A stretch of 59,764 nt of DNA, counting the filler. It is 6 parts of 6 records of this genome, joined end to end, with 100 filler letters (N's around TTAATTAATTAA, not from the genome) between each part and the next. Parts side by side here need not be neighbours in the genome. Positions count along the whole stretch, not along the records: positions 1 to 21,061 come from DRR723986_14452; 5 more parts are not named here. The stretch is one strand, 5' to 3'. Positions within the stretch are counted from its first letter, which is position 1. Each line of letters opens with the position of its first letter. Positions 1-59,764 of the stretch are shown in pieces. Below the pieces are notes generated by a model, which worked only from the letters and a program-made list of their open reading frames with translations, was not told where the DNA came from and did no database searches. The position numbers and the translations under genes are program-made.

Positions 1-6
1 TAATTC

Positions 7-945
7 CTAGTTATCCATCATTCTCACCTCCCCACGTGGATGCATCTGCCTGATCACCCGCCCATGTGCCTCCGCATTAACTTTTACATATATCTGCGTA
101 GTCGAAATCGAACTGTGCCCCAGAAAGTACTGGATGTAGCGCGTGTCGACTCCGTTTTCCAGTAACAATGTCGCAATCGAATGGCGCAGAACATGTGGTG
201 TAATCTCATTGCCAAGATTGACTTCGCGGCAATACTTGCGCAGCATCAGGCGAATTGACTGCTCAGAGTAGCGCGTTCCGCGGTTGTTAATAAAAAAGAA
301 TGGACAAATGAGCGGCCGACGAATCTGGTCGTATTCGATTAATATCTTTTGGCTGACGCCTTCACAGATGGGAATGATGCGTTCACGATCGCCTTTCCCC
401 TGAATCTTTAAATGCCCAAGCTTCGGGTCGATATTATTCTTTTTTAGGTGAGACAATTCGGAAACGCGCATGCCGCTTGAAAACAAAAGTTCAAGCACCG
501 CCGTGTCTCGCAGCAGACGTGCATATTCAAGTGACTGCGCCTTGCGAGCTTTTTCTTTAGTGCTGTGCAAGTGATTTAACAGTAGCTCTACGTGCGCCAG
601 AGGCAAAGTGCGTGGAAGTTTTTGTGGTTCCTTGATTTTAACACGCATCTTGTGAAAAGGGCTGGCGGCGACCACGTCTTCAAACTCAAGGTAGTTAAAC
701 AAAGCCTTGAGGCAGGCAATTTTGCGTTTGACTGTTTTGGGTTTATTCTTCTCCAGCTGTGCGCGGATTAATTCGCGCAACACTGTCTTGTCAACTGCGG
801 TGATACTGTCGTCTAACTTCTGCCTAATACAGAACTCGCGGAACTGCCGCAGGTCTATTGAATATGCTTTGAGAGTCTTATCACTCAGATTTTTCTCGTA
901 ACGACAATGGAATAGAAAAGCGTCGATGGCTTGCTGAAGTGTCAT
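7..945 (-). CDS. Tyrosine recombinase/integrase (XerC/D-like)
   Basis: N-terminal SAM-like LSDKTLKAYSIDL motif; intact catalytic set GMRVSE (R), GKG (K), HVLRH, LGH, TQIY. Confidence 0.93.
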   Translation of the reverse strand: MTLQQAIDAFLFHCRYEKNLSDKTLKAYSIDLRQFREFCIRQKLDDSITAVDKTVLRELIRAQLEKNKPKTVKRKIACLKALFNYLEFEDVVAASPFHKMRVKIKEPQKLPRTLPLAHVELLLNHLHSTKEKARKAQSLEYARLLRDTAVLELLFSSGMRVSELSHLKKNNIDPKLGHLKIQGKGDRERIIPICEGVSQKILIEYDQIRRPLICPFFFINNRGTRYSEQSIRLMLRKYCREVNLGNEITPHVLRHSIATLLLENGVDTRYIQYFLGHSSISTTQIYVKVNAEAHGRVIRQMHPRGEVRMMDN

Positions 946-1048
946 TGAGTCTTTGCTCCGCGTATGCGCCTGGAAACCAAAAATGTGAAATTGGATTCCA
1001 AGTTAGCGGCAAAGACGATTTAGCCGAGTAAGCCGAGCGGCCTCCCCC

Positions 1049-1855
1049 TCACCCCACAATCTCCCGAAACACACGGTCCAACTCTCCAGACTCAACGCTG
1101 TTCCCTGGAACTTCAATCTTCAAGTCTTCAATCCTGGCGATTTCAGTCTCTATGAATGCGCTGATAGAATCGATTTGTGGACCGGCACCGAGCTCACTGC
1201 CGGCGCGCTTACGCACCAGGAGTTCATCGATATCGGCTCTGAGACTTGAAGCGGGCTCAATGAATCGATCCAGTAGCGTCTGGAATTCCATCGGCACGGG
1301 CCGCAAGTCTGCATCACTGCCGGCTTCAATCCACCTGACTGCCAACAGCGGTCGCAGAATGTAGAAATACTTCTTATAGCGTAGCTCCTTGCCGCCACGT
1401 AGAAAGTCCTTGGCATTGCCGCGCGCCATGTTCAGGTAGTGATACATGGATGCACGCGGCGAATAACACGTGCGCATCAATTGCCGCAGGCTCTCAGCCG
1501 CGGTTCCCTCTTCACGATAGATTATTGGGCTTTGCAGCCACTCCAGTAGCGGTGGATTTGATTTACGCAGCAACTTCAATGCCTTGCGGATGTCCCAGCC
1601 GCTGACGTCCAGCTCGTCCGATATGGGGCGTTCGATGACGTCGCGGCGGTTCTCAACGTCGATAGACATATACCAATCGGCCTTGCGTGCGTAGAGGAAG
1701 CGCACATCATAGTCGCTGTTTTGTGACTCAAAACCCCAGGCGCGGCTGCCGGACTCACAGGCGTAGAAGACGCGGACTTGTTTATCGGCCTCTATGCGCT
1801 TAATCTCTTTTTCGATCTCTGTGCGGACTGCGGAACTTATCACTGTACGTGCCAT
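1049..1855 (-). CDS. Predicted nucleotidyltransferase, YcgL/RlaP-like (DNA pol beta superfamily)
   Basis: ACESGSRAWGFESQNSDYDVRF motif, WDIRKAL, NPPLLEWL, KKYFYILRPLLA. Confidence 0.88.
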   Translation of the reverse strand: MARTVISSAVRTEIEKEIKRIEADKQVRVFYACESGSRAWGFESQNSDYDVRFLYARKADWYMSIDVENRRDVIERPISDELDVSGWDIRKALKLLRKSNPPLLEWLQSPIIYREEGTAAESLRQLMRTCYSPRASMYHYLNMARGNAKDFLRGGKELRYKKYFYILRPLLAVRWIEAGSDADLRPVPMEFQTLLDRFIEPASSLRADIDELLVRKRAGSELGAGPQIDSISAFIETEIARIEDLKIEVPGNSVESGELDRVFREIVG

Positions 1856-2641
1856 AACTTTGCACCTATCACCAGAACTTCTTCAGTCTGGCTTATCATT
1901 TTTGGATGAACTTTTCAGCAAATATACGGCAATCACACACCCCGGCGGTCAAGGGAATCACACATTCTTCCAGACATCAATTCCGCCCGCCACTGCAGAC
2001 GCAAAACATCAGCGTAATCTGACGGTAACAACTACTCGTTTTTGGACGGCGCGAAGCGAGTTGCAGGCGGATTTTGTCAAAATCCAACGTCAAAGCAGAT
2101 GTAAAACAACAATTTCTTTGCTCTGGTCATTATTGTGCAGTCCTGATGTTCTGATCCGGCAAAATCACAGAACAGTCGGGACAGAATCCCTTTTTTAAGC
2201 GCCGTAGAGCCGATTTTCAGCCTCACAGGCTCTCCACGGAGGGGACTAAAGTCAGGTCAAAATATTACCAAATTGTTATCAGATAATTTCCGTTTGATTG
2301 CGGACTTTTTACCATTTATTTAAAGTTTCATTGCAGCCAGATTACGGCTTTATTATCTGAAAATTATCCACAAATTGTTCTTGTACTTTTCTGCTCAGAG
2401 ATGGTTTAGAGTCGCACAAGGCCTCCCAAAATGCCGCGAGCTCGAACCTTATTTTGCAGGCGTACCACAAACACATTTTGGCAATCAAATCAGTTTCAAC
2501 TGCGATCTCTCCCGCAGCCGCACTGACGCCCAAATGGTTTGAAATCTCTCTCATTCGTTTCCAACGATTCGTTGCAGCATTACGCTCTAAACAATTTCAG
2601 CTGCAACCTTGAATGAATTCTCATATCTCCAGTGAGTCTCC

Positions 2642-3952
2642 ATGCAAGCTCTTTGTTTAGCCTGCCTGCTGCTCTTATGCAGCACATTTCAGGCACATGC
2701 TCAATCCTCCTCGCAGGACACGGTCCAGGTTACGGACCAAAACACAACTGACAATCTGCCGGAGAATTCCGCGCAGAATCCTTCTTTGGCAATTGCGCAG
2801 GGAGCGAATCAAAACGCTCCGACAGCTACGCCAACAGAGCGGCAGTCCTCTTTGGAAGTGCCGCGCATGCCCCGGGTTGAGGTTGAATACAAACGTGGCG
2901 GCGGTCTGCAGTTTCTATTCCCTGATCAGCAAGCCAAGTTTCGCTTGCGGGCCTACTTGCAGTCGCGCTACGATCAGCATTTCCGCACGGAAAACGAAGC
3001 ATTACAATCTGCCTTCTCCATCCAGCGTGCCCGCCTTGATGTGCGTTTACAGCTGATGGACAAATATTCGCTCGTCGTTGAACTCGATGCGCGTGGTGGT
3101 GCCAGCGCTCTGGCGGCGGCTTTTGCTGACGCCTGGTACGTTGAAAACCATGGTGTGCGGATTGGTAAGTTTAACACGCCATTTTCTCCGGAAGACATGC
3201 GCTCTTCGCGCAACCTTTCAACAATTGCACGTTACAACGCCATTACCTCAATTACCAAACTGCCGGCCATCGATAAACAAATCGGTGTTATGGCCATGGG
3301 GAGCTTTTTCGATAAAAGGCTCGGTTATTGGTTCTCATTGACAAATGGCAATGGCAAAGGCAGTGACAATCTGGCCGAAAACAACAACGCCAAAGACCTT
3401 GAGTTGCGTCTGGATTATCGTCCTATCCAGCACTTAACAATCACTGGAAGTTTGAATCTTGCCGAAGAGTTAAACCAGGAATTGCGCCTTCTCGATCACA
3501 CATCAGAGAAGTTTAATGTCGCCCAGGTTGGCGGCAAGCGCACCGGTGTTTTGGCAGCTGCCGAATACCAGAATGGTCGGTTCCTGGCACGCTCGGAGTG
3601 GTTCCGCTTTGAGTTTGATGAGAGCCTGCAGGAAGGCACACAGGACATTAACAGTTTCTGGGGTGGCGTTACCGAAACCGGCTACTTTATTAATGGCGAT
3701 CAACAGGACGGCATTCAGCTCATCGCTCGTTACGAGCACGCTGAGTACAATGACTTTGTGAACAATTTTAACGGCCCGACCTCGCTGCACAGTTACATTC
3801 TGGGCACGAACCTGTTTATTGACGGACTGTTCCGTATCCAGGTTAACGGCGTTTTTGAAGATGTTAACTCACCAATTTCCCTCGACGGCTCACGTTTTGA
3901 GGGACATGACAACTCGTTTACGATCATGAGTCTGGTTCAGATAAAGATCTAA
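2642..3952 (+). CDS. Outer-membrane porin, OprO/OprP (phosphate-selective porin)-like
   Basis: Signal peptide (AHA-Q), FSIQRARL and RIGKFNTPFSPE motifs, amphipathic beta strands, C-terminal VQIKI. Confidence 0.7.
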   Translation: MQALCLACLLLLCSTFQAHAQSSSQDTVQVTDQNTTDNLPENSAQNPSLAIAQGANQNAPTATPTERQSSLEVPRMPRVEVEYKRGGGLQFLFPDQQAKFRLRAYLQSRYDQHFRTENEALQSAFSIQRARLDVRLQLMDKYSLVVELDARGGASALAAAFADAWYVENHGVRIGKFNTPFSPEDMRSSRNLSTIARYNAITSITKLPAIDKQIGVMAMGSFFDKRLGYWFSLTNGNGKGSDNLAENNNAKDLELRLDYRPIQHLTITGSLNLAEELNQELRLLDHTSEKFNVAQVGGKRTGVLAAAEYQNGRFLARSEWFRFEFDESLQEGTQDINSFWGGVTETGYFINGDQQDGIQLIARYEHAEYNDFVNNFNGPTSLHSYILGTNLFIDGLFRIQVNGVFEDVNSPISLDGSRFEGHDNSFTIMSLVQIKI

Positions 3953-4007
3953 GCGACTGGTCGGCGCTCACTTGCAGAGTTGCCAAGACATCTGTTAACA
4001 CAAATTA

Positions 4008-4047
4008 TGGCTTGCGTGGATCACAATCTGCGCAGGCCATTTTTTTT
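4008..4047 (+). terminator. Intrinsic terminator after porin gene
   Basis: TGGCTTGCGTGGA...TCTGCGCAGGCCA stem followed by T8. Confidence 0.75.
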
Positions 4048-4050
4048 GAG

Positions 4051-4087
4051 CGCTTTGAGTCCGTCGTTGTACTCCGTCCTCAGGCTT
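4051..4087 (+). repeat. Dispersed intergenic repeat, copy 1 (partial)
   Basis: CGCTTTGAGTCC...CTCAGGCTT, matches copies at 14611-14675 and 59440-59514. Confidence 0.6.
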
Positions 4088-4837
4088 GCTTGCATTTATG
4101 TTAGTCGGTGTTCCCAAAGTCTGCAGCATTTACGTCCGCCTCACATCCCAATCCACGGTTCGGAGCATCATTCTGCAGGCTCCGGGCTCAAATTCTGTGT
4201 GACTCACCTGCGGGCTCCGAGCCGCTAGGCGCAAGACTCACAGTCTCAATTCTCTCAGTCTCTCAGTTTTTGATGCGGGCGTCAAGTCTTGGGGCCTGGG
4301 GATATCTTCAAGACTTTCGGAGCGATTGTTATCCGATTTCTGATCAATTTCGCGCTTAAAGACAGCAGGGTCGAGCCCTAAGGGCTCGACCCGCGTGTAA
4401 AATAATTGAGACTTGAGATTTTGTCCTCTAAATCCAAACCCAGAGACACCCAGACTTGATTGCTGACCGCTGATACTTTTTGCCTGGGAATTGTCAGAAT
4501 TCAAATAATTTGGAAAAACGCAGCGAGTATTACCTGCCACCAGCCGCGAGACACACAGCCGCCGATGCAGCCGCAAAACCCCAGAAACCCAAGACTCCTG
4601 GACATAAGGCGGGACAAACAAGAAACTCAAAAAAGACCAGCCGCAAGCGTGCCAACCGGCATAGCGCCGGCGCAGGCGGTCAAGAATCCAGGTAATATTC
4701 CTGCAGGCTGGAGACACGGCGTAACAATTGTGGACGAACTGCATTCCTTGCTCAAGCACAAATGTTGAACGAATGCGCGCCTGGACTCGGCCAGAGTGGA
4801 ACGAGATAGTCGCGATTCATCAACAAGGAACAAGACA

Positions 4838-6643
4838 ATGCGGCGAAACACAACAACGATCTTCATAGCGCTGCTCATAGCACAAACGGGCAGCAGCCTG
4901 ACGCTGCAGGCACAGGACAAGATGGCAATTCTCTACACGAGCCAGGGACAGGCACAAAGCCAGGCCGGCGCGGTAGACCACGACAACAACTACATTAACG
5001 GCGCAACGTTTAACACTGACCTTGTGGTAGAAGCGGACGACAAAATCCGCTTTAACACCGCAGGTGAAGCGACACAGCTGCTGTTAACAAAATACAATCA
5101 AAACGGCAAACTGCTCTGGGCTACAACGGCTGGTGGAGTTAACACCAACGAAGTTGTGCAGAATATCTCTTACGACATGTTTAACAACATTTACCTGAGT
5201 GGATATTTTGGCAATACACAACAGCCTGGCCCACAGAGCGCCAATTTCAGTTCAAACGGCGCAGATGCCGACGGCGATGGAGTCATTTCCACACAAGGCC
5301 ACGAAGATGCTTTCATTGCCAAGTACGATGCCGACGGTAATTACCAATGGGCACTGGCATTGGGCAACACAGGCGCAAATACGGCCGAACGCGCCTACGA
5401 TATCGTGACCGACGATTTTGGCTACAGCATTGTAGTTGGTGCCTTCCACGGGCAAATGAATTTTAACCCACGCGGCGCGGCGGTTGTAGACGGACTTAAC
5501 AACAACTCGGCCGGACTGTTCGTAGCGCGCTACGACGCCAACGGCATTCTCGACTGGCACTTCGTGATTGACGCACAAAATACAAATGTTGCCAAAGATG
5601 CGTACATCAGCTGCGATATAGATGACGACTTCAGTCTCTACCTGGCAGGTAACTTCCGCGGCCAGAATGTTAACATCAACCCACGTGGAGAAGCCGTCCC
5701 TATGACAAGTAATGGCGCTGGAGATATTTTCCTGGGGCGTTACAACATGGACAGCGGCAAGATGCACTGGGGACTGAGCATCGGCAGTTCGGAAGAAGAC
5801 ATGGTGGCTCCTGGAGCGCTGCGCTGCGACAATGAGGGCAATCCGTACTTCACGGGCCAACTTAGTGGCAATACGGCGGTTAACTTTGACGCGACCGGCG
5901 AACTTGAATTGGTTGAAAACTCAGCGCTCTACCTGGTAGGTTACAACAACAATGGCACACTGCGCGCACTGGCGGACATGCAGAGCGGCACGGGCGACGG
6001 CGGCCGGCGGGTTAACTTTGACAGCCAAAACAATGTCTACATTTCCGGTTACATGAATGCCAATGTGAAGTTTGGCGATCTTGGGCGTGCGGCTCACTCT
6101 CCGACGACGGACAGTTTCCTGGCCAAATACAGCAACAATCTGCAGACGTGCCACTGGGCGATTAACTTTGGCGGCGACTACGCGCAGGCGAACAATGCCG
6201 CAGCAGGGCTGGTTGTGGACCGCGAAGACAATCCGATTATCTCCGGCCAGCTGTTTGGCATTGGCGCCGACATCGACCCCAGCGCAGCGGTTTACAACGT
6301 TTCCAGCCAGGCGGGCCAGGACGCCTATGTCATCAAATACACGAGCGACGGTCAGCTGTGGGGTGCAAGGGCAACATCGGTTGACAACAGTGAAATGGGT
6401 GCTGCGAACTTAAACTCCGGCGTAACTGTTTATCCGAACCCGGCCGACAAAGAAATCCAAATCAATTCCGGTGGCATTGCAGCGCGTGCAGTTTTGATGG
6501 ATACACGTGGCAACAAAGTTGTTGAACACACATTGGAATCCGGGAATCTTGACGTCTCGACGCTGGCCTCGGGAACCTATCTGTTAAAAGTCTATGACTA
6601 CTACGATCAGCTGGTAGACAATGAATTGATCGTTGTCCGTTGA
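4838..6643 (+). CDS. T9SS type A sorting domain protein with SBBP-like beta-propeller repeats
   Basis: Signal peptide; repeated FIAKYDADGxxxW and NIYLSGYF motifs; C-terminal VYPNPA...LASGTYLL; ATG 4838 preferred over GTG 4796. Confidence 0.85.
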   Translation: MRRNTTTIFIALLIAQTGSSLTLQAQDKMAILYTSQGQAQSQAGAVDHDNNYINGATFNTDLVVEADDKIRFNTAGEATQLLLTKYNQNGKLLWATTAGGVNTNEVVQNISYDMFNNIYLSGYFGNTQQPGPQSANFSSNGADADGDGVISTQGHEDAFIAKYDADGNYQWALALGNTGANTAERAYDIVTDDFGYSIVVGAFHGQMNFNPRGAAVVDGLNNNSAGLFVARYDANGILDWHFVIDAQNTNVAKDAYISCDIDDDFSLYLAGNFRGQNVNINPRGEAVPMTSNGAGDIFLGRYNMDSGKMHWGLSIGSSEEDMVAPGALRCDNEGNPYFTGQLSGNTAVNFDATGELELVENSALYLVGYNNNGTLRALADMQSGTGDGGRRVNFDSQNNVYISGYMNANVKFGDLGRAAHSPTTDSFLAKYSNNLQTCHWAINFGGDYAQANNAAAGLVVDREDNPIISGQLFGIGADIDPSAAVYNVSSQAGQDAYVIKYTSDGQLWGARATSVDNSEMGAANLNSGVTVYPNPADKEIQINSGGIAARAVLMDTRGNKVVEHTLESGNLDVSTLASGTYLLKVYDYYDQLVDNELIVVR

Positions 6644-6722
6644 GGCTGAAAGCATTTAACAAAAATAGTACGGTTCATCGTGCTTAATGAACGGTGCTTG
6701 ATGAACGGTACTTCCACCGCCG

Positions 6723-6755
6723 CACTCCCTGGATTATTGCCCAATCCTGGGAGTG
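6723..6755. terminator. Hairpin between convergent genes
   Basis: CACTCCC-TGGATT...AATCC-TGGGAGTG inverted repeat. Confidence 0.5.
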
Positions 6756-6833
6756 TGTATTTTAAACCTCAGATGAGCAGAAGTAGACGCATGTGGCAAC
6801 TGTTGGCAAATCACTGATGTCAAGTTGCACTTA

Positions 6834-7598
6834 TTATTCACCAGACATAATTGATTCCACGATACTGCCTAAATTCGCTAGATCCGCTTTCGTTTTAAGA
6901 TATGTATCGGAGCGTGTTTCGCCCATATCCTGTATGCGGTAATCTGGCAGGTAGTGACTGAAGCACACAAATACAAAGGTGTCGACGATCCGTTCTTTTA
7001 ATGCATGCGGCACCTGATGCCTGGTGATGATTGTTTCTTCAATGCCGATATGAACTATCTCATGGATAATTGTATTGGCCGGATTATCATAACTTTTAAA
7101 CTGACCGGCCGGCGTAGTGTAGATTACTATCGAACCATCAGCAGGGTTGTAACTGCCGCCCGGACCATACAGGGTCAGATTGACTTGATAGGTTTTGAAT
7201 TCTATGAATTCCCAGTTGAAGTCCGATTCACTTAACTCACCAACCATTCTATTAATCAGCGCGACTTCGTTTTCTATTTTTGCATACCCGCTTTGATAGT
7301 CGGCCAGATTGAAGACACTATCTTTAACATACGCCTTTAGTTGCTCATAGTCTTCATTTCGCAAGCTTGCTGATAGCGCTTTCTGCCATAGCTCCTGAAT
7401 GAACACACCTCCAGGCAGACTGACCTTATAATTGTTTTCTTCGAAGAACCTGGCATCCTGAATTGTTTGCCAAATATATTCGGCTTCGGCATCAGCACTG
7501 GGAATGTTAATCGAGATTCTATTCTGACTATTGGCGGTACAAGTGGCAAACAATACCGACAAAATTAGCAGACTGATCTTGATGTTCATAGTGTTCAT
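6834..7598 (-). CDS. Secreted hypothetical protein with HEXXH (putative zinc metallopeptidase-like)
   Basis: Signal peptide, YGPGGSY and IIHEIVHIGIE motifs; start uncertain (7649/7598/7589). Confidence 0.6.
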   Translation of the reverse strand: MNTMNIKISLLILSVLFATCTANSQNRISINIPSADAEAEYIWQTIQDARFFEENNYKVSLPGGVFIQELWQKALSASLRNEDYEQLKAYVKDSVFNLADYQSGYAKIENEVALINRMVGELSESDFNWEFIEFKTYQVNLTLYGPGGSYNPADGSIVIYTTPAGQFKSYDNPANTIIHEIVHIGIEETIITRHQVPHALKERIVDTFVFVCFSHYLPDYRIQDMGETRSDTYLKTKADLANLGSIVESIMSGE

Positions 7599-7951
7599 AT
7601 TTTCACCAACAGCTGGATTGGTGTTGATTGTGGAAAACGTGTTTTTCATCGAAAAAAAGCTGCGACAGAATCACAAATTTCACAGCACATGCAGTCGACT
7701 TCAAGCTTGAATACATTATTATTTGACGCAATTATACATTGATTCTGGTATATATGCTATACAAAGCGTTTTTGCGGTATGACGCAGAGTGCGACTTTAG
7801 GCATAGCGTTTTACAATTTTGGCATATTTCTCTCCAGCCATCTCTGATTCCGGCTCAATGCAAGGGCTCAATGCAAGCATTGAAGACTATTAACTCCGAG
7901 TTATTGATTCGCCTGAACTTGTTCGAAGTTCAGGCGGGCTCAAAAGCTTGA

Positions 7952-9817
7952 CTACACGGCCTGGCGTTTGACAGGTGAATGTTTGCGGGACTGTTCAAAC
8001 ATTTGAAGAACCTTAAAGAGTCGCTCATGGCTGCGTACTTGCAGTTTCTTGCGAATATTCCGGCGATTGACTTCAACTGTGCGCACGGAGAGGCACAACA
8101 AGTCACCAATCTGTTTGCTGGTGCAGCCGAATTTAACAAGCAGACAAGTCCGCAATTCCGTCGTGGTCAGATTCGGGCATTGACGCGATAGCAGGGTGAC
8201 AAAACCATCGCTCAGGTCATTGAGTTTGTTTTCCCAATTGGAGAAGTCACTTTCCTGCTGAATCTGGGAATGAACATCCATAATCAGATTGCACAGATGT
8301 TTAATCCGGACGCTGTCGCCATCAATTAAACGGGCAATACGGCTTTCAATCTCCTGCACCAAACCGGCCAGTTTACGCTGTTGTTGAGCCAGACTATGTA
8401 GTTCGCGTTTTTTGCGGCGCACGGTGGACTGCATGGCTTCGTGTTGCATGGCTTCTTTTTGTTGCATCCGGCGGCGGCGTGCTACTGAGAGGCGTGCATC
8501 CAGCTGCGCCAGCAACTGCAGCTTCTCCTCGTTCAGTCCCTTCTCAAAGAGGTCCAGGTACTGCAGATACTCTTGTAGTGCGAATTCATGGTTGCCGGTC
8601 TGCTCGTAAATCTCGGACCGCAAATTGTAGAATCCGGCTTCTAAACCAATGTCTCCCAGCTGCGAGGCCAGCTCTATTCCACGTTCCGTGCTGGACAGAG
8701 CGGAGCGGAAACATTTTACAGCCAGCAGCACTTTGGCCAGAAAGTAGTCACTACTGGCACATATGTGATAGTGTTTAACACTGTTTGCCAGGTCGTAGGC
8801 TTTACGCAGAAAATACTGAGCGCCGAAGTAGTCACCCAGTTTGATTTTGGCATTGGCAATTCCGAACCAACACTCACTTAACCAGCGCTCACTGCCTTTG
8901 CCATGGAAGGCAATCACCGCCTGATAAAACTGTTTTAATCCAAGTTCAGCCGCACCAGTCTGGGTGTTTAACATCGCCAGGCTTCTGAGCGCTTCGGATG
9001 CCCGCCCGTAGAGATGATGTTTAAGTGCCAGTAAGTGCGCCTTTTGAAAGTGAACACGTGAAGTCGCATATTCCTCAATGTCCTTATACAATTCTCCCAG
9101 CACAATCAGATTCTTGGCTTCGTTGTTAACATCTTGTAACAGCACTGCCAGGTCGAGCGCCTTATGTGCATGCAGCAGACAGCATTCAAAATCCCACAGC
9201 ACAAAAGCACTGGCTGCTATGAAGTTGTGGAATCGCAAACGCAGAAAGTTGTACCTGGGAGCCTGATATTCAGGTAGATGCCGCCTGCAAAACTCAAGCG
9301 CCGTTTGAAAGTCCCCCAGCTGATAATACGTATCCGCCATTTCAAGGATGGCCTGTCCACGACAAAACATCGTCCCGGAGACGGCAGTAGATTGCATAAC
9401 ACACAGCAGTAACTGGCGCGCTTCAAGATATTGTCGATTTTCTATCAATGAATATGCTTCGCGGATTACAGCGTGGATCTGCTCTGCCTGCGCATCGGCT
9501 TTGCGACGCGACACAGCATTCTTCGGGAGAACAATCTGTACTCCCAGACGGCCACATTCGGCTGACGTCACATCCTGGGCGCGGACCGCAGCAAACATTT
9601 CAGGACTGATCTCATCGGCTATTGTTGACCTGCTAACAAGTGAATCTGACAAAGTGTGTACTCCTTCCTGTCGATCCTCCATATCTTCGGGGATGACAGT
9701 TTGTGCGTGTGGAGACCGGGCTTGTAGGGCCAGACAATCTAAGCGGGTTTCGCTGGAAGTCAATTCAAAAATTAAGCCCATAAGGAGATTGCACCTGATT
9801 TCGCCTCTTAAAGTCAC
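7952..9817 (-). CDS. TPR-repeat protein with C-terminal LuxR-type HTH regulator
   Basis: Multiple TPR-like helices, coiled coil, then PNLTTTELRTCLLVKFGCTSKQIGDLLCLSVRTVEVNRRNIRKKL; true start may be downstream. Confidence 0.85.
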   Translation of the reverse strand: MTLRGEIRCNLLMGLIFELTSSETRLDCLALQARSPHAQTVIPEDMEDRQEGVHTLSDSLVSRSTIADEISPEMFAAVRAQDVTSAECGRLGVQIVLPKNAVSRRKADAQAEQIHAVIREAYSLIENRQYLEARQLLLCVMQSTAVSGTMFCRGQAILEMADTYYQLGDFQTALEFCRRHLPEYQAPRYNFLRLRFHNFIAASAFVLWDFECCLLHAHKALDLAVLLQDVNNEAKNLIVLGELYKDIEEYATSRVHFQKAHLLALKHHLYGRASEALRSLAMLNTQTGAAELGLKQFYQAVIAFHGKGSERWLSECWFGIANAKIKLGDYFGAQYFLRKAYDLANSVKHYHICASSDYFLAKVLLAVKCFRSALSSTERGIELASQLGDIGLEAGFYNLRSEIYEQTGNHEFALQEYLQYLDLFEKGLNEEKLQLLAQLDARLSVARRRRMQQKEAMQHEAMQSTVRRKKRELHSLAQQQRKLAGLVQEIESRIARLIDGDSVRIKHLCNLIMDVHSQIQQESDFSNWENKLNDLSDGFVTLLSRQCPNLTTTELRTCLLVKFGCTSKQIGDLLCLSVRTVEVNRRNIRKKLQVRSHERLFKVLQMFEQSRKHSPVKRQAV

Positions 9818-9862
9818 TATGGAGCCGCCGTGATTTTACCGGGATCAGTTTAATAATTCACA

Positions 9863-9907
9863 AACAGCCGGCCGCGCGATTCCCGGTAGAATGCACGGCC
9901 GGCTGTT
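9863..9907 (-). terminator. Strong hairpin downstream of T9SS gene
   Basis: Perfect 12-bp arms AACAGCCGGCCG / CGGCCGGCTGTT. Confidence 0.6.
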
Positions 9908-9946
9908 CAAAAGCGAAGCTCTATTCTATTGTTTAGTTGGTCATCT

Positions 9947-12900
9947 TCATGGCGTCAGAACCAGCGATTGGTGCACAACACCTTCTGCGCTGACCAGGCG
10001 GCAGATATAGTGCCCGGCAGCCAGTTGACCGGCTTCAAAGTCGAGCGAATGAGTGCCCGGAGTGACGTACTGATTCAGGAGCAGTGCCACTGAGCGGCCC
10101 TGTAAGTCTCGAATCTCAAGTCGTACCTTCCCAGCTATCGGAATGTGGTAAGTGATACGCGTTTGCTCAGCAACAGGATTGGGTTCAATCATCAACTGGA
10201 CGGCGGATTTTTGATTTTCCGGAGTTAATGTCTGCGTCGGAAGTCCGGGATGGCCGTCTTTGGCTGCGGCCTGCTCCTGGCAGATGTAGTAGGTCCCTGC
10301 TCCACTCTCTTTTACTACGGTGATAGCCGTTTGTTCTTCGGCCTCAAAACGAAGCGGGGTGTAATTACTGGCTTTCAGATTCGGGATTTCCGTCTCCGTA
10401 GTAATGTCTTCGTCATCACAAACGCTGCCGTCGCAGCGGGTTTTAACATCCCAAAGGTTGCCTTTGATGGTATGCGGATCAAAACTACATGTGCTGCCAA
10501 CGAAGTAGTACCCACCATCATCTACCAGCGCGACGGACTCAAAGTGATCTTCCTCGCCCTCGGTACCCGGTCCGCCGGTCGGTACATCCGGTGCAGCGTT
10601 GGACCACTCCAGGCGGCCACAATCGTCGATTTTAAGCATGTAACCTTGTTTGCCCTCCGTCGCTGTTTCTGTCCAGCCACCGATAACGTAACCGCCATTG
10701 GACGCACCGGGTGTTGCTTTGATGGACATAGCCCGGTCGTCAGAGCTGCCGGTCACTGTGTAACGCCGCGACCATTGCAGGTCACCGTCGGACTGCAGTT
10801 TAACAACCAGGGCTTCGTTGCCGCTGCCGCGATTTTGATATCCGCTCAGAATGTAGGAACCATCACCATTCTGTTGGATGCTGTATGCACGCTCGTCATC
10901 GGAAGTTCCGATTCGTTTACCCCAGTCGAGGCTCCCGTCGCTGTCGAGTTTAAGCACACAAATTTCTTCGCCACCATTGCCGCCGCCGGTGGTATAGCCG
11001 GCTACGATATAGCCGCCGTCCTGCGTCTGCTGTACAGACTGTGCGTAGTCATCGTAACTGCTGCCGTATATATACCCCCAACGCGTAGCTGAGCTGGGAG
11101 TGATATCGCCCGCATTGTCAGTTTTAACCACATAAAAATTGTAGCCGCCAGGGAAACCTGGGTCGCTGTCAAATGCACTTTTGCTATAACCGGCCAGAAC
11201 ATAACCGCCGTCCGATGTTAAACCCAATGAACGCCCATGATCGTGACTTACGTTGTCGTTCGTTAACAGGCCGTAGCTGCGCCCCCACAGAACTCCACCG
11301 GCATTATCAACTTTAACAAGCATCATGTTAAATTCACTGGTGACAGACGAACCAAAACTGTGATCGACGTCTCCGGCAAAGGCGTACCCCGCCGTTCCCC
11401 CAATTAAGGCCTGCACTGAATAACCATAGGTATACATGTCCACAGGTTTATAGTGATAGCCCCAGTGGAAAGCATTCGAGCCCATATTGTCGGTCTTGAT
11501 TAACATCGCCAGACTGCCGGTCTGCCCTTTAAGATCAAAACCTGTAATAATAAATCCACCGTCACTGGTCTGCATGCCTTCCTGACCGCGCTCACGCTCA
11601 AAGCGCGCACGCGTAACCTGAAAGGTCGGTTGTGTGGAAGGATCACATTCCGGGGATTCACAAAATTCACTGTCTTCGGTGTTAATCGGCAGCGGACTCA
11701 GTACGTGGTTGGCTTGCATCAGGTGGTCCTGCTCCGTCAATAACACCCCGGAAACCGTCTTGGGGTTAATTTCTTCAAAGGGAACATCCAGCCCACACTT
11801 TCCGCAGTCAACTGCACCGCTGACTAAAAACATATCGTTGTCACCGGGACCAAAACTGGACGTCATTCCGGCGGCCGCCCACGAATTGTGGTTGTCAAAC
11901 AGGCGTGCGGAATACGCCCATTCGCCCTGACCGCCGCCGTAGAGTTGCCCCCACATCAGGCTGCCATTGGCGTCAATTCGCAGAACACTCAAGTCAAAAT
12001 TCGATAGCTGTGCCGAAGCACCGCCCAGCAGATAACCACCGGAGTTTAACTCGCGAATTGAAAAACCCCAATCTGTAGAGTTCGCGCCCACACGGCTGTA
12101 CAGGCGTGACCAGGTGCCACTGCCAAAGGTCTGGCCCCACTGATCAGTTTTGATCACATAAATTCTGCTGCCGCTGGGGCGTGTGCTGATTCCAGCAATT
12201 ATCAGGCCTCCGTCAGAAGTCTCACGGACGTCGTACCCCATATCATCTGTCGCCCCCGGATCAGGTAAAATCCGACTCCAGCTGTACTGCCCGTTGGCAT
12301 CAAACTTTGCCAAAAACGTTCGGAAATTGGAAGCTCCCGGTACCGTGCACGGATTTTCATTTGCGCCAAACAGAAAAGACGTTTTACGGTGCCCGACCGT
12401 AATAAAACCACCGTCGCTGGTCTGGTGAACTGAATTCCCCAGAGTATTGCGAAAATGCGGCATTAAGAACTGATATCCCGGCGGATAGTCATTTGTGGAG
12501 GCCCAGGAAAGCAAGTTGCCCGTGGCATCTATGCGCAGCAGAAATAGATCGCTGCGGTGGTAGGATACAACACTTGGCACCTGCGGAAAATAATCACACA
12601 CAACGGTATCACCATTGGCATAACCAGTAATCGCAAAACTGCCGTCAGCACAGGTTCGAACCGAATATCCTTCATCATCGTAACGCCGCCCGTCATTAAA
12701 CCACGGGCCCTGATAAAAATTCATCCAGACCGTGCCGCCATTCAGATCAAGTCGCATCACCATGATATCCAGGTCGCCCTGGCCAAGTTGGCTAATAAAA
12801 CCGGTAACAATATAACCATCGTGATTTCCCTGAGCATCATAAGTCAGGTCCACATCGCGAAAGCCGGAAGAGTCGTCCGCCGGCGTAACGCGAAAGAACT

Positions 12901-13189
12901 GCCGTGACCAAACTTCCGCTCCAAACTGATCGGTTTTAACAAGATATGGCACGGCCCACCCAAAAGACGTTAAGTCCGTAGTTCCGGCCAAAATGAACCC
13001 ACCGTCCGGGGTCGGTTCCATGCCGTAGGCATAATCGTTAACCATTGGCGTGGCGTTACTGTAGGTGTGCACCATCTGTGCCGTTACAGGTGCATGTGTT
13101 AACATTCCCATTGCAAGGACCAGCATTACTAGAACTTGCAGATATCTTAAGCGCAGTGTATCCGGTATGGATTTTGAAAGTTGTAGCAT
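9947..13189 (-). CDS. Large T9SS cargo protein with two beta-propeller modules
   Basis: Many QTxDGGYI/LxAG and VKTDxxGxxxW repeats; C-terminal EPNPVAEQTRITY...LAAGHYICRL; ATG 13189 follows GGAG. Confidence 0.85.
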   Translation of the reverse strand: MLQLSKSIPDTLRLRYLQVLVMLVLAMGMLTHAPVTAQMVHTYSNATPMVNDYAYGMEPTPDGGFILAGTTDLTSFGWAVPYLVKTDQFGAEVWSRQFFRVTPADDSSGFRDVDLTYDAQGNHDGYIVTGFISQLGQGDLDIMVMRLDLNGGTVWMNFYQGPWFNDGRRYDDEGYSVRTCADGSFAITGYANGDTVVCDYFPQVPSVVSYHRSDLFLLRIDATGNLLSWASTNDYPPGYQFLMPHFRNTLGNSVHQTSDGGFITVGHRKTSFLFGANENPCTVPGASNFRTFLAKFDANGQYSWSRILPDPGATDDMGYDVRETSDGGLIIAGISTRPSGSRIYVIKTDQWGQTFGSGTWSRLYSRVGANSTDWGFSIRELNSGGYLLGGASAQLSNFDLSVLRIDANGSLMWGQLYGGGQGEWAYSARLFDNHNSWAAAGMTSSFGPGDNDMFLVSGAVDCGKCGLDVPFEEINPKTVSGVLLTEQDHLMQANHVLSPLPINTEDSEFCESPECDPSTQPTFQVTRARFERERGQEGMQTSDGGFIITGFDLKGQTGSLAMLIKTDNMGSNAFHWGYHYKPVDMYTYGYSVQALIGGTAGYAFAGDVDHSFGSSVTSEFNMMLVKVDNAGGVLWGRSYGLLTNDNVSHDHGRSLGLTSDGGYVLAGYSKSAFDSDPGFPGGYNFYVVKTDNAGDITPSSATRWGYIYGSSYDDYAQSVQQTQDGGYIVAGYTTGGGNGGEEICVLKLDSDGSLDWGKRIGTSDDERAYSIQQNGDGSYILSGYQNRGSGNEALVVKLQSDGDLQWSRRYTVTGSSDDRAMSIKATPGASNGGYVIGGWTETATEGKQGYMLKIDDCGRLEWSNAAPDVPTGGPGTEGEEDHFESVALVDDGGYYFVGSTCSFDPHTIKGNLWDVKTRCDGSVCDDEDITTETEIPNLKASNYTPLRFEAEEQTAITVVKESGAGTYYICQEQAAAKDGHPGLPTQTLTPENQKSAVQLMIEPNPVAEQTRITYHIPIAGKVRLEIRDLQGRSVALLLNQYVTPGTHSLDFEAGQLAAGHYICRLVSAEGVVHQSLVLTP

Positions 13190-13228
13190 TTCTTCTCCCA
13201 AATTAAACATCAATAATGGTCCGGTATT

Positions 13229-13266
13229 ACTCTCGGTTTCACCCTCGGTTTGACCCTCGGTTTGAC
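13229..13266. repeat. 12-bp tandem repeat x3 upstream of T9SS gene
   Basis: ACTCTCGGTTTC ACCCTCGGTTTG ACCCTCGGTTTG. Confidence 0.8.
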
Positions 13267-13355
13267 TTTGAGCAATTCACCGAACACTATGTGAGCGAAC
13301 GGTATATTTCCGATTCGCAATTGGGAAAAAGTTAGAAGAATACTTGGCACATCCA

Positions 13356-13374
13356 CTACGTAAAAAATGCGTAG
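13356..13374. promoter_or_regulatory. Candidate operator (imperfect palindrome)
   Basis: CTACGTA-N5-TGCGTAG upstream of T9SS gene, between two LuxR-type regulator genes. Confidence 0.35.
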
Positions 13375-13585
13375 GAAAGCCCTAAGACCTTCATTTACAT
13401 AGACTTAGAGCCCCGCTCAAGAAACACGACGGCAACTCAGTGCTCCACTGAAACCATTGGGTAATTGATTTTTTAAACTTAAACGATGTGGGTCACGGCA
13501 GGAATGTAGATCTGACGGATGTGTCCGCATCATCGTGCCGATTTAACAGATAATTTGCAGAAGGCGGGAGGTTGACAGTGTGGGT

Positions 13586-14263
13586 TCAGGGTTGAGTTTG
13601 GTAGAACTGGAGATGCGAAACTACAACGCCCTTTGCCGGCGCCTTATGCAGTTCGAATTTGCGCCGAATAGCACAACAATGTTGTTCAATTGTTCGCGGT
13701 GAAAGCGACAGGATTGTGGCAATCGTCTTTTTGTCGTGTCCCTGAATTTGTAAAACTCGAACCCGCAGCTCACTAAGAGAAAGCTGGGCCTCCACTTCGT
13801 GCGCCAAAACAGGATTTTGCGGCACATCCGACGGTAGCGGCAAGGCATAAAACATTTCTGAGAAATTGTGCAGACGGTGGCTGCGGATTTCCTGTAACAA
13901 CTTACTCAGAAGTCCGGCGCGGTTTCTTTTGTGTTTAAGAATTGCCCTTAAGCGCTCAACAACATGTTTTAGAAACTCATTTTCAAACAAATGTGACAAG
14001 GCGCCATTAATATGCTGCCTGTAAACAAGTTCAAACTCGCGGCGCATTTCTACACGCAGGTGTTCGGACAGTTCACGTTCCAACAGCCGCCCTTCTTCTC
14101 TCATTTTTGCCTGGTAACTCTTCAACAAGTGGCGGTAGTTGTGAGCGTGAATTTGCGCACGAACCCGATTGGCCTGTTTAAGTTTTTCAAGTGCTGCAGC
14201 TGGATCCCCCTGCTCTGCCAAGCGCCTCGCAGCGTCTTTTAACTCTTGAAAGTGATTCTCCAC
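13586..14263 (-). CDS. LuxR-type HTH protein (coiled coil + HTH)
   Basis: LSLSELRVRVLQIQGHDKKTIATILSLSPRTIEQHCCAIRRKF. Confidence 0.75.
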   Translation of the reverse strand: MENHFQELKDAARRLAEQGDPAAALEKLKQANRVRAQIHAHNYRHLLKSYQAKMREEGRLLERELSEHLRVEMRREFELVYRQHINGALSHLFENEFLKHVVERLRAILKHKRNRAGLLSKLLQEIRSHRLHNFSEMFYALPLPSDVPQNPVLAHEVEAQLSLSELRVRVLQIQGHDKKTIATILSLSPRTIEQHCCAIRRKFELHKAPAKGVVVSHLQFYQTQP

Positions 14264-14610
14264 AATCTACTCCTGTCGCGGCTTTTCAGCTGTGCATGTC
14301 ACGATTCCAGGCGGCGTTCAGCGTTGAAGCGCACGTCTGCACCGGGAACATAAGACCGCTTAGGCACTATGTCAAGTCATACTTTCGGTAGCAAGTTAAA
14401 ATGTCTATCTGTTTGCTTTACTTGGCATCGATAAAATCACAGATTCAGGCCGTCAACAGTTGATTCACGGCCTGGTCGCTTTGCCTTTTCCAGGCAGGCT
14501 TCCTGAGCGCTGCGCCCCTGATGAAGGGGCTTACTTCTTTCTTTTTTGTTAATTATTGCGGCAAAAACCTGCAGCATTTAATCTGGATCGAAATGCCGGG
14601 AATTCAGGAC

Positions 14611-14675
14611 CAGTGACAAACAAAAACCTCAAAATAGCCTGAGCCCCGAACAACGTGAAGGGACTCAAAGCGGTC
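14611..14675 (-). repeat. Dispersed intergenic repeat, copy 2
   Basis: Minus strand GACCGCTTTGAGTCC...GGGCTCAGGCT..TTTTGA..TTTTGTTTGTCACTG directly after stop codon at 14677. Confidence 0.75.
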
Positions 14676-14676
14676 T

Positions 14677-17121
14677 TCAGTGCACCACCGTAAAGTTAAC
14701 CGTACGCGTTTGTTTGCCGGACTGTGCCCGCAAAATATACGCGCCGGCCGGCCATAAACTTGTATCGTGACGCCGCTCAATTACATCAGTTCCATTGGCG
14801 ACGAGCTGTTCATCAAGGAACTTTTTGCCAAAGCTATTGGTAGCTGTTAAGTGCGTAGTCTGTTGACTGCTGCTGGGCTGAAGGCGCACGGTGATAAATT
14901 CATCGGCTGGATTGGGAGCCAGCTGCAGCGCCAGTAAAGTCCGGAAAACGATGCCGTAGTTAAGGCAGTAGGCGGCATTGCTGTACGTGCCACTTTTGTA
15001 GCGCGCAGTCGGCAGGCAGCCGCGGGCATCATCGGCCTGGTTAAACTCACGAAGTTCGATCTGGCTCTGTGCTTGCGGCGCCATAAATGCGAGGAATTCG
15101 AGTTCGGTCACCTGCTGCGGGCTTTCTGTTACAGTTAATCCTTCAATTTCGATTTCTGTTAGACGCCGGCCATTAACATTTGAGGACTGAATGATTTCAC
15201 CGCCGGCGAGTTCAACAAGTCCAAGCAGGTCACGTGAATATTCAACTGTTAAACGGAATGCTGCAATTTCGAGCGGCAGCTCGGCGCCGGAAACTGCAAC
15301 TATGAGCGGCACAATTGCACTGCCATTCTCGTTTGCAAGACTAGCCGGCAGACTGAATTGCAAGTCAATATTTCCTAACTGTGTGACATCAACCTTAAAT
15401 TCAGCCTGTGCCGGACAGGCGTCACCGGCAGTGCGCACCTGTATTTGAGTATCGTCCAATGGAGAGATGCGCTGGCGCAGAGCGGTGGGATCATCGAATA
15501 ATTCGGCGGGTTCCCAGTTAACATTTTCGGCACCTTCTACCCAGACTTCCAGTTCGTCACCGGCACAGATTGTCGTATCGGCATTAACGCGCAGGACGGC
15601 GGGCTCAAGGACTTTAATGTCAAACTCACGTGTGACCGCACATGAATTTCTCTCGGCTGTGAGGCGCACAAGGGTGGATTCAAGCAGGCTGATATTTTGC
15701 TCAGCAAGCGTGTTATCGTTAAACAGTTCGGCAGGCTCCCACAGATACGTTGCGGCACCCGTAGCGCTGAGGCGCACCGTTTCCCCGGCGCAGATTTCCC
15801 TTGCGGAGATCGTAGTTTCAAATGCAAAACCGGCGGCAGTCCCGTCACCAAAAATATAGTCCATAAAATTTGGCAGGCCGAAGCTTGTGCGCGGATTAAA
15901 GAAACTGCCGAAAGATAGAATTCTGCGTTCGATATTAACGTCCGCACCAAAGGAGTTGGGATTAACAATTCGTGAGAGACGCGGACGCAACTGGGCAGTA
16001 ATGAGGAGATACATGGCGCCGTCCGGAGCAAGCTGTAATGCACCAATTGCATCACCCGATATTGGCTCGTCATGATCAAAGCGGCTGCGATTAATTGCGT
16101 CCAGGTTAAAGGTGCTGAGATCAAACTGTATTAAACCGGATTCGGTGCCATAGGCATACAGACTGGAGTTGTTGGCCGCAAATGAGGCAGAGTAGAATCC
16201 TTGTGCATTGTTTGAACGACTGACGGAAATATCGGGACTTAAAGGCTCACTGATTTCGCGCGTGGCCGGATCAAACTCAAATATCATCAACGAACTGCGG
16301 GCATCATTGTATTCGGCTTCAACGATGCGCTGTCCGTCCGGCGAGAATTTCAATTGCCCCTGGCGATGTGTGACACCGCGATTTCCAAAGGAAGAAACTT
16401 CCGGATCTTCACTTACGATCCCATCAACACCGAGGCGCCAGAGATATAGTCGGCTTGTAGCGCCCAGCGCAGATGAAACGATCACAAATTCATCGGCGCA
16501 GGCATTGTACGTTCCGGTGACTTTCTCGGCCAGGCTAATATCGGGACGCAGAACACGCTGCTCAATGACGTCGCCCAGGCCACCGCGTGCGCTAAGTGAC
16601 ACGACCTGGTAGGACATGCTGCTGTAGGCCAGCGTATGGAACTGTGAGAGGTTCTCGCTCAGGAATGAAGATACGTTGCCGGGATTAAAGATATAGTAGA
16701 TGCCGGACCGTCCGGGCTGCGGAACTATCAGGGCCGACTGACTTGTGGAATACGAAGGCTTTATGGTGCTAGTGACGACGTTCACGGCACTGCCGGGCAT
16801 GAGATTGTTCTGACGGTCCCAGACCTGCATGCCATCGGTGTAAAACAGGAGTGCGCCGCTTTGCGGGTCACTATAGGCGGCACCACCTTCCAGAGTTTGC
16901 ATGCTGCTGGTCCCGGCGCGGTTCAGTGCGCCATTGCCAAAATTCAGGACAAATTCATCGCCAAAATACCAGTTTTCGGCTTCGCGGGACTGCGAGTTCA
17001 GCATGTCGGGACAGCAGAGACCAATCAGCAAAGCTATGGTCAGAAAGCGGCAGCAAAGCTGCTGCAGCGGCTTGTTATCTATATTCAGTTGGCGCTTGGA
17101 GATGTATTGGGCACGATACAT
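14677..17121 (-). CDS. T9SS cargo protein (N-terminal beta-propeller, Ig-like repeats, cohesin-like region, CTD)
   Basis: NWYFG, LLFYTDG, KFSPDG, LQLAPDG, GLPNF motifs; ICAGE/YLWEP Ig-like repeats; APNPA...PAGAYIL C-terminus. Confidence 0.85.
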   Translation of the reverse strand: MYRAQYISKRQLNIDNKPLQQLCCRFLTIALLIGLCCPDMLNSQSREAENWYFGDEFVLNFGNGALNRAGTSSMQTLEGGAAYSDPQSGALLFYTDGMQVWDRQNNLMPGSAVNVVTSTIKPSYSTSQSALIVPQPGRSGIYYIFNPGNVSSFLSENLSQFHTLAYSSMSYQVVSLSARGGLGDVIEQRVLRPDISLAEKVTGTYNACADEFVIVSSALGATSRLYLWRLGVDGIVSEDPEVSSFGNRGVTHRQGQLKFSPDGQRIVEAEYNDARSSLMIFEFDPATREISEPLSPDISVSRSNNAQGFYSASFAANNSSLYAYGTESGLIQFDLSTFNLDAINRSRFDHDEPISGDAIGALQLAPDGAMYLLITAQLRPRLSRIVNPNSFGADVNIERRILSFGSFFNPRTSFGLPNFMDYIFGDGTAAGFAFETTISAREICAGETVRLSATGAATYLWEPAELFNDNTLAEQNISLLESTLVRLTAERNSCAVTREFDIKVLEPAVLRVNADTTICAGDELEVWVEGAENVNWEPAELFDDPTALRQRISPLDDTQIQVRTAGDACPAQAEFKVDVTQLGNIDLQFSLPASLANENGSAIVPLIVAVSGAELPLEIAAFRLTVEYSRDLLGLVELAGGEIIQSSNVNGRRLTEIEIEGLTVTESPQQVTELEFLAFMAPQAQSQIELREFNQADDARGCLPTARYKSGTYSNAAYCLNYGIVFRTLLALQLAPNPADEFITVRLQPSSSQQTTHLTATNSFGKKFLDEQLVANGTDVIERRHDTSLWPAGAYILRAQSGKQTRTVNFTVVH

Positions 17122-17431
17122 TTCTGGGCTCCTGTGCTTTGTTTTTTGCTTTTTTTGGGGGGGGGCAAGTTCACACGTCTGGGAATAGCGGGCTATTCAT
17201 CAGCGGCGCACGCTATGAGGGATAACATTCAAGCATGCGTCGGGAGTTGATTGGATTGATTGACAGAGCAACAACTGCAATCAGTAAACGATACCAATTA
17301 TTTTTGACGAGTATTTTCAGGTGATTTGGCAAAACAACACTTTTGCGGCTTACTTCACGACCGATAACAAATTTTGTTAATTCACACGATTAATTTTGGA
17401 TTACTGCAATTTTTGTCTATTATCAGAACAA

Positions 17432-17875
17432 GGAATCCGGATTCCAACAAACCATATTCTACTAACTCAAAGACCAGGACCTATTCCGTGAGGAATTCTC
17501 GTTTACATAGGTATGTCATTGAGTTTGGAGGAGACAGACGATAACGACACAGATATCGTTGCGCTTCATCTGTTACGGCGAGCATTAACCAAATCCGTGT
17601 AGCCCGCGGTCTCACTGCCCTTACTTCCGCACGCCGGCTCTCTTCCTTCCTCTTAAAAGAAAACATATACCACACCAGGTTGATTTATCTGGTGGAAGAA
17701 TCGTACGTGCCATAGACACGAAGCTGCAGCGGATGTTAAGTTAACATCGGCACTATGCTCTACGTGTTTCAACATGCCGGCGTGCACGGACTTCCACACC
17801 ATTCGAGTGAAACAAAATACGAAGCTGATGTAAGCGGGTGTTCTTAGGTCTACAGGACCTGGGAGGACACATGCT
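17432..17875 (+). promoter_or_regulatory. Long hairpin-rich non-coding leader or candidate structured RNA
   Basis: Perfect 14-bp palindrome 17432-17445 and several stems; the last stem (17838-17870) contains the GGAGG upstream of ATG 17876. Confidence 0.45.
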
Positions 17876-18613
17876 ATGAAGAAGTTTCTATTACCCCTGG
17901 CATTTGTTGCGTTTATAGGCTTTAGCGCCTGTAGCGACGAATCCAATGATCCCGGCAATTTGTTAAGTGACCCCGGAGATGTAAGCAGTGAGTCATCCGC
18001 TTATGTACTGGTTGGGCCACGCCTACTTGGCGAAGAAGTAGGCCAGTTGCGCTGGATTGAGGGCAATCTTGAGGCGCCAAACGGCAGTAATGTCAAGGGT
18101 ACGGGCGACAAAGTTCAGCGCGATGTTGAATTCCATGAGATCATCCCGGAATATTCCAAGTACTCGTACATGTGCCACGACGGCCGTGAAACGAGCTACT
18201 CGGAACCCGGCTCCGATGAAAAGTGGTGGCACATAGCCGGTGGTGCATGGGCTTCCTACTATTCAACAAACCCGAACGGCTGCCCAGACGGCGGCGAGCC
18301 TTTCCACGAGTTCATTGGACCGAAGCCGACGTCGATGCACGACATGTGGCACATCCCCAGTGGCAGAATGGCTTCGTATTACTACGACCCAATGGAAGGC
18401 TCTGTTTGGTGCCACGACCCAAGTGGCGAATACCCGTCTTCATATGTTCCAATGGATGCTATTCACATAACCGACCCGACAATCACAACTGTTACAGTTG
18501 ATGGTACAGACATTGATATTGACGAGACTACCCCGACCTCATACGTATGGGGTGGCAAGCCGATTGACCCTGAGCTGCTGCCGAAAGACTTCCTTGACGG
18601 AGTCAGCAATTAA
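17876..18613 (+). CDS. Lipoprotein with repeated H-x(5-9)-S-Y motifs (unknown function)
   Basis: MKK + hydrophobic stretch + FSAC lipobox; GGAGG SD; 8 His confined to aa 87-197 and six SY dipeptides. Confidence 0.8.
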   Translation: MKKFLLPLAFVAFIGFSACSDESNDPGNLLSDPGDVSSESSAYVLVGPRLLGEEVGQLRWIEGNLEAPNGSNVKGTGDKVQRDVEFHEIIPEYSKYSYMCHDGRETSYSEPGSDEKWWHIAGGAWASYYSTNPNGCPDGGEPFHEFIGPKPTSMHDMWHIPSGRMASYYYDPMEGSVWCHDPSGEYPSSYVPMDAIHITDPTITTVTVDGTDIDIDETTPTSYVWGGKPIDPELLPKDFLDGVSN

Positions 18614-18665
18614 GTCACTCTGCGGAGTGTGAGCAGCTGTTAAACTACGAGCACTATCGCTTCAA

Positions 18666-18698
18666 ACTGCCGGGAAACGCGCAGGCGTTCCCGGCGGT
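18666..18698 (+). terminator. GC-rich hairpin after lipoprotein gene (no U-tract)
   Basis: ACTGCCGGGAAACGC-GCAG-GCGTTCCCGGCGGT. Confidence 0.5.
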
Positions 18699-18796
18699 GT
18701 GTCTGGCCAACGTTAGCGTCCAACAGTAGCATTAAACAAAATTTCAACAGGCTCCAGCATTAACGCCAAGGCCGTTATGCCAAAAGGGTATTCACT

Positions 18797-19894
18797 ATGG
18801 CAGTCCTAGAAAAGTTATTCCCCTACGCCAGTCTGGTGTTTTTAATAGCCGCAGCAGGTGCGGTTTTTGTGACGATTCAGTCCGAAAGTAAACCACATCC
18901 GGAGATAAACGCGGGGCTGATTACCAATCACTCGTTTATTAACGGTTTATATACAAGCATGGACATTTATGATGAGGAGGAAGTTTTTGCGTATATCTTC
19001 AGAAACCTGGATGACGAAGTCACAATTTTCCCTTCGGAAAATTACTTCTACTTTCGATTCAGTGCGCAGGGCCAGACGCTGGGCGGCTCACTTTCCTTAA
19101 AAGTAGGCAAACGCGATGAGGGCATCATCAGCCTGGGCTATTCGATTAAACCGGAGTCACGCGATCGCCAAAAGTTCTTCAGTATCAAAGGTGGTGCGCG
19201 TGACTTTAATGCCGATGACGGCGTCCTGGTTAAAAAACTCGACGACTTTTTGTATGGCGTCACCTACAAAGACCGGACGGTGACGTTCAGCTTGTATGAG
19301 CAGGGCCTGCAAGCGCCGCAGAAGGCCGCACTCATGCCGGATGAGGAATATGTGTGTACTTCGTTTGATGAATCGGGACTGCAGTTTTATCTGATATTTA
19401 ACAAAAGTATCGATCGCATGTACTGGATTCTGAATGAAGATGCGTATGTGCCGGAAGAGTTCACACGCCACAGCCACAACGTCTTTTTTGGCGACCGCAC
19501 GGAATTTGCCTGGTATGCAGATTCAGTGCACAACCGCAAAGTTCTGATTGGCGTCAATGGCGAGAATGTGCTGCACAACAACTGGTACGATGGCCCCTTT
19601 GATCAATTGGCCGATAATTATGTCAATATCGGAGAGTTAAACATGCGGCCCTATATTGAGGCGCAGTATCCGATGCACCTTGACAATGTTGATGAATTCG
19701 GGCGCATGTTAAACCGCGAAGACGCGCGCGTACCGATTGCACCCTACCGCGTCTACTGGGATACACGCGAGTTTAACAATATCGACAGCCTGGTAGGCGC
19801 TGTGGAAGATAAGTCACAGCTTCTGCAGCAGCTAACCGCGCAGATTTACTATGTGCCGCGTGACTATTACAAAAATGTGCTTAGAAAAAAGTAG
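18797..19894 (+). CDS. Membrane-anchored hypothetical protein, paralog A
   Basis: N-terminal hydrophobic anchor; motifs FPSENYFYFRF, FDESGL, NNWYDGPFDQLADNY shared with next gene. Confidence 0.85.
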   Translation: MAVLEKLFPYASLVFLIAAAGAVFVTIQSESKPHPEINAGLITNHSFINGLYTSMDIYDEEEVFAYIFRNLDDEVTIFPSENYFYFRFSAQGQTLGGSLSLKVGKRDEGIISLGYSIKPESRDRQKFFSIKGGARDFNADDGVLVKKLDDFLYGVTYKDRTVTFSLYEQGLQAPQKAALMPDEEYVCTSFDESGLQFYLIFNKSIDRMYWILNEDAYVPEEFTRHSHNVFFGDRTEFAWYADSVHNRKVLIGVNGENVLHNNWYDGPFDQLADNYVNIGELNMRPYIEAQYPMHLDNVDEFGRMLNREDARVPIAPYRVYWDTREFNNIDSLVGAVEDKSQLLQQLTAQIYYVPRDYYKNVLRKK

Positions 19895-19906
19895 ACTGGA
19901 ATCCAG

Positions 19907-20968
19907 ATGTTACGCACAATTGTGGACCGGGTTTTGGTGTTTACGGCGGGAGCGATGGTGACTTTGTTGCTGGCGTATTCGCTGGACGAGAGCGCCGCGC
20001 GCGAAAACAGTTTACGCAGCGGCGTCTTTTCGAATGAGGCCTATGTTAACGGTTTATACACGAACATGAACCTGGTCAGCAGCCAGGATGTGTTTACACA
20101 TGTGTTCAACAACCTGGCGCCGGCAGTTACCGTTTACCCATCTGAGAACTTCTATTACTTTCGATTCACCGGGCGCGGACGCACGGTGAGTGGCGCGTTG
20201 TGGCTGGGAATAGAGAAGGTTGACAGCGGGAAAATTGGATGTAGTTTTACACGCAAAGCTGAACAGCGCGACCGTTATGCCACTGCGGAGCGCATTCCCC
20301 TGTCCCGCGACTTTGGCGCTGCCGAGGGCGTGGAAGTCAAACGCCTGGATGACTTTAACATTCGCGTTAAATACAGAAACAAGACGGTAGACTTTGAGTT
20401 GTACCGCGCGCCCGTGCGTGCCGGGCTAAGTTATGCTTTGCGCGCAGACGAGGTGTTTGTAGGCCCGTGTTTTGACGAATCGGGGCTGCGCTTTGACCTG
20501 CTTTTTAACAAAAGTGCGGCGCGGCTGTTCTGGGTTCTGAATGAGGATCACTACGTGCCGGAGCAGTTTACGCAGCTCAGCGAGAACGTCAGCGTGGGAG
20601 AGCGCAGTGAATTTGCCTTTTTTCACGACCGTGAACAAAGGCGCAAAATTCTGATTGGCGTGCACGCGCTGAACGTAGCCGACAACAACTGGTTTGACGG
20701 ACCTTTTGACCAGATGCCGGACAACTACGTGCGCGCCGGTGTTGCTGAGATACGTTCGTATTTGGCGCTGCATCACAATGTTGATGCGTCTGGGCTGGAT
20801 GAGTATGGCTTTTACGGAGCGGACAAACGCACACGTTTAAGTGCGACGGCGTACAGGCGTTACAGCGAACGCGCGGACCTGACATTTGCGGATTCTTTGC
20901 TGGAGCAGCATTCCGGCAACTACGCGCAGCTGCTGGAGGCTTTGACGCTGAGTGAGCGGCTGGAGTGA
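19907..20968 (+). CDS. Membrane-anchored hypothetical protein, paralog B
   Basis: 12 nt after paralog A; YPSENFYYFRF, FDESGL, NNWFDGPFDQMPDNY. Confidence 0.85.
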   Translation: MLRTIVDRVLVFTAGAMVTLLLAYSLDESAARENSLRSGVFSNEAYVNGLYTNMNLVSSQDVFTHVFNNLAPAVTVYPSENFYYFRFTGRGRTVSGALWLGIEKVDSGKIGCSFTRKAEQRDRYATAERIPLSRDFGAAEGVEVKRLDDFNIRVKYRNKTVDFELYRAPVRAGLSYALRADEVFVGPCFDESGLRFDLLFNKSAARLFWVLNEDHYVPEQFTQLSENVSVGERSEFAFFHDREQRRKILIGVHALNVADNNWFDGPFDQMPDNYVRAGVAEIRSYLALHHNVDASGLDEYGFYGADKRTRLSATAYRRYSERADLTFADSLLEQHSGNYAQLLEALTLSERLE

Positions 20969-21061
20969 TGCTGCCCACACCTCAATGCGATCTGGGATTG
21001 GCGTCTGGCTGATGAAGATTATTCTGCCGCTACCGAGTCCTGAGACTCTGAGCCGGAAGAT

Positions 21062-21161
21062 NNNNNNNNNNNNNNNNNNNNNNNNNNNNNNNNNNNNNNN
21101 NNNNNTTAATTAATTAANNNNNNNNNNNNNNNNNNNNNNNNNNNNNNNNNNNNNNNNNNNN
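21062..21161. other. Artificial contig spacer
   Basis: N-run + TTAATTAATTAA + N-run, 100 nt. Confidence 0.98.
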
Positions 21162-22229
21162 CCCTTCGACCTGCCGGACCTGATGAAGCGCTCGGCCCGC
21201 GCGCTGGAACAAAAGCGCCGCGCGCCTGCAACGCGCGCCCCCGGCGTTTCTGGCAGCGAGTCTCCTCAGGACGATCTGCCGCTGGTCGGGCGCACGGCCT
21301 CGATGCAGGCGCTCTATCGCTTGGTGGCGCGGGTGATGAATGCGGATCTGCCGGTTCTGGTGACAGGCGAAAGCGGGACGGGAAAGAGCCTGATTGCCAG
21401 GGCGATTCACGATTTTTCCGACCGGCGCACGCTGCCTTTCGTGACGGTCACGGCGTCGGATCTCGATGCTGCGGACGGACCGCAGCAGGTTCTGAGCCGG
21501 GTGCGCGACGGATCGCTTCTGTTTGATGAGATCGGGGATTTCGACGATACCGCCCAAGGCAAGATCGTTCGGATGCTGGACGGGTTCGGCGACGGCGCGC
21601 CACGGGTCATGGCCACAAGTCAGAAGGCGCTGACCGAGCGGATGGAGTCGGGCGTGTTCCGTCAGGATCTGTTCTACCGCCTGTCCGGCGTCACCATCGC
21701 GGTTCCGGCCTTGCGCGAACGGGTGGATGACATTCCGCTGCTGGCCGAACATTTTCTGGCCCGCTCCGAACGCGACGGCCTGCCGGTGCGGCGGCTGTCG
21801 CCCGGGGCCATGGAAATGATCCGCGCCTATAGCTGGCCGGGCAACGTGCGGCAGTTGGAAAACACCGTGCGGCGCCTGACGGTGACAAGCCCGGTCGAGG
21901 TTATCGGCAAGCCCGAGGTCGAGGCCGTGCTTGGCAACCAGCCCGAAATCGAGCCGTTGATCGGATCAAGCGACGGTGAAAAGCTGTCGGCATCGGTCGC
22001 CAAGCATCTCAAGCGCTATTTCGACCTGCATGGCGGGGTCTTGCCGCCACCGGGTCTCTACACGCGCATCCTGCGCGAGGTGGAACTGCCTTTGATCGAG
22101 ATCGCCCTGGATGCGACGGGGGGCAATCAGGCGAAATGCGCCGATCTGCTTGGCATCAACCGCAATACGCTGCGCAAGAAGATCACGGATCTGGATATTC
22201 GCGTGACTCGCCGCCGGAAGTTGATGTAA
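21162..22229 (+). CDS. ntrC: Nitrogen regulation response regulator NtrC (5' truncated)
   Basis: End of receiver domain (PFD), GESGTGKS Walker [41 protein letters not shown]; upstream of ntrY. Confidence 0.92.
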
Positions 22230-22328
22230 AACCGCAACAGTAGCGTTGCCCGTATGTGACGGCGGGAATTGGGCTACCATATTTTGCGGTCGGGCAGGGT
22301 TTCTGCCCAACATACGAGGCTTTTTCGG

Positions 22329-24584
22329 GTGAGTACCCCTGCGCAGAGTGATGCAGATTCCCCACTGATGCGGTTGCTGGCCCTGCGCCAGCAGCGCCGC
22401 CTGCGCACGATCGGCACTTTTGCGCTGGTTTTGCTGGGGCCTGTTCTGGCGGTCGCGACGTTTCTGGTGATGGGGCCTCTGGGGCAGGCGGTAGCCTCAC
22501 CCTCGCTGCGGCTGGTTCTGCTGGCGGACCTTGTCTACACGCTTGTCGTGGCGGCGCTGGTCTTCTACCGGGTGGCCAAGATGATTGCCGCGCGGCGTGC
22601 GCAATCCGCAGGTTCCCGGCTGCATTTGCGCCTGACCGGGGTGTTTGTGCTGCTGGCGCTGCTGCCCACTGTTTCGGTCGCGGTCTTTGCAACGATCACC
22701 GTGAATATGGGGCTGGAGGGATGGTTTTCCGACCGGGTGCGCAATGCACTTGGCCATTCGGTGGAAGCCGCCCATGCCTATCAGCAGGAACATCGGGACG
22801 ACTTGACCGAAGACGCGATTGCACTGGCGGCCTTTCTCAACCTCAATCGCCGTGCCACCCCTTTTCTTGCGGATGGCGATCTGCGTCAGCTTCTCAGTCA
22901 GGGGCAGGGGGCCATTCAACGCGGCCTGAGAGAGGCCTTCGTGATCGACGGTGGGGGCGAGATCCGGGCCCGAGGTGAACGCAGCTATCTGTTTGACTAC
23001 GAACGCCCGTCTGACGATGACCTGCTGCTGGCTGCCGAAGGCGATGTGGTCGTGATCGAGGACCGGGAAACCAATGAATTCCGCGCGCTTGTGCGGCTGA
23101 CAGCCTTTGCGGACCGTTACCTGTATGTCAGCCGCGAGGTGGATGGACAGATTATCGCGCTGCTCGATGAAACCCAGGCCACTGTCGGGCTGTATCGCCA
23201 GTTGGAAAACGAACGCGGACAGTTTCTGTTCCAGTTCGGGCTGATCTATCTGGGCTTCGCGGTCATCCTGATCCTTGCGGCAATCTGGTTGGGGCTGTGG
23301 TTCGCCGAACGACTGTCACGCCCGGTCGGGCGCTTGGCGGGGGCCGCTCAGCGCGTCGGGATCGGGGATCTGGACGTGCGGGTGCAGGAGGAACAGGGCG
23401 ACGACGAGATTGCCATGTTGGGCCGCCTGTTCAACCAGATGACCCGGCAATTGAAAGGCCAGCGCGATGCGCTGATCGAACAGCATGACCGCACCGAGGA
23501 ACGCCGCCGCCAGTTTGACTCGGTTCTCAGTTCCGTCACCTCGGGCGTGATCGGCCTTGATGCGGATGGGCGCATTGATTTCATGAACCGCTCAGCGATC
23601 CGTCTGCTCGATCTGGTTGAAGCACGCGATCACGGGATCAGCGTGGCCGTGGCCGTGCCGGAATACGCCGCCTTGTTCGACCGGCTGCGTGATCGGGCCG
23701 CGCCGGTGGTGCAGGAAGAAATCAAGGTCACCCGCCGGGGCAAGCTGGAAAGCCTGCTGGTGCGCGTGTCTGTTCGGCAGGACGAAGATGGCGATCTGGA
23801 AGGCTACGTGGTGGCCTTCGACGATGTGACCGACCTTGTCAGCGCACAACGTATGGCGGCCTGGGGCGACGTGGCCCGTCGGATCGCACATGAAATCAAG
23901 AACCCCCTGACCCCCATTCAGCTAAGTGCGGAACGGGTCAGGCGCAAATTCAGCAAGCTGCTGGATGAGGCCGATGCAGACCAGTTGGGCCAGTTGACCG
24001 ATGTCATCGTGCGCCAGACCAACGATCTGCGGCGGATCGTGGACGAGTTTTCCAAATTCGCGCGGATGCCGGAACCCGAGCGCCAGCCCGAGGATGTCTC
24101 GCGGCTTTTGTCCGATGCCGTCCTTCTGCAAAAGTCGGGCCAGCCGGGAACAAGGTTCGTCAGTGACATTCCCGCAGGCCCGGTTCTGGCCGATCTGGAT
24201 GCGACCATGATCGGCCAGGCGCTGACAAATCTGATCAAGAATGGCGGGGAAGCCATTGAAACTTTGCAGGAAAAAGACCCGCCAGAGGGGCATTCCCCGG
24301 AAATTCGCGTGGTCATGACCCTGCATCCCGAAACGGTTGAAATCACCATCAGCGACAATGGCATCGGTCTGCCACCCGACCGGGCGCGGCTGTTTGAACC
24401 TTATGTGACGACCCGAGAGAAAGGCACCGGTCTGGGCCTGCCGATCGTCAAGAAGATCATCGAAGAACATGGCGGGTCGCTGGACCTGCTGGATGCGGAG
24501 CCCTTCTCGCCGGGTGCGCATCCGGGGGCGATGGCACGCATCCTGCTGCCACGTCTGTCTGAGGACGAAGGAGAAGCGATATGA
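22329..24584 (+). CDS. ntrY: Sensor histidine kinase NtrY
   Basis: TM segments, HAMP, PAS, AAWGDVARRIAHEIKNPLTPIQLSAER, GTGLGL; start approximate. Confidence 0.93.
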   Translation: MSTPAQSDADSPLMRLLALRQQRRLRTIGTFALVLLGPVLAVATFLVMGPLGQAVASPSLRLVLLADLVYTLVVAALVFYRVAKMIAARRAQSAGSRLHLRLTGVFVLLALLPTVSVAVFATITVNMGLEGWFSDRVRNALGHSVEAAHAYQQEHRDDLTEDAIALAAFLNLNRRATPFLADGDLRQLLSQGQGAIQRGLREAFVIDGGGEIRARGERSYLFDYERPSDDDLLLAAEGDVVVIEDRETNEFRALVRLTAFADRYLYVSREVDGQIIALLDETQATVGLYRQLENERGQFLFQFGLIYLGFAVILILAAIWLGLWFAERLSRPVGRLAGAAQRVGIGDLDVRVQEEQGDDEIAMLGRLFNQMTRQLKGQRDALIEQHDRTEERRRQFDSVLSSVTSGVIGLDADGRIDFMNRSAIRLLDLVEARDHGISVAVAVPEYAALFDRLRDRAAPVVQEEIKVTRRGKLESLLVRVSVRQDEDGDLEGYVVAFDDVTDLVSAQRMAAWGDVARRIAHEIKNPLTPIQLSAERVRRKFSKLLDEADADQLGQLTDVIVRQTNDLRRIVDEFSKFARMPEPERQPEDVSRLLSDAVLLQKSGQPGTRFVSDIPAGPVLADLDATMIGQALTNLIKNGGEAIETLQEKDPPEGHSPEIRVVMTLHPETVEITISDNGIGLPPDRARLFEPYVTTREKGTGLGLPIVKKIIEEHGGSLDLLDAEPFSPGAHPGAMARILLPRLSEDEGEAI

Positions 24585-25984
24585 GCGATATTCTGGTTGT
24601 CGACGACGAACGCGATATCCGAGAGCTGATTTGTGACATCCTTCAGGATGAAGGGTTCACCACCCGCATGGCATCGAATTCCGATGAATGCATGGCCGAG
24701 CTGAACAAGGAGCCGCCGGGGATGATGATCCTCGATATCTGGCTCAAGGACAGCAACATGGATGGCATCGACATCCTGTCGCACGTCAAGCGGGATAACC
24801 CCGATGTGCCGGTGGTGATCATCTCGGGTCATGGCAACATTGAAATCGCCGTGGCGGCGATCAAGCAGGGCGCGTTCGACTTCATCGAGAAACCGTTCAA
24901 TATCGACCAGCTTCTGGTGGTGATCCGCCGCGCGATGGAGGTCAGCCGCCTGCGCCGCGAAAACTCTGCCCTGCGTCGTCAGGATGGCCGGTCAGACGAG
25001 ATGATCGGTGCGGGTGCAGCGTTCAAGATGCTGAAATCACAGCTCGACAAGGTCACCAAGTCAAATGGCCGGGTGATGCTGACCGGCGGACCGGGATCGG
25101 GCAAGGAAATCTCTGCCCGGTATATCCACGCCCATTCGGACCGCTCCGGCGCGCCCTTCGTGACGGTCAGTTCGGCCTCGGTGTCGCCCGACCACATGGA
25201 AGAGGTGCTGTTTGGCCGCGAAAGCCCCGAACGCGGCGTCGAACAGGGCCTGTTGGAACAGGCCCATGGCGGCGTGGTGTTCTTTGACGAGATTGCGGAT
25301 ATGCCATCCGGCACGCAGTCCAAGATCCTCAGGGTGCTTGTGGACCAGAGCTTTACCCGCGTTGGCGGCACGTCCAAGGTGCGCGTCGATCTCCGGGTCA
25401 TTTCCTCGACCACTCGTGACCTAAAGGCCGAAATCGCGTCGGGGACTTTCCGCGAAGAGCTGTATCACCGTCTGAACGTGGTGCCGATCGACGTGCCGAG
25501 CCTTGAGGAGCGCCGCGAAGACATCCCCGACCTGGCGCGCCACTTCATCGAACGGTTCAACCGCGAACAGGGCCTGCCGCTGCGCGACCTTGGGCAGGAC
25601 GCCGAGGCGATGCTGCAAACCATGCGCTGGCCCGGCAATATCCGTGAATTGCGCAACGTGATCGAACGGGTGCTGATCCTTGGCGATGGCACCGGCCCGA
25701 TCGAGGCGCGCGATCTGCCGGGGCAGGGGGCCACCGCCAGTGAAGATGAACAGATTGCCCTGTCACCGGGCCTGACCACTTTGCCATTGCGAGAGGCGCG
25801 GGAACTGTTTGAGCGGCACTACCTGATGGCGCAGATCAACCGCTTCGGGGGCAATATCAGCCGAACCGCCAGTTTCGTCGGCATGGAACGCAGCGCCCTG
25901 CATCGCAAGCTGAAATCGCTTGGCGTTGTCACCACCAACCGCGCGGGCGCGCGGGTGGCGCAAGTGGGTGACGGCGAGGACTGA
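24581..25984 (+). CDS. ntrX: Response regulator NtrX
   Basis: LDIWL receiver, ISGHGNIEIAV, AAA+ domain, GNISRTASFVGMERSALHRKLK. Confidence 0.95.
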   Translation: MSDILVVDDERDIRELICDILQDEGFTTRMASNSDECMAELNKEPPGMMILDIWLKDSNMDGIDILSHVKRDNPDVPVVIISGHGNIEIAVAAIKQGAFDFIEKPFNIDQLLVVIRRAMEVSRLRRENSALRRQDGRSDEMIGAGAAFKMLKSQLDKVTKSNGRVMLTGGPGSGKEISARYIHAHSDRSGAPFVTVSSASVSPDHMEEVLFGRESPERGVEQGLLEQAHGGVVFFDEIADMPSGTQSKILRVLVDQSFTRVGGTSKVRVDLRVISSTTRDLKAEIASGTFREELYHRLNVVPIDVPSLEERREDIPDLARHFIERFNREQGLPLRDLGQDAEAMLQTMRWPGNIRELRNVIERVLILGDGTGPIEARDLPGQGATASEDEQIALSPGLTTLPLREARELFERHYLMAQINRFGGNISRTASFVGMERSALHRKLKSLGVVTTNRAGARVAQVGDGED

Positions 25985-25988
25985 GCCT

Positions 25989-26438
25989 TCAGGGGTTCAC
26001 AATCAAGGCGCCGTTGTCGGTGCGGATGATGCAAGTCGACTCGGATAGCGGGGCCATGATCGTCGATGCTGCCACGCGCCGGTTTGCCGGGCAGATCGGC
26101 AGGCTCACCTCTGTATATCCGCGTTCTGCCATGCAGACGGCGATGGCGTTTCCGCGCCTGGATTGAGCCAGATCCACGGTGTAGGCCTCTCCTCCCTGCC
26201 AGTATCCTTCGGTCGTCACGCAGACGCCTTCCGCATCGCAGGTTTCTGTTGCAGGAACGTAGACCCTCGGGCGATAGCGGGTGAGCCGCTGTTCAGGGTG
26301 ATCGTAGTAGGCGGCGGATTCGCAATTGGCGTAATCGAGAGTGCGCTGAGCGACCGTGCGCCCCTCGGCGTAGTATTCGGAATATTGGCAGGCCGTCAGG
26401 GGCAGCAGTGCAAGGGCGATTGGAAGAAATCTGTTCAT
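25989..26438 (-). CDS. Cys-rich hypothetical lipoprotein
   Basis: MNRFLPIALALLPLTAC lipobox; CMAERGY motif. Confidence 0.7.
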   Translation of the reverse strand: MNRFLPIALALLPLTACQYSEYYAEGRTVAQRTLDYANCESAAYYDHPEQRLTRYRPRVYVPATETCDAEGVCVTTEGYWQGGEAYTVDLAQSRRGNAIAVCMAERGYTEVSLPICPANRRVAASTIMAPLSESTCIIRTDNGALIVNP

Positions 26439-26599
26439 GGCTGATCCGTTGAAACTTTCAAGTAATTCCAAAATCATAGCTTAGGGGTTCGTGATCTCCA
26501 AGCGCATCGTGACAGGGGCGATGATTGACGGCTGTGCTCGTCTCTGCCATGCAGAAGGCCCGGCCCGGTGGCCGGTCAGACGAGGACGGGCAAGGGCCG

Positions 26600-27976
26600 A
26601 TGAAGATCATCATTTGCGGGGCAGGTCAGGTCGGCTGGCAGATCGCCCGTCACCTTTCCGGCGAAAACAACGACGTCACCGTGGTGGACAACAACCCAGA
26701 ACTGGTGCGCCGCGCAACCGATACGCTTGACGTGCAGGGGATCACCGGCTTTGCGTCCTATCCCGATGTGCTGGACAAGGCGGGCGCGCGCGATGCCGAC
26801 ATGATTATCGCCGCCACCTTCTCGGACGAGGTCAACATGGTCACCTGCCAGGTGGCCCATTCGATCTTTGCCGTGCCGCGCAAGATTGCCCGGCTGCGCG
26901 CCCAAAGCTATCTGACGGCGGTTTATTCCGACCTTTACCGGCGTGAACACTTGCCGGTCGATGTGGTGATCAGCCCGGAACGAGAGGTTGCAAAGGCGGC
27001 GCTGCGCAGGCTGGCCTCGCCTTCGACCTTCGACACCGAGTATTTCCTGGGCGGTGAGGCGCTGTTGATGGGGATTCGGCTGGATGAAGATAGCCCGGTG
27101 CTGAACACTCCGCTCAAGCAATTGTCCGAGCTTTTCTCGACCCTTCGCGCCATCGTGGTCGGGGTGCGCCGGGAGGGCACGTTGTTTGCCCCCGAACCGG
27201 GCGATCAGTTGTTTGCGGGCGACGAGATTTACGTCTTTACCCATGACAGTGACGCGGCCCGCACGTTGGAAATATTCGGCAAACCCGCCCCCCGGCAGGA
27301 ACGGGTGGTCATCATCGGCGGCGGCAATGTCGGGCTGGCCGTCGCGCAGGAGCTGGAAAAGTCCTCCACCCGGATCCGCGCCCGTGTGATCGAGAAAAGC
27401 CGCGACCGCGCCGAACGCGCGGCCGACGCGCTGAGCCGAACCATCGTTTTGCATGGCGACGGGCTCGATATCGAGATCCTGCGCGAAGCCGGGGTTGAAC
27501 GGGCGGACGCGGTTTTGTGCGTGTCGGATGACGACAAGACCAATCTGCTGGCCTCGGTGCGGGCGAAATCGGCAGGGGCCGGCATGGCCATCGCCCTGGT
27601 CAACGATCCGACGATGGTACAGATGATGGAACCCCTGGGCATCGACGCCTATGTGAATCCGCGCGCCACCACGGTCAGTTCCATCCTGCGCCACATCCGG
27701 CAAGGTCGGGTGCGCGGGGTCTATTCCATCGGTGACGCGGAGGCCGAAGTGATCGAGGCGCAGGTTCTGTCCACATCGCCGATTGCCGGGCGCGCGGTGC
27801 GCGACATCGACTTTCCCGAAGGCGCGTTGATCGGCGCAATCCGCAAACGCGACAAGGTGATCCGCCCGACGGGATCAACCCGGATCGAGGAGGGTGATAC
27901 CGTCGCCATCTTCGCTCTGTCCAAGGATGTGCCCGCGGTTGAGGCCCTGTTGCGCGTCTCGGTCGATTTCTTCTGA
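26600..27976 (+). CDS. trkA: Trk potassium uptake NAD-binding subunit
   Basis: MKIIICGAGQVG, second IIGGGNVG RCK domain; 458 aa from ATG 26600. Confidence 0.95.
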   Translation: MKIIICGAGQVGWQIARHLSGENNDVTVVDNNPELVRRATDTLDVQGITGFASYPDVLDKAGARDADMIIAATFSDEVNMVTCQVAHSIFAVPRKIARLRAQSYLTAVYSDLYRREHLPVDVVISPEREVAKAALRRLASPSTFDTEYFLGGEALLMGIRLDEDSPVLNTPLKQLSELFSTLRAIVVGVRREGTLFAPEPGDQLFAGDEIYVFTHDSDAARTLEIFGKPAPRQERVVIIGGGNVGLAVAQELEKSSTRIRARVIEKSRDRAERAADALSRTIVLHGDGLDIEILREAGVERADAVLCVSDDDKTNLLASVRAKSAGAGMAIALVNDPTMVQMMEPLGIDAYVNPRATTVSSILRHIRQGRVRGVYSIGDAEAEVIEAQVLSTSPIAGRAVRDIDFPEGALIGAIRKRDKVIRPTGSTRIEEGDTVAIFALSKDVPAVEALLRVSVDFF

Positions 27977-27979
27977 CCG

Positions 27980-29494
27980 ATGGGCCAGTACCTCGCCAGA
28001 TTGCCGCTGCTGGTCCTACTGGTGGGAATCTGTGCGCTGGCGATGCTGGTGCCCGCCGCAGTCGCAATGATCGAGGAGGAATTCCGCGTCGGGCGTAGTT
28101 TCTTCTATTCGGCGCTGTTGTTCCTGATCCTGACGCTGGTGCTTGGCTTTGCCACGCAGGGGTTCAAGCCAGCCACCTCGGCGCGCAGCCATTTGGCGGG
28201 GCTGATCGTGGCCTATCTGCTGTTGCCCGCTATCATGGCGGTCCCGCTGGCTGATGCGATCGGCAACACGCGGTTCCTGAACGCGTATTTCGAAATGGTG
28301 TCCTGCCTGACCACCACCGGAGCCACGCTGTTCGACCCGGCGCGGCTTGGCGATGGCGAACATCTCTGGCGGGCGCTTGTCGGCTGGATGGGCGGGCTTC
28401 TTGTCTGGGTCACGGCCATGGCCGTAATGGCGCCGCTGTCGCTTGGCGGATTCGAAGTGTCATCGGAAGCGGTCGATCGCCGTGTCGTATCATCGGGGGC
28501 GCAGATGCAGGCCGCAGCACCCGGTCTTCGATTGCGCCGCGCGGTTGTGTTTCTGGCCCCGACATATGCCGGCCTGACGGGTGTCCTTTGGCTGTTGCAG
28601 ATCCTGGCGGGCGAAAGCGATCTGACCGCTCTGGCCCATGCGATGGCGGTGATGTCGACCTCTGGCATTTCGCCCGAGGGCTCTCTGAACGCCTCTGCGG
28701 GCGGATTCCTGTCGGAACTCACGATCTTTTTCTTCTTCCTGTTTGCCCTGACGCGACACAGCTTTTCCGACCGCGTTACGACCAACACCCCGCGCATTCT
28801 GTTTCAAGACCGGGAATTGCGGCTGGCCGTCTACGTGGTGCTGGCGCTGACAGCTTTGTTTTTTCTACGCCACTGGCTTGGCGCACTGGAGGTCGCGTCC
28901 TCGGGCACGGGCCGGTCGGCGCTGGCCGCGCTTTGGGGCAGCCTGTTTACCATCACCTCTTTCGTGACCACGACCGGCTTCGTGTCGGATTACTGGGCCG
29001 AGGCGCGCGGTTGGTCCGGTTTGCCGACGCCGGGGTTGCTGCTGGTGGGGCTGGCCCTGATGGGCGGCGGGGCCGCTACCACGGCAGGCGGCATCAAGCT
29101 GATCCGGGTCTATGCGCTGTACAAGCATGGCACACGGGAACTCGGCAAGCTGACCCACCCCCATTCCGTTGCCGCAGGCGGGCGGATGGGGCGGCGCATC
29201 CGGCGCGAAGGGGCCTATATCGCCTGGGTGTTCTTCATGCTGTTCATTCTGTCGACCGCGGCGATCATGCTGGCGCTGTCGATGACCGGGCAAGGCTTCG
29301 AGGACTCCTTCGTTCTGGCCGCTGCTGCCCTGTCGACAACCGGTCCGCTGGCGGCCTATGGGGGCGAACACCCGATCATATACGCGGCGCTAAGCGATCC
29401 GGCGAAACTGGTCCTGATCGGGGCAATGATCCTGGGCCGTCTGGAAACGCTTGCGTTGATTGCTTTGTTCAACCCGGGTTTCTGGCGAATCTAG
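27980..29494 (+). CDS. trkH: Trk potassium uptake membrane subunit
   Basis: LTTTGAT, TTTGF, TAGGIK, MILGRLE motifs; multi-TM. Confidence 0.9.
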   Translation: MGQYLARLPLLVLLVGICALAMLVPAAVAMIEEEFRVGRSFFYSALLFLILTLVLGFATQGFKPATSARSHLAGLIVAYLLLPAIMAVPLADAIGNTRFLNAYFEMVSCLTTTGATLFDPARLGDGEHLWRALVGWMGGLLVWVTAMAVMAPLSLGGFEVSSEAVDRRVVSSGAQMQAAAPGLRLRRAVVFLAPTYAGLTGVLWLLQILAGESDLTALAHAMAVMSTSGISPEGSLNASAGGFLSELTIFFFFLFALTRHSFSDRVTTNTPRILFQDRELRLAVYVVLALTALFFLRHWLGALEVASSGTGRSALAALWGSLFTITSFVTTTGFVSDYWAEARGWSGLPTPGLLLVGLALMGGGAATTAGGIKLIRVYALYKHGTRELGKLTHPHSVAAGGRMGRRIRREGAYIAWVFFMLFILSTAAIMLALSMTGQGFEDSFVLAAAALSTTGPLAAYGGEHPIIYAALSDPAKLVLIGAMILGRLETLALIALFNPGFWRI

Positions 29495-29639
29495 CCAGAT
29501 TTTCTGCCTTTGCAGCATTCCGGGACCAAGTTGCGGGAATCGGGGTGGAAATCCGCGAAAAACATGCACATACTCGCATTTAGGTTTTCATCGCGTTCCA
29601 CAATAAGGGACGGTAACAAAGAATAAGGCAAGGTTCCCG

Positions 29640-29873
29640 ATGGCCGAAAGCAAGCAGAATCTACAGGATGCGTTCCTGAATCATGTTCGCAAGACCAAGG
29701 TTCCGGTGACGATTTTTCTGATCAATGGCGTGAAACTACAGGGTGTCATAACCTGGTTTGACAATTTCTGCGTCCTGCTGCGCCGTGACGGACAATCGCA
29801 ACTGGTCTACAAACACGCGATTTCCACCGTGATGCCGGCTCAGCCCATCAATCTGTATGACGGGGAAGAGTGA
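29640..29873 (+). CDS. hfq: RNA chaperone Hfq
   Basis: [27 protein letters not shown]. Confidence 0.98.
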
Positions 29874-30388
29874 GCGCAGCTGATCCGCAAGGGACCGGCA
29901 AGTCCGGCCCGACCCGCGCCATTGTCCTGCATCCCGATATCAAGTCGGACCGCGACCGCCGTTCGGCGGAACCTGCGTTGCAAGAGGCTGTGGCCCTTGC
30001 GGCAGCCTTGCCCGAATTGGAGGTCGTCGGCGCGGAAGTGGTGCGGCTGCCGAAGGCACAGCCGGGTCTTCTGTTCGGCACCGGCAAGATTGCCGAGCTG
30101 AAGGCAAGGATCGAGGCGTCCGAGGCAGACCTGGTTTTGGTCGATGGCCCGGTGACCCCTGTTCAGCAGCGCAATCTGGAAAAGGAATGGGGCGTCAAGC
30201 TGCTGGATCGCACCGGCCTGATCCTGGAGATTTTCGCCGATCGCGCCCGCACGCGGGAGGGGGTGTTGCAGGTGGAACTGGCAGCACTGTCCTACCAGCG
30301 CACCCGGCTGGTCCGCGCCTGGACCCACCTTGAACGGCAGCGCGGCGGGCTAGGCTTCGTGGGCGGCCCCGGCGAAACCCAGATCGAG
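29870..30388 (+). CDS. hflX: GTPase HflX (3' truncated)
   Basis: [34 protein letters not shown]; follows hfq. Confidence 0.95.
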
Positions 30389-30488
30389 NNNNNNNNNNNN
30401 NNNNNNNNNNNNNNNNNNNNNNNNNNNNNNNNTTAATTAATTAANNNNNNNNNNNNNNNNNNNNNNNNNNNNNNNNNNNNNNNNNNNN
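30389..30488. other. Artificial contig spacer
   Basis: N-run + TTAATTAATTAA + N-run. Confidence 0.98.
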
Positions 30489-30562
30489 TGGAGCGGGTGA
30501 TGGGAATCGAACCCACGTATGCAGCTTGGGAAGCTACCGTTCTACCATTGAACTACACCCGC
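30489..30562 (-). tRNA. tRNA-Gly(CCC)
   Basis: Reverse complement GCGGGTGTAGTTCAATGGTAGAAC...TTCCCAA...GGTTCGATTCCCATCACCCGCTCCA; 74 nt, encoded CCA. Confidence 0.96.
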
Positions 30563-30831
30563 GTAGTTGGCAGCGCCAAGCCTAGCGGCGCGGATGGCTT
30601 CTGCCAAGCTATTTCTTGGCACAGTTCTGCGGCAGAGGGAGACCCCGCGCGGGTGAGCCTGAGTGGGCGAGCTGCGCTTGAGGCATCGAATTATCATTGG
30701 CCCGGACAGCGGGGCCGAACTGGCCTAGTATTAGCGGTTGCACTAGGATCCGGTTTGGAGATCGGGTCGATATCACCGGGTGCTGCCCTTTCGGCTGGCA
30801 GCGCGCTAACAGATCGTAAAGGGGAGTTTTT

Positions 30832-31650
30832 ATGACAAGTTTTGATGGCAAGACAGTCTGGATTACCGGCGCATCCTCAGGGATCGGCAAAGCGCTTGCA
30901 GTCGCTTTTGCCGAGAATGGTGCGCAGCTGATCCTGTCGGGCAGACGGCTTGATGCCCTGCAGGCGGTTGCCGACGAACTGCCGACGCCGTCCCTGGTGT
31001 TGCCTTTTGAAGTCACCGACTTCGCCGGCCTGGCAGCGCAGGTAGATAAGGCCTGGAACTGGACCGGGCGGGTGGACATCCTGGTGAACAATGCGGGGAT
31101 CAGCCAGCGAAGCCTTGCCATCGACACCGCGCCCGACGTCTATACACACCTGCTCAACGTGGACCTGGTGTCACCGATCTGGCTAACCCAATTGCAGCTA
31201 AAGCGAATGGCCGCAGCCGGGGGAGCGCATATTGTTGCCATCAGCTCGGTGGCGGGTCGAATCGGCGCGCCTCTGCGCACCGCCTATTCCGCTGCCAAGC
31301 ATGGGCTGATCGGCTATATGGATGCGCTGCGCTCGGAAGTCTCGGTGCTGCACAATATCAACGTGACCAATGTGCTGCCGGGCTCGGTTGCAACCGACGT
31401 CTCGCGCAATGCGGTCACGGCCGACGGTAGTCGGCGAGGCCAGTCGGATGCCAATATCGATGCCGGTGACGACCCCATGGATTGCGCCCGGGCCATCCTC
31501 GACGCGGTGCGCAACAATGTCCCTGAACTCCTGTATGCCCAGGGTATGGAGCGGGAGTTGGCGGAGATGCGCCATCGCGAGCCCGAGAAGCTATTCGAGT
31601 TAGCCGGACAGTTGGGCGCCCAGCTGGCGGAGCAGGGAATACCCGAGTGA
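30832..31650 (+). CDS. Short-chain dehydrogenase/reductase
   Basis: TGASSGIG, NNAG, YSAAK. Confidence 0.93.
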   Translation: MTSFDGKTVWITGASSGIGKALAVAFAENGAQLILSGRRLDALQAVADELPTPSLVLPFEVTDFAGLAAQVDKAWNWTGRVDILVNNAGISQRSLAIDTAPDVYTHLLNVDLVSPIWLTQLQLKRMAAAGGAHIVAISSVAGRIGAPLRTAYSAAKHGLIGYMDALRSEVSVLHNINVTNVLPGSVATDVSRNAVTADGSRRGQSDANIDAGDDPMDCARAILDAVRNNVPELLYAQGMERELAEMRHREPEKLFELAGQLGAQLAEQGIPE

Positions 31651-31747
31651 GGTTTACGCCGTTTGTTTATCGCGCGCACGGTCGCATGACAGCGGGGGCC
31701 GAGGATGGCGCTGCGCGTCTGGCATCCGGGGCAGCGAGGGGAAGACA

Positions 31748-32737
31748 ATGAAAGCGGCAGTGCTTAACGCCTTTGGCGGACCCGATGAGTTTGATGTTAC
31801 CCAGGTGCCGATGCCTGAGGCGTCACCCGGTGAGGTGTTGATCCGGGTGGAATATGCCGGGATAAACCCTGCAGACTGGAAGGACCGGGAAGGCTATACC
31901 GCCATGTTCTTCGACATCCGTTTCCCTTACATCGTCGGCTTTGATGCAGCGGGAACGGTCGCAGCGCTGGGCGCGGGCGTCACCGGGTTCGCTGTGGGCG
32001 ACCGCGTGTTCACCGTATCGGCCCACGGCCAGGGGGGGCAGGGCAGTTATGCTGAATACCTGTCGGTACCGGTCGATCGGGTTGCCCCTGTGCCGGCTGG
32101 GCTGGCTACCCGTGATGCTGCCGTCATACCTGTGGCAGCGCTCACTGCCTGGCAGGCCATCCATGACCAGGCCAAGGGGGCGGTGGCTGAAGGTCAGAGT
32201 GTAGTGATCAATGGTGGCGCTGGTGGGGTTGGTAGCTTCGCCATCCAGTTTGCCCGCAGGGCCGGGGCCCGGGTGGCTGCGACCTGCAGTACGCATAACG
32301 TCGACTACCTGCGCGAGCTCGGTGCCGACCTGGTGGTGGACTACCGGCGACAGGCGCTGGCTGCGGAACTGGCGGCATGGGCACCGGCGGGCGTCGACTT
32401 GCTGGTCGACACCGTGGGTAGCGACAGTATCGATCAACCTTTACAGCTGCTCAGCCCCGGGGGGCGTTTGGTGTGCATAGCGACCCTCACCCGCGATGGC
32501 GATATCGAGGCCTCTATCCGGGAGGCTGCCGAGCAGGGCAAAACCAAAGTCTTCGCGATGATGGACGATGTAGCCAGTGCGCCGGCACTGGCGCAGATTG
32601 CCGATCTTGCTGCTGCAGGGCAGATCTCCCTGCCCGCGGTGCAGGAGTTCCCTCTCGAAGCCGTCGGCGACGCTCATCGCTTGCTTGAGGGCGGCCATGT
32701 ACGCGGTAAGCTGGTGCTGAGAATAGATGGTGAGTGA
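31748..32737 (+). CDS. NADP-dependent oxidoreductase (MDR/quinone reductase family)
   Basis: GINPADWK, GSYAEY, GGAGGVG, AH..LEGGHVRGKLVL. Confidence 0.9.
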   Translation: MKAAVLNAFGGPDEFDVTQVPMPEASPGEVLIRVEYAGINPADWKDREGYTAMFFDIRFPYIVGFDAAGTVAALGAGVTGFAVGDRVFTVSAHGQGGQGSYAEYLSVPVDRVAPVPAGLATRDAAVIPVAALTAWQAIHDQAKGAVAEGQSVVINGGAGGVGSFAIQFARRAGARVAATCSTHNVDYLRELGADLVVDYRRQALAAELAAWAPAGVDLLVDTVGSDSIDQPLQLLSPGGRLVCIATLTRDGDIEASIREAAEQGKTKVFAMMDDVASAPALAQIADLAAAGQISLPAVQEFPLEAVGDAHRLLEGGHVRGKLVLRIDGE

Positions 32738-32819
32738 AGCAGTCCCAGGGGCCGGCCGCCGTGTAAGCTGCGGGCAAGCGGTGTAGTATTGGCAGTATCC
32801 AGACAGGCTTGAGAGGGAC

Positions 32820-33164
32820 ATGCGGACAGAGGTTGCCGAAGTACTTATTGATATCGAAGCCGAGTTACGCCAGCTCGGCCTGTGGGACAAGATTCCCCCC
32901 TCCACAGAGGCGCTTGCCTCGGATCAGCCCTTTTGTGTCGATACGCTGACGCTGCCGCAGTGGCTGCAGTTCGTCTTTCTGCCGACGCTGTACCAGATGT
33001 TGGAGGAGGAGCAGGCCCTGCCCGACAAATGCGGCATCGCGCCGATGGCCGAGGAGTTCTTTCGCGGCTCCGCGTTGACCACGGCCGCGCTGATCGAGGC
33101 TCTGGAACGCGTGGACGAGCTGCTCTCCGGCAAGCCTGCGGACCAGAACTACCCGCTGGTCTAG
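32820..33164 (+). CDS. yqcC: YqcC family protein
   Basis: ALASDQPFCVDTL..PQWLQFVFLP, GIAPMAEE. Confidence 0.88.
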   Translation: MRTEVAEVLIDIEAELRQLGLWDKIPPSTEALASDQPFCVDTLTLPQWLQFVFLPTLYQMLEEEQALPDKCGIAPMAEEFFRGSALTTAALIEALERVDELLSGKPADQNYPLV

Positions 33165-33209
33165 GCGGGGTAATCGCGCCGGTGATCCGGCCTCGACCAC
33201 TCACGCAAT

Positions 33210-33237
33210 AAAAAAGGGCATCTAGCGATGCCCTTTT
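33210..33237. terminator. Bidirectional intrinsic terminator
   Basis: AAAAAAGGGCATC-TAGC-GATGCCCTTTT between convergent yqcC and fadA. Confidence 0.85.
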
Positions 33238-33261
33238 GCTGAACCGGTAGCGCGCCCCTGG

Positions 33262-34452
<1,191 letters not shown>

Positions 34453-34464
34453 CTATCCCGTTGC

Positions 34465-36612
34465 TCAGTAGTAGGTCTCGCCACTGGCGAGTTTGGCCTG
34501 CATGCCCTCGGTAAGCTCGTAGCTCTTGCCGAGGTGGGCGAATTTTGCCGAGGCCTCGGCGATGTGGGCCAGGCCGACGGCATCCATCCAGCGGAACACG
34601 CCGCCGCGGAAGGGAGGGAAGCCGAGGCCGTAAACCAGTGCCAGGTCGGCTTCTGCTGCGGTCTCGACGATGCCTTCCTCGAGGCAGCGCGCGAGCTCTG
34701 TCGCCATGGGTAGCATCATGCGGGCGATGATTTCTTCCCGCTCGAACTCGGCGCGTTCACCGACAACCGGTGCAATCAGTTCGTATACGGCCTCGTTGAC
34801 CTGCTTCTGCGGCTTGCCGCGCTTGTCGGCCACGTATTCGTAGAAGCCCTTGCCGTTCTTCTGGCCATAGCGATTGTTCTCGAACATCACCTCGGTGGCG
34901 GTTTTGAAGTCCAGCTTCATTCGCTCGGGGAAACCTTCCGCCATCACCCCGGCAGCGTGCACGCCGGTATCGATACCGACCACGTCCAGCAGGTAGGCCG
35001 GGCCCATCGGCCAGCCCCAGCGCTCCATGACCTTGTCGACGGCCTGGAAATCAGCGCCGTCGCGGACCAGCTTGGAGAAGCCGTCAAAGTAGGGGAACAG
35101 TACGCGGTTCACCAGGAACCCGGGGCAGTCCTTGACCACAACGGCCTTCTTGCCCAGTCGGTTCGCATAGGCGACGGTGCGGGCGATGGCCGAGTCGGAG
35201 GATTTCTCGCCGCGGATAACTTCCACCAGCGGCATCGCGTGCACCGGGTTGAAGAAGTGCATGCCGCAGAAATTCTCGGGGCGTTTCAGGGCCTCCGCCA
35301 GGTAAGTAATGGAGATGGTGGAGGTATTGGATACCAGCACCGCATTGTCGGCGATGTGCTGCTCGGTTTCCGCCAGCACCGCGTGCTTGACCTTGGGGTT
35401 TTCGACCACGGCTTCGACCACAATATCCACGTCCTCGAAGCGGTCGTAGCTCAGCATCGGGTCGATGGTGGTGAGTACCTGCCCCATCTGGTCGGGCGAC
35501 ATGCGCCCGCGGGATACCCGCTTGGCCAGCAGTTTGTTGGCCTCTGACAGACCGAGGTCCAGGCCCTCCTGGGCAATATCTTTCATCTTGATCGGCACGC
35601 CCTTGAGCGCCGACTGGTAGGCAATACCGCCGCCCATGATGCCGGCTCCCAGTACCGCCGCACGGTTGATGGGCTGGTCCGCCTTTTTCTCCCAGCTTTT
35701 GGCTTTCTTAGCCAGCAGCTGATCGGACAGGAATACACCGACCAGGGCCGCGGCTACATCGGTCGTTGCCAGTTCGGCGAAGCCCTGGGCCTCGACCTCG
35801 AGGGCCGCTTCCAGGTCCATGCCGCGCGCGGCCTCGATAACGTCTACCACCTTCACCGGCGCGGGATAGTTCTTGCCGGCCTGCTGGCCAACCATGGCCT
35901 TCATGGTGAAAAAAGCCATCATGGCCTCGGTGTCGTTCATCGGTAGCGGGCTGCTTTTCGCCTGCCGACGTTGGGCATAGTCGAGCTTGCCGTCGATCGC
36001 GCCCTGCAAGGTCTGCAGGGCGATGTCCCGCAGCGCGTCCGGCGCGGCGACGGCGTCAACGGCGCCAGCTTTGAGCGCGTCGTCGGCTGACTTTTCCTGG
36101 GCCGTTGCCATCCACATTACTGCTTCGTCAACGCCGATCATGCGCGGCAGGCGTACGGTGCCGCCCCAGGCGGGCAGGATGCCGAGCTTGGTTTCCGGCA
36201 GGCCGATTTTTGCCACGGTGCTCATCACCCGGAAGTCACAGGCCAGGCAGACCTCCAGGCCACCGCCCATGGCATAGCCGTTGATGGCGACGCAGCTGGG
36301 GAAGGGCAGGTTCTGCAGGCGGTTGAAATTGGCATTGTTGGTGCGGGTGAAGGGGATGATTTCATCGGCCCCGGCGCCGAACAGTTCGGTGAACTCGGTG
36401 ATGTCTGCACCGACGATGAAGACCGGCTTGGCGCTGGTTACCAGCAGGCCCTTGAGACCTGATTCGGCTTCCAGGGCAGTCAGTGCCGCGGTGAGGTCAG
36501 TGACCGTGGCCTGGTTGAATTTGTTGACGGATTCGCCCTTCAGGTCAAAGTTCAGCTCTGCGATATCGCCGTCGAGGCGCGATACGGTGAGCGAGTCACT
36601 CTGGTAGATCAT
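34465..36612 (-). CDS. fadB: Fatty acid oxidation complex subunit alpha
   Basis: Crotonase N-terminus (FIVGADITEF) plus HACD (GAGIMGGGIA, GMHFFNP, GFLVNRVL). Confidence 0.96.
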   Translation of the reverse strand: MIYQSDSLTVSRLDGDIAELNFDLKGESVNKFNQATVTDLTAALTALEAESGLKGLLVTSAKPVFIVGADITEFTELFGAGADEIIPFTRTNNANFNRLQNLPFPSCVAINGYAMGGGLEVCLACDFRVMSTVAKIGLPETKLGILPAWGGTVRLPRMIGVDEAVMWMATAQEKSADDALKAGAVDAVAAPDALRDIALQTLQGAIDGKLDYAQRRQAKSSPLPMNDTEAMMAFFTMKAMVGQQAGKNYPAPVKVVDVIEAARGMDLEAALEVEAQGFAELATTDVAAALVGVFLSDQLLAKKAKSWEKKADQPINRAAVLGAGIMGGGIAYQSALKGVPIKMKDIAQEGLDLGLSEANKLLAKRVSRGRMSPDQMGQVLTTIDPMLSYDRFEDVDIVVEAVVENPKVKHAVLAETEQHIADNAVLVSNTSTISITYLAEALKRPENFCGMHFFNPVHAMPLVEVIRGEKSSDSAIARTVAYANRLGKKAVVVKDCPGFLVNRVLFPYFDGFSKLVRDGADFQAVDKVMERWGWPMGPAYLLDVVGIDTGVHAAGVMAEGFPERMKLDFKTATEVMFENNRYGQKNGKGFYEYVADKRGKPQKQVNEAVYELIAPVVGERAEFEREEIIARMMLPMATELARCLEEGIVETAAEADLALVYGLGFPPFRGGVFRWMDAVGLAHIAEASAKFAHLGKSYELTEGMQAKLASGETYY

Positions 36613-36834
36613 GTGGATGTCCTGTCTGGTTGGTGGGGACCCATCGGGTCTTTGCTGCGCTATGGTCCGCCATCTGGCGGCGGGGGCCGGTATTGTAGCT
36701 AGCCGTTGGCGGCTGCGGAAGGTGAAGTTTACAGTGTATACATGGATAAGGCCATGCCCGCTCTCCGCACCCCGGTCCCGGGGCTGGCCGGAGGTTTAAC
36801 CCGTTGTCGGCGGCGCGCTGCGACCCCCCGGGGT

Positions 36835-37584
36835 TCAGCGCACCTCCACTTTCACGGGTATCCAACGGTTAATGATGTACTGCAGCGTGCCCCGGGACTT
36901 CATATCCCGCAGCGCGCGGTTCAGGTCGCCGGCCAGCTGGTCGTCGCCCTTGCGCACCGCCCAGGCCAGGTATTCGGTGGTGAGCGGCTTGTAGGTGCTG
37001 ATCAGGTCATCATTGTCCAGCGAGTTGGCCAGTGACCAGCTGGTGGGCGCATCGTGCACGTAAAGGTCGATGTCCCCGGCCCGCAAGCCGGCAAAGGCGG
37101 CTGGGGGGTCCGCATAGAAACTCACTTTCGCCGCATTCAGCTCGCGCTTGGCAAAGTCGGCACCGGTGGTGCCGGGTTCGACGCCGACCCGGATGCCCTC
37201 ACGGTAGATAGCCCAGGGCTGGGCGAAGCCCGCGACCCGGTCCTTGTGCATGATGGCCATCTGGCCCACTTCCATGAAGGGGTCGGCAAAGGTGACCCGC
37301 TGGGAGCGCTCGGCGGTGATGCTGAAACCGGACATGATGACGTCGATCCGGCCTTGTTCCAGGGCGGGAATGAGTTCATCGAAGGAATACTCGAACAGCG
37401 ACAGGGGCCGGCCAAGAATTTCCGCGACGGCTTTTGCGTTATCCGCTTCCAGGCCGACGATGCGCCCGTCCTGTTTGTACTGCAGGGGCGGGTAGTCCGG
37501 CGACATGCCCACTTTGAGCACCTCGGCGAACACACCCGTCGGCACCAGCAGCAGGAGGAAAAGGGTGAGAACGAGGCGTCGCAT
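36835..37584 (-). CDS. Amino-acid ABC transporter substrate-binding protein (family 3)
   Basis: Signal peptide, LKVG..PDYPP, SITAER; ATG 37584. Confidence 0.85.
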   Translation of the reverse strand: MRRLVLTLFLLLLVPTGVFAEVLKVGMSPDYPPLQYKQDGRIVGLEADNAKAVAEILGRPLSLFEYSFDELIPALEQGRIDVIMSGFSITAERSQRVTFADPFMEVGQMAIMHKDRVAGFAQPWAIYREGIRVGVEPGTTGADFAKRELNAAKVSFYADPPAAFAGLRAGDIDLYVHDAPTSWSLANSLDNDDLISTYKPLTTEYLAWAVRKGDDQLAGDLNRALRDMKSRGTLQYIINRWIPVKVEVR

Positions 37585-37691
37585 GGCCGTACTCCGGAAT
37601 TTCGGCGTGAGCCCGGAGCATAATCGCTTCCGCACCCGTGGCGAAACCCCCGGGCTGGAAAAATGACCTTATGGCAGCACGTGGGTGCCTG

Positions 37692-38399
37692 CTAAGCCGA
37701 GGGCGCACCGGCCGACTGCTGCTGGACTTGCGCGATCGAGCGGTGCTCCCGCAGGTGCAGCATCACGTCGAGGCCGGTCTTAAGCACGACCAACACCAAC
37801 AGCAGGGCCAGGGGTTGCCCCAGTGCCACCGCGGCGAAGGCGCCGAGGATGATGGTGATGTGCAGAATCATGATGCGACCATAGGGCGCGGCCATCAGCC
37901 GGGCCAAGCTGCTGTGCTTGCGCTCTCCTGCGAGCAGGAAGTTGAGCAGGAACGACAGTCCGTGGCTCAGCATCAGCCCGCCAAAGGCCCATAGCCATTC
38001 GGGCGGTGCCTCCGCCAGTACCTGCTGGATCACACTAAGCAGCAGTTGCACAAAGACCAGGAACAGGGGCCACTGGTCGTCGCTGGAGAGGAAGTCCGCC
38101 TCAGGATTGACCAGCAATACCAGGATAAACAGGCCGTGGACGGCACAGAAGCCACCGTAGTGGATGAGGAAGAACAGCCCGGAGAACGGGGCGCCGAGTG
38201 GAGATATGGCGAACATTTTAAGTAGCGTATAGAAGCCCAGGACCAGATTCTCCGACCAGTACAGCACGACCAGGGCCGCAATGTCCCAGTCGTATAGCAG
38301 GACCCCGAGCAAGGGCAGCAGGTTGACCATGACCAGCAGTGCCAGGCTCAGGTGACGGCGGATACCGGTGTACGCCATTTCTTGCTGGACGATAGTCAT
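37692..38399 (-). CDS. Membrane protein, DUF6498-like
   Basis: LYWSEN, FFLIHYGGFCAVHG, PYGRIMILH. Confidence 0.75.
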   Translation of the reverse strand: MTIVQQEMAYTGIRRHLSLALLVMVNLLPLLGVLLYDWDIAALVVLYWSENLVLGFYTLLKMFAISPLGAPFSGLFFLIHYGGFCAVHGLFILVLLVNPEADFLSSDDQWPLFLVFVQLLLSVIQQVLAEAPPEWLWAFGGLMLSHGLSFLLNFLLAGERKHSSLARLMAAPYGRIMILHITIILGAFAAVALGQPLALLLVLVVLKTGLDVMLHLREHRSIAQVQQQSAGAPSA

Positions 38400-38516
38400 C
38401 GGCAGAGTGTAGTACGGTCGGAGGTAACTTGGGTGATGGAACAGGCTTTCGGGAGGGGAGGGAAGCCCCGGCCGGGCGAATCCCGGCCTGGGTAGTTGCC
38501 GCGGCGCAGACGCGCG

Positions 38517-38714
38517 TCAGTGCAGGATGCGGTCTGGTCGCATCGCTTCCTGCAGTTCCTTGCCGGACTTATCCGCGGCCGCACTTTGCTGCTCCTGCAG
38601 GTAGGTGCGCAAGCGCCCGACGACACTGGTCATGACGTCGATGGTCTGGCTGATCTGGTCCAGGGCCATCAGAATGGTCTCGTTGTCGCTCGGGTTTTTA
38701 TCGCTCTTGTTCAT
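38517..38714 (-). CDS. Small hypothetical protein
   Basis: 65 aa, co-oriented downstream of nrdB, C-terminal RILH. Confidence 0.55.
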   Translation of the reverse strand: MNKSDKNPSDNETILMALDQISQTIDVMTSVVGRLRTYLQEQQSAAADKSGKELQEAMRPDRILH

Positions 38715-38787
38715 ATGAGATCCCTCATCAGGAGCCGCATTGCGAGTGCGTATCAGGTGCCGGCCCCGGCGGCGCCGGGGCGTGAAA

Positions 38788-39589
38788 TCAATCCCAGCTC
38801 AGGGCACCACCGGTCTGGTATTCGATCACCCGCGTCTCGAAGAAATTCTTCTCCTTACGCAGGTCCATGATTTCCGACATCCACGGGAACGGGTTCTGTA
38901 CCCCGGGGAACTGCTCCGGCAGCCCCAGTTGTGACAGGCGCCGGTTGGCAATGAAGTGCAGGTACTCTTCCATCATCGCCGCGTTCATGCCCAGGACCCC
39001 GCGGGGCATGGTGTCCCGCGCATATTCGATTTCCAGCTGGGTACCTTCCAGGATCATCTGGATGGCTTCCTGCTTGAATTCCTCGGTCCACAGATGCGGG
39101 TTTTCCAGCTTGATCTGGTTGATCACGTCGATACCGAAATTCAGGTGCATCGACTCATCGCGCAGGATGTACTGGAACTGTTCCGCGACCCCGGTCATCT
39201 TGTTGCGCCGACCCATGGACAGGATCTGGGTAAAGCCGCAGTAGAAGAAAATGCCTTCGGTGACCGCGTAAAACCCGATCAGGTTGCGCAGCAAGGTCTG
39301 GTCGGCTTCCTTCGTGCCGGTCTGGAAGGTCGGGTCGGAGATTTCATGAGTATGGCTCATGCTCCAGGCGGCCTTCTTGGCGACCGAGGGTACCTCGCGG
39401 TACATGTTGAACACCGCGCCCTCGTCCATGCCCAGGGATTCGATGCAGTACTGGTAGGCGTGGGTGTGGATCGCCTCCTCGAAGGCCTGGCGCAGCAGGT
39501 ACTGGCGGCACTCCGGGTTGGTGATCAGGCGGTAGATCGCCAGCACCAGGTTATTTGCCACCAGTGAGTCGGCGGTAGAGAAGTAGCCC
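38788..39589 (-). CDS. nrdB: Ribonucleotide reductase class Ia beta subunit (5' truncated)
   Basis: [29 protein letters not shown]. Confidence 0.93.
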
Positions 39590-39689
39590 NNNNNNNNNNN
39601 NNNNNNNNNNNNNNNNNNNNNNNNNNNNNNNNNTTAATTAATTAANNNNNNNNNNNNNNNNNNNNNNNNNNNNNNNNNNNNNNNNNNNN
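39590..39689. other. Artificial contig spacer
   Basis: N-run + TTAATTAATTAA + N-run. Confidence 0.98.
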
Positions 39690-39746
39690 CTCCATCACAT
39701 CCATCACAATAAAGGGATCAACTTTCGAGCGGGTTGAGTTTCGCAT
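39690..39746 (-). CDS. N-terminal fragment of PLP-dependent aminotransferase
   Basis: MRNSTRSKVDPFIVMDVME, typical alphaproteobacterial class I aminotransferase start, divergent from M48 gene. Confidence 0.6.
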
Positions 39747-39768
39747 GTGCTTCTCCCATGTTGCGGCC

Positions 39769-41118
39769 ATGACTTTTGATCGCGTATCCCGGCTGGCGTC
39801 AATCCCAGCCTTTTGTTTGGCCGCAATTCTGTTTTTTGTTTCCGCAACACCTTCTGTTGCCATTCAATTGTTGCGCGATCCTGACATTGAACACGGATTG
39901 AAAGAGCTGGCCTTTCCGGTCCTGCGCGCTGCTGGTCTTAGTCCGAACCGGGTCAAGGTTTTGGTTGTCAACGATAGCAGTCTCAATGCCTTTGTCATTG
40001 ATCACAATACGATTTTCCTGAACTATGGGTTGATCGTCAAAGTCAAACGCGCCGACGTAATACAGGCGGTCATCGCGCACGAAGCAGCCCATATCGCAAA
40101 TGGTCACCTCGCCCGCCGGATCGGCAATCTGGAAAACGCCAGAAACCTGTCGAGCTTGGGCATTGCGCTTGCGCTGTTGGCCGCAGCAGCCGGTGGGGGC
40201 GACGCAGCCGCAGGAATCGCCGCGGGCACCCAAAGCTCGGCAATCCGTGGGTTCCTTAGCCACACCCGCGCCGAAGAGGCCGCAGCAGATCGGTCCGCTG
40301 CCAGCTACATGCGCTTGTCGGACATTTCGCCCCAAGGGTTGGTTGATTTGCACCGCACTTTTGCCGGGCAAGAATTGCTGAGCGTCGGTCGCCAAGATCC
40401 TTATATGCAATCCCACCCGCTGACCCGAGACCGAATTCGCGCCGCCGAAAATTATGTTGCCTCTTATAAAAGCCGAGCCCAACCCAACCTCAATGCGCAA
40501 TATTGGTTCAAAAGGGTCAAAGGTAAAATCACCGCCTTCACACGTTCGGCAAAGTGGACGCAGAGTTCTGTCAAACACGAAACACACCGAGACATTGCGC
40601 TGATGCGCCAAGCCATCGCGTACCATCGGCTCAGCAATTTTCCTAAAGCGATGAGCGCGATCAACGCTGCATTAGAAATACGTCCCGAGGATCCGTACTA
40701 TCACGAGCTCAAAGGCCAAATTTTGGTAGAAAACCGGAAATGGGGGGCTTCGGTAAGCGCTTATGAAACCGCCGTCGAACTCGCCCCGCGCGAACCTTTG
40801 ATACTCGCCGGTCTTGGCCGCGCCCTGCTTCATGCAGGCCAACCAAAACAAGCCTTGGAACAATTGCAAAAAGCCCGCGCACGCGATTACCGCGATATTC
40901 GGATGCTGCGCGATCTTGCGATGGCCTATTCCAAAACTGGAAACAACGGCATGGCCTCGGTGGTGACCGCCGAACGTTACGCTTTACAAGGCCGCATGGC
41001 AGACGCTGGCATTCATGCCAAACGTGCCATCGGCGTCCTCCCCACCGGATCAACCGGTTGGCAACGGGCACAGGATGTGCTCATTGCTTCTGAACGTGCT
41101 GAAAGAAGGAAACGATAA
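39769..41118 (+). CDS. M48 family metalloprotease with TPR (BepA/YfgC-like)
   Basis: LLRDPDIE, LNAF, HEAAH, SHP, TPR C-terminus. Confidence 0.9.
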   Translation: MTFDRVSRLASIPAFCLAAILFFVSATPSVAIQLLRDPDIEHGLKELAFPVLRAAGLSPNRVKVLVVNDSSLNAFVIDHNTIFLNYGLIVKVKRADVIQAVIAHEAAHIANGHLARRIGNLENARNLSSLGIALALLAAAAGGGDAAAGIAAGTQSSAIRGFLSHTRAEEAAADRSAASYMRLSDISPQGLVDLHRTFAGQELLSVGRQDPYMQSHPLTRDRIRAAENYVASYKSRAQPNLNAQYWFKRVKGKITAFTRSAKWTQSSVKHETHRDIALMRQAIAYHRLSNFPKAMSAINAALEIRPEDPYYHELKGQILVENRKWGASVSAYETAVELAPREPLILAGLGRALLHAGQPKQALEQLQKARARDYRDIRMLRDLAMAYSKTGNNGMASVVTAERYALQGRMADAGIHAKRAIGVLPTGSTGWQRAQDVLIASERAERRKR

Positions 41119-41870
41119 TGCTCCGTTTTGCCGCCCCGGCCCTCACGGCCCTGACCCTCATATCTGGCCCGGTTCAGGCTTTGGATCTCAGCGCGATGAG
41201 TGCTGACGAACGAGACGCCTTTGGCGTGCAGGTCCGTGAATACCTGCTGGAAAACCCTCAGGTCATCCTCGAAGCAATCAATCTGTTGGAACAACGTCAG
41301 GCCGCGGCTGAATCCCAGGCTGATCTACAACTGGTTCAAAACAACGCAGACGAGCTATTCAACGATGGCTACAGCTGGGTTGGTGGCAACCCAGAGGGCG
41401 ACATCACGCTGGTCGAATTCATGGACTACCGCTGTGGATACTGCCGTCGTGCCGTTCCAGAGGTCGCTAAACTGCTTCAAACAGATGGCAACATCCGTCT
41501 GGTGATAAAAGAACTGCCCATCTTGGGCGAAGCCTCCGTTATCTCATCCCGCTTTGCGGTCGCGGCCAAACAGGTTGGCGGCGATGAGGCCTACAAACAA
41601 GTGCACGACGCGCTGCTGGAATTTGGTGGTGAAGCAAACGAAGTCACATTACGCCGCCTATCTGACGGGCTTGGGCTGGATTCCGATGCGATCTTTGCGG
41701 CCATGAACAGTGATGCGGTCAGCGAAGAAATCGCCCGCACGCGGGCGTTGGCGCAGAAACTCAACATCTCGGGCACGCCCACCTTCGTATTGGGGACTGA
41801 ATTGCTGCGGGGCTTCTTGCCTGCCGATCAGATGCTACAGATCGCAGCGCAGGTTCGTGACCAAAGCTAA
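41118..41870 (+). CDS. DsbA family thioredoxin-fold protein
   Basis: YLLENP, EFMDYRCGYC, GTPTF. Confidence 0.92.
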   Translation: MLRFAAPALTALTLISGPVQALDLSAMSADERDAFGVQVREYLLENPQVILEAINLLEQRQAAAESQADLQLVQNNADELFNDGYSWVGGNPEGDITLVEFMDYRCGYCRRAVPEVAKLLQTDGNIRLVIKELPILGEASVISSRFAVAAKQVGGDEAYKQVHDALLEFGGEANEVTLRRLSDGLGLDSDAIFAAMNSDAVSEEIARTRALAQKLNISGTPTFVLGTELLRGFLPADQMLQIAAQVRDQS

Positions 41871-41891
41871 AGCAGCCCTAAAAGAATAAGG

Positions 41892-41925
41892 AAAGGCCGC
41901 CAAGCACTTGCTATGGCGGCCTTTT
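41892..41925. terminator. Bidirectional terminator
   Basis: AAAGGCCGCCA...TGGCGGCCTTTT between convergent genes. Confidence 0.8.
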
Positions 41926-41926
41926 G

Positions 41927-43048
41927 TTATTCCGCGGCGTCTTGCTGAGCGTCGAGTTCAGCCGCCTTGCGTTCCACTTGTTCGACGATATGATCCACCA
42001 TCTGATCATTGTTCAACTTGTGGCTTTGGGCGCCAGCCAAATAGACCATCCCTGATCCAGCGCCGCCCCCGGTAAAGCCAACATCCGTCATCAGCGCCTC
42101 ACCCGGGCCATTGACCACGCATCCGATAATACTCAGGCTCATTGGCGTTTTGATATGCTCCAAACGCTTTTCTAACGCCTCTACGGTTTTGATCACATCA
42201 AACCCCTGACGGGCACAGGATGGGCAGGAAATGATATTCACACCCCTATGCCGCAGACCCAGTGATTTAAGAATTTCATAACCGACTTTGACTTCTTCAA
42301 CCGGGTCAGCGGACAGAGACACCCGAATGGTATCCCCGATCCCCATCCACAACAGATTTCCCAAACCGATCGCGGATTTGATGGTGCCACTGACCAACCC
42401 ACCTGCTTCGGTGATGCCCAGATGGATTGGCGCGTCGGTCGCTTCGGCCAGCCCTTGATAGGCAGCCGCCGACATAAACACATCGGATGCTTTGACCGAG
42501 ATCTTGAAGTTATGGAAATCGTTGTCTTGCAGGATCCGGATATGTTCTAGCCCGCTTTCGACCATCGCATCAGGGCATGGTTCGCCGTACTTGTCCAACA
42601 GGTGCTTTTCCAAGCTGCCCGCGTTTACACCGATACGGATTGAACAGTTGTGATCTTTCGCGGCTTTAATGACCTCTTTAACCCGCTTTTCGTCCCCGAT
42701 ATTCCCAGGGTTAATGCGCAAACAGGCAGCGCCAGCCTCAGCTGCTTCGATGCCTCGTTTATAATGGAAATGGATATCTGCCACGATCGGAACCGGGCTT
42801 TCCGCGACAATCTCTTTAAGCGCTTGAGAGGATGCAACATCAGGAACCGACACCCGCACAATATCTGCACCCGCTTCCGCGGCGGCCTGCACCTGCGCGA
42901 TTGTGGCGGATGCATCAGACGTTAGGGTGTTCGTCATGGTCTGCACCGAAATCGGTGCGTCCCCACCAACAGGGACATTCCCCACCATGATTTGCCGGGA
43001 TTTGCGACGATAGATATTCCGCCAAGGGCGCACGTGGTTAAGAGACAT
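41927..43048 (-). CDS. ispG: HMBPP synthase IspG
   Basis: [38 protein letters not shown]. Confidence 0.97.
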
Positions 43049-43116
43049 GACTATATCCGCATCTGATCCGTTTGACGGATACATAAGCCTCTGACCCCTG
43101 CGCCGCAATGGTCGGA

Positions 43117-44310
43117 TTATTCAGTCGGGGTTTCCACAGTCACTTGCGCTTCGGCAACCATACGCGCCAAATCACGATCCTGTTCCAGATCTGCGACCTC
43201 ATAGCGCTGCCCCACTTCGTCAATCGACAGCGGCAGATTTTTAGTCACAACGCCACGGTTTCCAACTGGCCCGTAATGTTCGCCGTTCATCGCAAAATAG
43301 ATTGCGCCTGATTCCCCGGCCCGCAGGGTGGGTGGCTCTTCCATCAGTGGAACTTCGTAATTCTGCCCCGGTTCCATGATCCCTTCGTAAATCACAGACC
43401 CATCTGCGGCACTGACCCGAACCCACGATGGGCGCACAGCGACCATAACAAGGTTTTCGGAAATCTCTTCGACGACCTGTGGAACAGGGTCTTCTACCCG
43501 CTGATGCGAAGCAATCTGAATATCAGGCAACGCCGGGGTGCGGAAACTTCCGCCCGTGCGCGGATCAAGTGTCGAAATCGGAGCATCACGTGCAACCAAA
43601 ACCGGCACATCCAAAGCTTGCGGGCGATACATCCGATCCAAAGCTTCGGCCGTTGGCGTGATGAGCCCTGCGTTGCTTTCGCTCACAACACTGCGTGTGG
43701 CGGCCTCCAACGGATCCAGATCTGACAAAACGACAGGCGCTTGCTCAACTGGCGCAAACTGCACCTGTTGAACCTGCTTAAGAACGGTCCATCCGCCATA
43801 ACCAATGCCACCAATCAACGCGACCAAGATCAGGCTGGACCCAATTGCGCGTGGTTCAATGTGCGAAAAGACAGTGTCTCCACCGGGGACAAACGGCGTG
43901 TTAGGCGACACAAACGGATCGCGCCCCATAGGACCTTTGGCGGCAACACCACCGCCGGTCTTTTTGACAACCGACGCCTGCGCCGACATGCCATGCGCGA
44001 CTTCGAACCCGCTTTCTTGACAGAAAATCCCAAACGCTTCGTCAGGGTCCATCCCCAGATAACGCGCATAAGAGCGGACGTATCCAGCAATGAAACCAGG
44101 TGTATCAAAGGCAGTGGGATCTGAATTTTCGATCGCGGCGATGTAATTGGCTTTAATGCGAAGCTCACGTTGAACATCAAGCAGCGACTTTCCCAAAGTC
44201 GCTCGCTCGCCGCGCATCATATCGCCGAGACGCATTTCAAAGTCGTCAAACCCCTTGGGTTGTTCGACCTCTACGTCCTTTGATTTGCGCTGAAATCTGC
44301 GCCCAATCAT
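43117..44310 (-). CDS. rodZ: RodZ-like HTH/TM/DUF4115 protein
   Basis: N-terminal HTH ([11 protein letters not shown]), single TM, SWVRV C-terminal domain; upstream of ispG. Confidence 0.85.
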
Positions 44311-44444
44311 GCCTACTGCCCCATTACTAACCGCTGTAAACTTTCAGCCACGCCCCAGAATCGAGTCCCATCACGATTCGTCCGACGCTTTTTGTTAGTG
44401 CGATAGTAACACGATTCAAGTGCCTTGCACACTATCCCTAGTGG

Positions 44445-45127
44445 TCAACCCGCCAGTTCGGCGCGATTCAGCGCACAATGAGACCACAGGGCGTCCATTG
44501 CATTGATCAGCTTGTTCATCTCGCCGGGGCCATGAACAGGCGACGGAGTAAAGCGCAAGCGCTCAGTCCCACGCGGTACCGTTGGGAAATTGATCGGCTG
44601 CGCATAGATACCATATTCTTCCAGCAGCATATCGCTCAGCTTTTTGGTGTGCACCGGATTGCCCACCATCACCGGCACGATATGGCTACCGTGGTCGATC
44701 AATGGCAGGCCCATCCCCTTCAAACGCATCTTCAGCACTTTGGCTTGCGCCTGATGCTGTTCGCGCAATTCAGGGTTCCGCTTTAGATAAGCCACAGAGG
44801 CAGCAGCCCCGGCAGCAACCGAGGGCGGAAGCGACGTCGTAAAGATGAAGCCCGGCGCATAAGACCTTATGGCATCACACATTTTATCCGACGCTGCGAT
44901 GTAGCCACCCATCACGCCAAAGGCTTTGGCCAGCGTTCCGTTGATGATGTCCAGACGGTGCATCAAACGATCCCGCTCCGCGACACCTGCACCGCGTGGG
45001 CCATACATGCCAACGGCATGGACCTCATCAATATAAGTCAGTGCGCCAAATTCGTCAGCCAAGTCGCAGATCTCTTCGATCGGACCAAAATCGCCATCCA
45101 TCGAATAGATCGATTCAAAGGCAATCA
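44445..45127 (-). CDS. hemA: 5-aminolevulinate synthase (5' truncated)
   Basis: [40 protein letters not shown]. Confidence 0.94.
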
Positions 45128-45227
45128 NNNNNNNNNNNNNNNNNNNNNNNNNNNNNNNNNNNNNNNNNNNNTTAATTAATTAANNNNNNNNNNNNNNNNN
45201 NNNNNNNNNNNNNNNNNNNNNNNNNNN
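45128..45227. other. Artificial contig spacer
   Basis: N-run + TTAATTAATTAA + N-run. Confidence 0.98.
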
Positions 45228-45275
45228 TCTTGGCAAAAATACCTCAGGGGGGTGCGGAGGGAGGATCCCCCCGCG
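45228..45275. repeat. Probable Rhodobacteraceae intergenic repeat at contig edge
   Basis: TCTTGGCAAAAATACCTCAGGGGGGTGCGG...CCCCCCGC resembles roseobacter REP-like elements from memory; only one copy in window. Confidence 0.35.
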
Positions 45276-45314
45276 GATCGACGCGCAACGCGCGGCGATA
45301 CTCCCCTTCTCCCG

Positions 45315-46541
45315 TTACGCGACGACCCGCGCCAAAGCACACTGGCTCCACAGATCGTGCAGCGCATCGGCCAGACGATCCACCTGGGCATCATCATGCA
45401 AAGGGGACGGCGTGAAGCGCAGGCGCTCCTCTCCCTTCGGGACGGTGGGGTAGTTGATCGGCTGCACATAGATGCCGTAGCGATCCAGCAGGATATCGGA
45501 CAGCATCTTGCACTTCACCGGATCCTTGACCATCACCGGCACGATATGGCTGGGGTTGGACTGATGCGGGATACCCATGGCATCCAGACGCGCCCGCAAC
45601 CGCGCCACCTGCCGCTGCTGCGCGGCCCTCAACCTTGCGCCTTCAAACCCTTTCAGCACCTTGATCGATTCCGTCGCCGCCGCCGCGATGGCGGGGGGCA
45701 ACGCGGTGGTGAAGATAAATCCGCTGGCAAAGCTGCGGATGAAATCAACGAGCGCCGCCGATCCCGTTACATAGCCGCCAACGACACCGAAGGCCTTGCC
45801 AAGCGTGCCCTCGATCAGCGTCACCCGGTCCATCAGCCCCTCGCGTTCGGCGATGCCTCCGCCGCGCGGACCGTAAAGGCCGACCGCATGCACCTCATCG
45901 AGGTAGGTCATCGCGTTGTGTTTTTCCGCCACATCGAGGATTTCCGCAATCGGTGCAATATCCCCATCCATGGAATAGACGCTTTCAAACGCCACGATCT
46001 TGGGCGCGTCAGGATCGAGCGCCGACAGCCGCCGGTCCAGATCTTCTACATCATTGTGTCGCCAGATCTGCCGGTCGCAGCGGGCATGTCGGATGCCCTC
46101 GATCATGCTGGCATGGTTCAGGCTGTCGGACAGGATCGTGCAGCCCGGCAGCCGCGAACCGAGCGTTCCCAAAGACGCCCAGTTCGACACATAACCCGAA
46201 GTAAACAACAGCGCCGCCTCTTTGCCATGCAGGTCGGCCAGTTCACGCTCCAGCAGCACATGTGCATGGGTGGTGCCGGAAATGTTCCGGGTTCCGCCCG
46301 CTCCCGTGCCGCAGGTATCGATGGTGTCGTGCATGGCCTGCAACACGCGCGGGTGCTGGCCCATGCCGAGGTAATCATTGCCGCACCAGACCGTGACCTC
46401 ATCGGCCCCTGCGCCGTGGTTCCTTGCTTGCGGGAATTCCCCGCAGCGGCGTTCCAGTTCGGCGAAGATGCGGTAGTTTCCGTCTGCCTTCAGGGCGTCA
46501 AGTTGCGCCCTGAAGAGCGTATCGTAGCGGTCAGATGTCAT
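45315..46541 (-). CDS. hemA: 5-aminolevulinate synthase
   Basis: [35 protein letters not shown]. Confidence 0.95.
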
Positions 46542-46972
46542 TGACCGGCTGCCTCGCGGGCCAGTTCATCCAGCAAAGCCATCACGGGGGCCATGGAGTC
46601 CTCGGACATCACCCGATAGCCGATTGCGACCTCGCCCCCCATATCGGTAATGAAAATACCGTAGGGGCAGTTCGCAATGTTCATCGGATCGGCTTCCATC
46701 ACCTGACGCGAAATCACCGCCGAACAGAACAGGTAAATATCGGCCTGATCGAACAGCATAACGTCGCTGCCGGTGTCTTCACGGGTGCGTTCCAGCATTT
46801 CGCCCACATGGCTGGTATAGTCGATGACCAGCCCATGTCCGACAATGGCGCTTTCGACACCGAAGGCCGCGTCCTCGAAACTGCCGTCGAAAGGATAGGT
46901 CACGGCCTGCTGCGCGAACGCGCCGGTGGCGGTGGCCGCTGTCAGGGCGGCTGCAAGAGCAAACTGTTTCAT
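46538..46972 (-). CDS. DUF302-like periplasmic protein
   Basis: Signal peptide, FCSA and CPYGI Cys motifs. Confidence 0.75.
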
Positions 46973-47038
46973 CTTCAGATCCTTTCCGGGTTCATGGAAT
47001 GGCCCCGCAGCGTCCTGCCGCGAGGCCGGTTGGTTACG

Positions 47039-48301
47039 TCATCCGAACATGTCGGAGGTAATGGAGTCATACCAGCCAAGCGACTCGCGATAGGTCTCTG
47101 CGCGGACCTCATCGCTTTCACCGACCTGGCTGATGAAGGTATCGACCGCTTCGATACGGTCTTCACCCGCCTGATAGGTGGCCCCCACCTTGATGCCGTC
47201 ATCGGTTGAGATCAGCGACCAGCAGGTGTTCGAGAAGCGCGCTGGGAACAGGCGGCTGTCGGTCAGGGCGTGGCGCACGGCCATCGCGGCAACCTTGGCC
47301 TGGCTGTTGGCGGCGAAGCCCGATTTCGGCATCGCCCCCTGACGGCTGGAATCGCCCAGGATGTGGATGTTTTCATCCATCACCGACTGCATGGTTGCAG
47401 GCATCACCGTAGCCCAATCGCTTTCCGTCAGCGCCGCGTTTTGCAGGATGCTGCCCGCCTGCATCGCCGGGATGACGTTGCAGACATCGACTGCTTCGAC
47501 CTGGCCATCGACGACGATTTCCATGCTGTCCGGGCGCACCTCGACATTGGCGCCGCCGAAATCGGGACCGATCCGCTCGATCATACCCGGATAATGGCGG
47601 GCCCAACCGTCCTCGAACAGCGCCTGCTTCGAGAAGTTTTCCTTCGGGTCGAGGATCAGGATCCGTGCCGTCGGATTGTTCTGGCTCAGGTAATGCGCAA
47701 CCATCGACACCCGCTCATAGGGGCCGGGCGGGCAGCGATAGGGGTTGGGCGGTGCGATCATGGCAAAGGTGCCGCCTTCGCGCATGTTGGCCAGCTGCGC
47801 GCGCAGCAGCTCGGTCTGCGACCCGGCCTTGTAGGCGTGCGGCATCGCGTTCTGCGCAGCGGTGGACCAGCCGGGAACCGCGCCATCCTTGAAGTCGATG
47901 CCGGGGCTGACAATCAACCGGTCATAGGGAACCGAACCGCCCCCTGCCAGCGCCACGGTCCGCGCGTCGCGGTCGATGCCGGTGGCCCAGTCATGGACGA
48001 CGTTCACCGCATAATCGGCGGCCAGCGTGCCATAGCTGTGGCCGAGCGATTCAATGGTACGGAAGCCGCCCAGATACAGGTTCGAGAAGAAGCAGGTGTA
48101 ATAGTGACGCGATGGCTCGATCAACGTCACGTCGATCATACCGTCGCTGTCATTGGCGATATAGCGGGCCGCTGTTGCCCCGCCTGCCCCGCCGCCGATC
48201 ACAACCGCGCGCGGTCGGGCCTGACCGAGCACGGCCGGTGCGGCCAGTGTTCCGGCCAGTGCGGCCGTGGTTCCAAGAAATGAGCGTCTGTTCATCATCA
48301 T
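47039..48301 (-). CDS. soxF: Flavocytochrome c sulfide dehydrogenase flavoprotein subunit
   Basis: Tat signal RRSFL, GGGAGG, YYTCFFSN, CPPGPYER, MPKSG, NTCWS. Confidence 0.9.
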   Translation of the reverse strand: MMMNRRSFLGTTAALAGTLAAPAVLGQARPRAVVIGGGAGGATAARYIANDSDGMIDVTLIEPSRHYYTCFFSNLYLGGFRTIESLGHSYGTLAADYAVNVVHDWATGIDRDARTVALAGGGSVPYDRLIVSPGIDFKDGAVPGWSTAAQNAMPHAYKAGSQTELLRAQLANMREGGTFAMIAPPNPYRCPPGPYERVSMVAHYLSQNNPTARILILDPKENFSKQALFEDGWARHYPGMIERIGPDFGGANVEVRPDSMEIVVDGQVEAVDVCNVIPAMQAGSILQNAALTESDWATVMPATMQSVMDENIHILGDSSRQGAMPKSGFAANSQAKVAAMAVRHALTDSRLFPARFSNTCWSLISTDDGIKVGATYQAGEDRIEAVDTFISQVGESDEVRAETYRESLGWYDSITSDMFG

Positions 48302-48358
48302 GACGGAGCCTCCTTACCCCTCTACATAGTCACCCCCTCCTCCAAGCGGGCGCTGGCC

Positions 48359-49042
48359 TTATTCCTCCAAAGTGGCGAAATAGGCCGCCAACGAGGCAAT
48401 CTCCTCGTCGGTCAGTCTGGCGGTCACCGTGGTCATCACCTGATGGTCCCGGTGGCCGTCGCGATAATCATGCAAGGCGAGAATGAATGCTTCGGCGTCC
48501 AGCCCGGTCACGACCGGAATGCCCTCGTCACTGCCGCTGGCGCTGTGGCAGGCCACGCATTCGGACGACAGGTACGCGCCGTATTCGACGTCGCCCTCTA
48601 TGGTGAAAATCTCGGGCGACAGGCGGCCCAGTTCGGATGAATGGACAACGGGCGCATCGCCGGTCAGGTAGGCGATCACATCCAAGCGGTCCTGCAAGTC
48701 CGTCAGGCCGCGAAAGCTCATGCGGGAACCGGGGATGTATCCGCGCGGATCCTGCAAGAACCCGTCCAGCGTTTCCAAAGTCCAGACCAAGCCGGCTTCG
48801 CCCGCATCACGAATTGCAGGGGAATAGCGCACACCGTCCAGCGATCCAGCAGAACGGCCAACGACACCGTACAGATTTGGGCCGGTGCGGGACGGGCCAT
48901 CTGGTTCGGCCACATGGCAGGAATTGCATTGTCGGAAAAGCACGGCGCCCCGTTCAGGGTCGCCCTCTTGCGCCGGGACCGCTTGGGCCCCGGCGAGGAT
49001 TGCGAGGATCGGAAGGAAGACCCTGCGCACCATCTGTCTCAC
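48359..49042 (-). CDS. soxE: Diheme cytochrome c
   Basis: CNSCH and CVACH heme motifs; between soxD and soxF. Confidence 0.8.
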   Translation of the reverse strand: MRQMVRRVFLPILAILAGAQAVPAQEGDPERGAVLFRQCNSCHVAEPDGPSRTGPNLYGVVGRSAGSLDGVRYSPAIRDAGEAGLVWTLETLDGFLQDPRGYIPGSRMSFRGLTDLQDRLDVIAYLTGDAPVVHSSELGRLSPEIFTIEGDVEYGAYLSSECVACHSASGSDEGIPVVTGLDAEAFILALHDYRDGHRDHQVMTTVTARLTDEEIASLAAYFATLEE

Positions 49043-50079
49043 TCCACCGAGCGGAGGTATTCGATGATGGCGGCACGATCCGCCTCATCTTCCACCCCAC
49101 GGAAGGCCATCCTTGTGCCACGCATATAGGCGCGCGGGTTTTCAAGGAAGGCGTGCAGTTCCTCGGTTGACCAGACCAGCCCCTCTTCGGCGGCGGCCTG
49201 CATCGGGTTGGAATAACGGAAGCCTTCGACCTGCCCCGCAGCGGCGCCGACAATGCCCGTCAGAACAGGCCCGGTGCGGTTCTGCGCCCCGTCACCAACC
49301 TGATGGCAGCTGGAACACTGACGGAACAGACCTTCGCCTGCCTCTGCCAGTTCCATGTCGATGGCATTGGGATCCTCGGCCGGTTCCTCGGCCGCGGCCT
49401 CTTCCACATCTGCCTCGCCACCGGCTTCTCGCGCTTCGCGGGCAGCGGCGTCATCGGGCGTCACGTCAAGGATATTGGCGCGCATGGTGATCTCGACGCT
49501 TTCGGCACAATCGGTCATGCAGACCTCGCGCGGACCCCATAGCGGGCTTTCCTCGCGGTCATCCATGTAGAACCCGTCTGCGTTCGGCATCTCGATATCG
49601 GTGAAGTTCTCGTTCGACAGAACGAAGTCATCTTCCAACACGATGTCGTTCATGTAGAGCAGGAACGCCGTGATCGCATAGACCTCGTCATCGGTCAGCG
49701 ACTGCGCGTCACCGAACGGCATGGCGCGGTGTACGTAGTCCCACACGGTCGACAGATACGGCCAGTAAGAGCCGATGGTCTTCAGCGGATCTTCAGAGGC
49801 CAGAGACCCGTGCCCGCCCGCCAGCGGCGGCCAGCGGCCCGCACCTTCGGCAAAGTCACCATGACAGGACGCGCAAAGCTGAAGGAAGACCTCTTCCCCT
49901 TCAAGAACCGATCCCGATCCGACCGGCAAGCCAAGCCCGTCGGGGCGAATGTCGATGTCCCAGGCGGCAACCTCTTCGGGCAGAGCCTCGCGGCCAAGGC
50001 CATAGGTCTGTGCGCTTGCTGCTGTCCCGAGGGCCGTCAGCGTGGCGGCGGTCAGCAGAAGCTTAAGCGATTTCGACAT
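49039..50079 (-). CDS. soxD: Sulfur dehydrogenase diheme cytochrome subunit
   Basis: WDIDIRPDG, CASCH, KTIGSYWPY, second CSSCH; ATG 50079. Confidence 0.92.
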   Translation of the reverse strand: MSKSLKLLLTAATLTALGTAASAQTYGLGREALPEEVAAWDIDIRPDGLGLPVGSGSVLEGEEVFLQLCASCHGDFAEGAGRWPPLAGGHGSLASEDPLKTIGSYWPYLSTVWDYVHRAMPFGDAQSLTDDEVYAITAFLLYMNDIVLEDDFVLSNENFTDIEMPNADGFYMDDREESPLWGPREVCMTDCAESVEITMRANILDVTPDDAAAREAREAGGEADVEEAAAEEPAEDPNAIDMELAEAGEGLFRQCSSCHQVGDGAQNRTGPVLTGIVGAAAGQVEGFRYSNPMQAAAEEGLVWSTEELHAFLENPRAYMRGTRMAFRGVEDEADRAAIIEYLRSVE

Positions 50080-51121
50080 TTTCAACGCTCCCGTCGGCTG
50101 CCACGGCGTAGGTCTGAATGCCGTTATTGTGGTAGATGGAGTTTTCGCCACGCACTTCGCGCAGTTCGTCCTTGGTGGGCTGCACATAGCCGGTGCTGTC
50201 ATGTGCCCGGCTCTGGATGATCATCGGCGAACCGTCCCATTCGAAATCGTAATAGAACCTGTGCAGAGACTTGTCCCAGCTTGGGCCGTCCATGCGCGCC
50301 TCGACCCAGTTGATGCCGCCATCAATGGTCACGTCCACGCGCGGAATGGTGCCACGACCGGACCAGGCCAGGCCGGTCAGAACCATTGGGCCGGGACCAT
50401 GGCTGATCGGTTTTTGCGGGCTGGGGCTGGTGATGATCGACTTTGCGTCCATTTCCCAGGTAAAGCGCCGGGCGCGGCCGTCGGCAAAGAGGTCGGTGTA
50501 TTTCGACGTCTCTTCGCGGTGGTGCCAGGGCTCGTCGCCGACTTCCAGCCGCCGCAGCCACTTGATCCACATATTGCCTTCCCAACCGGGTACGACCAGA
50601 CGCACCGGATAGCCCTGTTCGGGGCGCAGTGCCTCGCCGTTCATCTTGAAGGCGACCATGCAGTCATCCAGCGCCTTCTCCATCGGGATCGAGCGGGTCA
50701 TGGCAGAGGCATCGGCGCCTTCGGCCAGCAGCCATTCGCCAGTGGGCTGAACGCCAGCCTCTTCCAGCAGTGTCCGCAGACGCACGCCGGTATACATGAC
50801 ATTGTGGATCATGCCGTGGGTGTATTGACAGCCATTCAGCTGTGCGCCACGCCATTCCATGCCGGAGTTTGCCGCGCATTCAAGGAAGTAGGCCCGGTTT
50901 TCGCGGGGGAAGCGCATCAGGTCTTCCAGCGTGAAGACCAGTTCACGATCGACAAGACCGTTGATCATCAGCCGGTACTGGGCCGGGTCCACCTCGGCAA
51001 TACCACCGTGATGACGTTCAAAGCACAGGCCGTTTGGGGTGATGATCCCGTCAAGTTCATGGATGGGCGTGAAGTTCACGGAAGAAATCGGATCAGCGGT
51101 CAGCCATTCCACGTTGCGGCG
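50063..51121 (-). CDS. soxC: Sulfur dehydrogenase molybdopterin subunit (5' truncated)
   Basis: FERHHGG, FLECAAN, EQGYPVRLVVPGWEG, KWLRR, YHNNGIQ. Confidence 0.93.
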   Translation of the reverse strand, partial: RRNVEWLTADPISSVNFTPIHELDGIITPNGLCFERHHGGIAEVDPAQYRLMINGLVDRELVFTLEDLMRFPRENRAYFLECAANSGMEWRGAQLNGCQYTHGMIHNVMYTGVRLRTLLEEAGVQPTGEWLLAEGADASAMTRSIPMEKALDDCMVAFKMNGEALRPEQGYPVRLVVPGWEGNMWIKWLRRLEVGDEPWHHREETSKYTDLFADGRARRFTWEMDAKSIITSPSPQKPISHGPGPMVLTGLAWSGRGTIPRVDVTIDGGINWVEARMDGPSWDKSLHRFYYDFEWDGSPMIIQSRAHDSTGYVQPTKDELREVRGENSIYHNNGIQTYAVAADGSVENVEIA

Positions 51122-51221
51122 NNNNNNNNNNNNNNNNNNNNNNNNNNNNNNNNNNNNNNNNNNNNTTAATTAATTAANNNNNNNNNNNNNNNNNNNNNNN
51201 NNNNNNNNNNNNNNNNNNNNN
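51122..51221. other. Artificial contig spacer
   Basis: N-run + TTAATTAATTAA + N-run. Confidence 0.98.
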
Positions 51222-51718
51222 ATCACACAAAGGTGCGTCCAAAATTTCCAGCCTTCCCGTTTAAGTTCTATCACTGTCCACTCAGCGCTCCAGAATGCCC
51301 GTTCATCCGCGCCCGACTCAACAACTAAAATCTTGCAGCAAATTATTTTGCCTCCGCCAAAAATATTTTGCTGAATCCTCATCGCTCCTGTCCCATTCCG
51401 CTCCAGTTCCGTCGCTTGTTTGCTCTCTTGTTAGCCACCAAGCCCCAAGTCTCTGAGTCTATCAGCCCTCTTGCCGCCGATGCCGCAGTGGCACGTCATT
51501 AAGACTGGCCCGCTGGGCGCTCTGAGTCTTGAGTCAAAAAGGCTGAAGACTCAGTGAATTGCGGCTGAAGTCTCAGCGACAAACAAAACGGCATTTAAAA
51601 GAAGAGACCGTCTGCGGGCTCTGATCAGGGGAGCTCCAATTGGCTTGTGTTTATCAGCAATGAATCGTAATATCGGCGAGTTAATTAAGACAAATACACC
51701 TGCGTTGTTAACAAATAT

Positions 51719-52867
51719 ATGATTGACATAAGCACCGACAAACAAGCCGATACCACAAATATCAGAGAGAGTTGGACTGTTGTTTGCCTGATGTTCGTGG
51801 TGAGTATGGTGCCGGCCTTGGTGCACCCTGAGACGGTTCTGCATGCACAAACTATTTATGCCATCGAAGCAAATCCGAGCCTTGCTGCATGGTCCGAGGT
51901 TAATGCTGTCGAAATCGGGGATAATGATTACGTATGGATGGCAAGTGACGCGGCGTTACTATGTTTTGTTAACTGTGGCTATACAGAGTATACGCGGGCC
52001 GATATAAGGTTGCCGGGAGCGCGACTTAACGATCTGGCCATTGATGGAGATTTGTTGTGGGTGGCGGGCGAAGACGGACTGATGCGATATGATAGCACAC
52101 GTCGTCTAAATAAATCCAGCGTTAAACACTTCTTGCCCGGCCGGGAAGTTAAAGCGCTTTCGCGTGCGGTGCGTGGGGGCGTCTATGCTGTTACGGCAAA
52201 TGAGTTGTTAAGTGTCTCAGCCGATTCTGTTAAAGTGCTGTTTGAACTCAAGAGTCCGGCTGAGAATGATATGCTGTTAACAGTTGAGCTTGCTCCTGAT
52301 GGGTCGCTTTGGTGCGGTACGGCATTTTCAGGAATAGTCCGGTTGTTTGCCGGCAAGATAAAAATGTTTCACTCTGCCAACTCTGCGATTGCATCCAACC
52401 ACGTTCCGGTGATTCTTCCGCTGGCCTTCGATGACGTCTTCATTAGTGATTGGGGGCATGGTCTTAAACGTTATGCCCGCAGTGAGTGGAAGTCAATCGC
52501 GGTGCGTCTGCCGGAAGGGGCCCAAGAATCGGCCCAAGAAGGGGCCCAAGAATCGGTCCAAGAATCGGCCCAGGGATCGACCCAGAAATCAACCCAGAAA
52601 TCGGCCCAAGGTCTGGATCAGAGTTTGGTCCAGCGGGTTGCATTGAGGTCGGCGTTGAAAAAAATAACTGCGCTGATTCAACACAGCGACGGAAGACTGC
52701 TGCTTGGACTGAATAACGGACAGGTTTTGCGCCAGCTTAATGTTAATGACTTTGATTTTGCTTGTGAGCCGACGGATAAATTGTCGGGTGCAATAACGGG
52801 GTTCGGTTATTGGTCTTCGGGGGCACTTTGGCTTGTTTACAAAGGCGGGTTTGCGTATGAACAATGA
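51719..52867 (+). CDS. Secreted beta-propeller (Reg_prop-like) protein with low-complexity insertion
   Basis: Signal-like N-terminus; LWVAG, DGSLWCGT..GIVRL, NSAIASN repeats. Confidence 0.65.
   Translation: MIDISTDKQADTTNIRESWTVVCLMFVVSMVPALVHPETVLHAQTIYAIEANPSLAAWSEVNAVEIGDNDYVWMASDAALLCFVNCGYTEYTRADIRLPGARLNDLAIDGDLLWVAGEDGLMRYDSTRRLNKSSVKHFLPGREVKALSRAVRGGVYAVTANELLSVSADSVKVLFELKSPAENDMLLTVELAPDGSLWCGTAFSGIVRLFAGKIKMFHSANSAIASNHVPVILPLAFDDVFISDWGHGLKRYARSEWKSIAVRLPEGAQESAQEGAQESVQESAQGSTQKSTQKSAQGLDQSLVQRVALRSALKKITALIQHSDGRLLLGLNNGQVLRQLNVNDFDFACEPTDKLSGAITGFGYWSSGALWLVYKGGFAYEQ
52517..52612 (+). repeat. In-frame 12-bp tandem repeat, 8 degenerate units
   Basis: GGGGCCCAAGAA TCGGCCCAAGAA ... 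encoding GAQE SAQE GAQE SVQE SAQG STQK STQK SAQG. Confidence 0.9.
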
Positions 52868-52891
52868 TGTGGTATTGCCGCATTTTCGACG

Positions 52892-54220
52892 CTAAAACCC
52901 CAGCAACTCCTTAACGTAATCAAACTTGGAGCCTTGTACAAAAACGCCAAAAGAAATATACAGGCAAACACCCAGCAGCCACTGAGCCGTCACCCAGTAG
53001 TTAAACTTGTCGTTGCTGGTCGATAGCCAGTCTTTGCTGAAGCGTAAACCAACGAGCACGGTTGCACTAAAGAATAGTACATGCCAGAGCCGTGCTAAAC
53101 CTGGAATCGCTGCTCTAATCGCACTGTCCGGTCTTTGCCAGGCGGTATTTGTTAATAGCGATGTTTTTGTGTTTTTAGCCGCGCTGCCTGAGTCCGCGTC
53201 GCTCGGCTCTGTTTCCTGACTTTTAACTAATGTGTCAAAGTTGTCCAGTACTTTGGGGCCAACCAGGCGATAATAAGCAAAGTACCAGAACGCCGCAAAT
53301 ATGAAAATTATTGGAAAAACAATGAAGAGTAAAAAGCGCCAGGGTTGATAGCCGTAGCCGAAAAACGTGCCGTAGATGCTCAGCCAAAATCCGCCAATCA
53401 ATTTGTTCTTGCGCAGGGCCAGTTCATACATCACATCATCGGCAGCTGCGTTGCCATCGTCTTGTGCCAAAAAATTGTTGCGAAGCGCCAGGTAGATATT
53501 GCGCAAACGGTTAAAGTCGTCAAGTTTACTCGGCCCCAATTCGTACAGCACGGAGTCGAGTTTAACGTTAATGCGGAATGTGTCGTTGATAGCTTTAAGT
53601 TGTTCCCATTCAATCAGAAACTTCCCCGACTCAATATCAACACTTTCCAGGAATATCGAGCGCACATTGTCAAAGTCAGCCAGCCGCAGATCGAGTGCTT
53701 CCCTGAATTCAGCATTCTCAAAGCTCATCTTGGGCGGCATCGAAGTCCATGCGAAGTTGGGACTCTTGTAAAATACCGCGTGTTTAAAATTGGCGTGCAC
53801 TTTAAACTCTACGGCTTCAAAGTCGGCCACGTCGTGATACACTGTGCTGATGCTGTTGAACTCGCCGTCAAACTCGGCATAGCGAAAGTCGGCCTTTGCG
53901 TTAAACTTGGCGTCGCCGACATTAACATTGCGTTCAAATGTTGCGCCGGCAAAGTCGGCAATACCTATAAATTCTGCATTGAGAAAGTTAACAGTTTCCG
54001 TAAATAGCAGCGGCTTGTTTTTCATCCAGTCCTTTTTGGGACACGTGGCAATTTTGCCGCCAAAGGGCCATTCTGTCGGATTGCTGCCGGACAGTTCGGC
54101 CGAGTCCAGGGGTGTTGGTTCGATCGATTCATCGAGCACATTATTATGTGCGAATAGAGCCGGGCCCATCAGGGCTGCCAGGCCCAGTAGCAGGGAGAGG
54201 GTGGTTAACAATCTTGGCAC
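52892..54220 (-). CDS. Pentapeptide-repeat membrane protein
   Basis: Signal peptide, ADFxxAxF repeats, GYGYQPWR + TM, later hydrophobic helix + TM. Confidence 0.75.
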   Translation of the reverse strand: MPRLLTTLSLLLGLAALMGPALFAHNNVLDESIEPTPLDSAELSGSNPTEWPFGGKIATCPKKDWMKNKPLLFTETVNFLNAEFIGIADFAGATFERNVNVGDAKFNAKADFRYAEFDGEFNSISTVYHDVADFEAVEFKVHANFKHAVFYKSPNFAWTSMPPKMSFENAEFREALDLRLADFDNVRSIFLESVDIESGKFLIEWEQLKAINDTFRINVKLDSVLYELGPSKLDDFNRLRNIYLALRNNFLAQDDGNAAADDVMYELALRKNKLIGGFWLSIYGTFFGYGYQPWRFLLFIVFPIIFIFAAFWYFAYYRLVGPKVLDNFDTLVKSQETEPSDADSGSAAKNTKTSLLTNTAWQRPDSAIRAAIPGLARLWHVLFFSATVLVGLRFSKDWLSTSNDKFNYWVTAQWLLGVCLYISFGVFVQGSKFDYVKELLGF

Positions 54221-54485
54221 GGCGCGCCTCCGGTCAGGATCAAGGTTCGAATGTTGAGCAATCGAGAATATACGTTAAAATGTGGGAATTCTAGTTCGCT
54301 GTTGGATCGTCGGTATAGTCTTGCGTTCGCAGAATGCTGGTTCGGTGAGTTGTTGTTCCCGGCCTGATCGCTGCGCTGTCATACTTCCAGCTGACTTCTT
54401 AGAGCGCTGCGCCGCTGCATTCCATTTGCCGGCTGGCTTGGTTATTTTGCTGGTTGGTGAGAGAGAAGTCTAAAGCCTCCCAACC

Positions 54486-55799
54486 TCATCCCCCCAACAC
54501 AACATCCCCAATCGCCGCGCTAAACCCCACACCCTCAGTCACATAGTCTTCAGCGATGCGGCCGCGCTGCGCGCGCGCCGCTGAGTCACTTAACATCTCA
54601 GTCAGCCAGTCGGCGAGTGCCTGCGCCGAGTCCATAACCACAAGTCCGCCGAGCGCCTCGAGTTCCTGTGCTGCACGTGCCCGTTCAGTATGCGGTCCAC
54701 AACATATCGGCAGGCCATGCCCCGCAGGCTCAGTAACGCTGTGGACCCCAGCGCCAAAACCGCCGCCTACAAAAGCTAAAGAGGCCTGGGCGTAGATGCG
54801 CAACAACAGGCCCACGCTGTCAATGATTATGACCGGGACATCTGCTGCGCCGGAACTGTTAACTCCTGAGTCCCGGGCGTGACTCGCAGACTCCAGCTCA
54901 CTGAATAAGCGTGCCGCAGGGTATTCCGCCTGCAAAACTTTAACATGTTCTGGGGTGGGTTCGTGCGGCACGATAATGAGTCCTAGCCGGCTCCTGACTT
55001 CGTCACTTAACAGTTTAAGCGCGTCGGCCAGCATGTGTTCTTCTGTAGGCCACGAAGAGCCCAGTGCCAAATATTCACGTTTGTCATCTAAATGCTGTGC
55101 GCCTAGCGCCGGCTGCAGTCGCGATTGCCGTACGGCTTCAACAATGCGATCCATACGCGTGTCGCCGCTTGTAACCACACGCCGCCCAAGCTCCAGCGAT
55201 TCGAAGTGTGCCGCCTCGTCGCCGTCCAGCGCAAAGACCGTCGTAAAACAGGCGTAGGACGCCTGCGTAAATGCCAGGAACGGCGCGCGGTAACGCATAG
55301 AGTGCAAGTTGACCGTTGCACAAATTAAATATGCCGGAATCTCACGCCGCTGCAGCTCATTCAGATGGTTAAACCAAATGTCATAACGCACAAACACGGC
55401 CGCGTCGGGTTGAACCTGATCTACAAAACGGCGTGCCTCAGCGCGCGTATCGATCGGTATATAAACCTTCCAGTCCGCGCCGCTGTAGTCTTGCTGGTTG
55501 GCGTAACCCGAAACACTGAAAAAAGACGCGAGGATCTCTGTATCAGGGTCTGAGCGTTTGATGTATTCAATCACAGGTTTGGCCTGCTCAAACTCACCCA
55601 TCGAAGCCGCGTGGAACCAGTAGCGCTTTTTGTGCGAACGTGGTGGAAGTGTCCTAAGTAATTCGCGCGATTGTTTAACACCCTCAGCCCGCAGAGCGAA
55701 CTTCTTGTTAAGTAAGCCACCAACAAAAAACGCCGCACTCATGCCAGGCTTTAGTACGGCGTTGTATAACAATCGCAAAGTTGTAGCGGCTGCGCTCAA
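54486..55799 (-). CDS. waaA: 3-deoxy-D-manno-octulosonic acid transferase
   Basis: WFHAASMGEFEQ, GDTRMD, GSSW, VPHEP, VGGGFGAGVHSVTEPA. Confidence 0.9.
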   Translation of the reverse strand: MSAAATTLRLLYNAVLKPGMSAAFFVGGLLNKKFALRAEGVKQSRELLRTLPPRSHKKRYWFHAASMGEFEQAKPVIEYIKRSDPDTEILASFFSVSGYANQQDYSGADWKVYIPIDTRAEARRFVDQVQPDAAVFVRYDIWFNHLNELQRREIPAYLICATVNLHSMRYRAPFLAFTQASYACFTTVFALDGDEAAHFESLELGRRVVTSGDTRMDRIVEAVRQSRLQPALGAQHLDDKREYLALGSSWPTEEHMLADALKLLSDEVRSRLGLIIVPHEPTPEHVKVLQAEYPAARLFSELESASHARDSGVNSSGAADVPVIIIDSVGLLLRIYAQASLAFVGGGFGAGVHSVTEPAGHGLPICCGPHTERARAAQELEALGGLVVMDSAQALADWLTEMLSDSAARAQRGRIAEDYVTEGVGFSAAIGDVVLGG

Positions 55800-55813
55800 T
55801 CCTACCCCTATTC

Positions 55814-56608
55814 TCAGTTTCTGGTAAAGTTTGGCTTGCGCTTTTCCAGGAATGCACTCGTGCCTTCGCGGAAGTTTTCACTTTTGCATGTCTCGCCAAA
55901 CAGCTCAGCTTCTTTGGCTAAACCGTTTTCAATTGTTGCATCACCGGCAAACAAAATGGCCTTTAGTGAAGCTTCAACCGCTTCCTGCCCCTTCTTGGCT
56001 ACCGTTGCTACAAATGCCTCGGAATGTGCTTGCAGGTGATTAAAGTCAACAACCTCGTTAACAAGCCCAATTTTTTCGGCGTCATGTGCGCCAATCATTT
56101 TGCCCGAAAGAATTAGCTCTACGGCACGTGCGCGTCCAACGATATGTGTCAGGCGCTGCGTACCACCGTATCCCGGAATAATTCCCAGGTTAACTTCCGG
56201 CTGACCAAATTTGGCATTGTCTGAGGCAAAACGCATGTGACAGGCCAATGCCAGTTCACAGCCGCCACCGAGTGCAAATCCGTTAACCGCGGCAATCACC
56301 GGCTTGCCAAAATTTTCAATTTTATTAAACACGCTCTGGCCAAATGCAGCAAAATCGACGCCGGGGTCGGCAGATTCGGTATTATGGCAGTCTTGTAATT
56401 CGGCAATATCAGCGCCGGCGGCAAAGGCCTTTTCGCCACTTCCAGTAATAATCAGTGCCGCCAGACTTGTGTCACCAGCCAGCTCATCAAGCGCTTGATT
56501 CAGTTCAGTCAGGAGCTGTTTATTCAGCGCATTCAATTTGTCTGGGCGGTTGAGGGTAATGCGAGCGAAAATGTCTGCGCGTTCTACGAGTATGGTCTTG
56601 TAATCCAT
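55814..56608 (-). CDS. Enoyl-CoA hydratase/crotonase
   Basis: LNRPDKLNAL, AFAAGADI, ALGGGCELA, GQPEV, PGYGGTQRL. Confidence 0.93.
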   Translation of the reverse strand: MDYKTILVERADIFARITLNRPDKLNALNKQLLTELNQALDELAGDTSLAALIITGSGEKAFAAGADIAELQDCHNTESADPGVDFAAFGQSVFNKIENFGKPVIAAVNGFALGGGCELALACHMRFASDNAKFGQPEVNLGIIPGYGGTQRLTHIVGRARAVELILSGKMIGAHDAEKIGLVNEVVDFNHLQAHSEAFVATVAKKGQEAVEASLKAILFAGDATIENGLAKEAELFGETCKSENFREGTSAFLEKRKPNFTRN

Positions 56609-56875
56609 GGTTGTTGTCTTTCTGATTAGTCAATCCGATTATTCTGTTCGTCAGGTCTGCAAGTCGCGGGGAGAACGCTTCTCAGTATGCACATTTGCAC
56701 AAAATACGAATTTTTCGTGGAATCGACTTTCAGCTCACATTTGGCAAGCTGCGCGCGTTGGTCATGGCCCAATCAAGAAAGGCCCATGCCATTCGTCACC
56801 TCTTTTGTGCGTATTTTGCGCTGTAGCTTATTCTCCTGGCTTTTGGGAACCTTGTGCATGCGGACCGGGCAATAC

Positions 56876-58564
56876 ATGACACGGCGATTTCTGCTTATTT
56901 CAACCTTTTTAATGGCTGTTTGTGCTTCCAGCGCTTTTGCCGCCGAATTCCTGATTCAGGGCGCAGTGCGCGGTATTACCTGGGATGCTCAAGACGGTGC
57001 GGTTCAGGCCGTCGCCGCCCAGGGCGACTCTCAGAGTACAGCTCTGCATCCTCCGCGCCTCGCGCATGTCTACCTGTCCAAAGGTTCGCTGCCGGACGCC
57101 TTTGCACGTGAGGAAGTCGCTGCCGACGGCAGCTTCAGCATCACCGCCGACCGTCCGGGACTGGTCAAACTTTACGTGAGCGCGGCCGGTTATCAAACGC
57201 TGCAAACACAGCTGCTTCTGGGCGCTACCGATATTGCCGATACAATTGCGCTCGACATCGAACTCGCCCGCACCGCACTGCCCGAAAATATCGAAGCCTT
57301 CCTGCTGCGTCCTCTGGGACCGCAGGGCAATCTCCAACGCGCCATAGAAATGCAAATCGACGCCGACGGCAATTTCGGTACAGAAATTGTCCTCGATAGC
57401 AATCAAAGCCAACTTACGTATCGCATGGCAGGTGTCTATCGCGACGCCGGTGCCGGACGTGCCGTTTTTGCCTGGAGCGATCCCAGTGCTGAGACACTCG
57501 AATTGGGCAACGATGGTCTCTACCGCTCCGTGCGCCTGCGCGATTCTGACAGTTCAAACTCACTCAAATTTGAATGGCAGCTACCGCAAAGTCACTCCGA
57601 CCGGCCCAAAATTGAGTTTGCCGATAAACTGGCGGGACTCTTCTCCGTTATTTGCCAGGGGATCCGCAGTAAAAAGCCGTTTAACTCTCTGGTTACACAT
57701 CGAGCCACGCAGCCGCGCTCTGCGATTCTGGCCGAACGTCGTGCTCCAATTCGTCGTGTTTTACTGCTGGCCTACCTGGCCGGCGTGCACAGCGGTGACC
57801 TGGAGAGTGACAGTACTGCCACGCGTATGGCCTTTCGCGATATCGACCCCGCTTCGGTCCTTTGGAGCATTCGGCCCGAACTGCTCTGGAACGACTGGTA
57901 TTGCACGCATGACTCAATCGATTGTCGTAACTACATCGAACGTGTCTACGCCGAACATCCGCTCCCCGATGTACGCGCTTATATCCTCTACAAAAAAATC
58001 CAGTTAACATCCGACGCTGACGAAAGTGCGCGCCTCCTCGATTCACTTAAAGTTAACTTCCCGGAGTCGGCCTACCTTGACCTGGCACTCGTTAACTCTT
58101 CGGCGGCGGGCCCACTGCTTGCTGGTAAAATTATTCCCGACTTTGAAATGCGTGACCTGGATTCGCTGGACCGCATTTTTACGCCCGAAAGTTTGCGTGG
58201 CAACGTTGTGTTGTTTGACTTCTGGTCCACCTGGTGCCGCGAATGTGTTGGCGGCATCGACAGTCTGGCAGCGGCCTGGCAGCTCTATCGCAACTACGGC
58301 CTGCGTGTAATCAGCATTGCTTTTGAACCCGATGCCGGCAGCGTGCGCAAGTTTCATCGTCAGCGTAAACCGATGCCCTGGTTTAACGTGCTCAAAAAAG
58401 ACGGCCCACAAAGTGATATTGCACGTGCATTCGAAATCCGTGGTTTGCCCTTAACAGTTTTAATGGATGAAGACGGACGCATCATTGCATCGGGACAGGA
58501 GTTGCGCGGTCAAAAATTGATGGATATTCTCGCCGAGACATTTGCCGAGCGGATCGAAGAATGA
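56876..58564 (+). CDS. Secreted protein with C-terminal TlpA-like thioredoxin domain
   Basis: Signal peptide from ATG 56876; FDFWSTWCREC, GLP..VLMDEDGRI. Confidence 0.85.
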   Translation: MTRRFLLISTFLMAVCASSAFAAEFLIQGAVRGITWDAQDGAVQAVAAQGDSQSTALHPPRLAHVYLSKGSLPDAFAREEVAADGSFSITADRPGLVKLYVSAAGYQTLQTQLLLGATDIADTIALDIELARTALPENIEAFLLRPLGPQGNLQRAIEMQIDADGNFGTEIVLDSNQSQLTYRMAGVYRDAGAGRAVFAWSDPSAETLELGNDGLYRSVRLRDSDSSNSLKFEWQLPQSHSDRPKIEFADKLAGLFSVICQGIRSKKPFNSLVTHRATQPRSAILAERRAPIRRVLLLAYLAGVHSGDLESDSTATRMAFRDIDPASVLWSIRPELLWNDWYCTHDSIDCRNYIERVYAEHPLPDVRAYILYKKIQLTSDADESARLLDSLKVNFPESAYLDLALVNSSAAGPLLAGKIIPDFEMRDLDSLDRIFTPESLRGNVVLFDFWSTWCRECVGGIDSLAAAWQLYRNYGLRVISIAFEPDAGSVRKFHRQRKPMPWFNVLKKDGPQSDIARAFEIRGLPLTVLMDEDGRIIASGQELRGQKLMDILAETFAERIEE

Positions 58565-59394
58565 GTTCAGTTTACGTCATCGGCGATATTCATGGCTGCA
58601 TCGCCGAACTTCACAAACTCGAAGCCAAAATTGCAGAGCATGCCGCCCAGCGAAGTGTTAAGCCCTTCATCGTCTCCGTTGGTGATCTGATCGACCGCGG
58701 CCCCGAATCTGTTGAAGTTGTTGAGCACTTTTATCACGGTGTTAACAATGGTACACACGCCGTTGTGGCCGGCAACCATGAGCAACATTACATCCAAAGT
58801 GTCCTGGCCGATCTTCCCCAGCAATTCCTTGAGCGTGAATTGCCATTTCCGGCTTATGCTTTGCGCGAGTTAAACCCAGGCCGCGGCAGTTTGTATGAAA
58901 GCGATATTACACGTGCGCGCGAACGTCGTGAAATCTGGTTCTTCCATGGTGGAAAAACAACAATTGCCGAGCTGGGCGGTAGTGCCGAGCCCGATGAATC
59001 CTGGTTCTTCCGCCCCGAACTGATGCGCTTTTTATGCGAATTGCCGGTTGTCTGGTTTAATCAAAAAGTCCTCGTTACACACGCGCTCGTCAGTCCACAT
59101 TATGCGGACCTGTTAACAAAATCTGAAAACGAATCACTGCAAAAGTTAAATCAACGCGAATACTCCAGTTTTCTAAAATCGGCAATGTGGAGTCGTGACT
59201 TACCCGAAGTTGCGCCGGATGCGCAGCGCACACACGTGTCTGGTCACACTGCAATGCACGCAGTTGAGCGGCATCCTAACTTAAACCTTTTGCGCATTGA
59301 CACGAGCTGTGTCTACGGTTACGAATTGACGGCCTGGTGCGCCGATACGGATGAGCTGTTGAGTGTACCTTCGTCGATGCCTTGTTACGATTAG
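58561..59394 (+). CDS. Metallophosphoesterase (PPP/ApaH-like)
   Basis: GDIHG, GDLIDRGP, GNHE, GHT, IDT motifs; ATGA overlap with upstream gene. Confidence 0.92.
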   Translation: MSSVYVIGDIHGCIAELHKLEAKIAEHAAQRSVKPFIVSVGDLIDRGPESVEVVEHFYHGVNNGTHAVVAGNHEQHYIQSVLADLPQQFLERELPFPAYALRELNPGRGSLYESDITRARERREIWFFHGGKTTIAELGGSAEPDESWFFRPELMRFLCELPVVWFNQKVLVTHALVSPHYADLLTKSENESLQKLNQREYSSFLKSAMWSRDLPEVAPDAQRTHVSGHTAMHAVERHPNLNLLRIDTSCVYGYELTAWCADTDELLSVPSSMPCYD

Positions 59395-59439
59395 GCCGGC
59401 TGTCATTCAGCTGTTAAAATCTCCATTGTTTGTGTTTAG

Positions 59440-59514
59440 GACCGCTTTGAGTCCTGCGTTTCACCTGCGGTTTCTCTACGGCCTCAGGCTTTTTGATTGT
59501 TTTGTTTGTCACTG
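59440..59514 (+). repeat. Dispersed intergenic repeat, copy 3
   Basis: GACCGCTTTGAGTCC...CTCAGGCTTTTTGA..TTTTGTTTGTCACTG. Confidence 0.75.
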
Positions 59515-59734
59515 AGTCTTCAGTCTTAAGTCTCTCAGTCCGCCACCAATTTTAAAACCCTCTCAACGTTAAGACTAGGTCACCCAGCCAAAAACTTTGT
59601 ATTCTCAGGTCCCGGCCACTAGTGGCTAAGGCGGTTGATTGAGTAATCGACAGTTGGTTGGAACTCTGTCGCTGCAGTATGCAGTGCACTTTTCTGTTGG
59701 CGAATGTTGCGCTTTGCGTATGCGGCGCGAATGC

Positions 59735-59764
59735 CCAATGATTTGCCAATGATTTGCCAATGAT
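59735..59764. repeat. 11-bp tandem repeat running into window end
   Basis: CCAATGATTTG CCAATGATTTG CCAATGAT. Confidence 0.8.

Follow-up and report, generated by a model that had tools for sequence, protein, structure and literature searches.

The window (the whole stretch of DNA analysed, 59,764 nt) consists of six contigs separated by N linkers, and the contig carrying the locus terminates at 21061, 93 nt past the end of its last gene, so that a partner gene further downstream would lie out of view. The locus includes a gene for a repeat-bearing lipoprotein (the array protein) and two paralogous genes, pA and pB, whose products are members of a family designated here as family A. The features are as follows:

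17122..17875, + strand: divergent intergenic region and leader of the lipoprotein gene, with no + strand ORF of at least 60 aa and a conserved block at about 17410-17655
17876..18613, + strand: ORF of the array protein, a 245-aa lipoprotein with lipobox Cys19 and seven His-anchored class I units
18666..18698, + strand: G+C hairpin in the interval between the array gene and pA, predicted in the MFE fold as well as in the centroid fold
18797..19894, + strand: family-A paralog pA, 365 aa, with an N-terminal membrane helix followed by a predicted extracytoplasmic, two-lobed, beta-rich domain
19907..20968, + strand: family-A paralog pB, 353 aa, in tandem with pA
21062..21161, no strand: artificial N linker with TTAATTAATTAA spacer, which closes the contig carrying the locus

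The GC content was 50.2% ahead of this linker vs. 62.2% beyond it. Each part of the three-gene layout given in the original prediction was found in place, including the paralog pair 12 nt apart (41% identity, E 3e-91). Export or anchor signals were read by eye on all three products, and pA and pB each have a single N-terminal hydrophobic helix.

The signal peptide of the lipoprotein ends in ...AFIGFSAC, and Cys19 was invariant in 14 of 14 relatives; read by eye, the sequence thus has the signal peptide and the lipobox with an invariant Cys that define a bacterial lipoprotein. Acidic residues directly follow the lipid Cys. The seven units start at H87, H101, H119, H144, H159, H180 and H197, of which the first six have an invariant His and the seventh, H197, a nearly invariant one (alignment of 14 sequences, most of them 28-36% identical). 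Four units have the form H-x3-G-x3-[ST]-(x)-Y, and the others are H-x4-T-x-Y, H-x3-P-x2-S-x-Y and H-x7-S-x-Y, one each, so that the earlier description of a tandem array of H-x(5-9)-S-Y units was a fair one. The array as a whole is of class I, H-x3-G-x3-[ST]-x-aromatic. Because a profile search found only 11 proteins in all, the lipoprotein belongs to a small clade-specific family. Its AF2 model is weak (pLDDT 50.6), with beta-hairpins predicted across the units.

The intergenic region upstream of the lipoprotein gene is divergent and 754 nt long. The stretch 17430-17878 folds with a z of -2.77, and none of 100 shuffles was as stable. About 250 nt of the leader are 77% identical to the two closest relatives, L001 and L002, and to no others, and an Rfam search gave no match at E <= 1. 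Of the long structured leader proposed earlier, the length and a fold more stable than shuffles therefore stood, but neither a known RNA family nor conservation beyond L001 and L002 was found. A sigma-70-type promoter scan, by a model that excludes Bacteroidota-type promoters, found none on the + strand before the lipoprotein gene. A small leader ORF (ATG at 17513) was dismissed since its frame is broken in L001. The hairpin at 18666-18698 was confirmed as a GC hairpin without a U-tract: it has a G+C stem of 10-11 bp with no T-run 3' of it, the stem being invariant and the loop divergent relative to L001 and L002, and a terminator scan did not call it.

Searches with pA returned 575 matches, and a further set contained 680 representatives. 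Family A retains 34-50% identity over more than 10 phyla plus DPANN archaea, and its carriers include SAR202, Acidobacteriota, Alphaproteobacteria, Bacteroidota and CPR bacteria. The residues P79, E81, Y85, E183, D191, R247, D265-G-P and D269 (pA numbering) were invariant in 101 of 101 domains, and the universal core also takes in N261, D273 and R311. Among the same domains there was no invariant His, Cys or Lys, and Ser193 was retained in 97. pB conforms to alignment A1 at each of its 28 invariant columns. Since the pB-type copies form a separate starred clade of their own (8 rows, 95), the pA/pB duplication is old and both copies have been retained.

The AF2 model of pA has a pLDDT of 89.4 and a pTM of 0.82, and a fold search with it gave no match clearly above background. 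Neither pA nor pB matched any family in Pfam or NCBIfam; against PDB sequences, phmmer gave 0 matches and a profile search gave 3 chance-level matches (E >= 1). The ESM Atlas held no usable match for pA, and tblastn with pA against a plasmid collection found none. The possibility raised at the outset that the paralogs might match a characterised, unrelated family was thus not borne out by the sequence searches, nor by any clear fold match. The nearest likeness was to PF23875 (DUF7229), a 90-position model of a domain of unknown function, to which 6 of 35 family-A members gave weak matches (E <= 1) over residues ~197-245, the D-E-S-G strand region. However, the best of these scored 24.5 bits vs. 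a gathering threshold of 27, and pA and pB gave none, although a remote relation is possible; a literature word search on DUF7229 found no paper mentioning PF23875. A complex prediction of pA 40-365 with lipoprotein residues 82-212 gave a score of 0.00, with alignments unused and an uncertain partner fold, and counts neither for nor against a complex.

To assess the genomic context, ORFs rich in H-x4-[ST] or H-x7-[ST] units were scored as motif-rich, and those within 700 nt of a family-A gene as near. A same-strand motif-rich ORF was near the family-A gene, or overlapped it, in 51 of 78 loci. Motif-rich segments made up 56/477 (11.7%) of those near and on the same strand, vs. 3/497 near on the opposite strand, 16/2064 far on the same strand and 8/2127 far on the opposite strand; their share was at most 0.8% in the non-overlapping classes other than near same-strand. 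The automatic rule failed at 27 of the 78 loci. Shorter arrays were spotted by eye in L011, L013, L019, L024, L036, L038 and L039, and no array was seen despite ample flank at about 11 loci (L020, L025, L031, L044, L046, L056, L071, L074, L076, L077 and L078). Clustering artefacts were excluded, namely antisense ORFs (cluster c3) and a merger of arrays and family A that the fusion protein L022_3 had caused.

By the same motif rule, 10 of 12 long family-A proteins examined carry fused arrays, placed N-terminal to the domain in P0125 and P0198 and C-terminal to it in P0190, P0192, P0172, P0189, P0167, P0202, P0241 and P0257, while seven plain family-A proteins scored only 0-2. P0190 also has Cys-rich and fn3 modules. 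Homologs of the paralogs therefore recur beside, or within, exported His...Ser/Thr-repeat proteins, as had been expected if the association was real. The 77 putative operon neighbours taken from related loci include no recurrent third gene, and the pair of array and family A is therefore self-sufficient. The pair is followed by a T9SS-tailed subtilase of family S8 in the Kapaibacteria-like relatives L003-L006 and L016, i.e., in 5 of 78 loci, and this gene is absent from L001 and L002. The core idea of the original prediction, an extracytoplasmic system uniting a motif-array protein with the paralogs, is strongly supported by the neighbourhoods, the fusions and the lack of a characterised relative in our searches. 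Judging from these data, the array protein and family A are very probably a functional pair, with genetic support as strong as comparative genomics gives.

The array proteins elsewhere are Sec-secreted, membrane-anchored or giant, with Sec or lipoprotein signals. Their arrays span about 190-1,930 aa, the giants being 900-1,930 aa; for example, the 1,935-aa array ORF segment of L051 contains 246 His. Two classes of units can be distinguished, class I (H-x3-G-x3-[ST]) and class II (H-x4-[ST]), and in most array proteins Ser/Thr stands at +5 or +8 of at least 75% of all His. The positions outside His and Ser/Thr vary, charge included. Tyr, which the motif first proposed had included, proved not to be universal, only His and Ser/Thr being kept family-wide, which weakens any Tyr-specific chemistry. 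An ESM Atlas search with the Devosia array protein gave best scores of at most 0.78, to unnamed or CARDB/DUF11 clusters.

On the family-A tree, each unit class needs one change (SH-aLRT 99; 0 of 500 shuffles as low), and the unit spacings are split by the two halves of the tree, with Alphaproteobacteria-labelled rows in both. This clustering of classes by clade is no proof of co-evolution, since relatives share labels, the tree is a quick version and for 15 loci the class was assigned by eye. From sequence comparison, every array unit is under selection, and the strict His...Ser/Thr spacing amid otherwise free-running sequence points to a specific chemistry at the cell surface.

Based on the above results, we suggest that the genes of the window are a copy of a widespread two-component envelope module in which family A is an enzyme modifying each His...Ser/Thr unit, a reading to which we give an even chance. 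Catalysis by family A, its target residues and the geometry of the units are what we infer and propose. The first component would be the exported array protein, with short hypervariable units bearing His and Ser/Thr at a fixed spacing, and the second would be the membrane-anchored, extracytoplasmic family A, with its invariant carboxylates, two Arg and Tyr. Family A would work outside the cytoplasm without ATP, visiting each unit and acting on its His...Ser/Thr pair. The reaction may be an O-linked modification of Ser/Thr directed by the His, or a cross-link between His and Ser/Thr. In class I units, Gly at +4 would lie midway between His at 0 and Ser/Thr at +8, and in class II units a two-residue turn at +2/+3 may play the role of the Gly; with such turns, the side chains of His and Ser/Thr would stand opposite one another on a beta-hairpin. 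Because the lipoprotein model is of low confidence, this geometry is something we infer. The old paralogs pA and pB may possibly share the work on the window lipoprotein according to unit spacing.

Family A looks like an enzyme in that its sequences keep 34-50% identity across phyla together with invariant polar residues. The number of units per family-A gene, from 2 to >200, fits turnover better than 1:1 binding. Counting against an enzyme are the lack of an evident cofactor or donor and of an invariant His, Cys or Lys, and the ~11 array-less loci. The His/Ser/Tyr cross-linking or cofactor attachment originally put forward are guesses. More specifically, family A could be a new class of ATP-independent, extracytoplasmic modifying enzymes that has its own fold and makes one covalent change per His...Ser/Thr hairpin. 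The change could be a His-to-Ser/Thr-derived side-chain cross-link stapling every hairpin, or else an O-linked group donated by a membrane lipid. This we put forward tentatively, as possible but somewhat doubtful.

An enzyme fused covalently to its own substrate would be unusual, and here a structural or binding partnership fits at least as well. Under such a partnership, the array would be a metal- or ligand-binding polymer or an adhesive fibre, and family A would serve without catalysis as its anchor, assembly platform or receptor. The periodic His would bind the ligand, with Ser/Thr as a second shell. Fusions in both orders, giant arrays resembling fibres or sponges, and the Cys-rich and fn3 modules of P0190, typical of surface proteins, are all consistent with this. 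The acidic residues after the lipid Cys of the window lipoprotein also agree with it, as in Bacteroidota such residues favour surface exposure. So does the presence of family A in DPANN and CPR organisms, whose lifestyle is one of attachment to hosts. Nevertheless, the net charge of the arrays ranges from very acidic (SAR202) to very basic (the Arg-rich alphaproteobacterial arrays), which argues against one shared, electrostatically bound ligand, and metal sites do not usually consist of a His every 9-10 residues plus a strict Ser/Thr. An anchor needs a single contact, yet all units are conserved, and the invariant polar cluster and the 34-50% identity across domains of life exceed what most anchors display. 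A purely structural role is therefore unlikely overall.

It is still harder to see family A as a hydrolase or lyase of new fold, acting on peptidoglycan, exopolysaccharide or a host wall, with the arrays as targeting modules in the manner of the choline-binding repeats of LytA. Glycoside-active enzymes often have sets of carboxylate, aromatic and Arg residues, and the invariant set E81, Y85, E183, D191, D265, D269, R247 and R311 is of this kind; many arrays have an aromatic residue after Ser/Thr and hairpin-like periods of 17-20 aa, and a catalytic domain fused to binding repeats is a common architecture. But the aromatic is not universal, as the H-and-S-only classes in L051, L059 and L065-L070 demonstrate, and many arrays are Pro-rich 9-mers, improbable as binding solenoids. 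Furthermore, no carbohydrate-active or cell-wall gene recurs among the 77 putative operon neighbours, and searches of Pfam and PDB gave nothing CAZyme-like or CBM-like. Finally, a peptidase that cuts the array unit by unit, in the manner of a multi-core precursor being processed into many short peptides with His, would suit the multi-copy architecture, the carboxylate-rich core (compatible with an acid peptidase) and the subtilase of L003-L006 and L016, but is improbable, as no peptidase family or fold was matched, unit boundaries are unconserved, export and immunity genes are absent, a protease fused to the array would sever itself, and the subtilase occurs at only 5 of 78 loci and is missing from L001 and L002.

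For either component we could find no name, no model in Pfam or NCBIfam, no recognisable fold and no paper; literature word searches, conducted outside subscription journals, gave no description of family A or of the pair, only papers on the HXS system being relevant. The pairing of an exported His/Ser-repeat protein with a membrane partner of no recognisable fold is indicative of a cell-envelope system not described so far. As an enzyme, family A would bring both a new fold and a new way of modifying proteins after export; otherwise, the novelty would lie in the arrays, as an envelope polymer of a new type that has its own dedicated partner. Should the more specific proposal of a new enzyme class be true, a novel modified envelope polymer would be common to more than 10 bacterial phyla, CPR and DPANN. 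The system is directly testable in the cultured carriers Devosia sp. CN2-171 (L060) and Rhodobium orientis DSM 11290 (L066).

Several known systems resemble the pair in part. Collagen with prolyl 4-hydroxylase and the serine-rich-repeat adhesins with GtfA/B likewise have one enzyme acting on many identical short sequons of a long secreted repeat protein. These enzymes come from known superfamilies, depend on known co-substrates and modify their targets ahead of export, and they show no evident sequence or fold relation to family A. Flavinylation by ApbE modifies Ser/Thr in a short motif after export, through a membrane-associated enzyme encoded nearby. The array motif, in contrast, is distinct and many times repeated, and neither pA nor pB matched an ApbE-family enzyme in Pfam or NCBIfam.

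The RiPP analogy drawn at first proved a poor fit, given that the arrays, which bear Sec or lipoprotein signals and are often fused to their partner, are up to 1,930 aa long. In place of a short, leader-bearing cytoplasmic precursor, there are exported arrays of 190-1,930 aa and a partner domain that follows a membrane anchor or signal peptide, and no RiPP enzyme of a known class stands beside the array (no Pfam or NCBIfam family for pA and pB, no recurrent third gene). Among the signal-peptide-bearing RiPPs made by MNIO enzymes, the bufferins and the lipidated Chryseobacterium peptides are, in the part of that literature available to us, periplasmic or lipoprotein-anchored products, some of which bind copper; the same sources place the MNIO (DUF692) enzymes in the cytoplasm, acting on Cys, unlike family A. 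No MNIO enzyme or partner protein of one was found in the Pfam results for pA and pB or among the 77 neighbours.

The closest described analogue is the HXS antiphage system, with no component in common. According to the available portion of its description, HxsA, with its His-Xaa-Ser repeats, is matured by the radical-SAM proteins HxsB and HxsC plus HxsD (PMC13128918). Here too an exported envelope protein functions via short His- and Ser-containing repeats, and the maturation genes are adjacent (PMC13128918, same portion). No match to HxsA/B/C/D was found in NCBIfam (the lipoprotein and 15 array or fusion proteins) or PADLOC, and adjacent radical-SAM maturases were absent, pA and pB having no Pfam domain and Radical_SAM occurring in 1 of the 77 neighbours (L023). 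As far as that portion goes, HXS has five H-x-S units, of which one repeat is covalently changed (PMC13128918), whereas the present arrays have 2 to >200 H-x4/x7-[ST] units. Maturation in HXS is described there as cytoplasmic and radical-SAM-dependent (PMC13128918), while family A is extracytoplasmic, is not a radical-SAM protein and has no recognised fold. In the same text, 99.7% of HXS systems fall in Pseudomonadota (PMC13128918), in contrast to the present pair, which is spread over more than 10 phyla plus archaea.

The window is made up of six contigs separated by 100-nt N linkers (21062-21161, 30389-30488, 39590-39689, 45128-45227 and 51122-51221), each with a TTAATTAATTAA spacer. The GC content of the contigs, in order, is 50.2, 62.2, 62.2, 54.9, 62.2 and 51.5%, and because these values differ, more than one organism is the probable source of the pieces (a mixed bin or a metagenome). 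The first contig (1-21061, GC 50.2%) ends with the three-gene unit, and its several T9SS-sorted proteins point to a Bacteroidota-like (FCB) bacterium as the source. The following features were located on this contig:

7-945, integrase, at the contig start
2642-3952, phosphate-porin-like gene
4796-6643, + strand, large protein with a T9SS C-terminal sorting domain
7952-9817, LuxR/GerE regulator
9947-13213, - strand, large protein with a T9SS C-terminal sorting domain
13586-14263, LuxR/GerE regulator
14677-17121, - strand, large protein with a T9SS C-terminal sorting domain
17410-17655, leader block (about 250 nt) preceding the lipoprotein gene, with long stretches identical to the closest relative loci, L001 and L002
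17876-18613, + strand, lipoprotein gene (245 aa)
18666-18698, G+C hairpin without a T-run
18797-19894, + strand, pA (365 aa), first membrane-anchored paralog
19907-20968, + strand, pB (353 aa), second paralog, starting 12 nt after pA

Thus, the lipoprotein with its units, the hairpin lacking a T-run and the closely spaced paralogs of the original prediction were all found. pA and pB share 41% identity, and each begins with a single hydrophobic helix. The hairpin stem is kept in L001 and L002. The leader block, common to the window and these two loci only (three sequences in all), contains no conserved ORF and may be a cis-regulatory RNA or promoter region. The 754-nt region in front of the lipoprotein gene gave a somewhat more stable fold than its shuffles (z = -2.77), and the leader gave no Rfam match.

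In a word-indexed collection, pA matched 575 proteins, all of them "hypothetical" or unnamed and none with a Pfam domain. It also matched 680 cluster representatives (50% identity) and had relatives in 488 of 498 candidate stretches from one-genome-per-species contigs. The family containing both paralogs (family A) was followed in 78 kept loci, labelled as Bacteroidota, Kapaibacteriota, Ignavibacteriota, Sumerlaeota, Rhodothermales, Alpha- and Gammaproteobacteria, Acidobacteriota, Aquificota, Thermodesulfobacteriota, Chloroflexota (SAR202, Dehalococcoidia), Verrucomicrobiota, Planctomycetota, CPR bacteria, Woesearchaeota and Iainarchaeota, a range that rests on partly unreliable labels because some MAG titles are probably wrong. 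Two of the loci come from strains in culture, namely Devosia sp. CN2-171 and Rhodobium orientis DSM 11290. The genes of L002, L004, L005 and L018 group with Kapaibacteria and Bacteroidota, yet their titles say Hyphomicrobiales or Alphaproteobacteria, probably through errors in binning or labelling. The residues that do not vary in any of 101 domains are P79, E81, Y85, E183, D191, R247, D265-G-P and D269, with N261, D273 and R311 nearly invariant; no His, Cys or Lys is among them.

The array of short His-containing units proved to be the recurrent partner of this family. ORFs were called in the 78 loci, and each His with Ser/Thr at +5 or +8 was counted; an array required a density of 5 or more such starts per 100 aa, or the looser H...S-aromatic pattern of the original prediction at no fewer than 1.2 per 100 aa. 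The homolog-neighbourhood comparison put forward in the original prediction was positive: in 51 of 78 loci, a same-strand array ORF overlapped the family-A gene or lay within 700 nt of it. Among near ORF segments, 56/477 (11.7%) on the same strand and 3/497 (0.6%) on the opposite strand passed, while the far segments gave 16/2064 (0.8%) and 8/2127 (0.4%), respectively. Shorter adjoining arrays were judged by eye in seven more loci (L011, L013, L019, L024, L036, L038 and L039), and in L034, L024 and L028 the array is one gene away. No array was found in about 11 loci with ample flank, and another five loci were too short to judge.

The two parts are also fused. Ten of the 12 long family-A proteins fetched contained arrays (8-41 motif starts), located before the family-A domain in P0125 and P0198 and after it in P0190, P0192, P0172, P0189, P0167, P0202, P0241 and P0257. 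As for the other two, P0045 has eight or nine units by eye (+8/+9 spacing) and P0231 ends after one unit. Seven unfused members scored 0-2, and a further fusion was present in the genome set (L022).

The window lipoprotein contains seven units, in which positions +4, +8 and +10 are usually Gly, Ser/Thr and Tyr, respectively, and the opening His of each shows little or no variation among 14 relatives. Its own family is small (tblastn matches in 7 of 78 loci, 11 proteins by profile); the arrays elsewhere are not its homologs in the ordinary sense, and the unit is what recurs. When all His residues of each array protein were taken, not motif starts alone, two unit classes emerged. Class I, H-x3-G-x3-[ST], often followed by x-aromatic, occurs in the window, Bacteroidota, Ignavibacteriota, DPANN and a few Alphaproteobacteria. 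Class II, H-x4-[ST], differs in its flanks between groups: Trp/Phe and Pro come after it in Proteobacteria, Aquificota and Thermodesulfobacteriota, Ser comes before it in SAR202, and the motif stands alone in Verrucomicrobiota, Planctomycetota and the giant proteins of Alphaproteobacteria. In the 1,935-aa array ORF segment of L051, at least 75% of 246 His have Ser/Thr at +5. Of the predicted His/Ser/Tyr repeat, His with Ser or Thr is universal, but Tyr is not. Other features drift, with units of 7-20 residues and charge from poly-acidic to poly-Arg. In the giant proteins (L065:2271-5855, L067, L069, L070 and L066:989-5560), the H-x4-S array comes after an N-terminal region of some 400 aa that is conserved among them and has no Pfam match.

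Gly +4 would mark the midpoint between His 0 and Ser/Thr +8, and a two-residue turn at +2/+3 that between 0 and +5, so in both classes the His and Ser/Thr side chains would lie opposite one another on the two strands of a beta-hairpin. For the lipoprotein, a weak AF2 model (pLDDT 50.6) predicted hairpins over the units.

In a quick maximum-likelihood tree of 89 family-A domains, a branch with an SH-aLRT support of 99% divides the domains into two halves. With 15 class labels assigned by eye and 17 rows unlabelled, one change suffices for each unit class, a result equalled by 0 of 500 shuffles of the labels; the caveats are that relatives share labels and that MAG taxonomy may be wrong. Rows labelled Alphaproteobacteria occur in both halves, and archaea in the class I half. 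Copies of the pA type and of the pB type fall into two distinct old clades, and L001-L006 and L016 retain both types; 9 of 78 loci have a tandem pair.

When 77 neighbours on the same strand were scanned against Pfam, their functions were unrelated and no third component recurred. Only the Kapaibacteria-like clade has extra genes around the unit of lipoprotein and tandem family-A genes: upstream, a sigma factor of the ECF type (e.g., L004:3831-4427) and, downstream, a subtilase of family S8, about 1,500 aa long, that carries FG-GAP repeats and a T9SS-type tail (L003:8381-12988; same position in L004, L005, L006 and L016). The window contig stops before any such downstream gene could show. In SAR202/Dehalococcoidia, family A is followed by a second, different repeat protein (L057:2116-2760, L058:2041-2760, L068:1675-2412 and L073:1354-1923), Pro/Thr-rich with T-P-x-A-T-P-type units, a lipoprotein-like N-terminus and no Pfam family.

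Based on the above results, the array protein and family A are a self-contained extracytoplasmic module. We favour, with about even confidence, family A as a putative enzyme and the array as its substrate, because selection keeps every unit while one partner serves from 2 to >200 of them, the invariant polar cluster is conserved across domains of life, the kept residues pair a base with a nucleophile and are not of the kind that determines a fold, and unit spacing follows the family-A clade. Counting against this reading, the system has no known cofactor, donor or product, arrays are missing from some loci, and an enzyme fused to its own substrate is unusual. Among the rival readings, a non-catalytic anchor or ligand-binding polymer seems unlikely, and a new envelope hydrolase with targeting repeats somewhat more so. 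A processing peptidase is improbable.

A word search of the literature outside subscription journals found no description of family A or of His...Ser/Thr arrays, and the system is real, widespread and apparently undescribed. The pair lacks the defining features of RiPP, ApbE and MNIO systems. The nearest described system is the radical-SAM His-Xaa-Ser repeat antiphage system (HXS; PMC13128918), in which a periplasmic effector with five His-Xaa-Ser repeats undergoes cytoplasmic maturation by two radical-SAM enzymes, and which is reported to be nearly confined to Pseudomonadota. In this connection, it is of interest that in one Woesearchaeota contig family A is immediately preceded by a radical-SAM gene truncated at the contig end (L023:17-757), with the array gene downstream, the sole such case among the 77 scanned neighbours. 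The two systems would have in common the concept of a His/Ser repeat effector with dedicated maturation, but differ in protein families, location of the (here putative) maturase, unit spacing and taxonomic range.

Follow-up and report, generated by a model that had tools for sequence, protein, structure and literature searches.

Introduction

At the hub of its propeller, nitrous-oxide reductase has a CuZ site of seven His, and type-3 copper centres are built from 3+3 His. Type V pilins are made as lipoprotein precursors that are cleaved by a secreted protease. The blades of WD40 proteins share an Asp-His-Ser/Thr-Trp hydrogen-bond tetrad, a conserved network which, in the account given in part of PMC5587647, stabilises the beta repeats. 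BURP cyclases are described, in the relevant passages of PMC8672867, as self-processing repeat-core proteins with the motif CHX10CHX25-27CHX25-26CH and an N-terminal FF motif. For surface lipoproteins of Bacteroidota, the surface-export (LES) motif is given as CS(D/E)2, the form defined for SusG, with K-(D/E)2 and Q-A-(D/E)2 as alternatives (PMC6222051; PMC5080379).

The gene described here lies in a 59,764-nt stretch of DNA, which is called the window below. Its product has a C-S-D-E sequence that fits CS(D/E)2. Asp is found at the +3 position in 13/13 members of its family, the +4 residue is E (2/13), Q (7/13) or S (4/13), and the full surface-export motif is present in 2/13. The protein is a candidate for surface exposure; it has no homology to characterised surface lipoproteins and no SusC/SusD-type locus. 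As in WD40 proteins, His, Ser/Thr and Trp recur at set places in each unit of a beta-strand repeat, whereas here there are seven predicted hairpins 14-25 aa apart and WD40 domains have seven four-stranded blades of ~40 residues. The counts also agree with CuZ and type-3 copper sites (seven His; two sets of three) and the repeat His could converge, although those proteins are far larger and of known fold while the sites in the lipoprotein are putative; no sequence or fold similarity to them was detected by a PDB profile search or by Foldseek with a poor model. Likeness to the BURP cyclases and burpitides, and to the P450 biarylitides, extends to several short aromatic/His units per product and to two 'CH' dipeptides in the protein of the window. 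Unlike these systems, the protein lacks BURP spacing, the FF motif, a conserved Cys and a P450 or BURP neighbour, and it carries a lipoprotein signal; no BURP match was found in Pfam at E <= 10 in 13/13 members.

Layout of the gene

A first-pass annotation of positions 18131-18544 had described a lipoprotein built of repeated [F/W/C]-H ... S-Y units. This stretch corresponds to aa 86-223 of an ORF on the forward strand (Table 1). Comparison of the homologous genes at L001 and L002, the closest relatives of the window, gave a dN/dS of 0.062, and by this measure of constraint the ORF is a real gene. Its N-terminus reads MKK, a hydrophobic stretch and the lipobox F-S-A-C19. The Cys is invariant in the family (13/13), Ala or Gly precedes it in every alignment row, and NCBIfam gives a weak lipoprotein-signal match on aa 1-24 (E 0.0055, below cut-off). 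Going by these features the protein qualifies as a predicted signal peptidase II lipoprotein, and the identity proposed in the first pass stands.

The residues D21, N28, L29, L30 and P33 are each found in 13/13 members. They are followed by a linker of 39-54 aa across the family, with gaps in 38/57 alignment columns, in which R59 is kept in 12/13. What had been called a leader-like N-terminal region is instead a Sec/signal-peptidase-II lipoprotein signal, the invariant N-L-L-x-x-P and this variable linker, and it bears no likeness to the leader of a RiPP precursor, which stays in the cytoplasm to be modified. The ~140-aa core beyond it is rich in aromatic residues and uniformly constrained over its whole length: dN is 0.096 in the core, against 0.29 at aa 20-85 and 0.29-0.30 in the linker and tail (L001 vs L002).

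Table 1. Positions, in the window, of the lipoprotein gene, its segments and the linked features.
Feature	Position	Strand	Description
His-repeat lipoprotein gene (P0001)	17876..18613	+	245-aa ORF; 13 family clusters; dN/dS 0.062
Signal peptide with lipobox	17876..17932	+	aa 1-19; predicted lipidated Cys19, 13/13
Post-lipobox segment	17933..17980	+	aa 20-35; C-S-D-E, then invariant N28-L29-L30-x-x-P33
Variable Gly/Ser/Pro-rich linker	17981..18130	+	aa 36-85; near-invariant Arg59
Repeat module 1	18131..18268	+	aa 86-131; His-hairpin units H87, H101, H119
Repeat module 2	18302..18451	+	aa 143-192; His-hairpin units H144, H159, H180
Seventh unit	18452..18550	+	aa 193-225; H197 ... S222-Y223
GC-rich stem-loop, no T-run after it	18667..18697	+	-29.2 kcal/mol in a 50-nt frame
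dn1	18797..19894	+	365 aa; predicted extracytoplasmic; undescribed family; N-terminal hydrophobic anchor (hydrophobicity scan)
dn2	19907..20968	+	353 aa; dn1 paralogue (41% identity); start 12 nt past the dn1 stop

A duplicated array of His units

The eight His of the protein are at 87, 101, 119, 144, 155, 159, 180 and 197 (successive spacings 14, 18, 25, 11, 4, 21 and 17), and the residues just before them are F, C, W, F, M, W, C and I, respectively; aa 1-86 contain none, just as had been reported. The six units quoted in the first pass were all found (FHEIIPEYSKYSY, CHDGRETSY, WHIAGGAWASY(Y), FHEFIGPKPTSM, WHIPSGRMASY(Y) and CHDPSGEYPSSY), together with IH197 and PTSY223. Their common signature is a hydrophobic residue and His, a short turn (often with Gly), and then Ser/Thr-x-Tyr/Trp. 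The pattern [FWC]H.{5,10}S[YM] occurs 6 times in the mature sequence, compared with a mean of 0.027 in 20,000 shuffles, and 0/20,000 shuffles reached 6 occurrences. This pattern was devised after sight of the sequence, so more weight is given to two independent tests, namely profile-profile alignment and conservation among orthologues. In the former, hhalign placed aa 84-131 on aa 141-192 with a probability of 95% (E 2.5e-8). Read from these alignments, the core is an internal duplication, with two modules of three His-hairpins and a seventh unit. The seventh unit contains a 15-16-aa insertion that is found only in P0001 and P0002.

The repeat exists at the protein level only, in keeping with the earlier description. 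Tandem Repeats Finder returned 0 rows for the DNA, and the only direct repeats are two imperfect, two-copy ones, one of 36 nt (72%) and one of 22 nt (73%). The variable spacers that had been described are borne out in one sense, as the distance from His to its anchor varies from unit to unit within one protein; between orthologues, however, it is constant (13/13 for units 1, 3, 4 and 5, and 11/13 for unit 2). Such constancy fits a folded domain better than variable peptide cores.

Family and residue conservation

A search of 1.84 billion 50%-identity representatives found 6 further members at E <= 1e-10; it also returned one weak match which looks unrelated. With a profile search added, the family comes to 13 clusters. 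H87, H101, H119, H144 and H159 are invariant (13/13), while H180 is found in 12/13 and H197 in 10/13, the three members without H197 missing the first half of the seventh unit. Also present in 13/13 members are W117, W125, W158 and W178, Y108, Y129, Y169 and Y223, and G123, G148, G163, P91 and P172. The loop residues G123, W125, A126, G148 and G163 are invariant across the family. Position 93 is Tyr in 7/13 and His in 6/13, both of which are able to ligate metal. Few acidic residues are conserved (E88 in 11/13, D102 in 10/13). The Cys residues beside His are not conserved (C100 in 2/13, C179 in 3/13), and since the mature protein contains no Cys at all in 7/13 members, the constant feature is His and not Cys. 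The lipoprotein founds a family of small lipoproteins not described before, whose members come from Kapaibacteria-like Bacteroidota with a T9SS. The host lineage encodes T9SS cargo proteins.

Comparison with known families and folds

The lipoprotein had no match in Pfam, in NCBIfam (beyond the lipoprotein signal) or among PDB sequences. At E <= 10, Pfam gave only NMO (2/13 members, E 0.011) and a signal-peptide match (1/13) across the 13 members; WD40 and other known beta-repeat families, cell-wall and choline-binding repeats included, were matched by none of them. PDB searches gave 0 hits both with the lipoprotein profile (E <= 10) and with the dn1 sequence. In the ESM Atlas the best score for the lipoprotein was 0.87, under the 0.9 mark and to unnamed 'hypothetical protein' clusters, and dn1 had no usable match. 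PADLOC recovered 0 families for the lipoprotein, dn1 and dn2; PHROGs gave only a chance-level match to a tail-fibre assembly family (E 0.047), and Rfam 0 matches on contig 1. CxxCH occurs in 0/13 members, in line with the first-pass view that this is not a canonical c-type cytochrome. In the literature, no paper was found with the NCBI locus tags of family members, and a search for histidine-rich lipoproteins returned a single, unrelated review on mycoplasmas.

AlphaFold2 modelled the lipoprotein with a pLDDT of 33.9 from the single sequence and 43.7 with a 7-row alignment, the latter a low-confidence, all-beta model. As neither is a confident structure, we infer any clustering of the His in space purely from the sequence. 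Foldseek with the better, though poor, model found 0 matches to PDB at E <= 0.001 (TM 0.08-0.16), which is uninformative. A prediction of the complex of dn1 (aa 38-365), dn2 (aa 35-353) and the lipoprotein (aa 20-245) returned 0.00 and 0.00; it was made without alignments and counts neither way on binding. The units are, then, conserved among orthologues, and no known globular fold was assigned with confidence, both of which leave the earlier description of the repeat in place.

Gene neighbourhood

The order lipoprotein, dn1, dn2 is kept both in the window and in 7/7 related loci. The stem-loop between the lipoprotein gene and dn1 has an equivalent in 7/7 related loci, located 42-91 nt into the stretch scanned past the stop, so that a hairpin lies 3′ of the lipoprotein gene in 8/8 loci with the window included. 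The number of control segments that were as stable or more was 0, 1, 8, 5, 2, 0, 5 and 0 of 25 per locus; taken singly, stability beyond the controls is clear in only 3/8 loci.

The dn family comprises 575 clusters, and none of the 120 listed has a Pfam domain. In a tree, one branch divides the first from the second dn genes (SH-aLRT 97); on this topology the duplication came before these loci diverged. A single N-terminal hydrophobic segment is found in 28/34 dn proteins. The 28 residues that are invariant in dn1 and dn2 are mostly acidic or amide, with no invariant His or Cys. Searched against PDB, the dn profile matched the N-lobe of macrolide 2'-phosphotransferase (E 0.84) and cortactin (E 2.4). 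These matches are treated as chance, because neither Lys nor His, as a kinase would call for, is invariant in the dn proteins. DUF7229 was matched below threshold on a 45-aa stretch of 7/34 dn proteins (best score 24.5 bits, the cut-off being 27); no mention of DUF7229 was found in the literature, so the match is uninformative on dn. A tblastn search of dn1 against 72,556 plasmids gave no match.

At 5/7 related loci an ECF-like sigma gene is found upstream and a protein with Peptidase_S8 and FG-GAP domains (a subtilase of ~1500 aa, range ~1460-1540 aa) begins 40-284 nt past dn2. At L001 and L002 the module is present without adjoining subtilase and sigma genes. The contig of the window stops 93 nt past dn2 and hence cannot show its own next gene. 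A 518-aa ORF 3′ of dn2 in L001 was dropped, since its composition is that of a wrong frame and neither Pfam nor PDB matched it. No 8-10-mer was common to at least 5 of the 8 loci in the 300 nt upstream, although this is a weak test for a shared promoter motif as start offsets are off in 4/8 loci (L003, L004, L005, L007). No family of metal transporters or metal regulators recurs across loci among 13 window ORFs and 72 neighbour ORFs. One Rrf2 regulator is located ~6 kb off at a single locus, and a complete radical-SAM gene at L007 matches UPF0004 as well.

Discussion

Our leading but tentative reading, given a probability of roughly 0.35, is that of a ligand-binding lipoprotein, probably exposed at the surface, in which two sites of three His each would take a metal or cofactor. 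The protein would be exported by Sec, lipidated and delivered to the outer membrane, where its C-S-D-E would probably flip it to the cell surface. The core would fold as an array of beta-hairpins, in which His 87/101/119 and 144/159/180 may converge with neighbouring Tyr into two sites, each holding a metal ion or a metal-containing cofactor. Because of the hairpin the lipoprotein would be made in excess over dn1 and dn2, and the three proteins may act as one envelope module, which in five related loci adjoins the ECF-like sigma gene and the giant S8/FG-GAP subtilase. Against a metal, there is no conserved metal-related neighbour gene and few conserved acidic residues that might serve as extra ligands. 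Moreover, in the predicted strands each His has a hydrophobic or aromatic neighbour, which would also be expected of a structural residue.

Nearly as probable is that the His serve the structure only. Here they would form hydrogen bonds to Ser/Thr and Tyr/Trp of their own or a neighbouring unit, giving a metal-free scaffold or adaptor with an aromatic surface for glycan, peptidoglycan, or dn1/dn2 and the subtilase. The His ... Ser/Thr-x-Tyr/Trp signature recurs in every unit, as it should for a network of residues that builds the repeat, and the WD40 tetrad is a precedent. The hydrophobic residue two before His is conserved (W117-x-H119, W178-x-H180, M99-x-H101), which places the His on the core-facing side of the strand; a gene context free of metal-related genes and the all-beta model also suit this role. 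It fares less well with the lack of any recognised repeat family and with units packed more closely than WD40 blades. The His are, besides, as invariant here as Trp and Gly, which structural His in known repeats seldom are. The alternation of Tyr and His at position 93 suits ligand chemistry at least as well.

An unlikely alternative ties the lipoprotein to the secreted S8 subtilase encoded alongside it, for which it would be a pro-protein, a substrate, an anchor or a regulator; after export as a lipoprotein it would be cleaved within the linker, for instance close to Arg59. The arrangement at 5/7 loci, the retention of R59 within a variable linker and a hairpin suited to a subunit or substrate made in excess all agree with this, and type V pilins offer a loose analogy. 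However, L001 and L002 keep the module without the subtilase, the contig of the window ends too close to dn2 to add a further case, no pilin or protease-inhibitor family matches the lipoprotein, and the invariant His would go unexplained. It is just as improbable that the core is a new miniature metallo-domain, whether it holds a metal cluster, two three-His sites or a His-Tyr cross-linked cofactor (self-made or made by dn1/dn2), and that dn1 and dn2 are a new family of extracytoplasmic enzymes responsible for its loading, maturation or use; the three would then make up a module for redox or metal handling at the cell surface, of a kind not seen before, in Kapaibacteria-like Bacteroidota. Very remote, finally, is the proposal that the units act as the cores of a ribosomal product which is cross-linked after translation (His-Tyr, His-Trp or Cys macrocycles), with dn1/dn2 as a new extracytoplasmic maturase. 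Repeated aromatic-His ... Ser-Tyr units within one polypeptide recall the repeat-core BURP proteins, and biarylitides are described with His-Tyr cross-links. The invariant, mostly acidic or amide residues of dn1/dn2 look enzyme-like, and precursor genes often have a stem-loop after them, as the lipoprotein gene does. Nevertheless, no dedicated maturase was found beside the gene: among the ORFs scanned, 13 in the window and 72 neighbours at 7 loci, there is no P450, YcaO, lanthipeptide-synthetase or BURP match, and their radical-SAM matches are only MiaB-type (Radical_SAM+TRAM), >3.7 kb upstream and in L005 and L007 only (2/7). Neither His nor Cys is invariant in dn1 and dn2 to hold a redox metal, and the lipoprotein carries a lipoprotein signal with an invariant, predicted lipidated Cys. 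Conservation is the reverse of that in a RiPP precursor, with the core the most conserved part, evenly constrained, and its loop lengths and loop residues constant among orthologues; BURP spacing is absent and Cys is not conserved. The macrocycle cores suggested in the first pass are not upheld by this pattern, and we see no sign in the sequences of a modified-peptide (RiPP) precursor.

If the His triads do bind a metal or cofactor, they would represent a new small extracellular metal-binding fold and open a first way into the dn1/dn2 family, for which there is neither annotation nor a Pfam model. Should the His be purely structural, this would be an ordinary hypothetical lipoprotein with a neat repeat. 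For genome scanning, aromatic-His ... Ser-Tyr repeats need not mean a RiPP, and loop lengths conserved among orthologues together with a lipoprotein signal are pointers to a folded domain. The trio itself makes up an envelope module not characterised before, from a lineage that is uncultured and little studied; at some loci it is joined by an ECF-like sigma factor and by the giant subtilase, which is secreted. Homologues of dn are also carried by at least 17 long contigs for which no homologue of the lipoprotein was detected on a contig of equal length, a weak hint that the dn pair may not always need the lipoprotein.

A small lipoprotein family with histidine repeats

The [F/W/C]-H-x(5-9)-S-Y units described by the first-pass annotation at 18131-18544 correspond to aa 86-223 of a 245-aa lipoprotein, and the description as a whole was confirmed. 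All six quoted His units were found, and the protein contains eight His (87, 101, 119, 144, 155, 159, 180 and 197); the residues just before them are, in turn, F, C, W, F, M, W, C and I. Six matches to the pattern [FWC]H.{5,10}S[YM] were counted against 0.027 expected, and 0/20,000 shuffles gave that many; this pattern was devised post hoc and carries less weight than the alignment and duplication tests. As had been proposed, the repeat exists at the protein level only: Tandem Repeats Finder returned 0 rows for the gene, which holds just two direct repeats, each weak and two-copy. CxxCH is absent from the protein, also as annotated.

When 1.84 billion representatives were searched exhaustively with phmmer, six relatives were recovered (E <= 1e-10) and one further weak match, P0008 (E 1.6e-5), which looks unrelated. 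After a word-indexed profile search the family comprised 13 clusters; where a cluster has a source name at all, that name is 'hypothetical protein'. Pfam and NCBIfam recognised nothing but the signal peptide, and there was no match in PDB sequences, PADLOC or PHROGs; the best ESM Atlas score (0.87) was to unnamed clusters. Between the two closest loci, dN/dS of the lipoprotein gene was 0.062, and dN relative to the window's gene was 0.096 for the core (aa 86-196), 0.29 for the linker and 0.30 for the tail. The ORF is a real gene of a tiny family, which is undescribed.

The N-terminal region was considered as a RiPP leader and rejected; it is a lipoprotein signal. In the excerpts of two papers (PMC6222051; PMC5080379), a CS(D/E)2 export signal sends SusG to the Bacteroides surface. 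By that account C-S-D-E of the window's lipoprotein is a match, whereas family-wide only the D at +3 is general among members. The N-L-L-x-x-P motif past the lipidated Cys and Arg59 in the linker may serve in sorting or docking, or mark a site of cleavage.

Features of the window and of related locus L003
Feature	Position	Strand	Remark
Tyrosine recombinase (Phage_integrase)	7-945		contig start
RlaP-family nucleotidyltransferase	1049-1855		near contig start
Three large proteins with T9SS C-terminal sorting domains	4796-6643, 9947-13213, 14677-17121		upstream of module
Two GerE/LuxR-type regulators	7952-9817, 13586-14263		upstream of module; one with TPR repeats
Lipoprotein ORF	17876-18613	+	245 aa
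Post-lipobox segment	17933-17980		invariant N-L-L-x-x-P, nine residues past lipidated Cys
Arg59 codon	18050-18052		near-invariant in otherwise variable linker
Stem-loop	18667-18697		GC-rich, after lipoprotein stop
dn1	18797-19894		41% identical to dn2
dn2	19907-20968		41% identical to dn1
Joins between contigs	21062-21161, 30389-30488, 39590-39689, 45128-45227, 51122-51221		
L003 flanking sigma gene and S8 subtilase	7034-7630 and 11240-15823 (L003)		equivalents in L004-L007

Conservation and repeat architecture

Residue conservation was scored on a 13-row alignment of the lipoprotein family (A3). Invariant positions (13/13) are C19, D21, N28, L29, L30 and P33 in the N-terminal part; H87, P91, H101, Y108, W117, H119, G123, W125, A126 and Y129 in the first half of the core; H144, G148, W158, H159, I160, G163, Y169, P172 and W178 in the second half; and later Y223. 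H180 and R59 are each kept in 12/13, and H197 in 10/13, three members being without that half-unit. Most His are invariant, which bears out the expected conservation of the motifs among orthologues; H155 is present in just 2/13. The His-adjacent Cys are unconserved (C100 in 2/13, C179 in 3/13), as is C136 (2/13), and the mature lipoprotein has no Cys in 7/13 members. Position 93 is Tyr in seven members and His in six.

Profile-profile alignment matched aa 84-131 to aa 141-192 (probability 95%, E 2.5e-8), which makes the core a duplicated three-unit module (F-H / x-H / W-x-H). After the two modules comes unit seven (H197 ... Y223), similar to a module's first unit; it carries a 15-16-aa insertion in the window's lipoprotein and its closest relative. 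Units 1, 3, 4 and 5 have the same His-to-anchor spacing in 13/13 members, and unit 2 in 11/13; variation is confined to units 6 and 7. The loops vary from unit to unit and not across orthologues, which, on the alignment, is folded-domain behaviour. AlphaFold2 predictions of poor confidence (pLDDT 33.9, 43.7) have beta-strands that stop at His and resume at Ser-Tyr, i.e. hairpins; a Foldseek search with the better of these low-confidence models gave no match.

A conserved three-gene module

A single genome_contigs scan gave seven related loci (L001-L007), from Kapaibacteria/Bacteroidetes MAGs and MAGs labelled Alphaproteobacteria. A pair of paralogues, dn1 and dn2, follows the lipoprotein gene in all seven and likewise in the window. 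One branch of a 16-protein dn tree parts first from second genes (SH-aLRT 97; quick method, all rows kept), which argues that the duplication is old and that both copies were retained. The dn family comprises 575 clusters at E <= 0.001; the 120 listed all lack a Pfam domain and carry, at most, the name 'hypothetical'. When 34 sequences were aligned (32 of those 120 plus the window's two), 28 positions proved invariant. These are chiefly Asp, Glu, Asn and Arg and include neither His nor Cys; this set looks enzyme-like. A single N-terminal hydrophobic segment, with none later, is found in 28/34 dn proteins, and a few homologues have a lipobox in place of this anchor, so the dn domain is predicted to be extracytoplasmic. 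Moreover, for at least 17 long contigs with dn homologues (25-409 kb), the lipoprotein searches gave no homologue at the same recorded contig size; the count depends on the 'longest contig' field and is limited by search sensitivity. From this the dn pair seems to be an older, wider element and the lipoprotein its lineage-specific partner.

The three genes are an undescribed envelope module. Under any of the readings considered below, the lipoprotein is most likely a functional partner of dn1 and dn2, as judged from the gene order kept across loci.

A stem-loop lies 3′ of the lipoprotein stop in 8/8 loci (window included), 42-91 nt into the scanned stretch. The stem is perfect in each, and its sequence differs from clade to clade. 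By locus, equal or better hairpins were formed by 0, 1, 8, 5, 2, 0, 5 and 0 of 25 random segments. A conserved hairpin is suggestive, and may be an attenuator or mRNA-stabilising element.

In L003-L007 (5/7) an ECF-like sigma gene (firm Sigma70_r4_2, weak region 2 match) lies upstream, and a Peptidase_S8 + FG-GAP protein of 1461-1536 aa follows dn2, with a FlgD-Ig-like C-terminal match in L003 and L006. Both genes are absent in L001 and L002, to which the window is most closely related; the window's contig stops 93 nt past dn2. Directly 3′ of dn2 in L001 (11090-12643) is a 518-aa ORF, Ala/Arg/Val-rich, wrong-frame-like and with no family match, which is probably not a gene.

Possible roles of the histidine core

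The first-pass annotation had read the units as macrocycle cores or metal/cofactor sites. Lipoprotein, protein-level repeat and conservation all stood, but the macrocycles failed every test applied: the N-terminus is an export signal, no maturase gene is nearby and the Cys are unconserved. P450, YcaO, lanthipeptide and BURP families were absent among 72 neighbour ORFs of the seven loci (71 of 93 greedily picked ORFs of >= 80 aa, plus one added; the 22 omitted were module genes, ORFs that overlap these, and a pair of short intergenic ORFs without conservation) and likewise among the 13 ORFs of the window's first contig. Radical-SAM genes near the module are MiaB-type only, >3.7 kb upstream, in two loci. 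BURP spacing, as given in an excerpt of PMC8672867, is also absent, the loops are fixed across orthologues, and dn1 and dn2 lack redox-metal ligands.

Our tentative preference, at a probability of roughly 0.35, is that each three-unit module would bring its equivalent His together, giving two three-His sites that have Tyr close by and would bind a metal or metal cofactor. In keeping with such sites, the His are invariant and Cys is absent, Tyr and His replace each other at position 93, the architecture is 3+3 and the location is extracytoplasmic. The strand pattern, hydrophobic-x-His, and a neighbourhood with no metal-related gene point instead to His that build the repeat through a hydrogen-bond network, comparable to the Asp-His-Ser/Thr-Trp tetrad of WD40 described in an excerpt of PMC5587647; the lipoprotein would then be a metal-free adaptor or glycan binder, a reading almost as probable as the first and, on sequence, indistinguishable from it. 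That it is a substrate or partner of the S8 subtilase agrees with five loci, is at odds with the subclade of the window itself, and is improbable. The module and the lipoprotein family are of interest, with the paired metal sites as a candidate function only.

Window composition and host

The window consists of several contigs; at each join a TTAATTAATTAA spacer sits between two N runs. The module-bearing contig (1-21061) is ~50% GC and encodes four proteins with T9SS sorting domains, which argues for a Bacteroidota-like host. None of the upstream T9SS proteins and GerE/LuxR-type regulators adjoins the module in other loci. T9SS sorting-domain proteins were also observed in L005 and in the unlabelled L002, a near-twin of L001. 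The MAGs of L001, L005 and L006 are labelled Hyphomicrobiales or Alphaproteobacteria, and despite these alphaproteobacterial labels the three loci carry the same module as Kapaibacteria loci; their contigs are probably mis-binned. Within the window, GC rises from ~0.50 (1-21061) to ~0.62 (22001-38000), and genes for a sigma-54 activator and an NtrY-type kinase lie on the second contig; the bin is probably a mixture of organisms.
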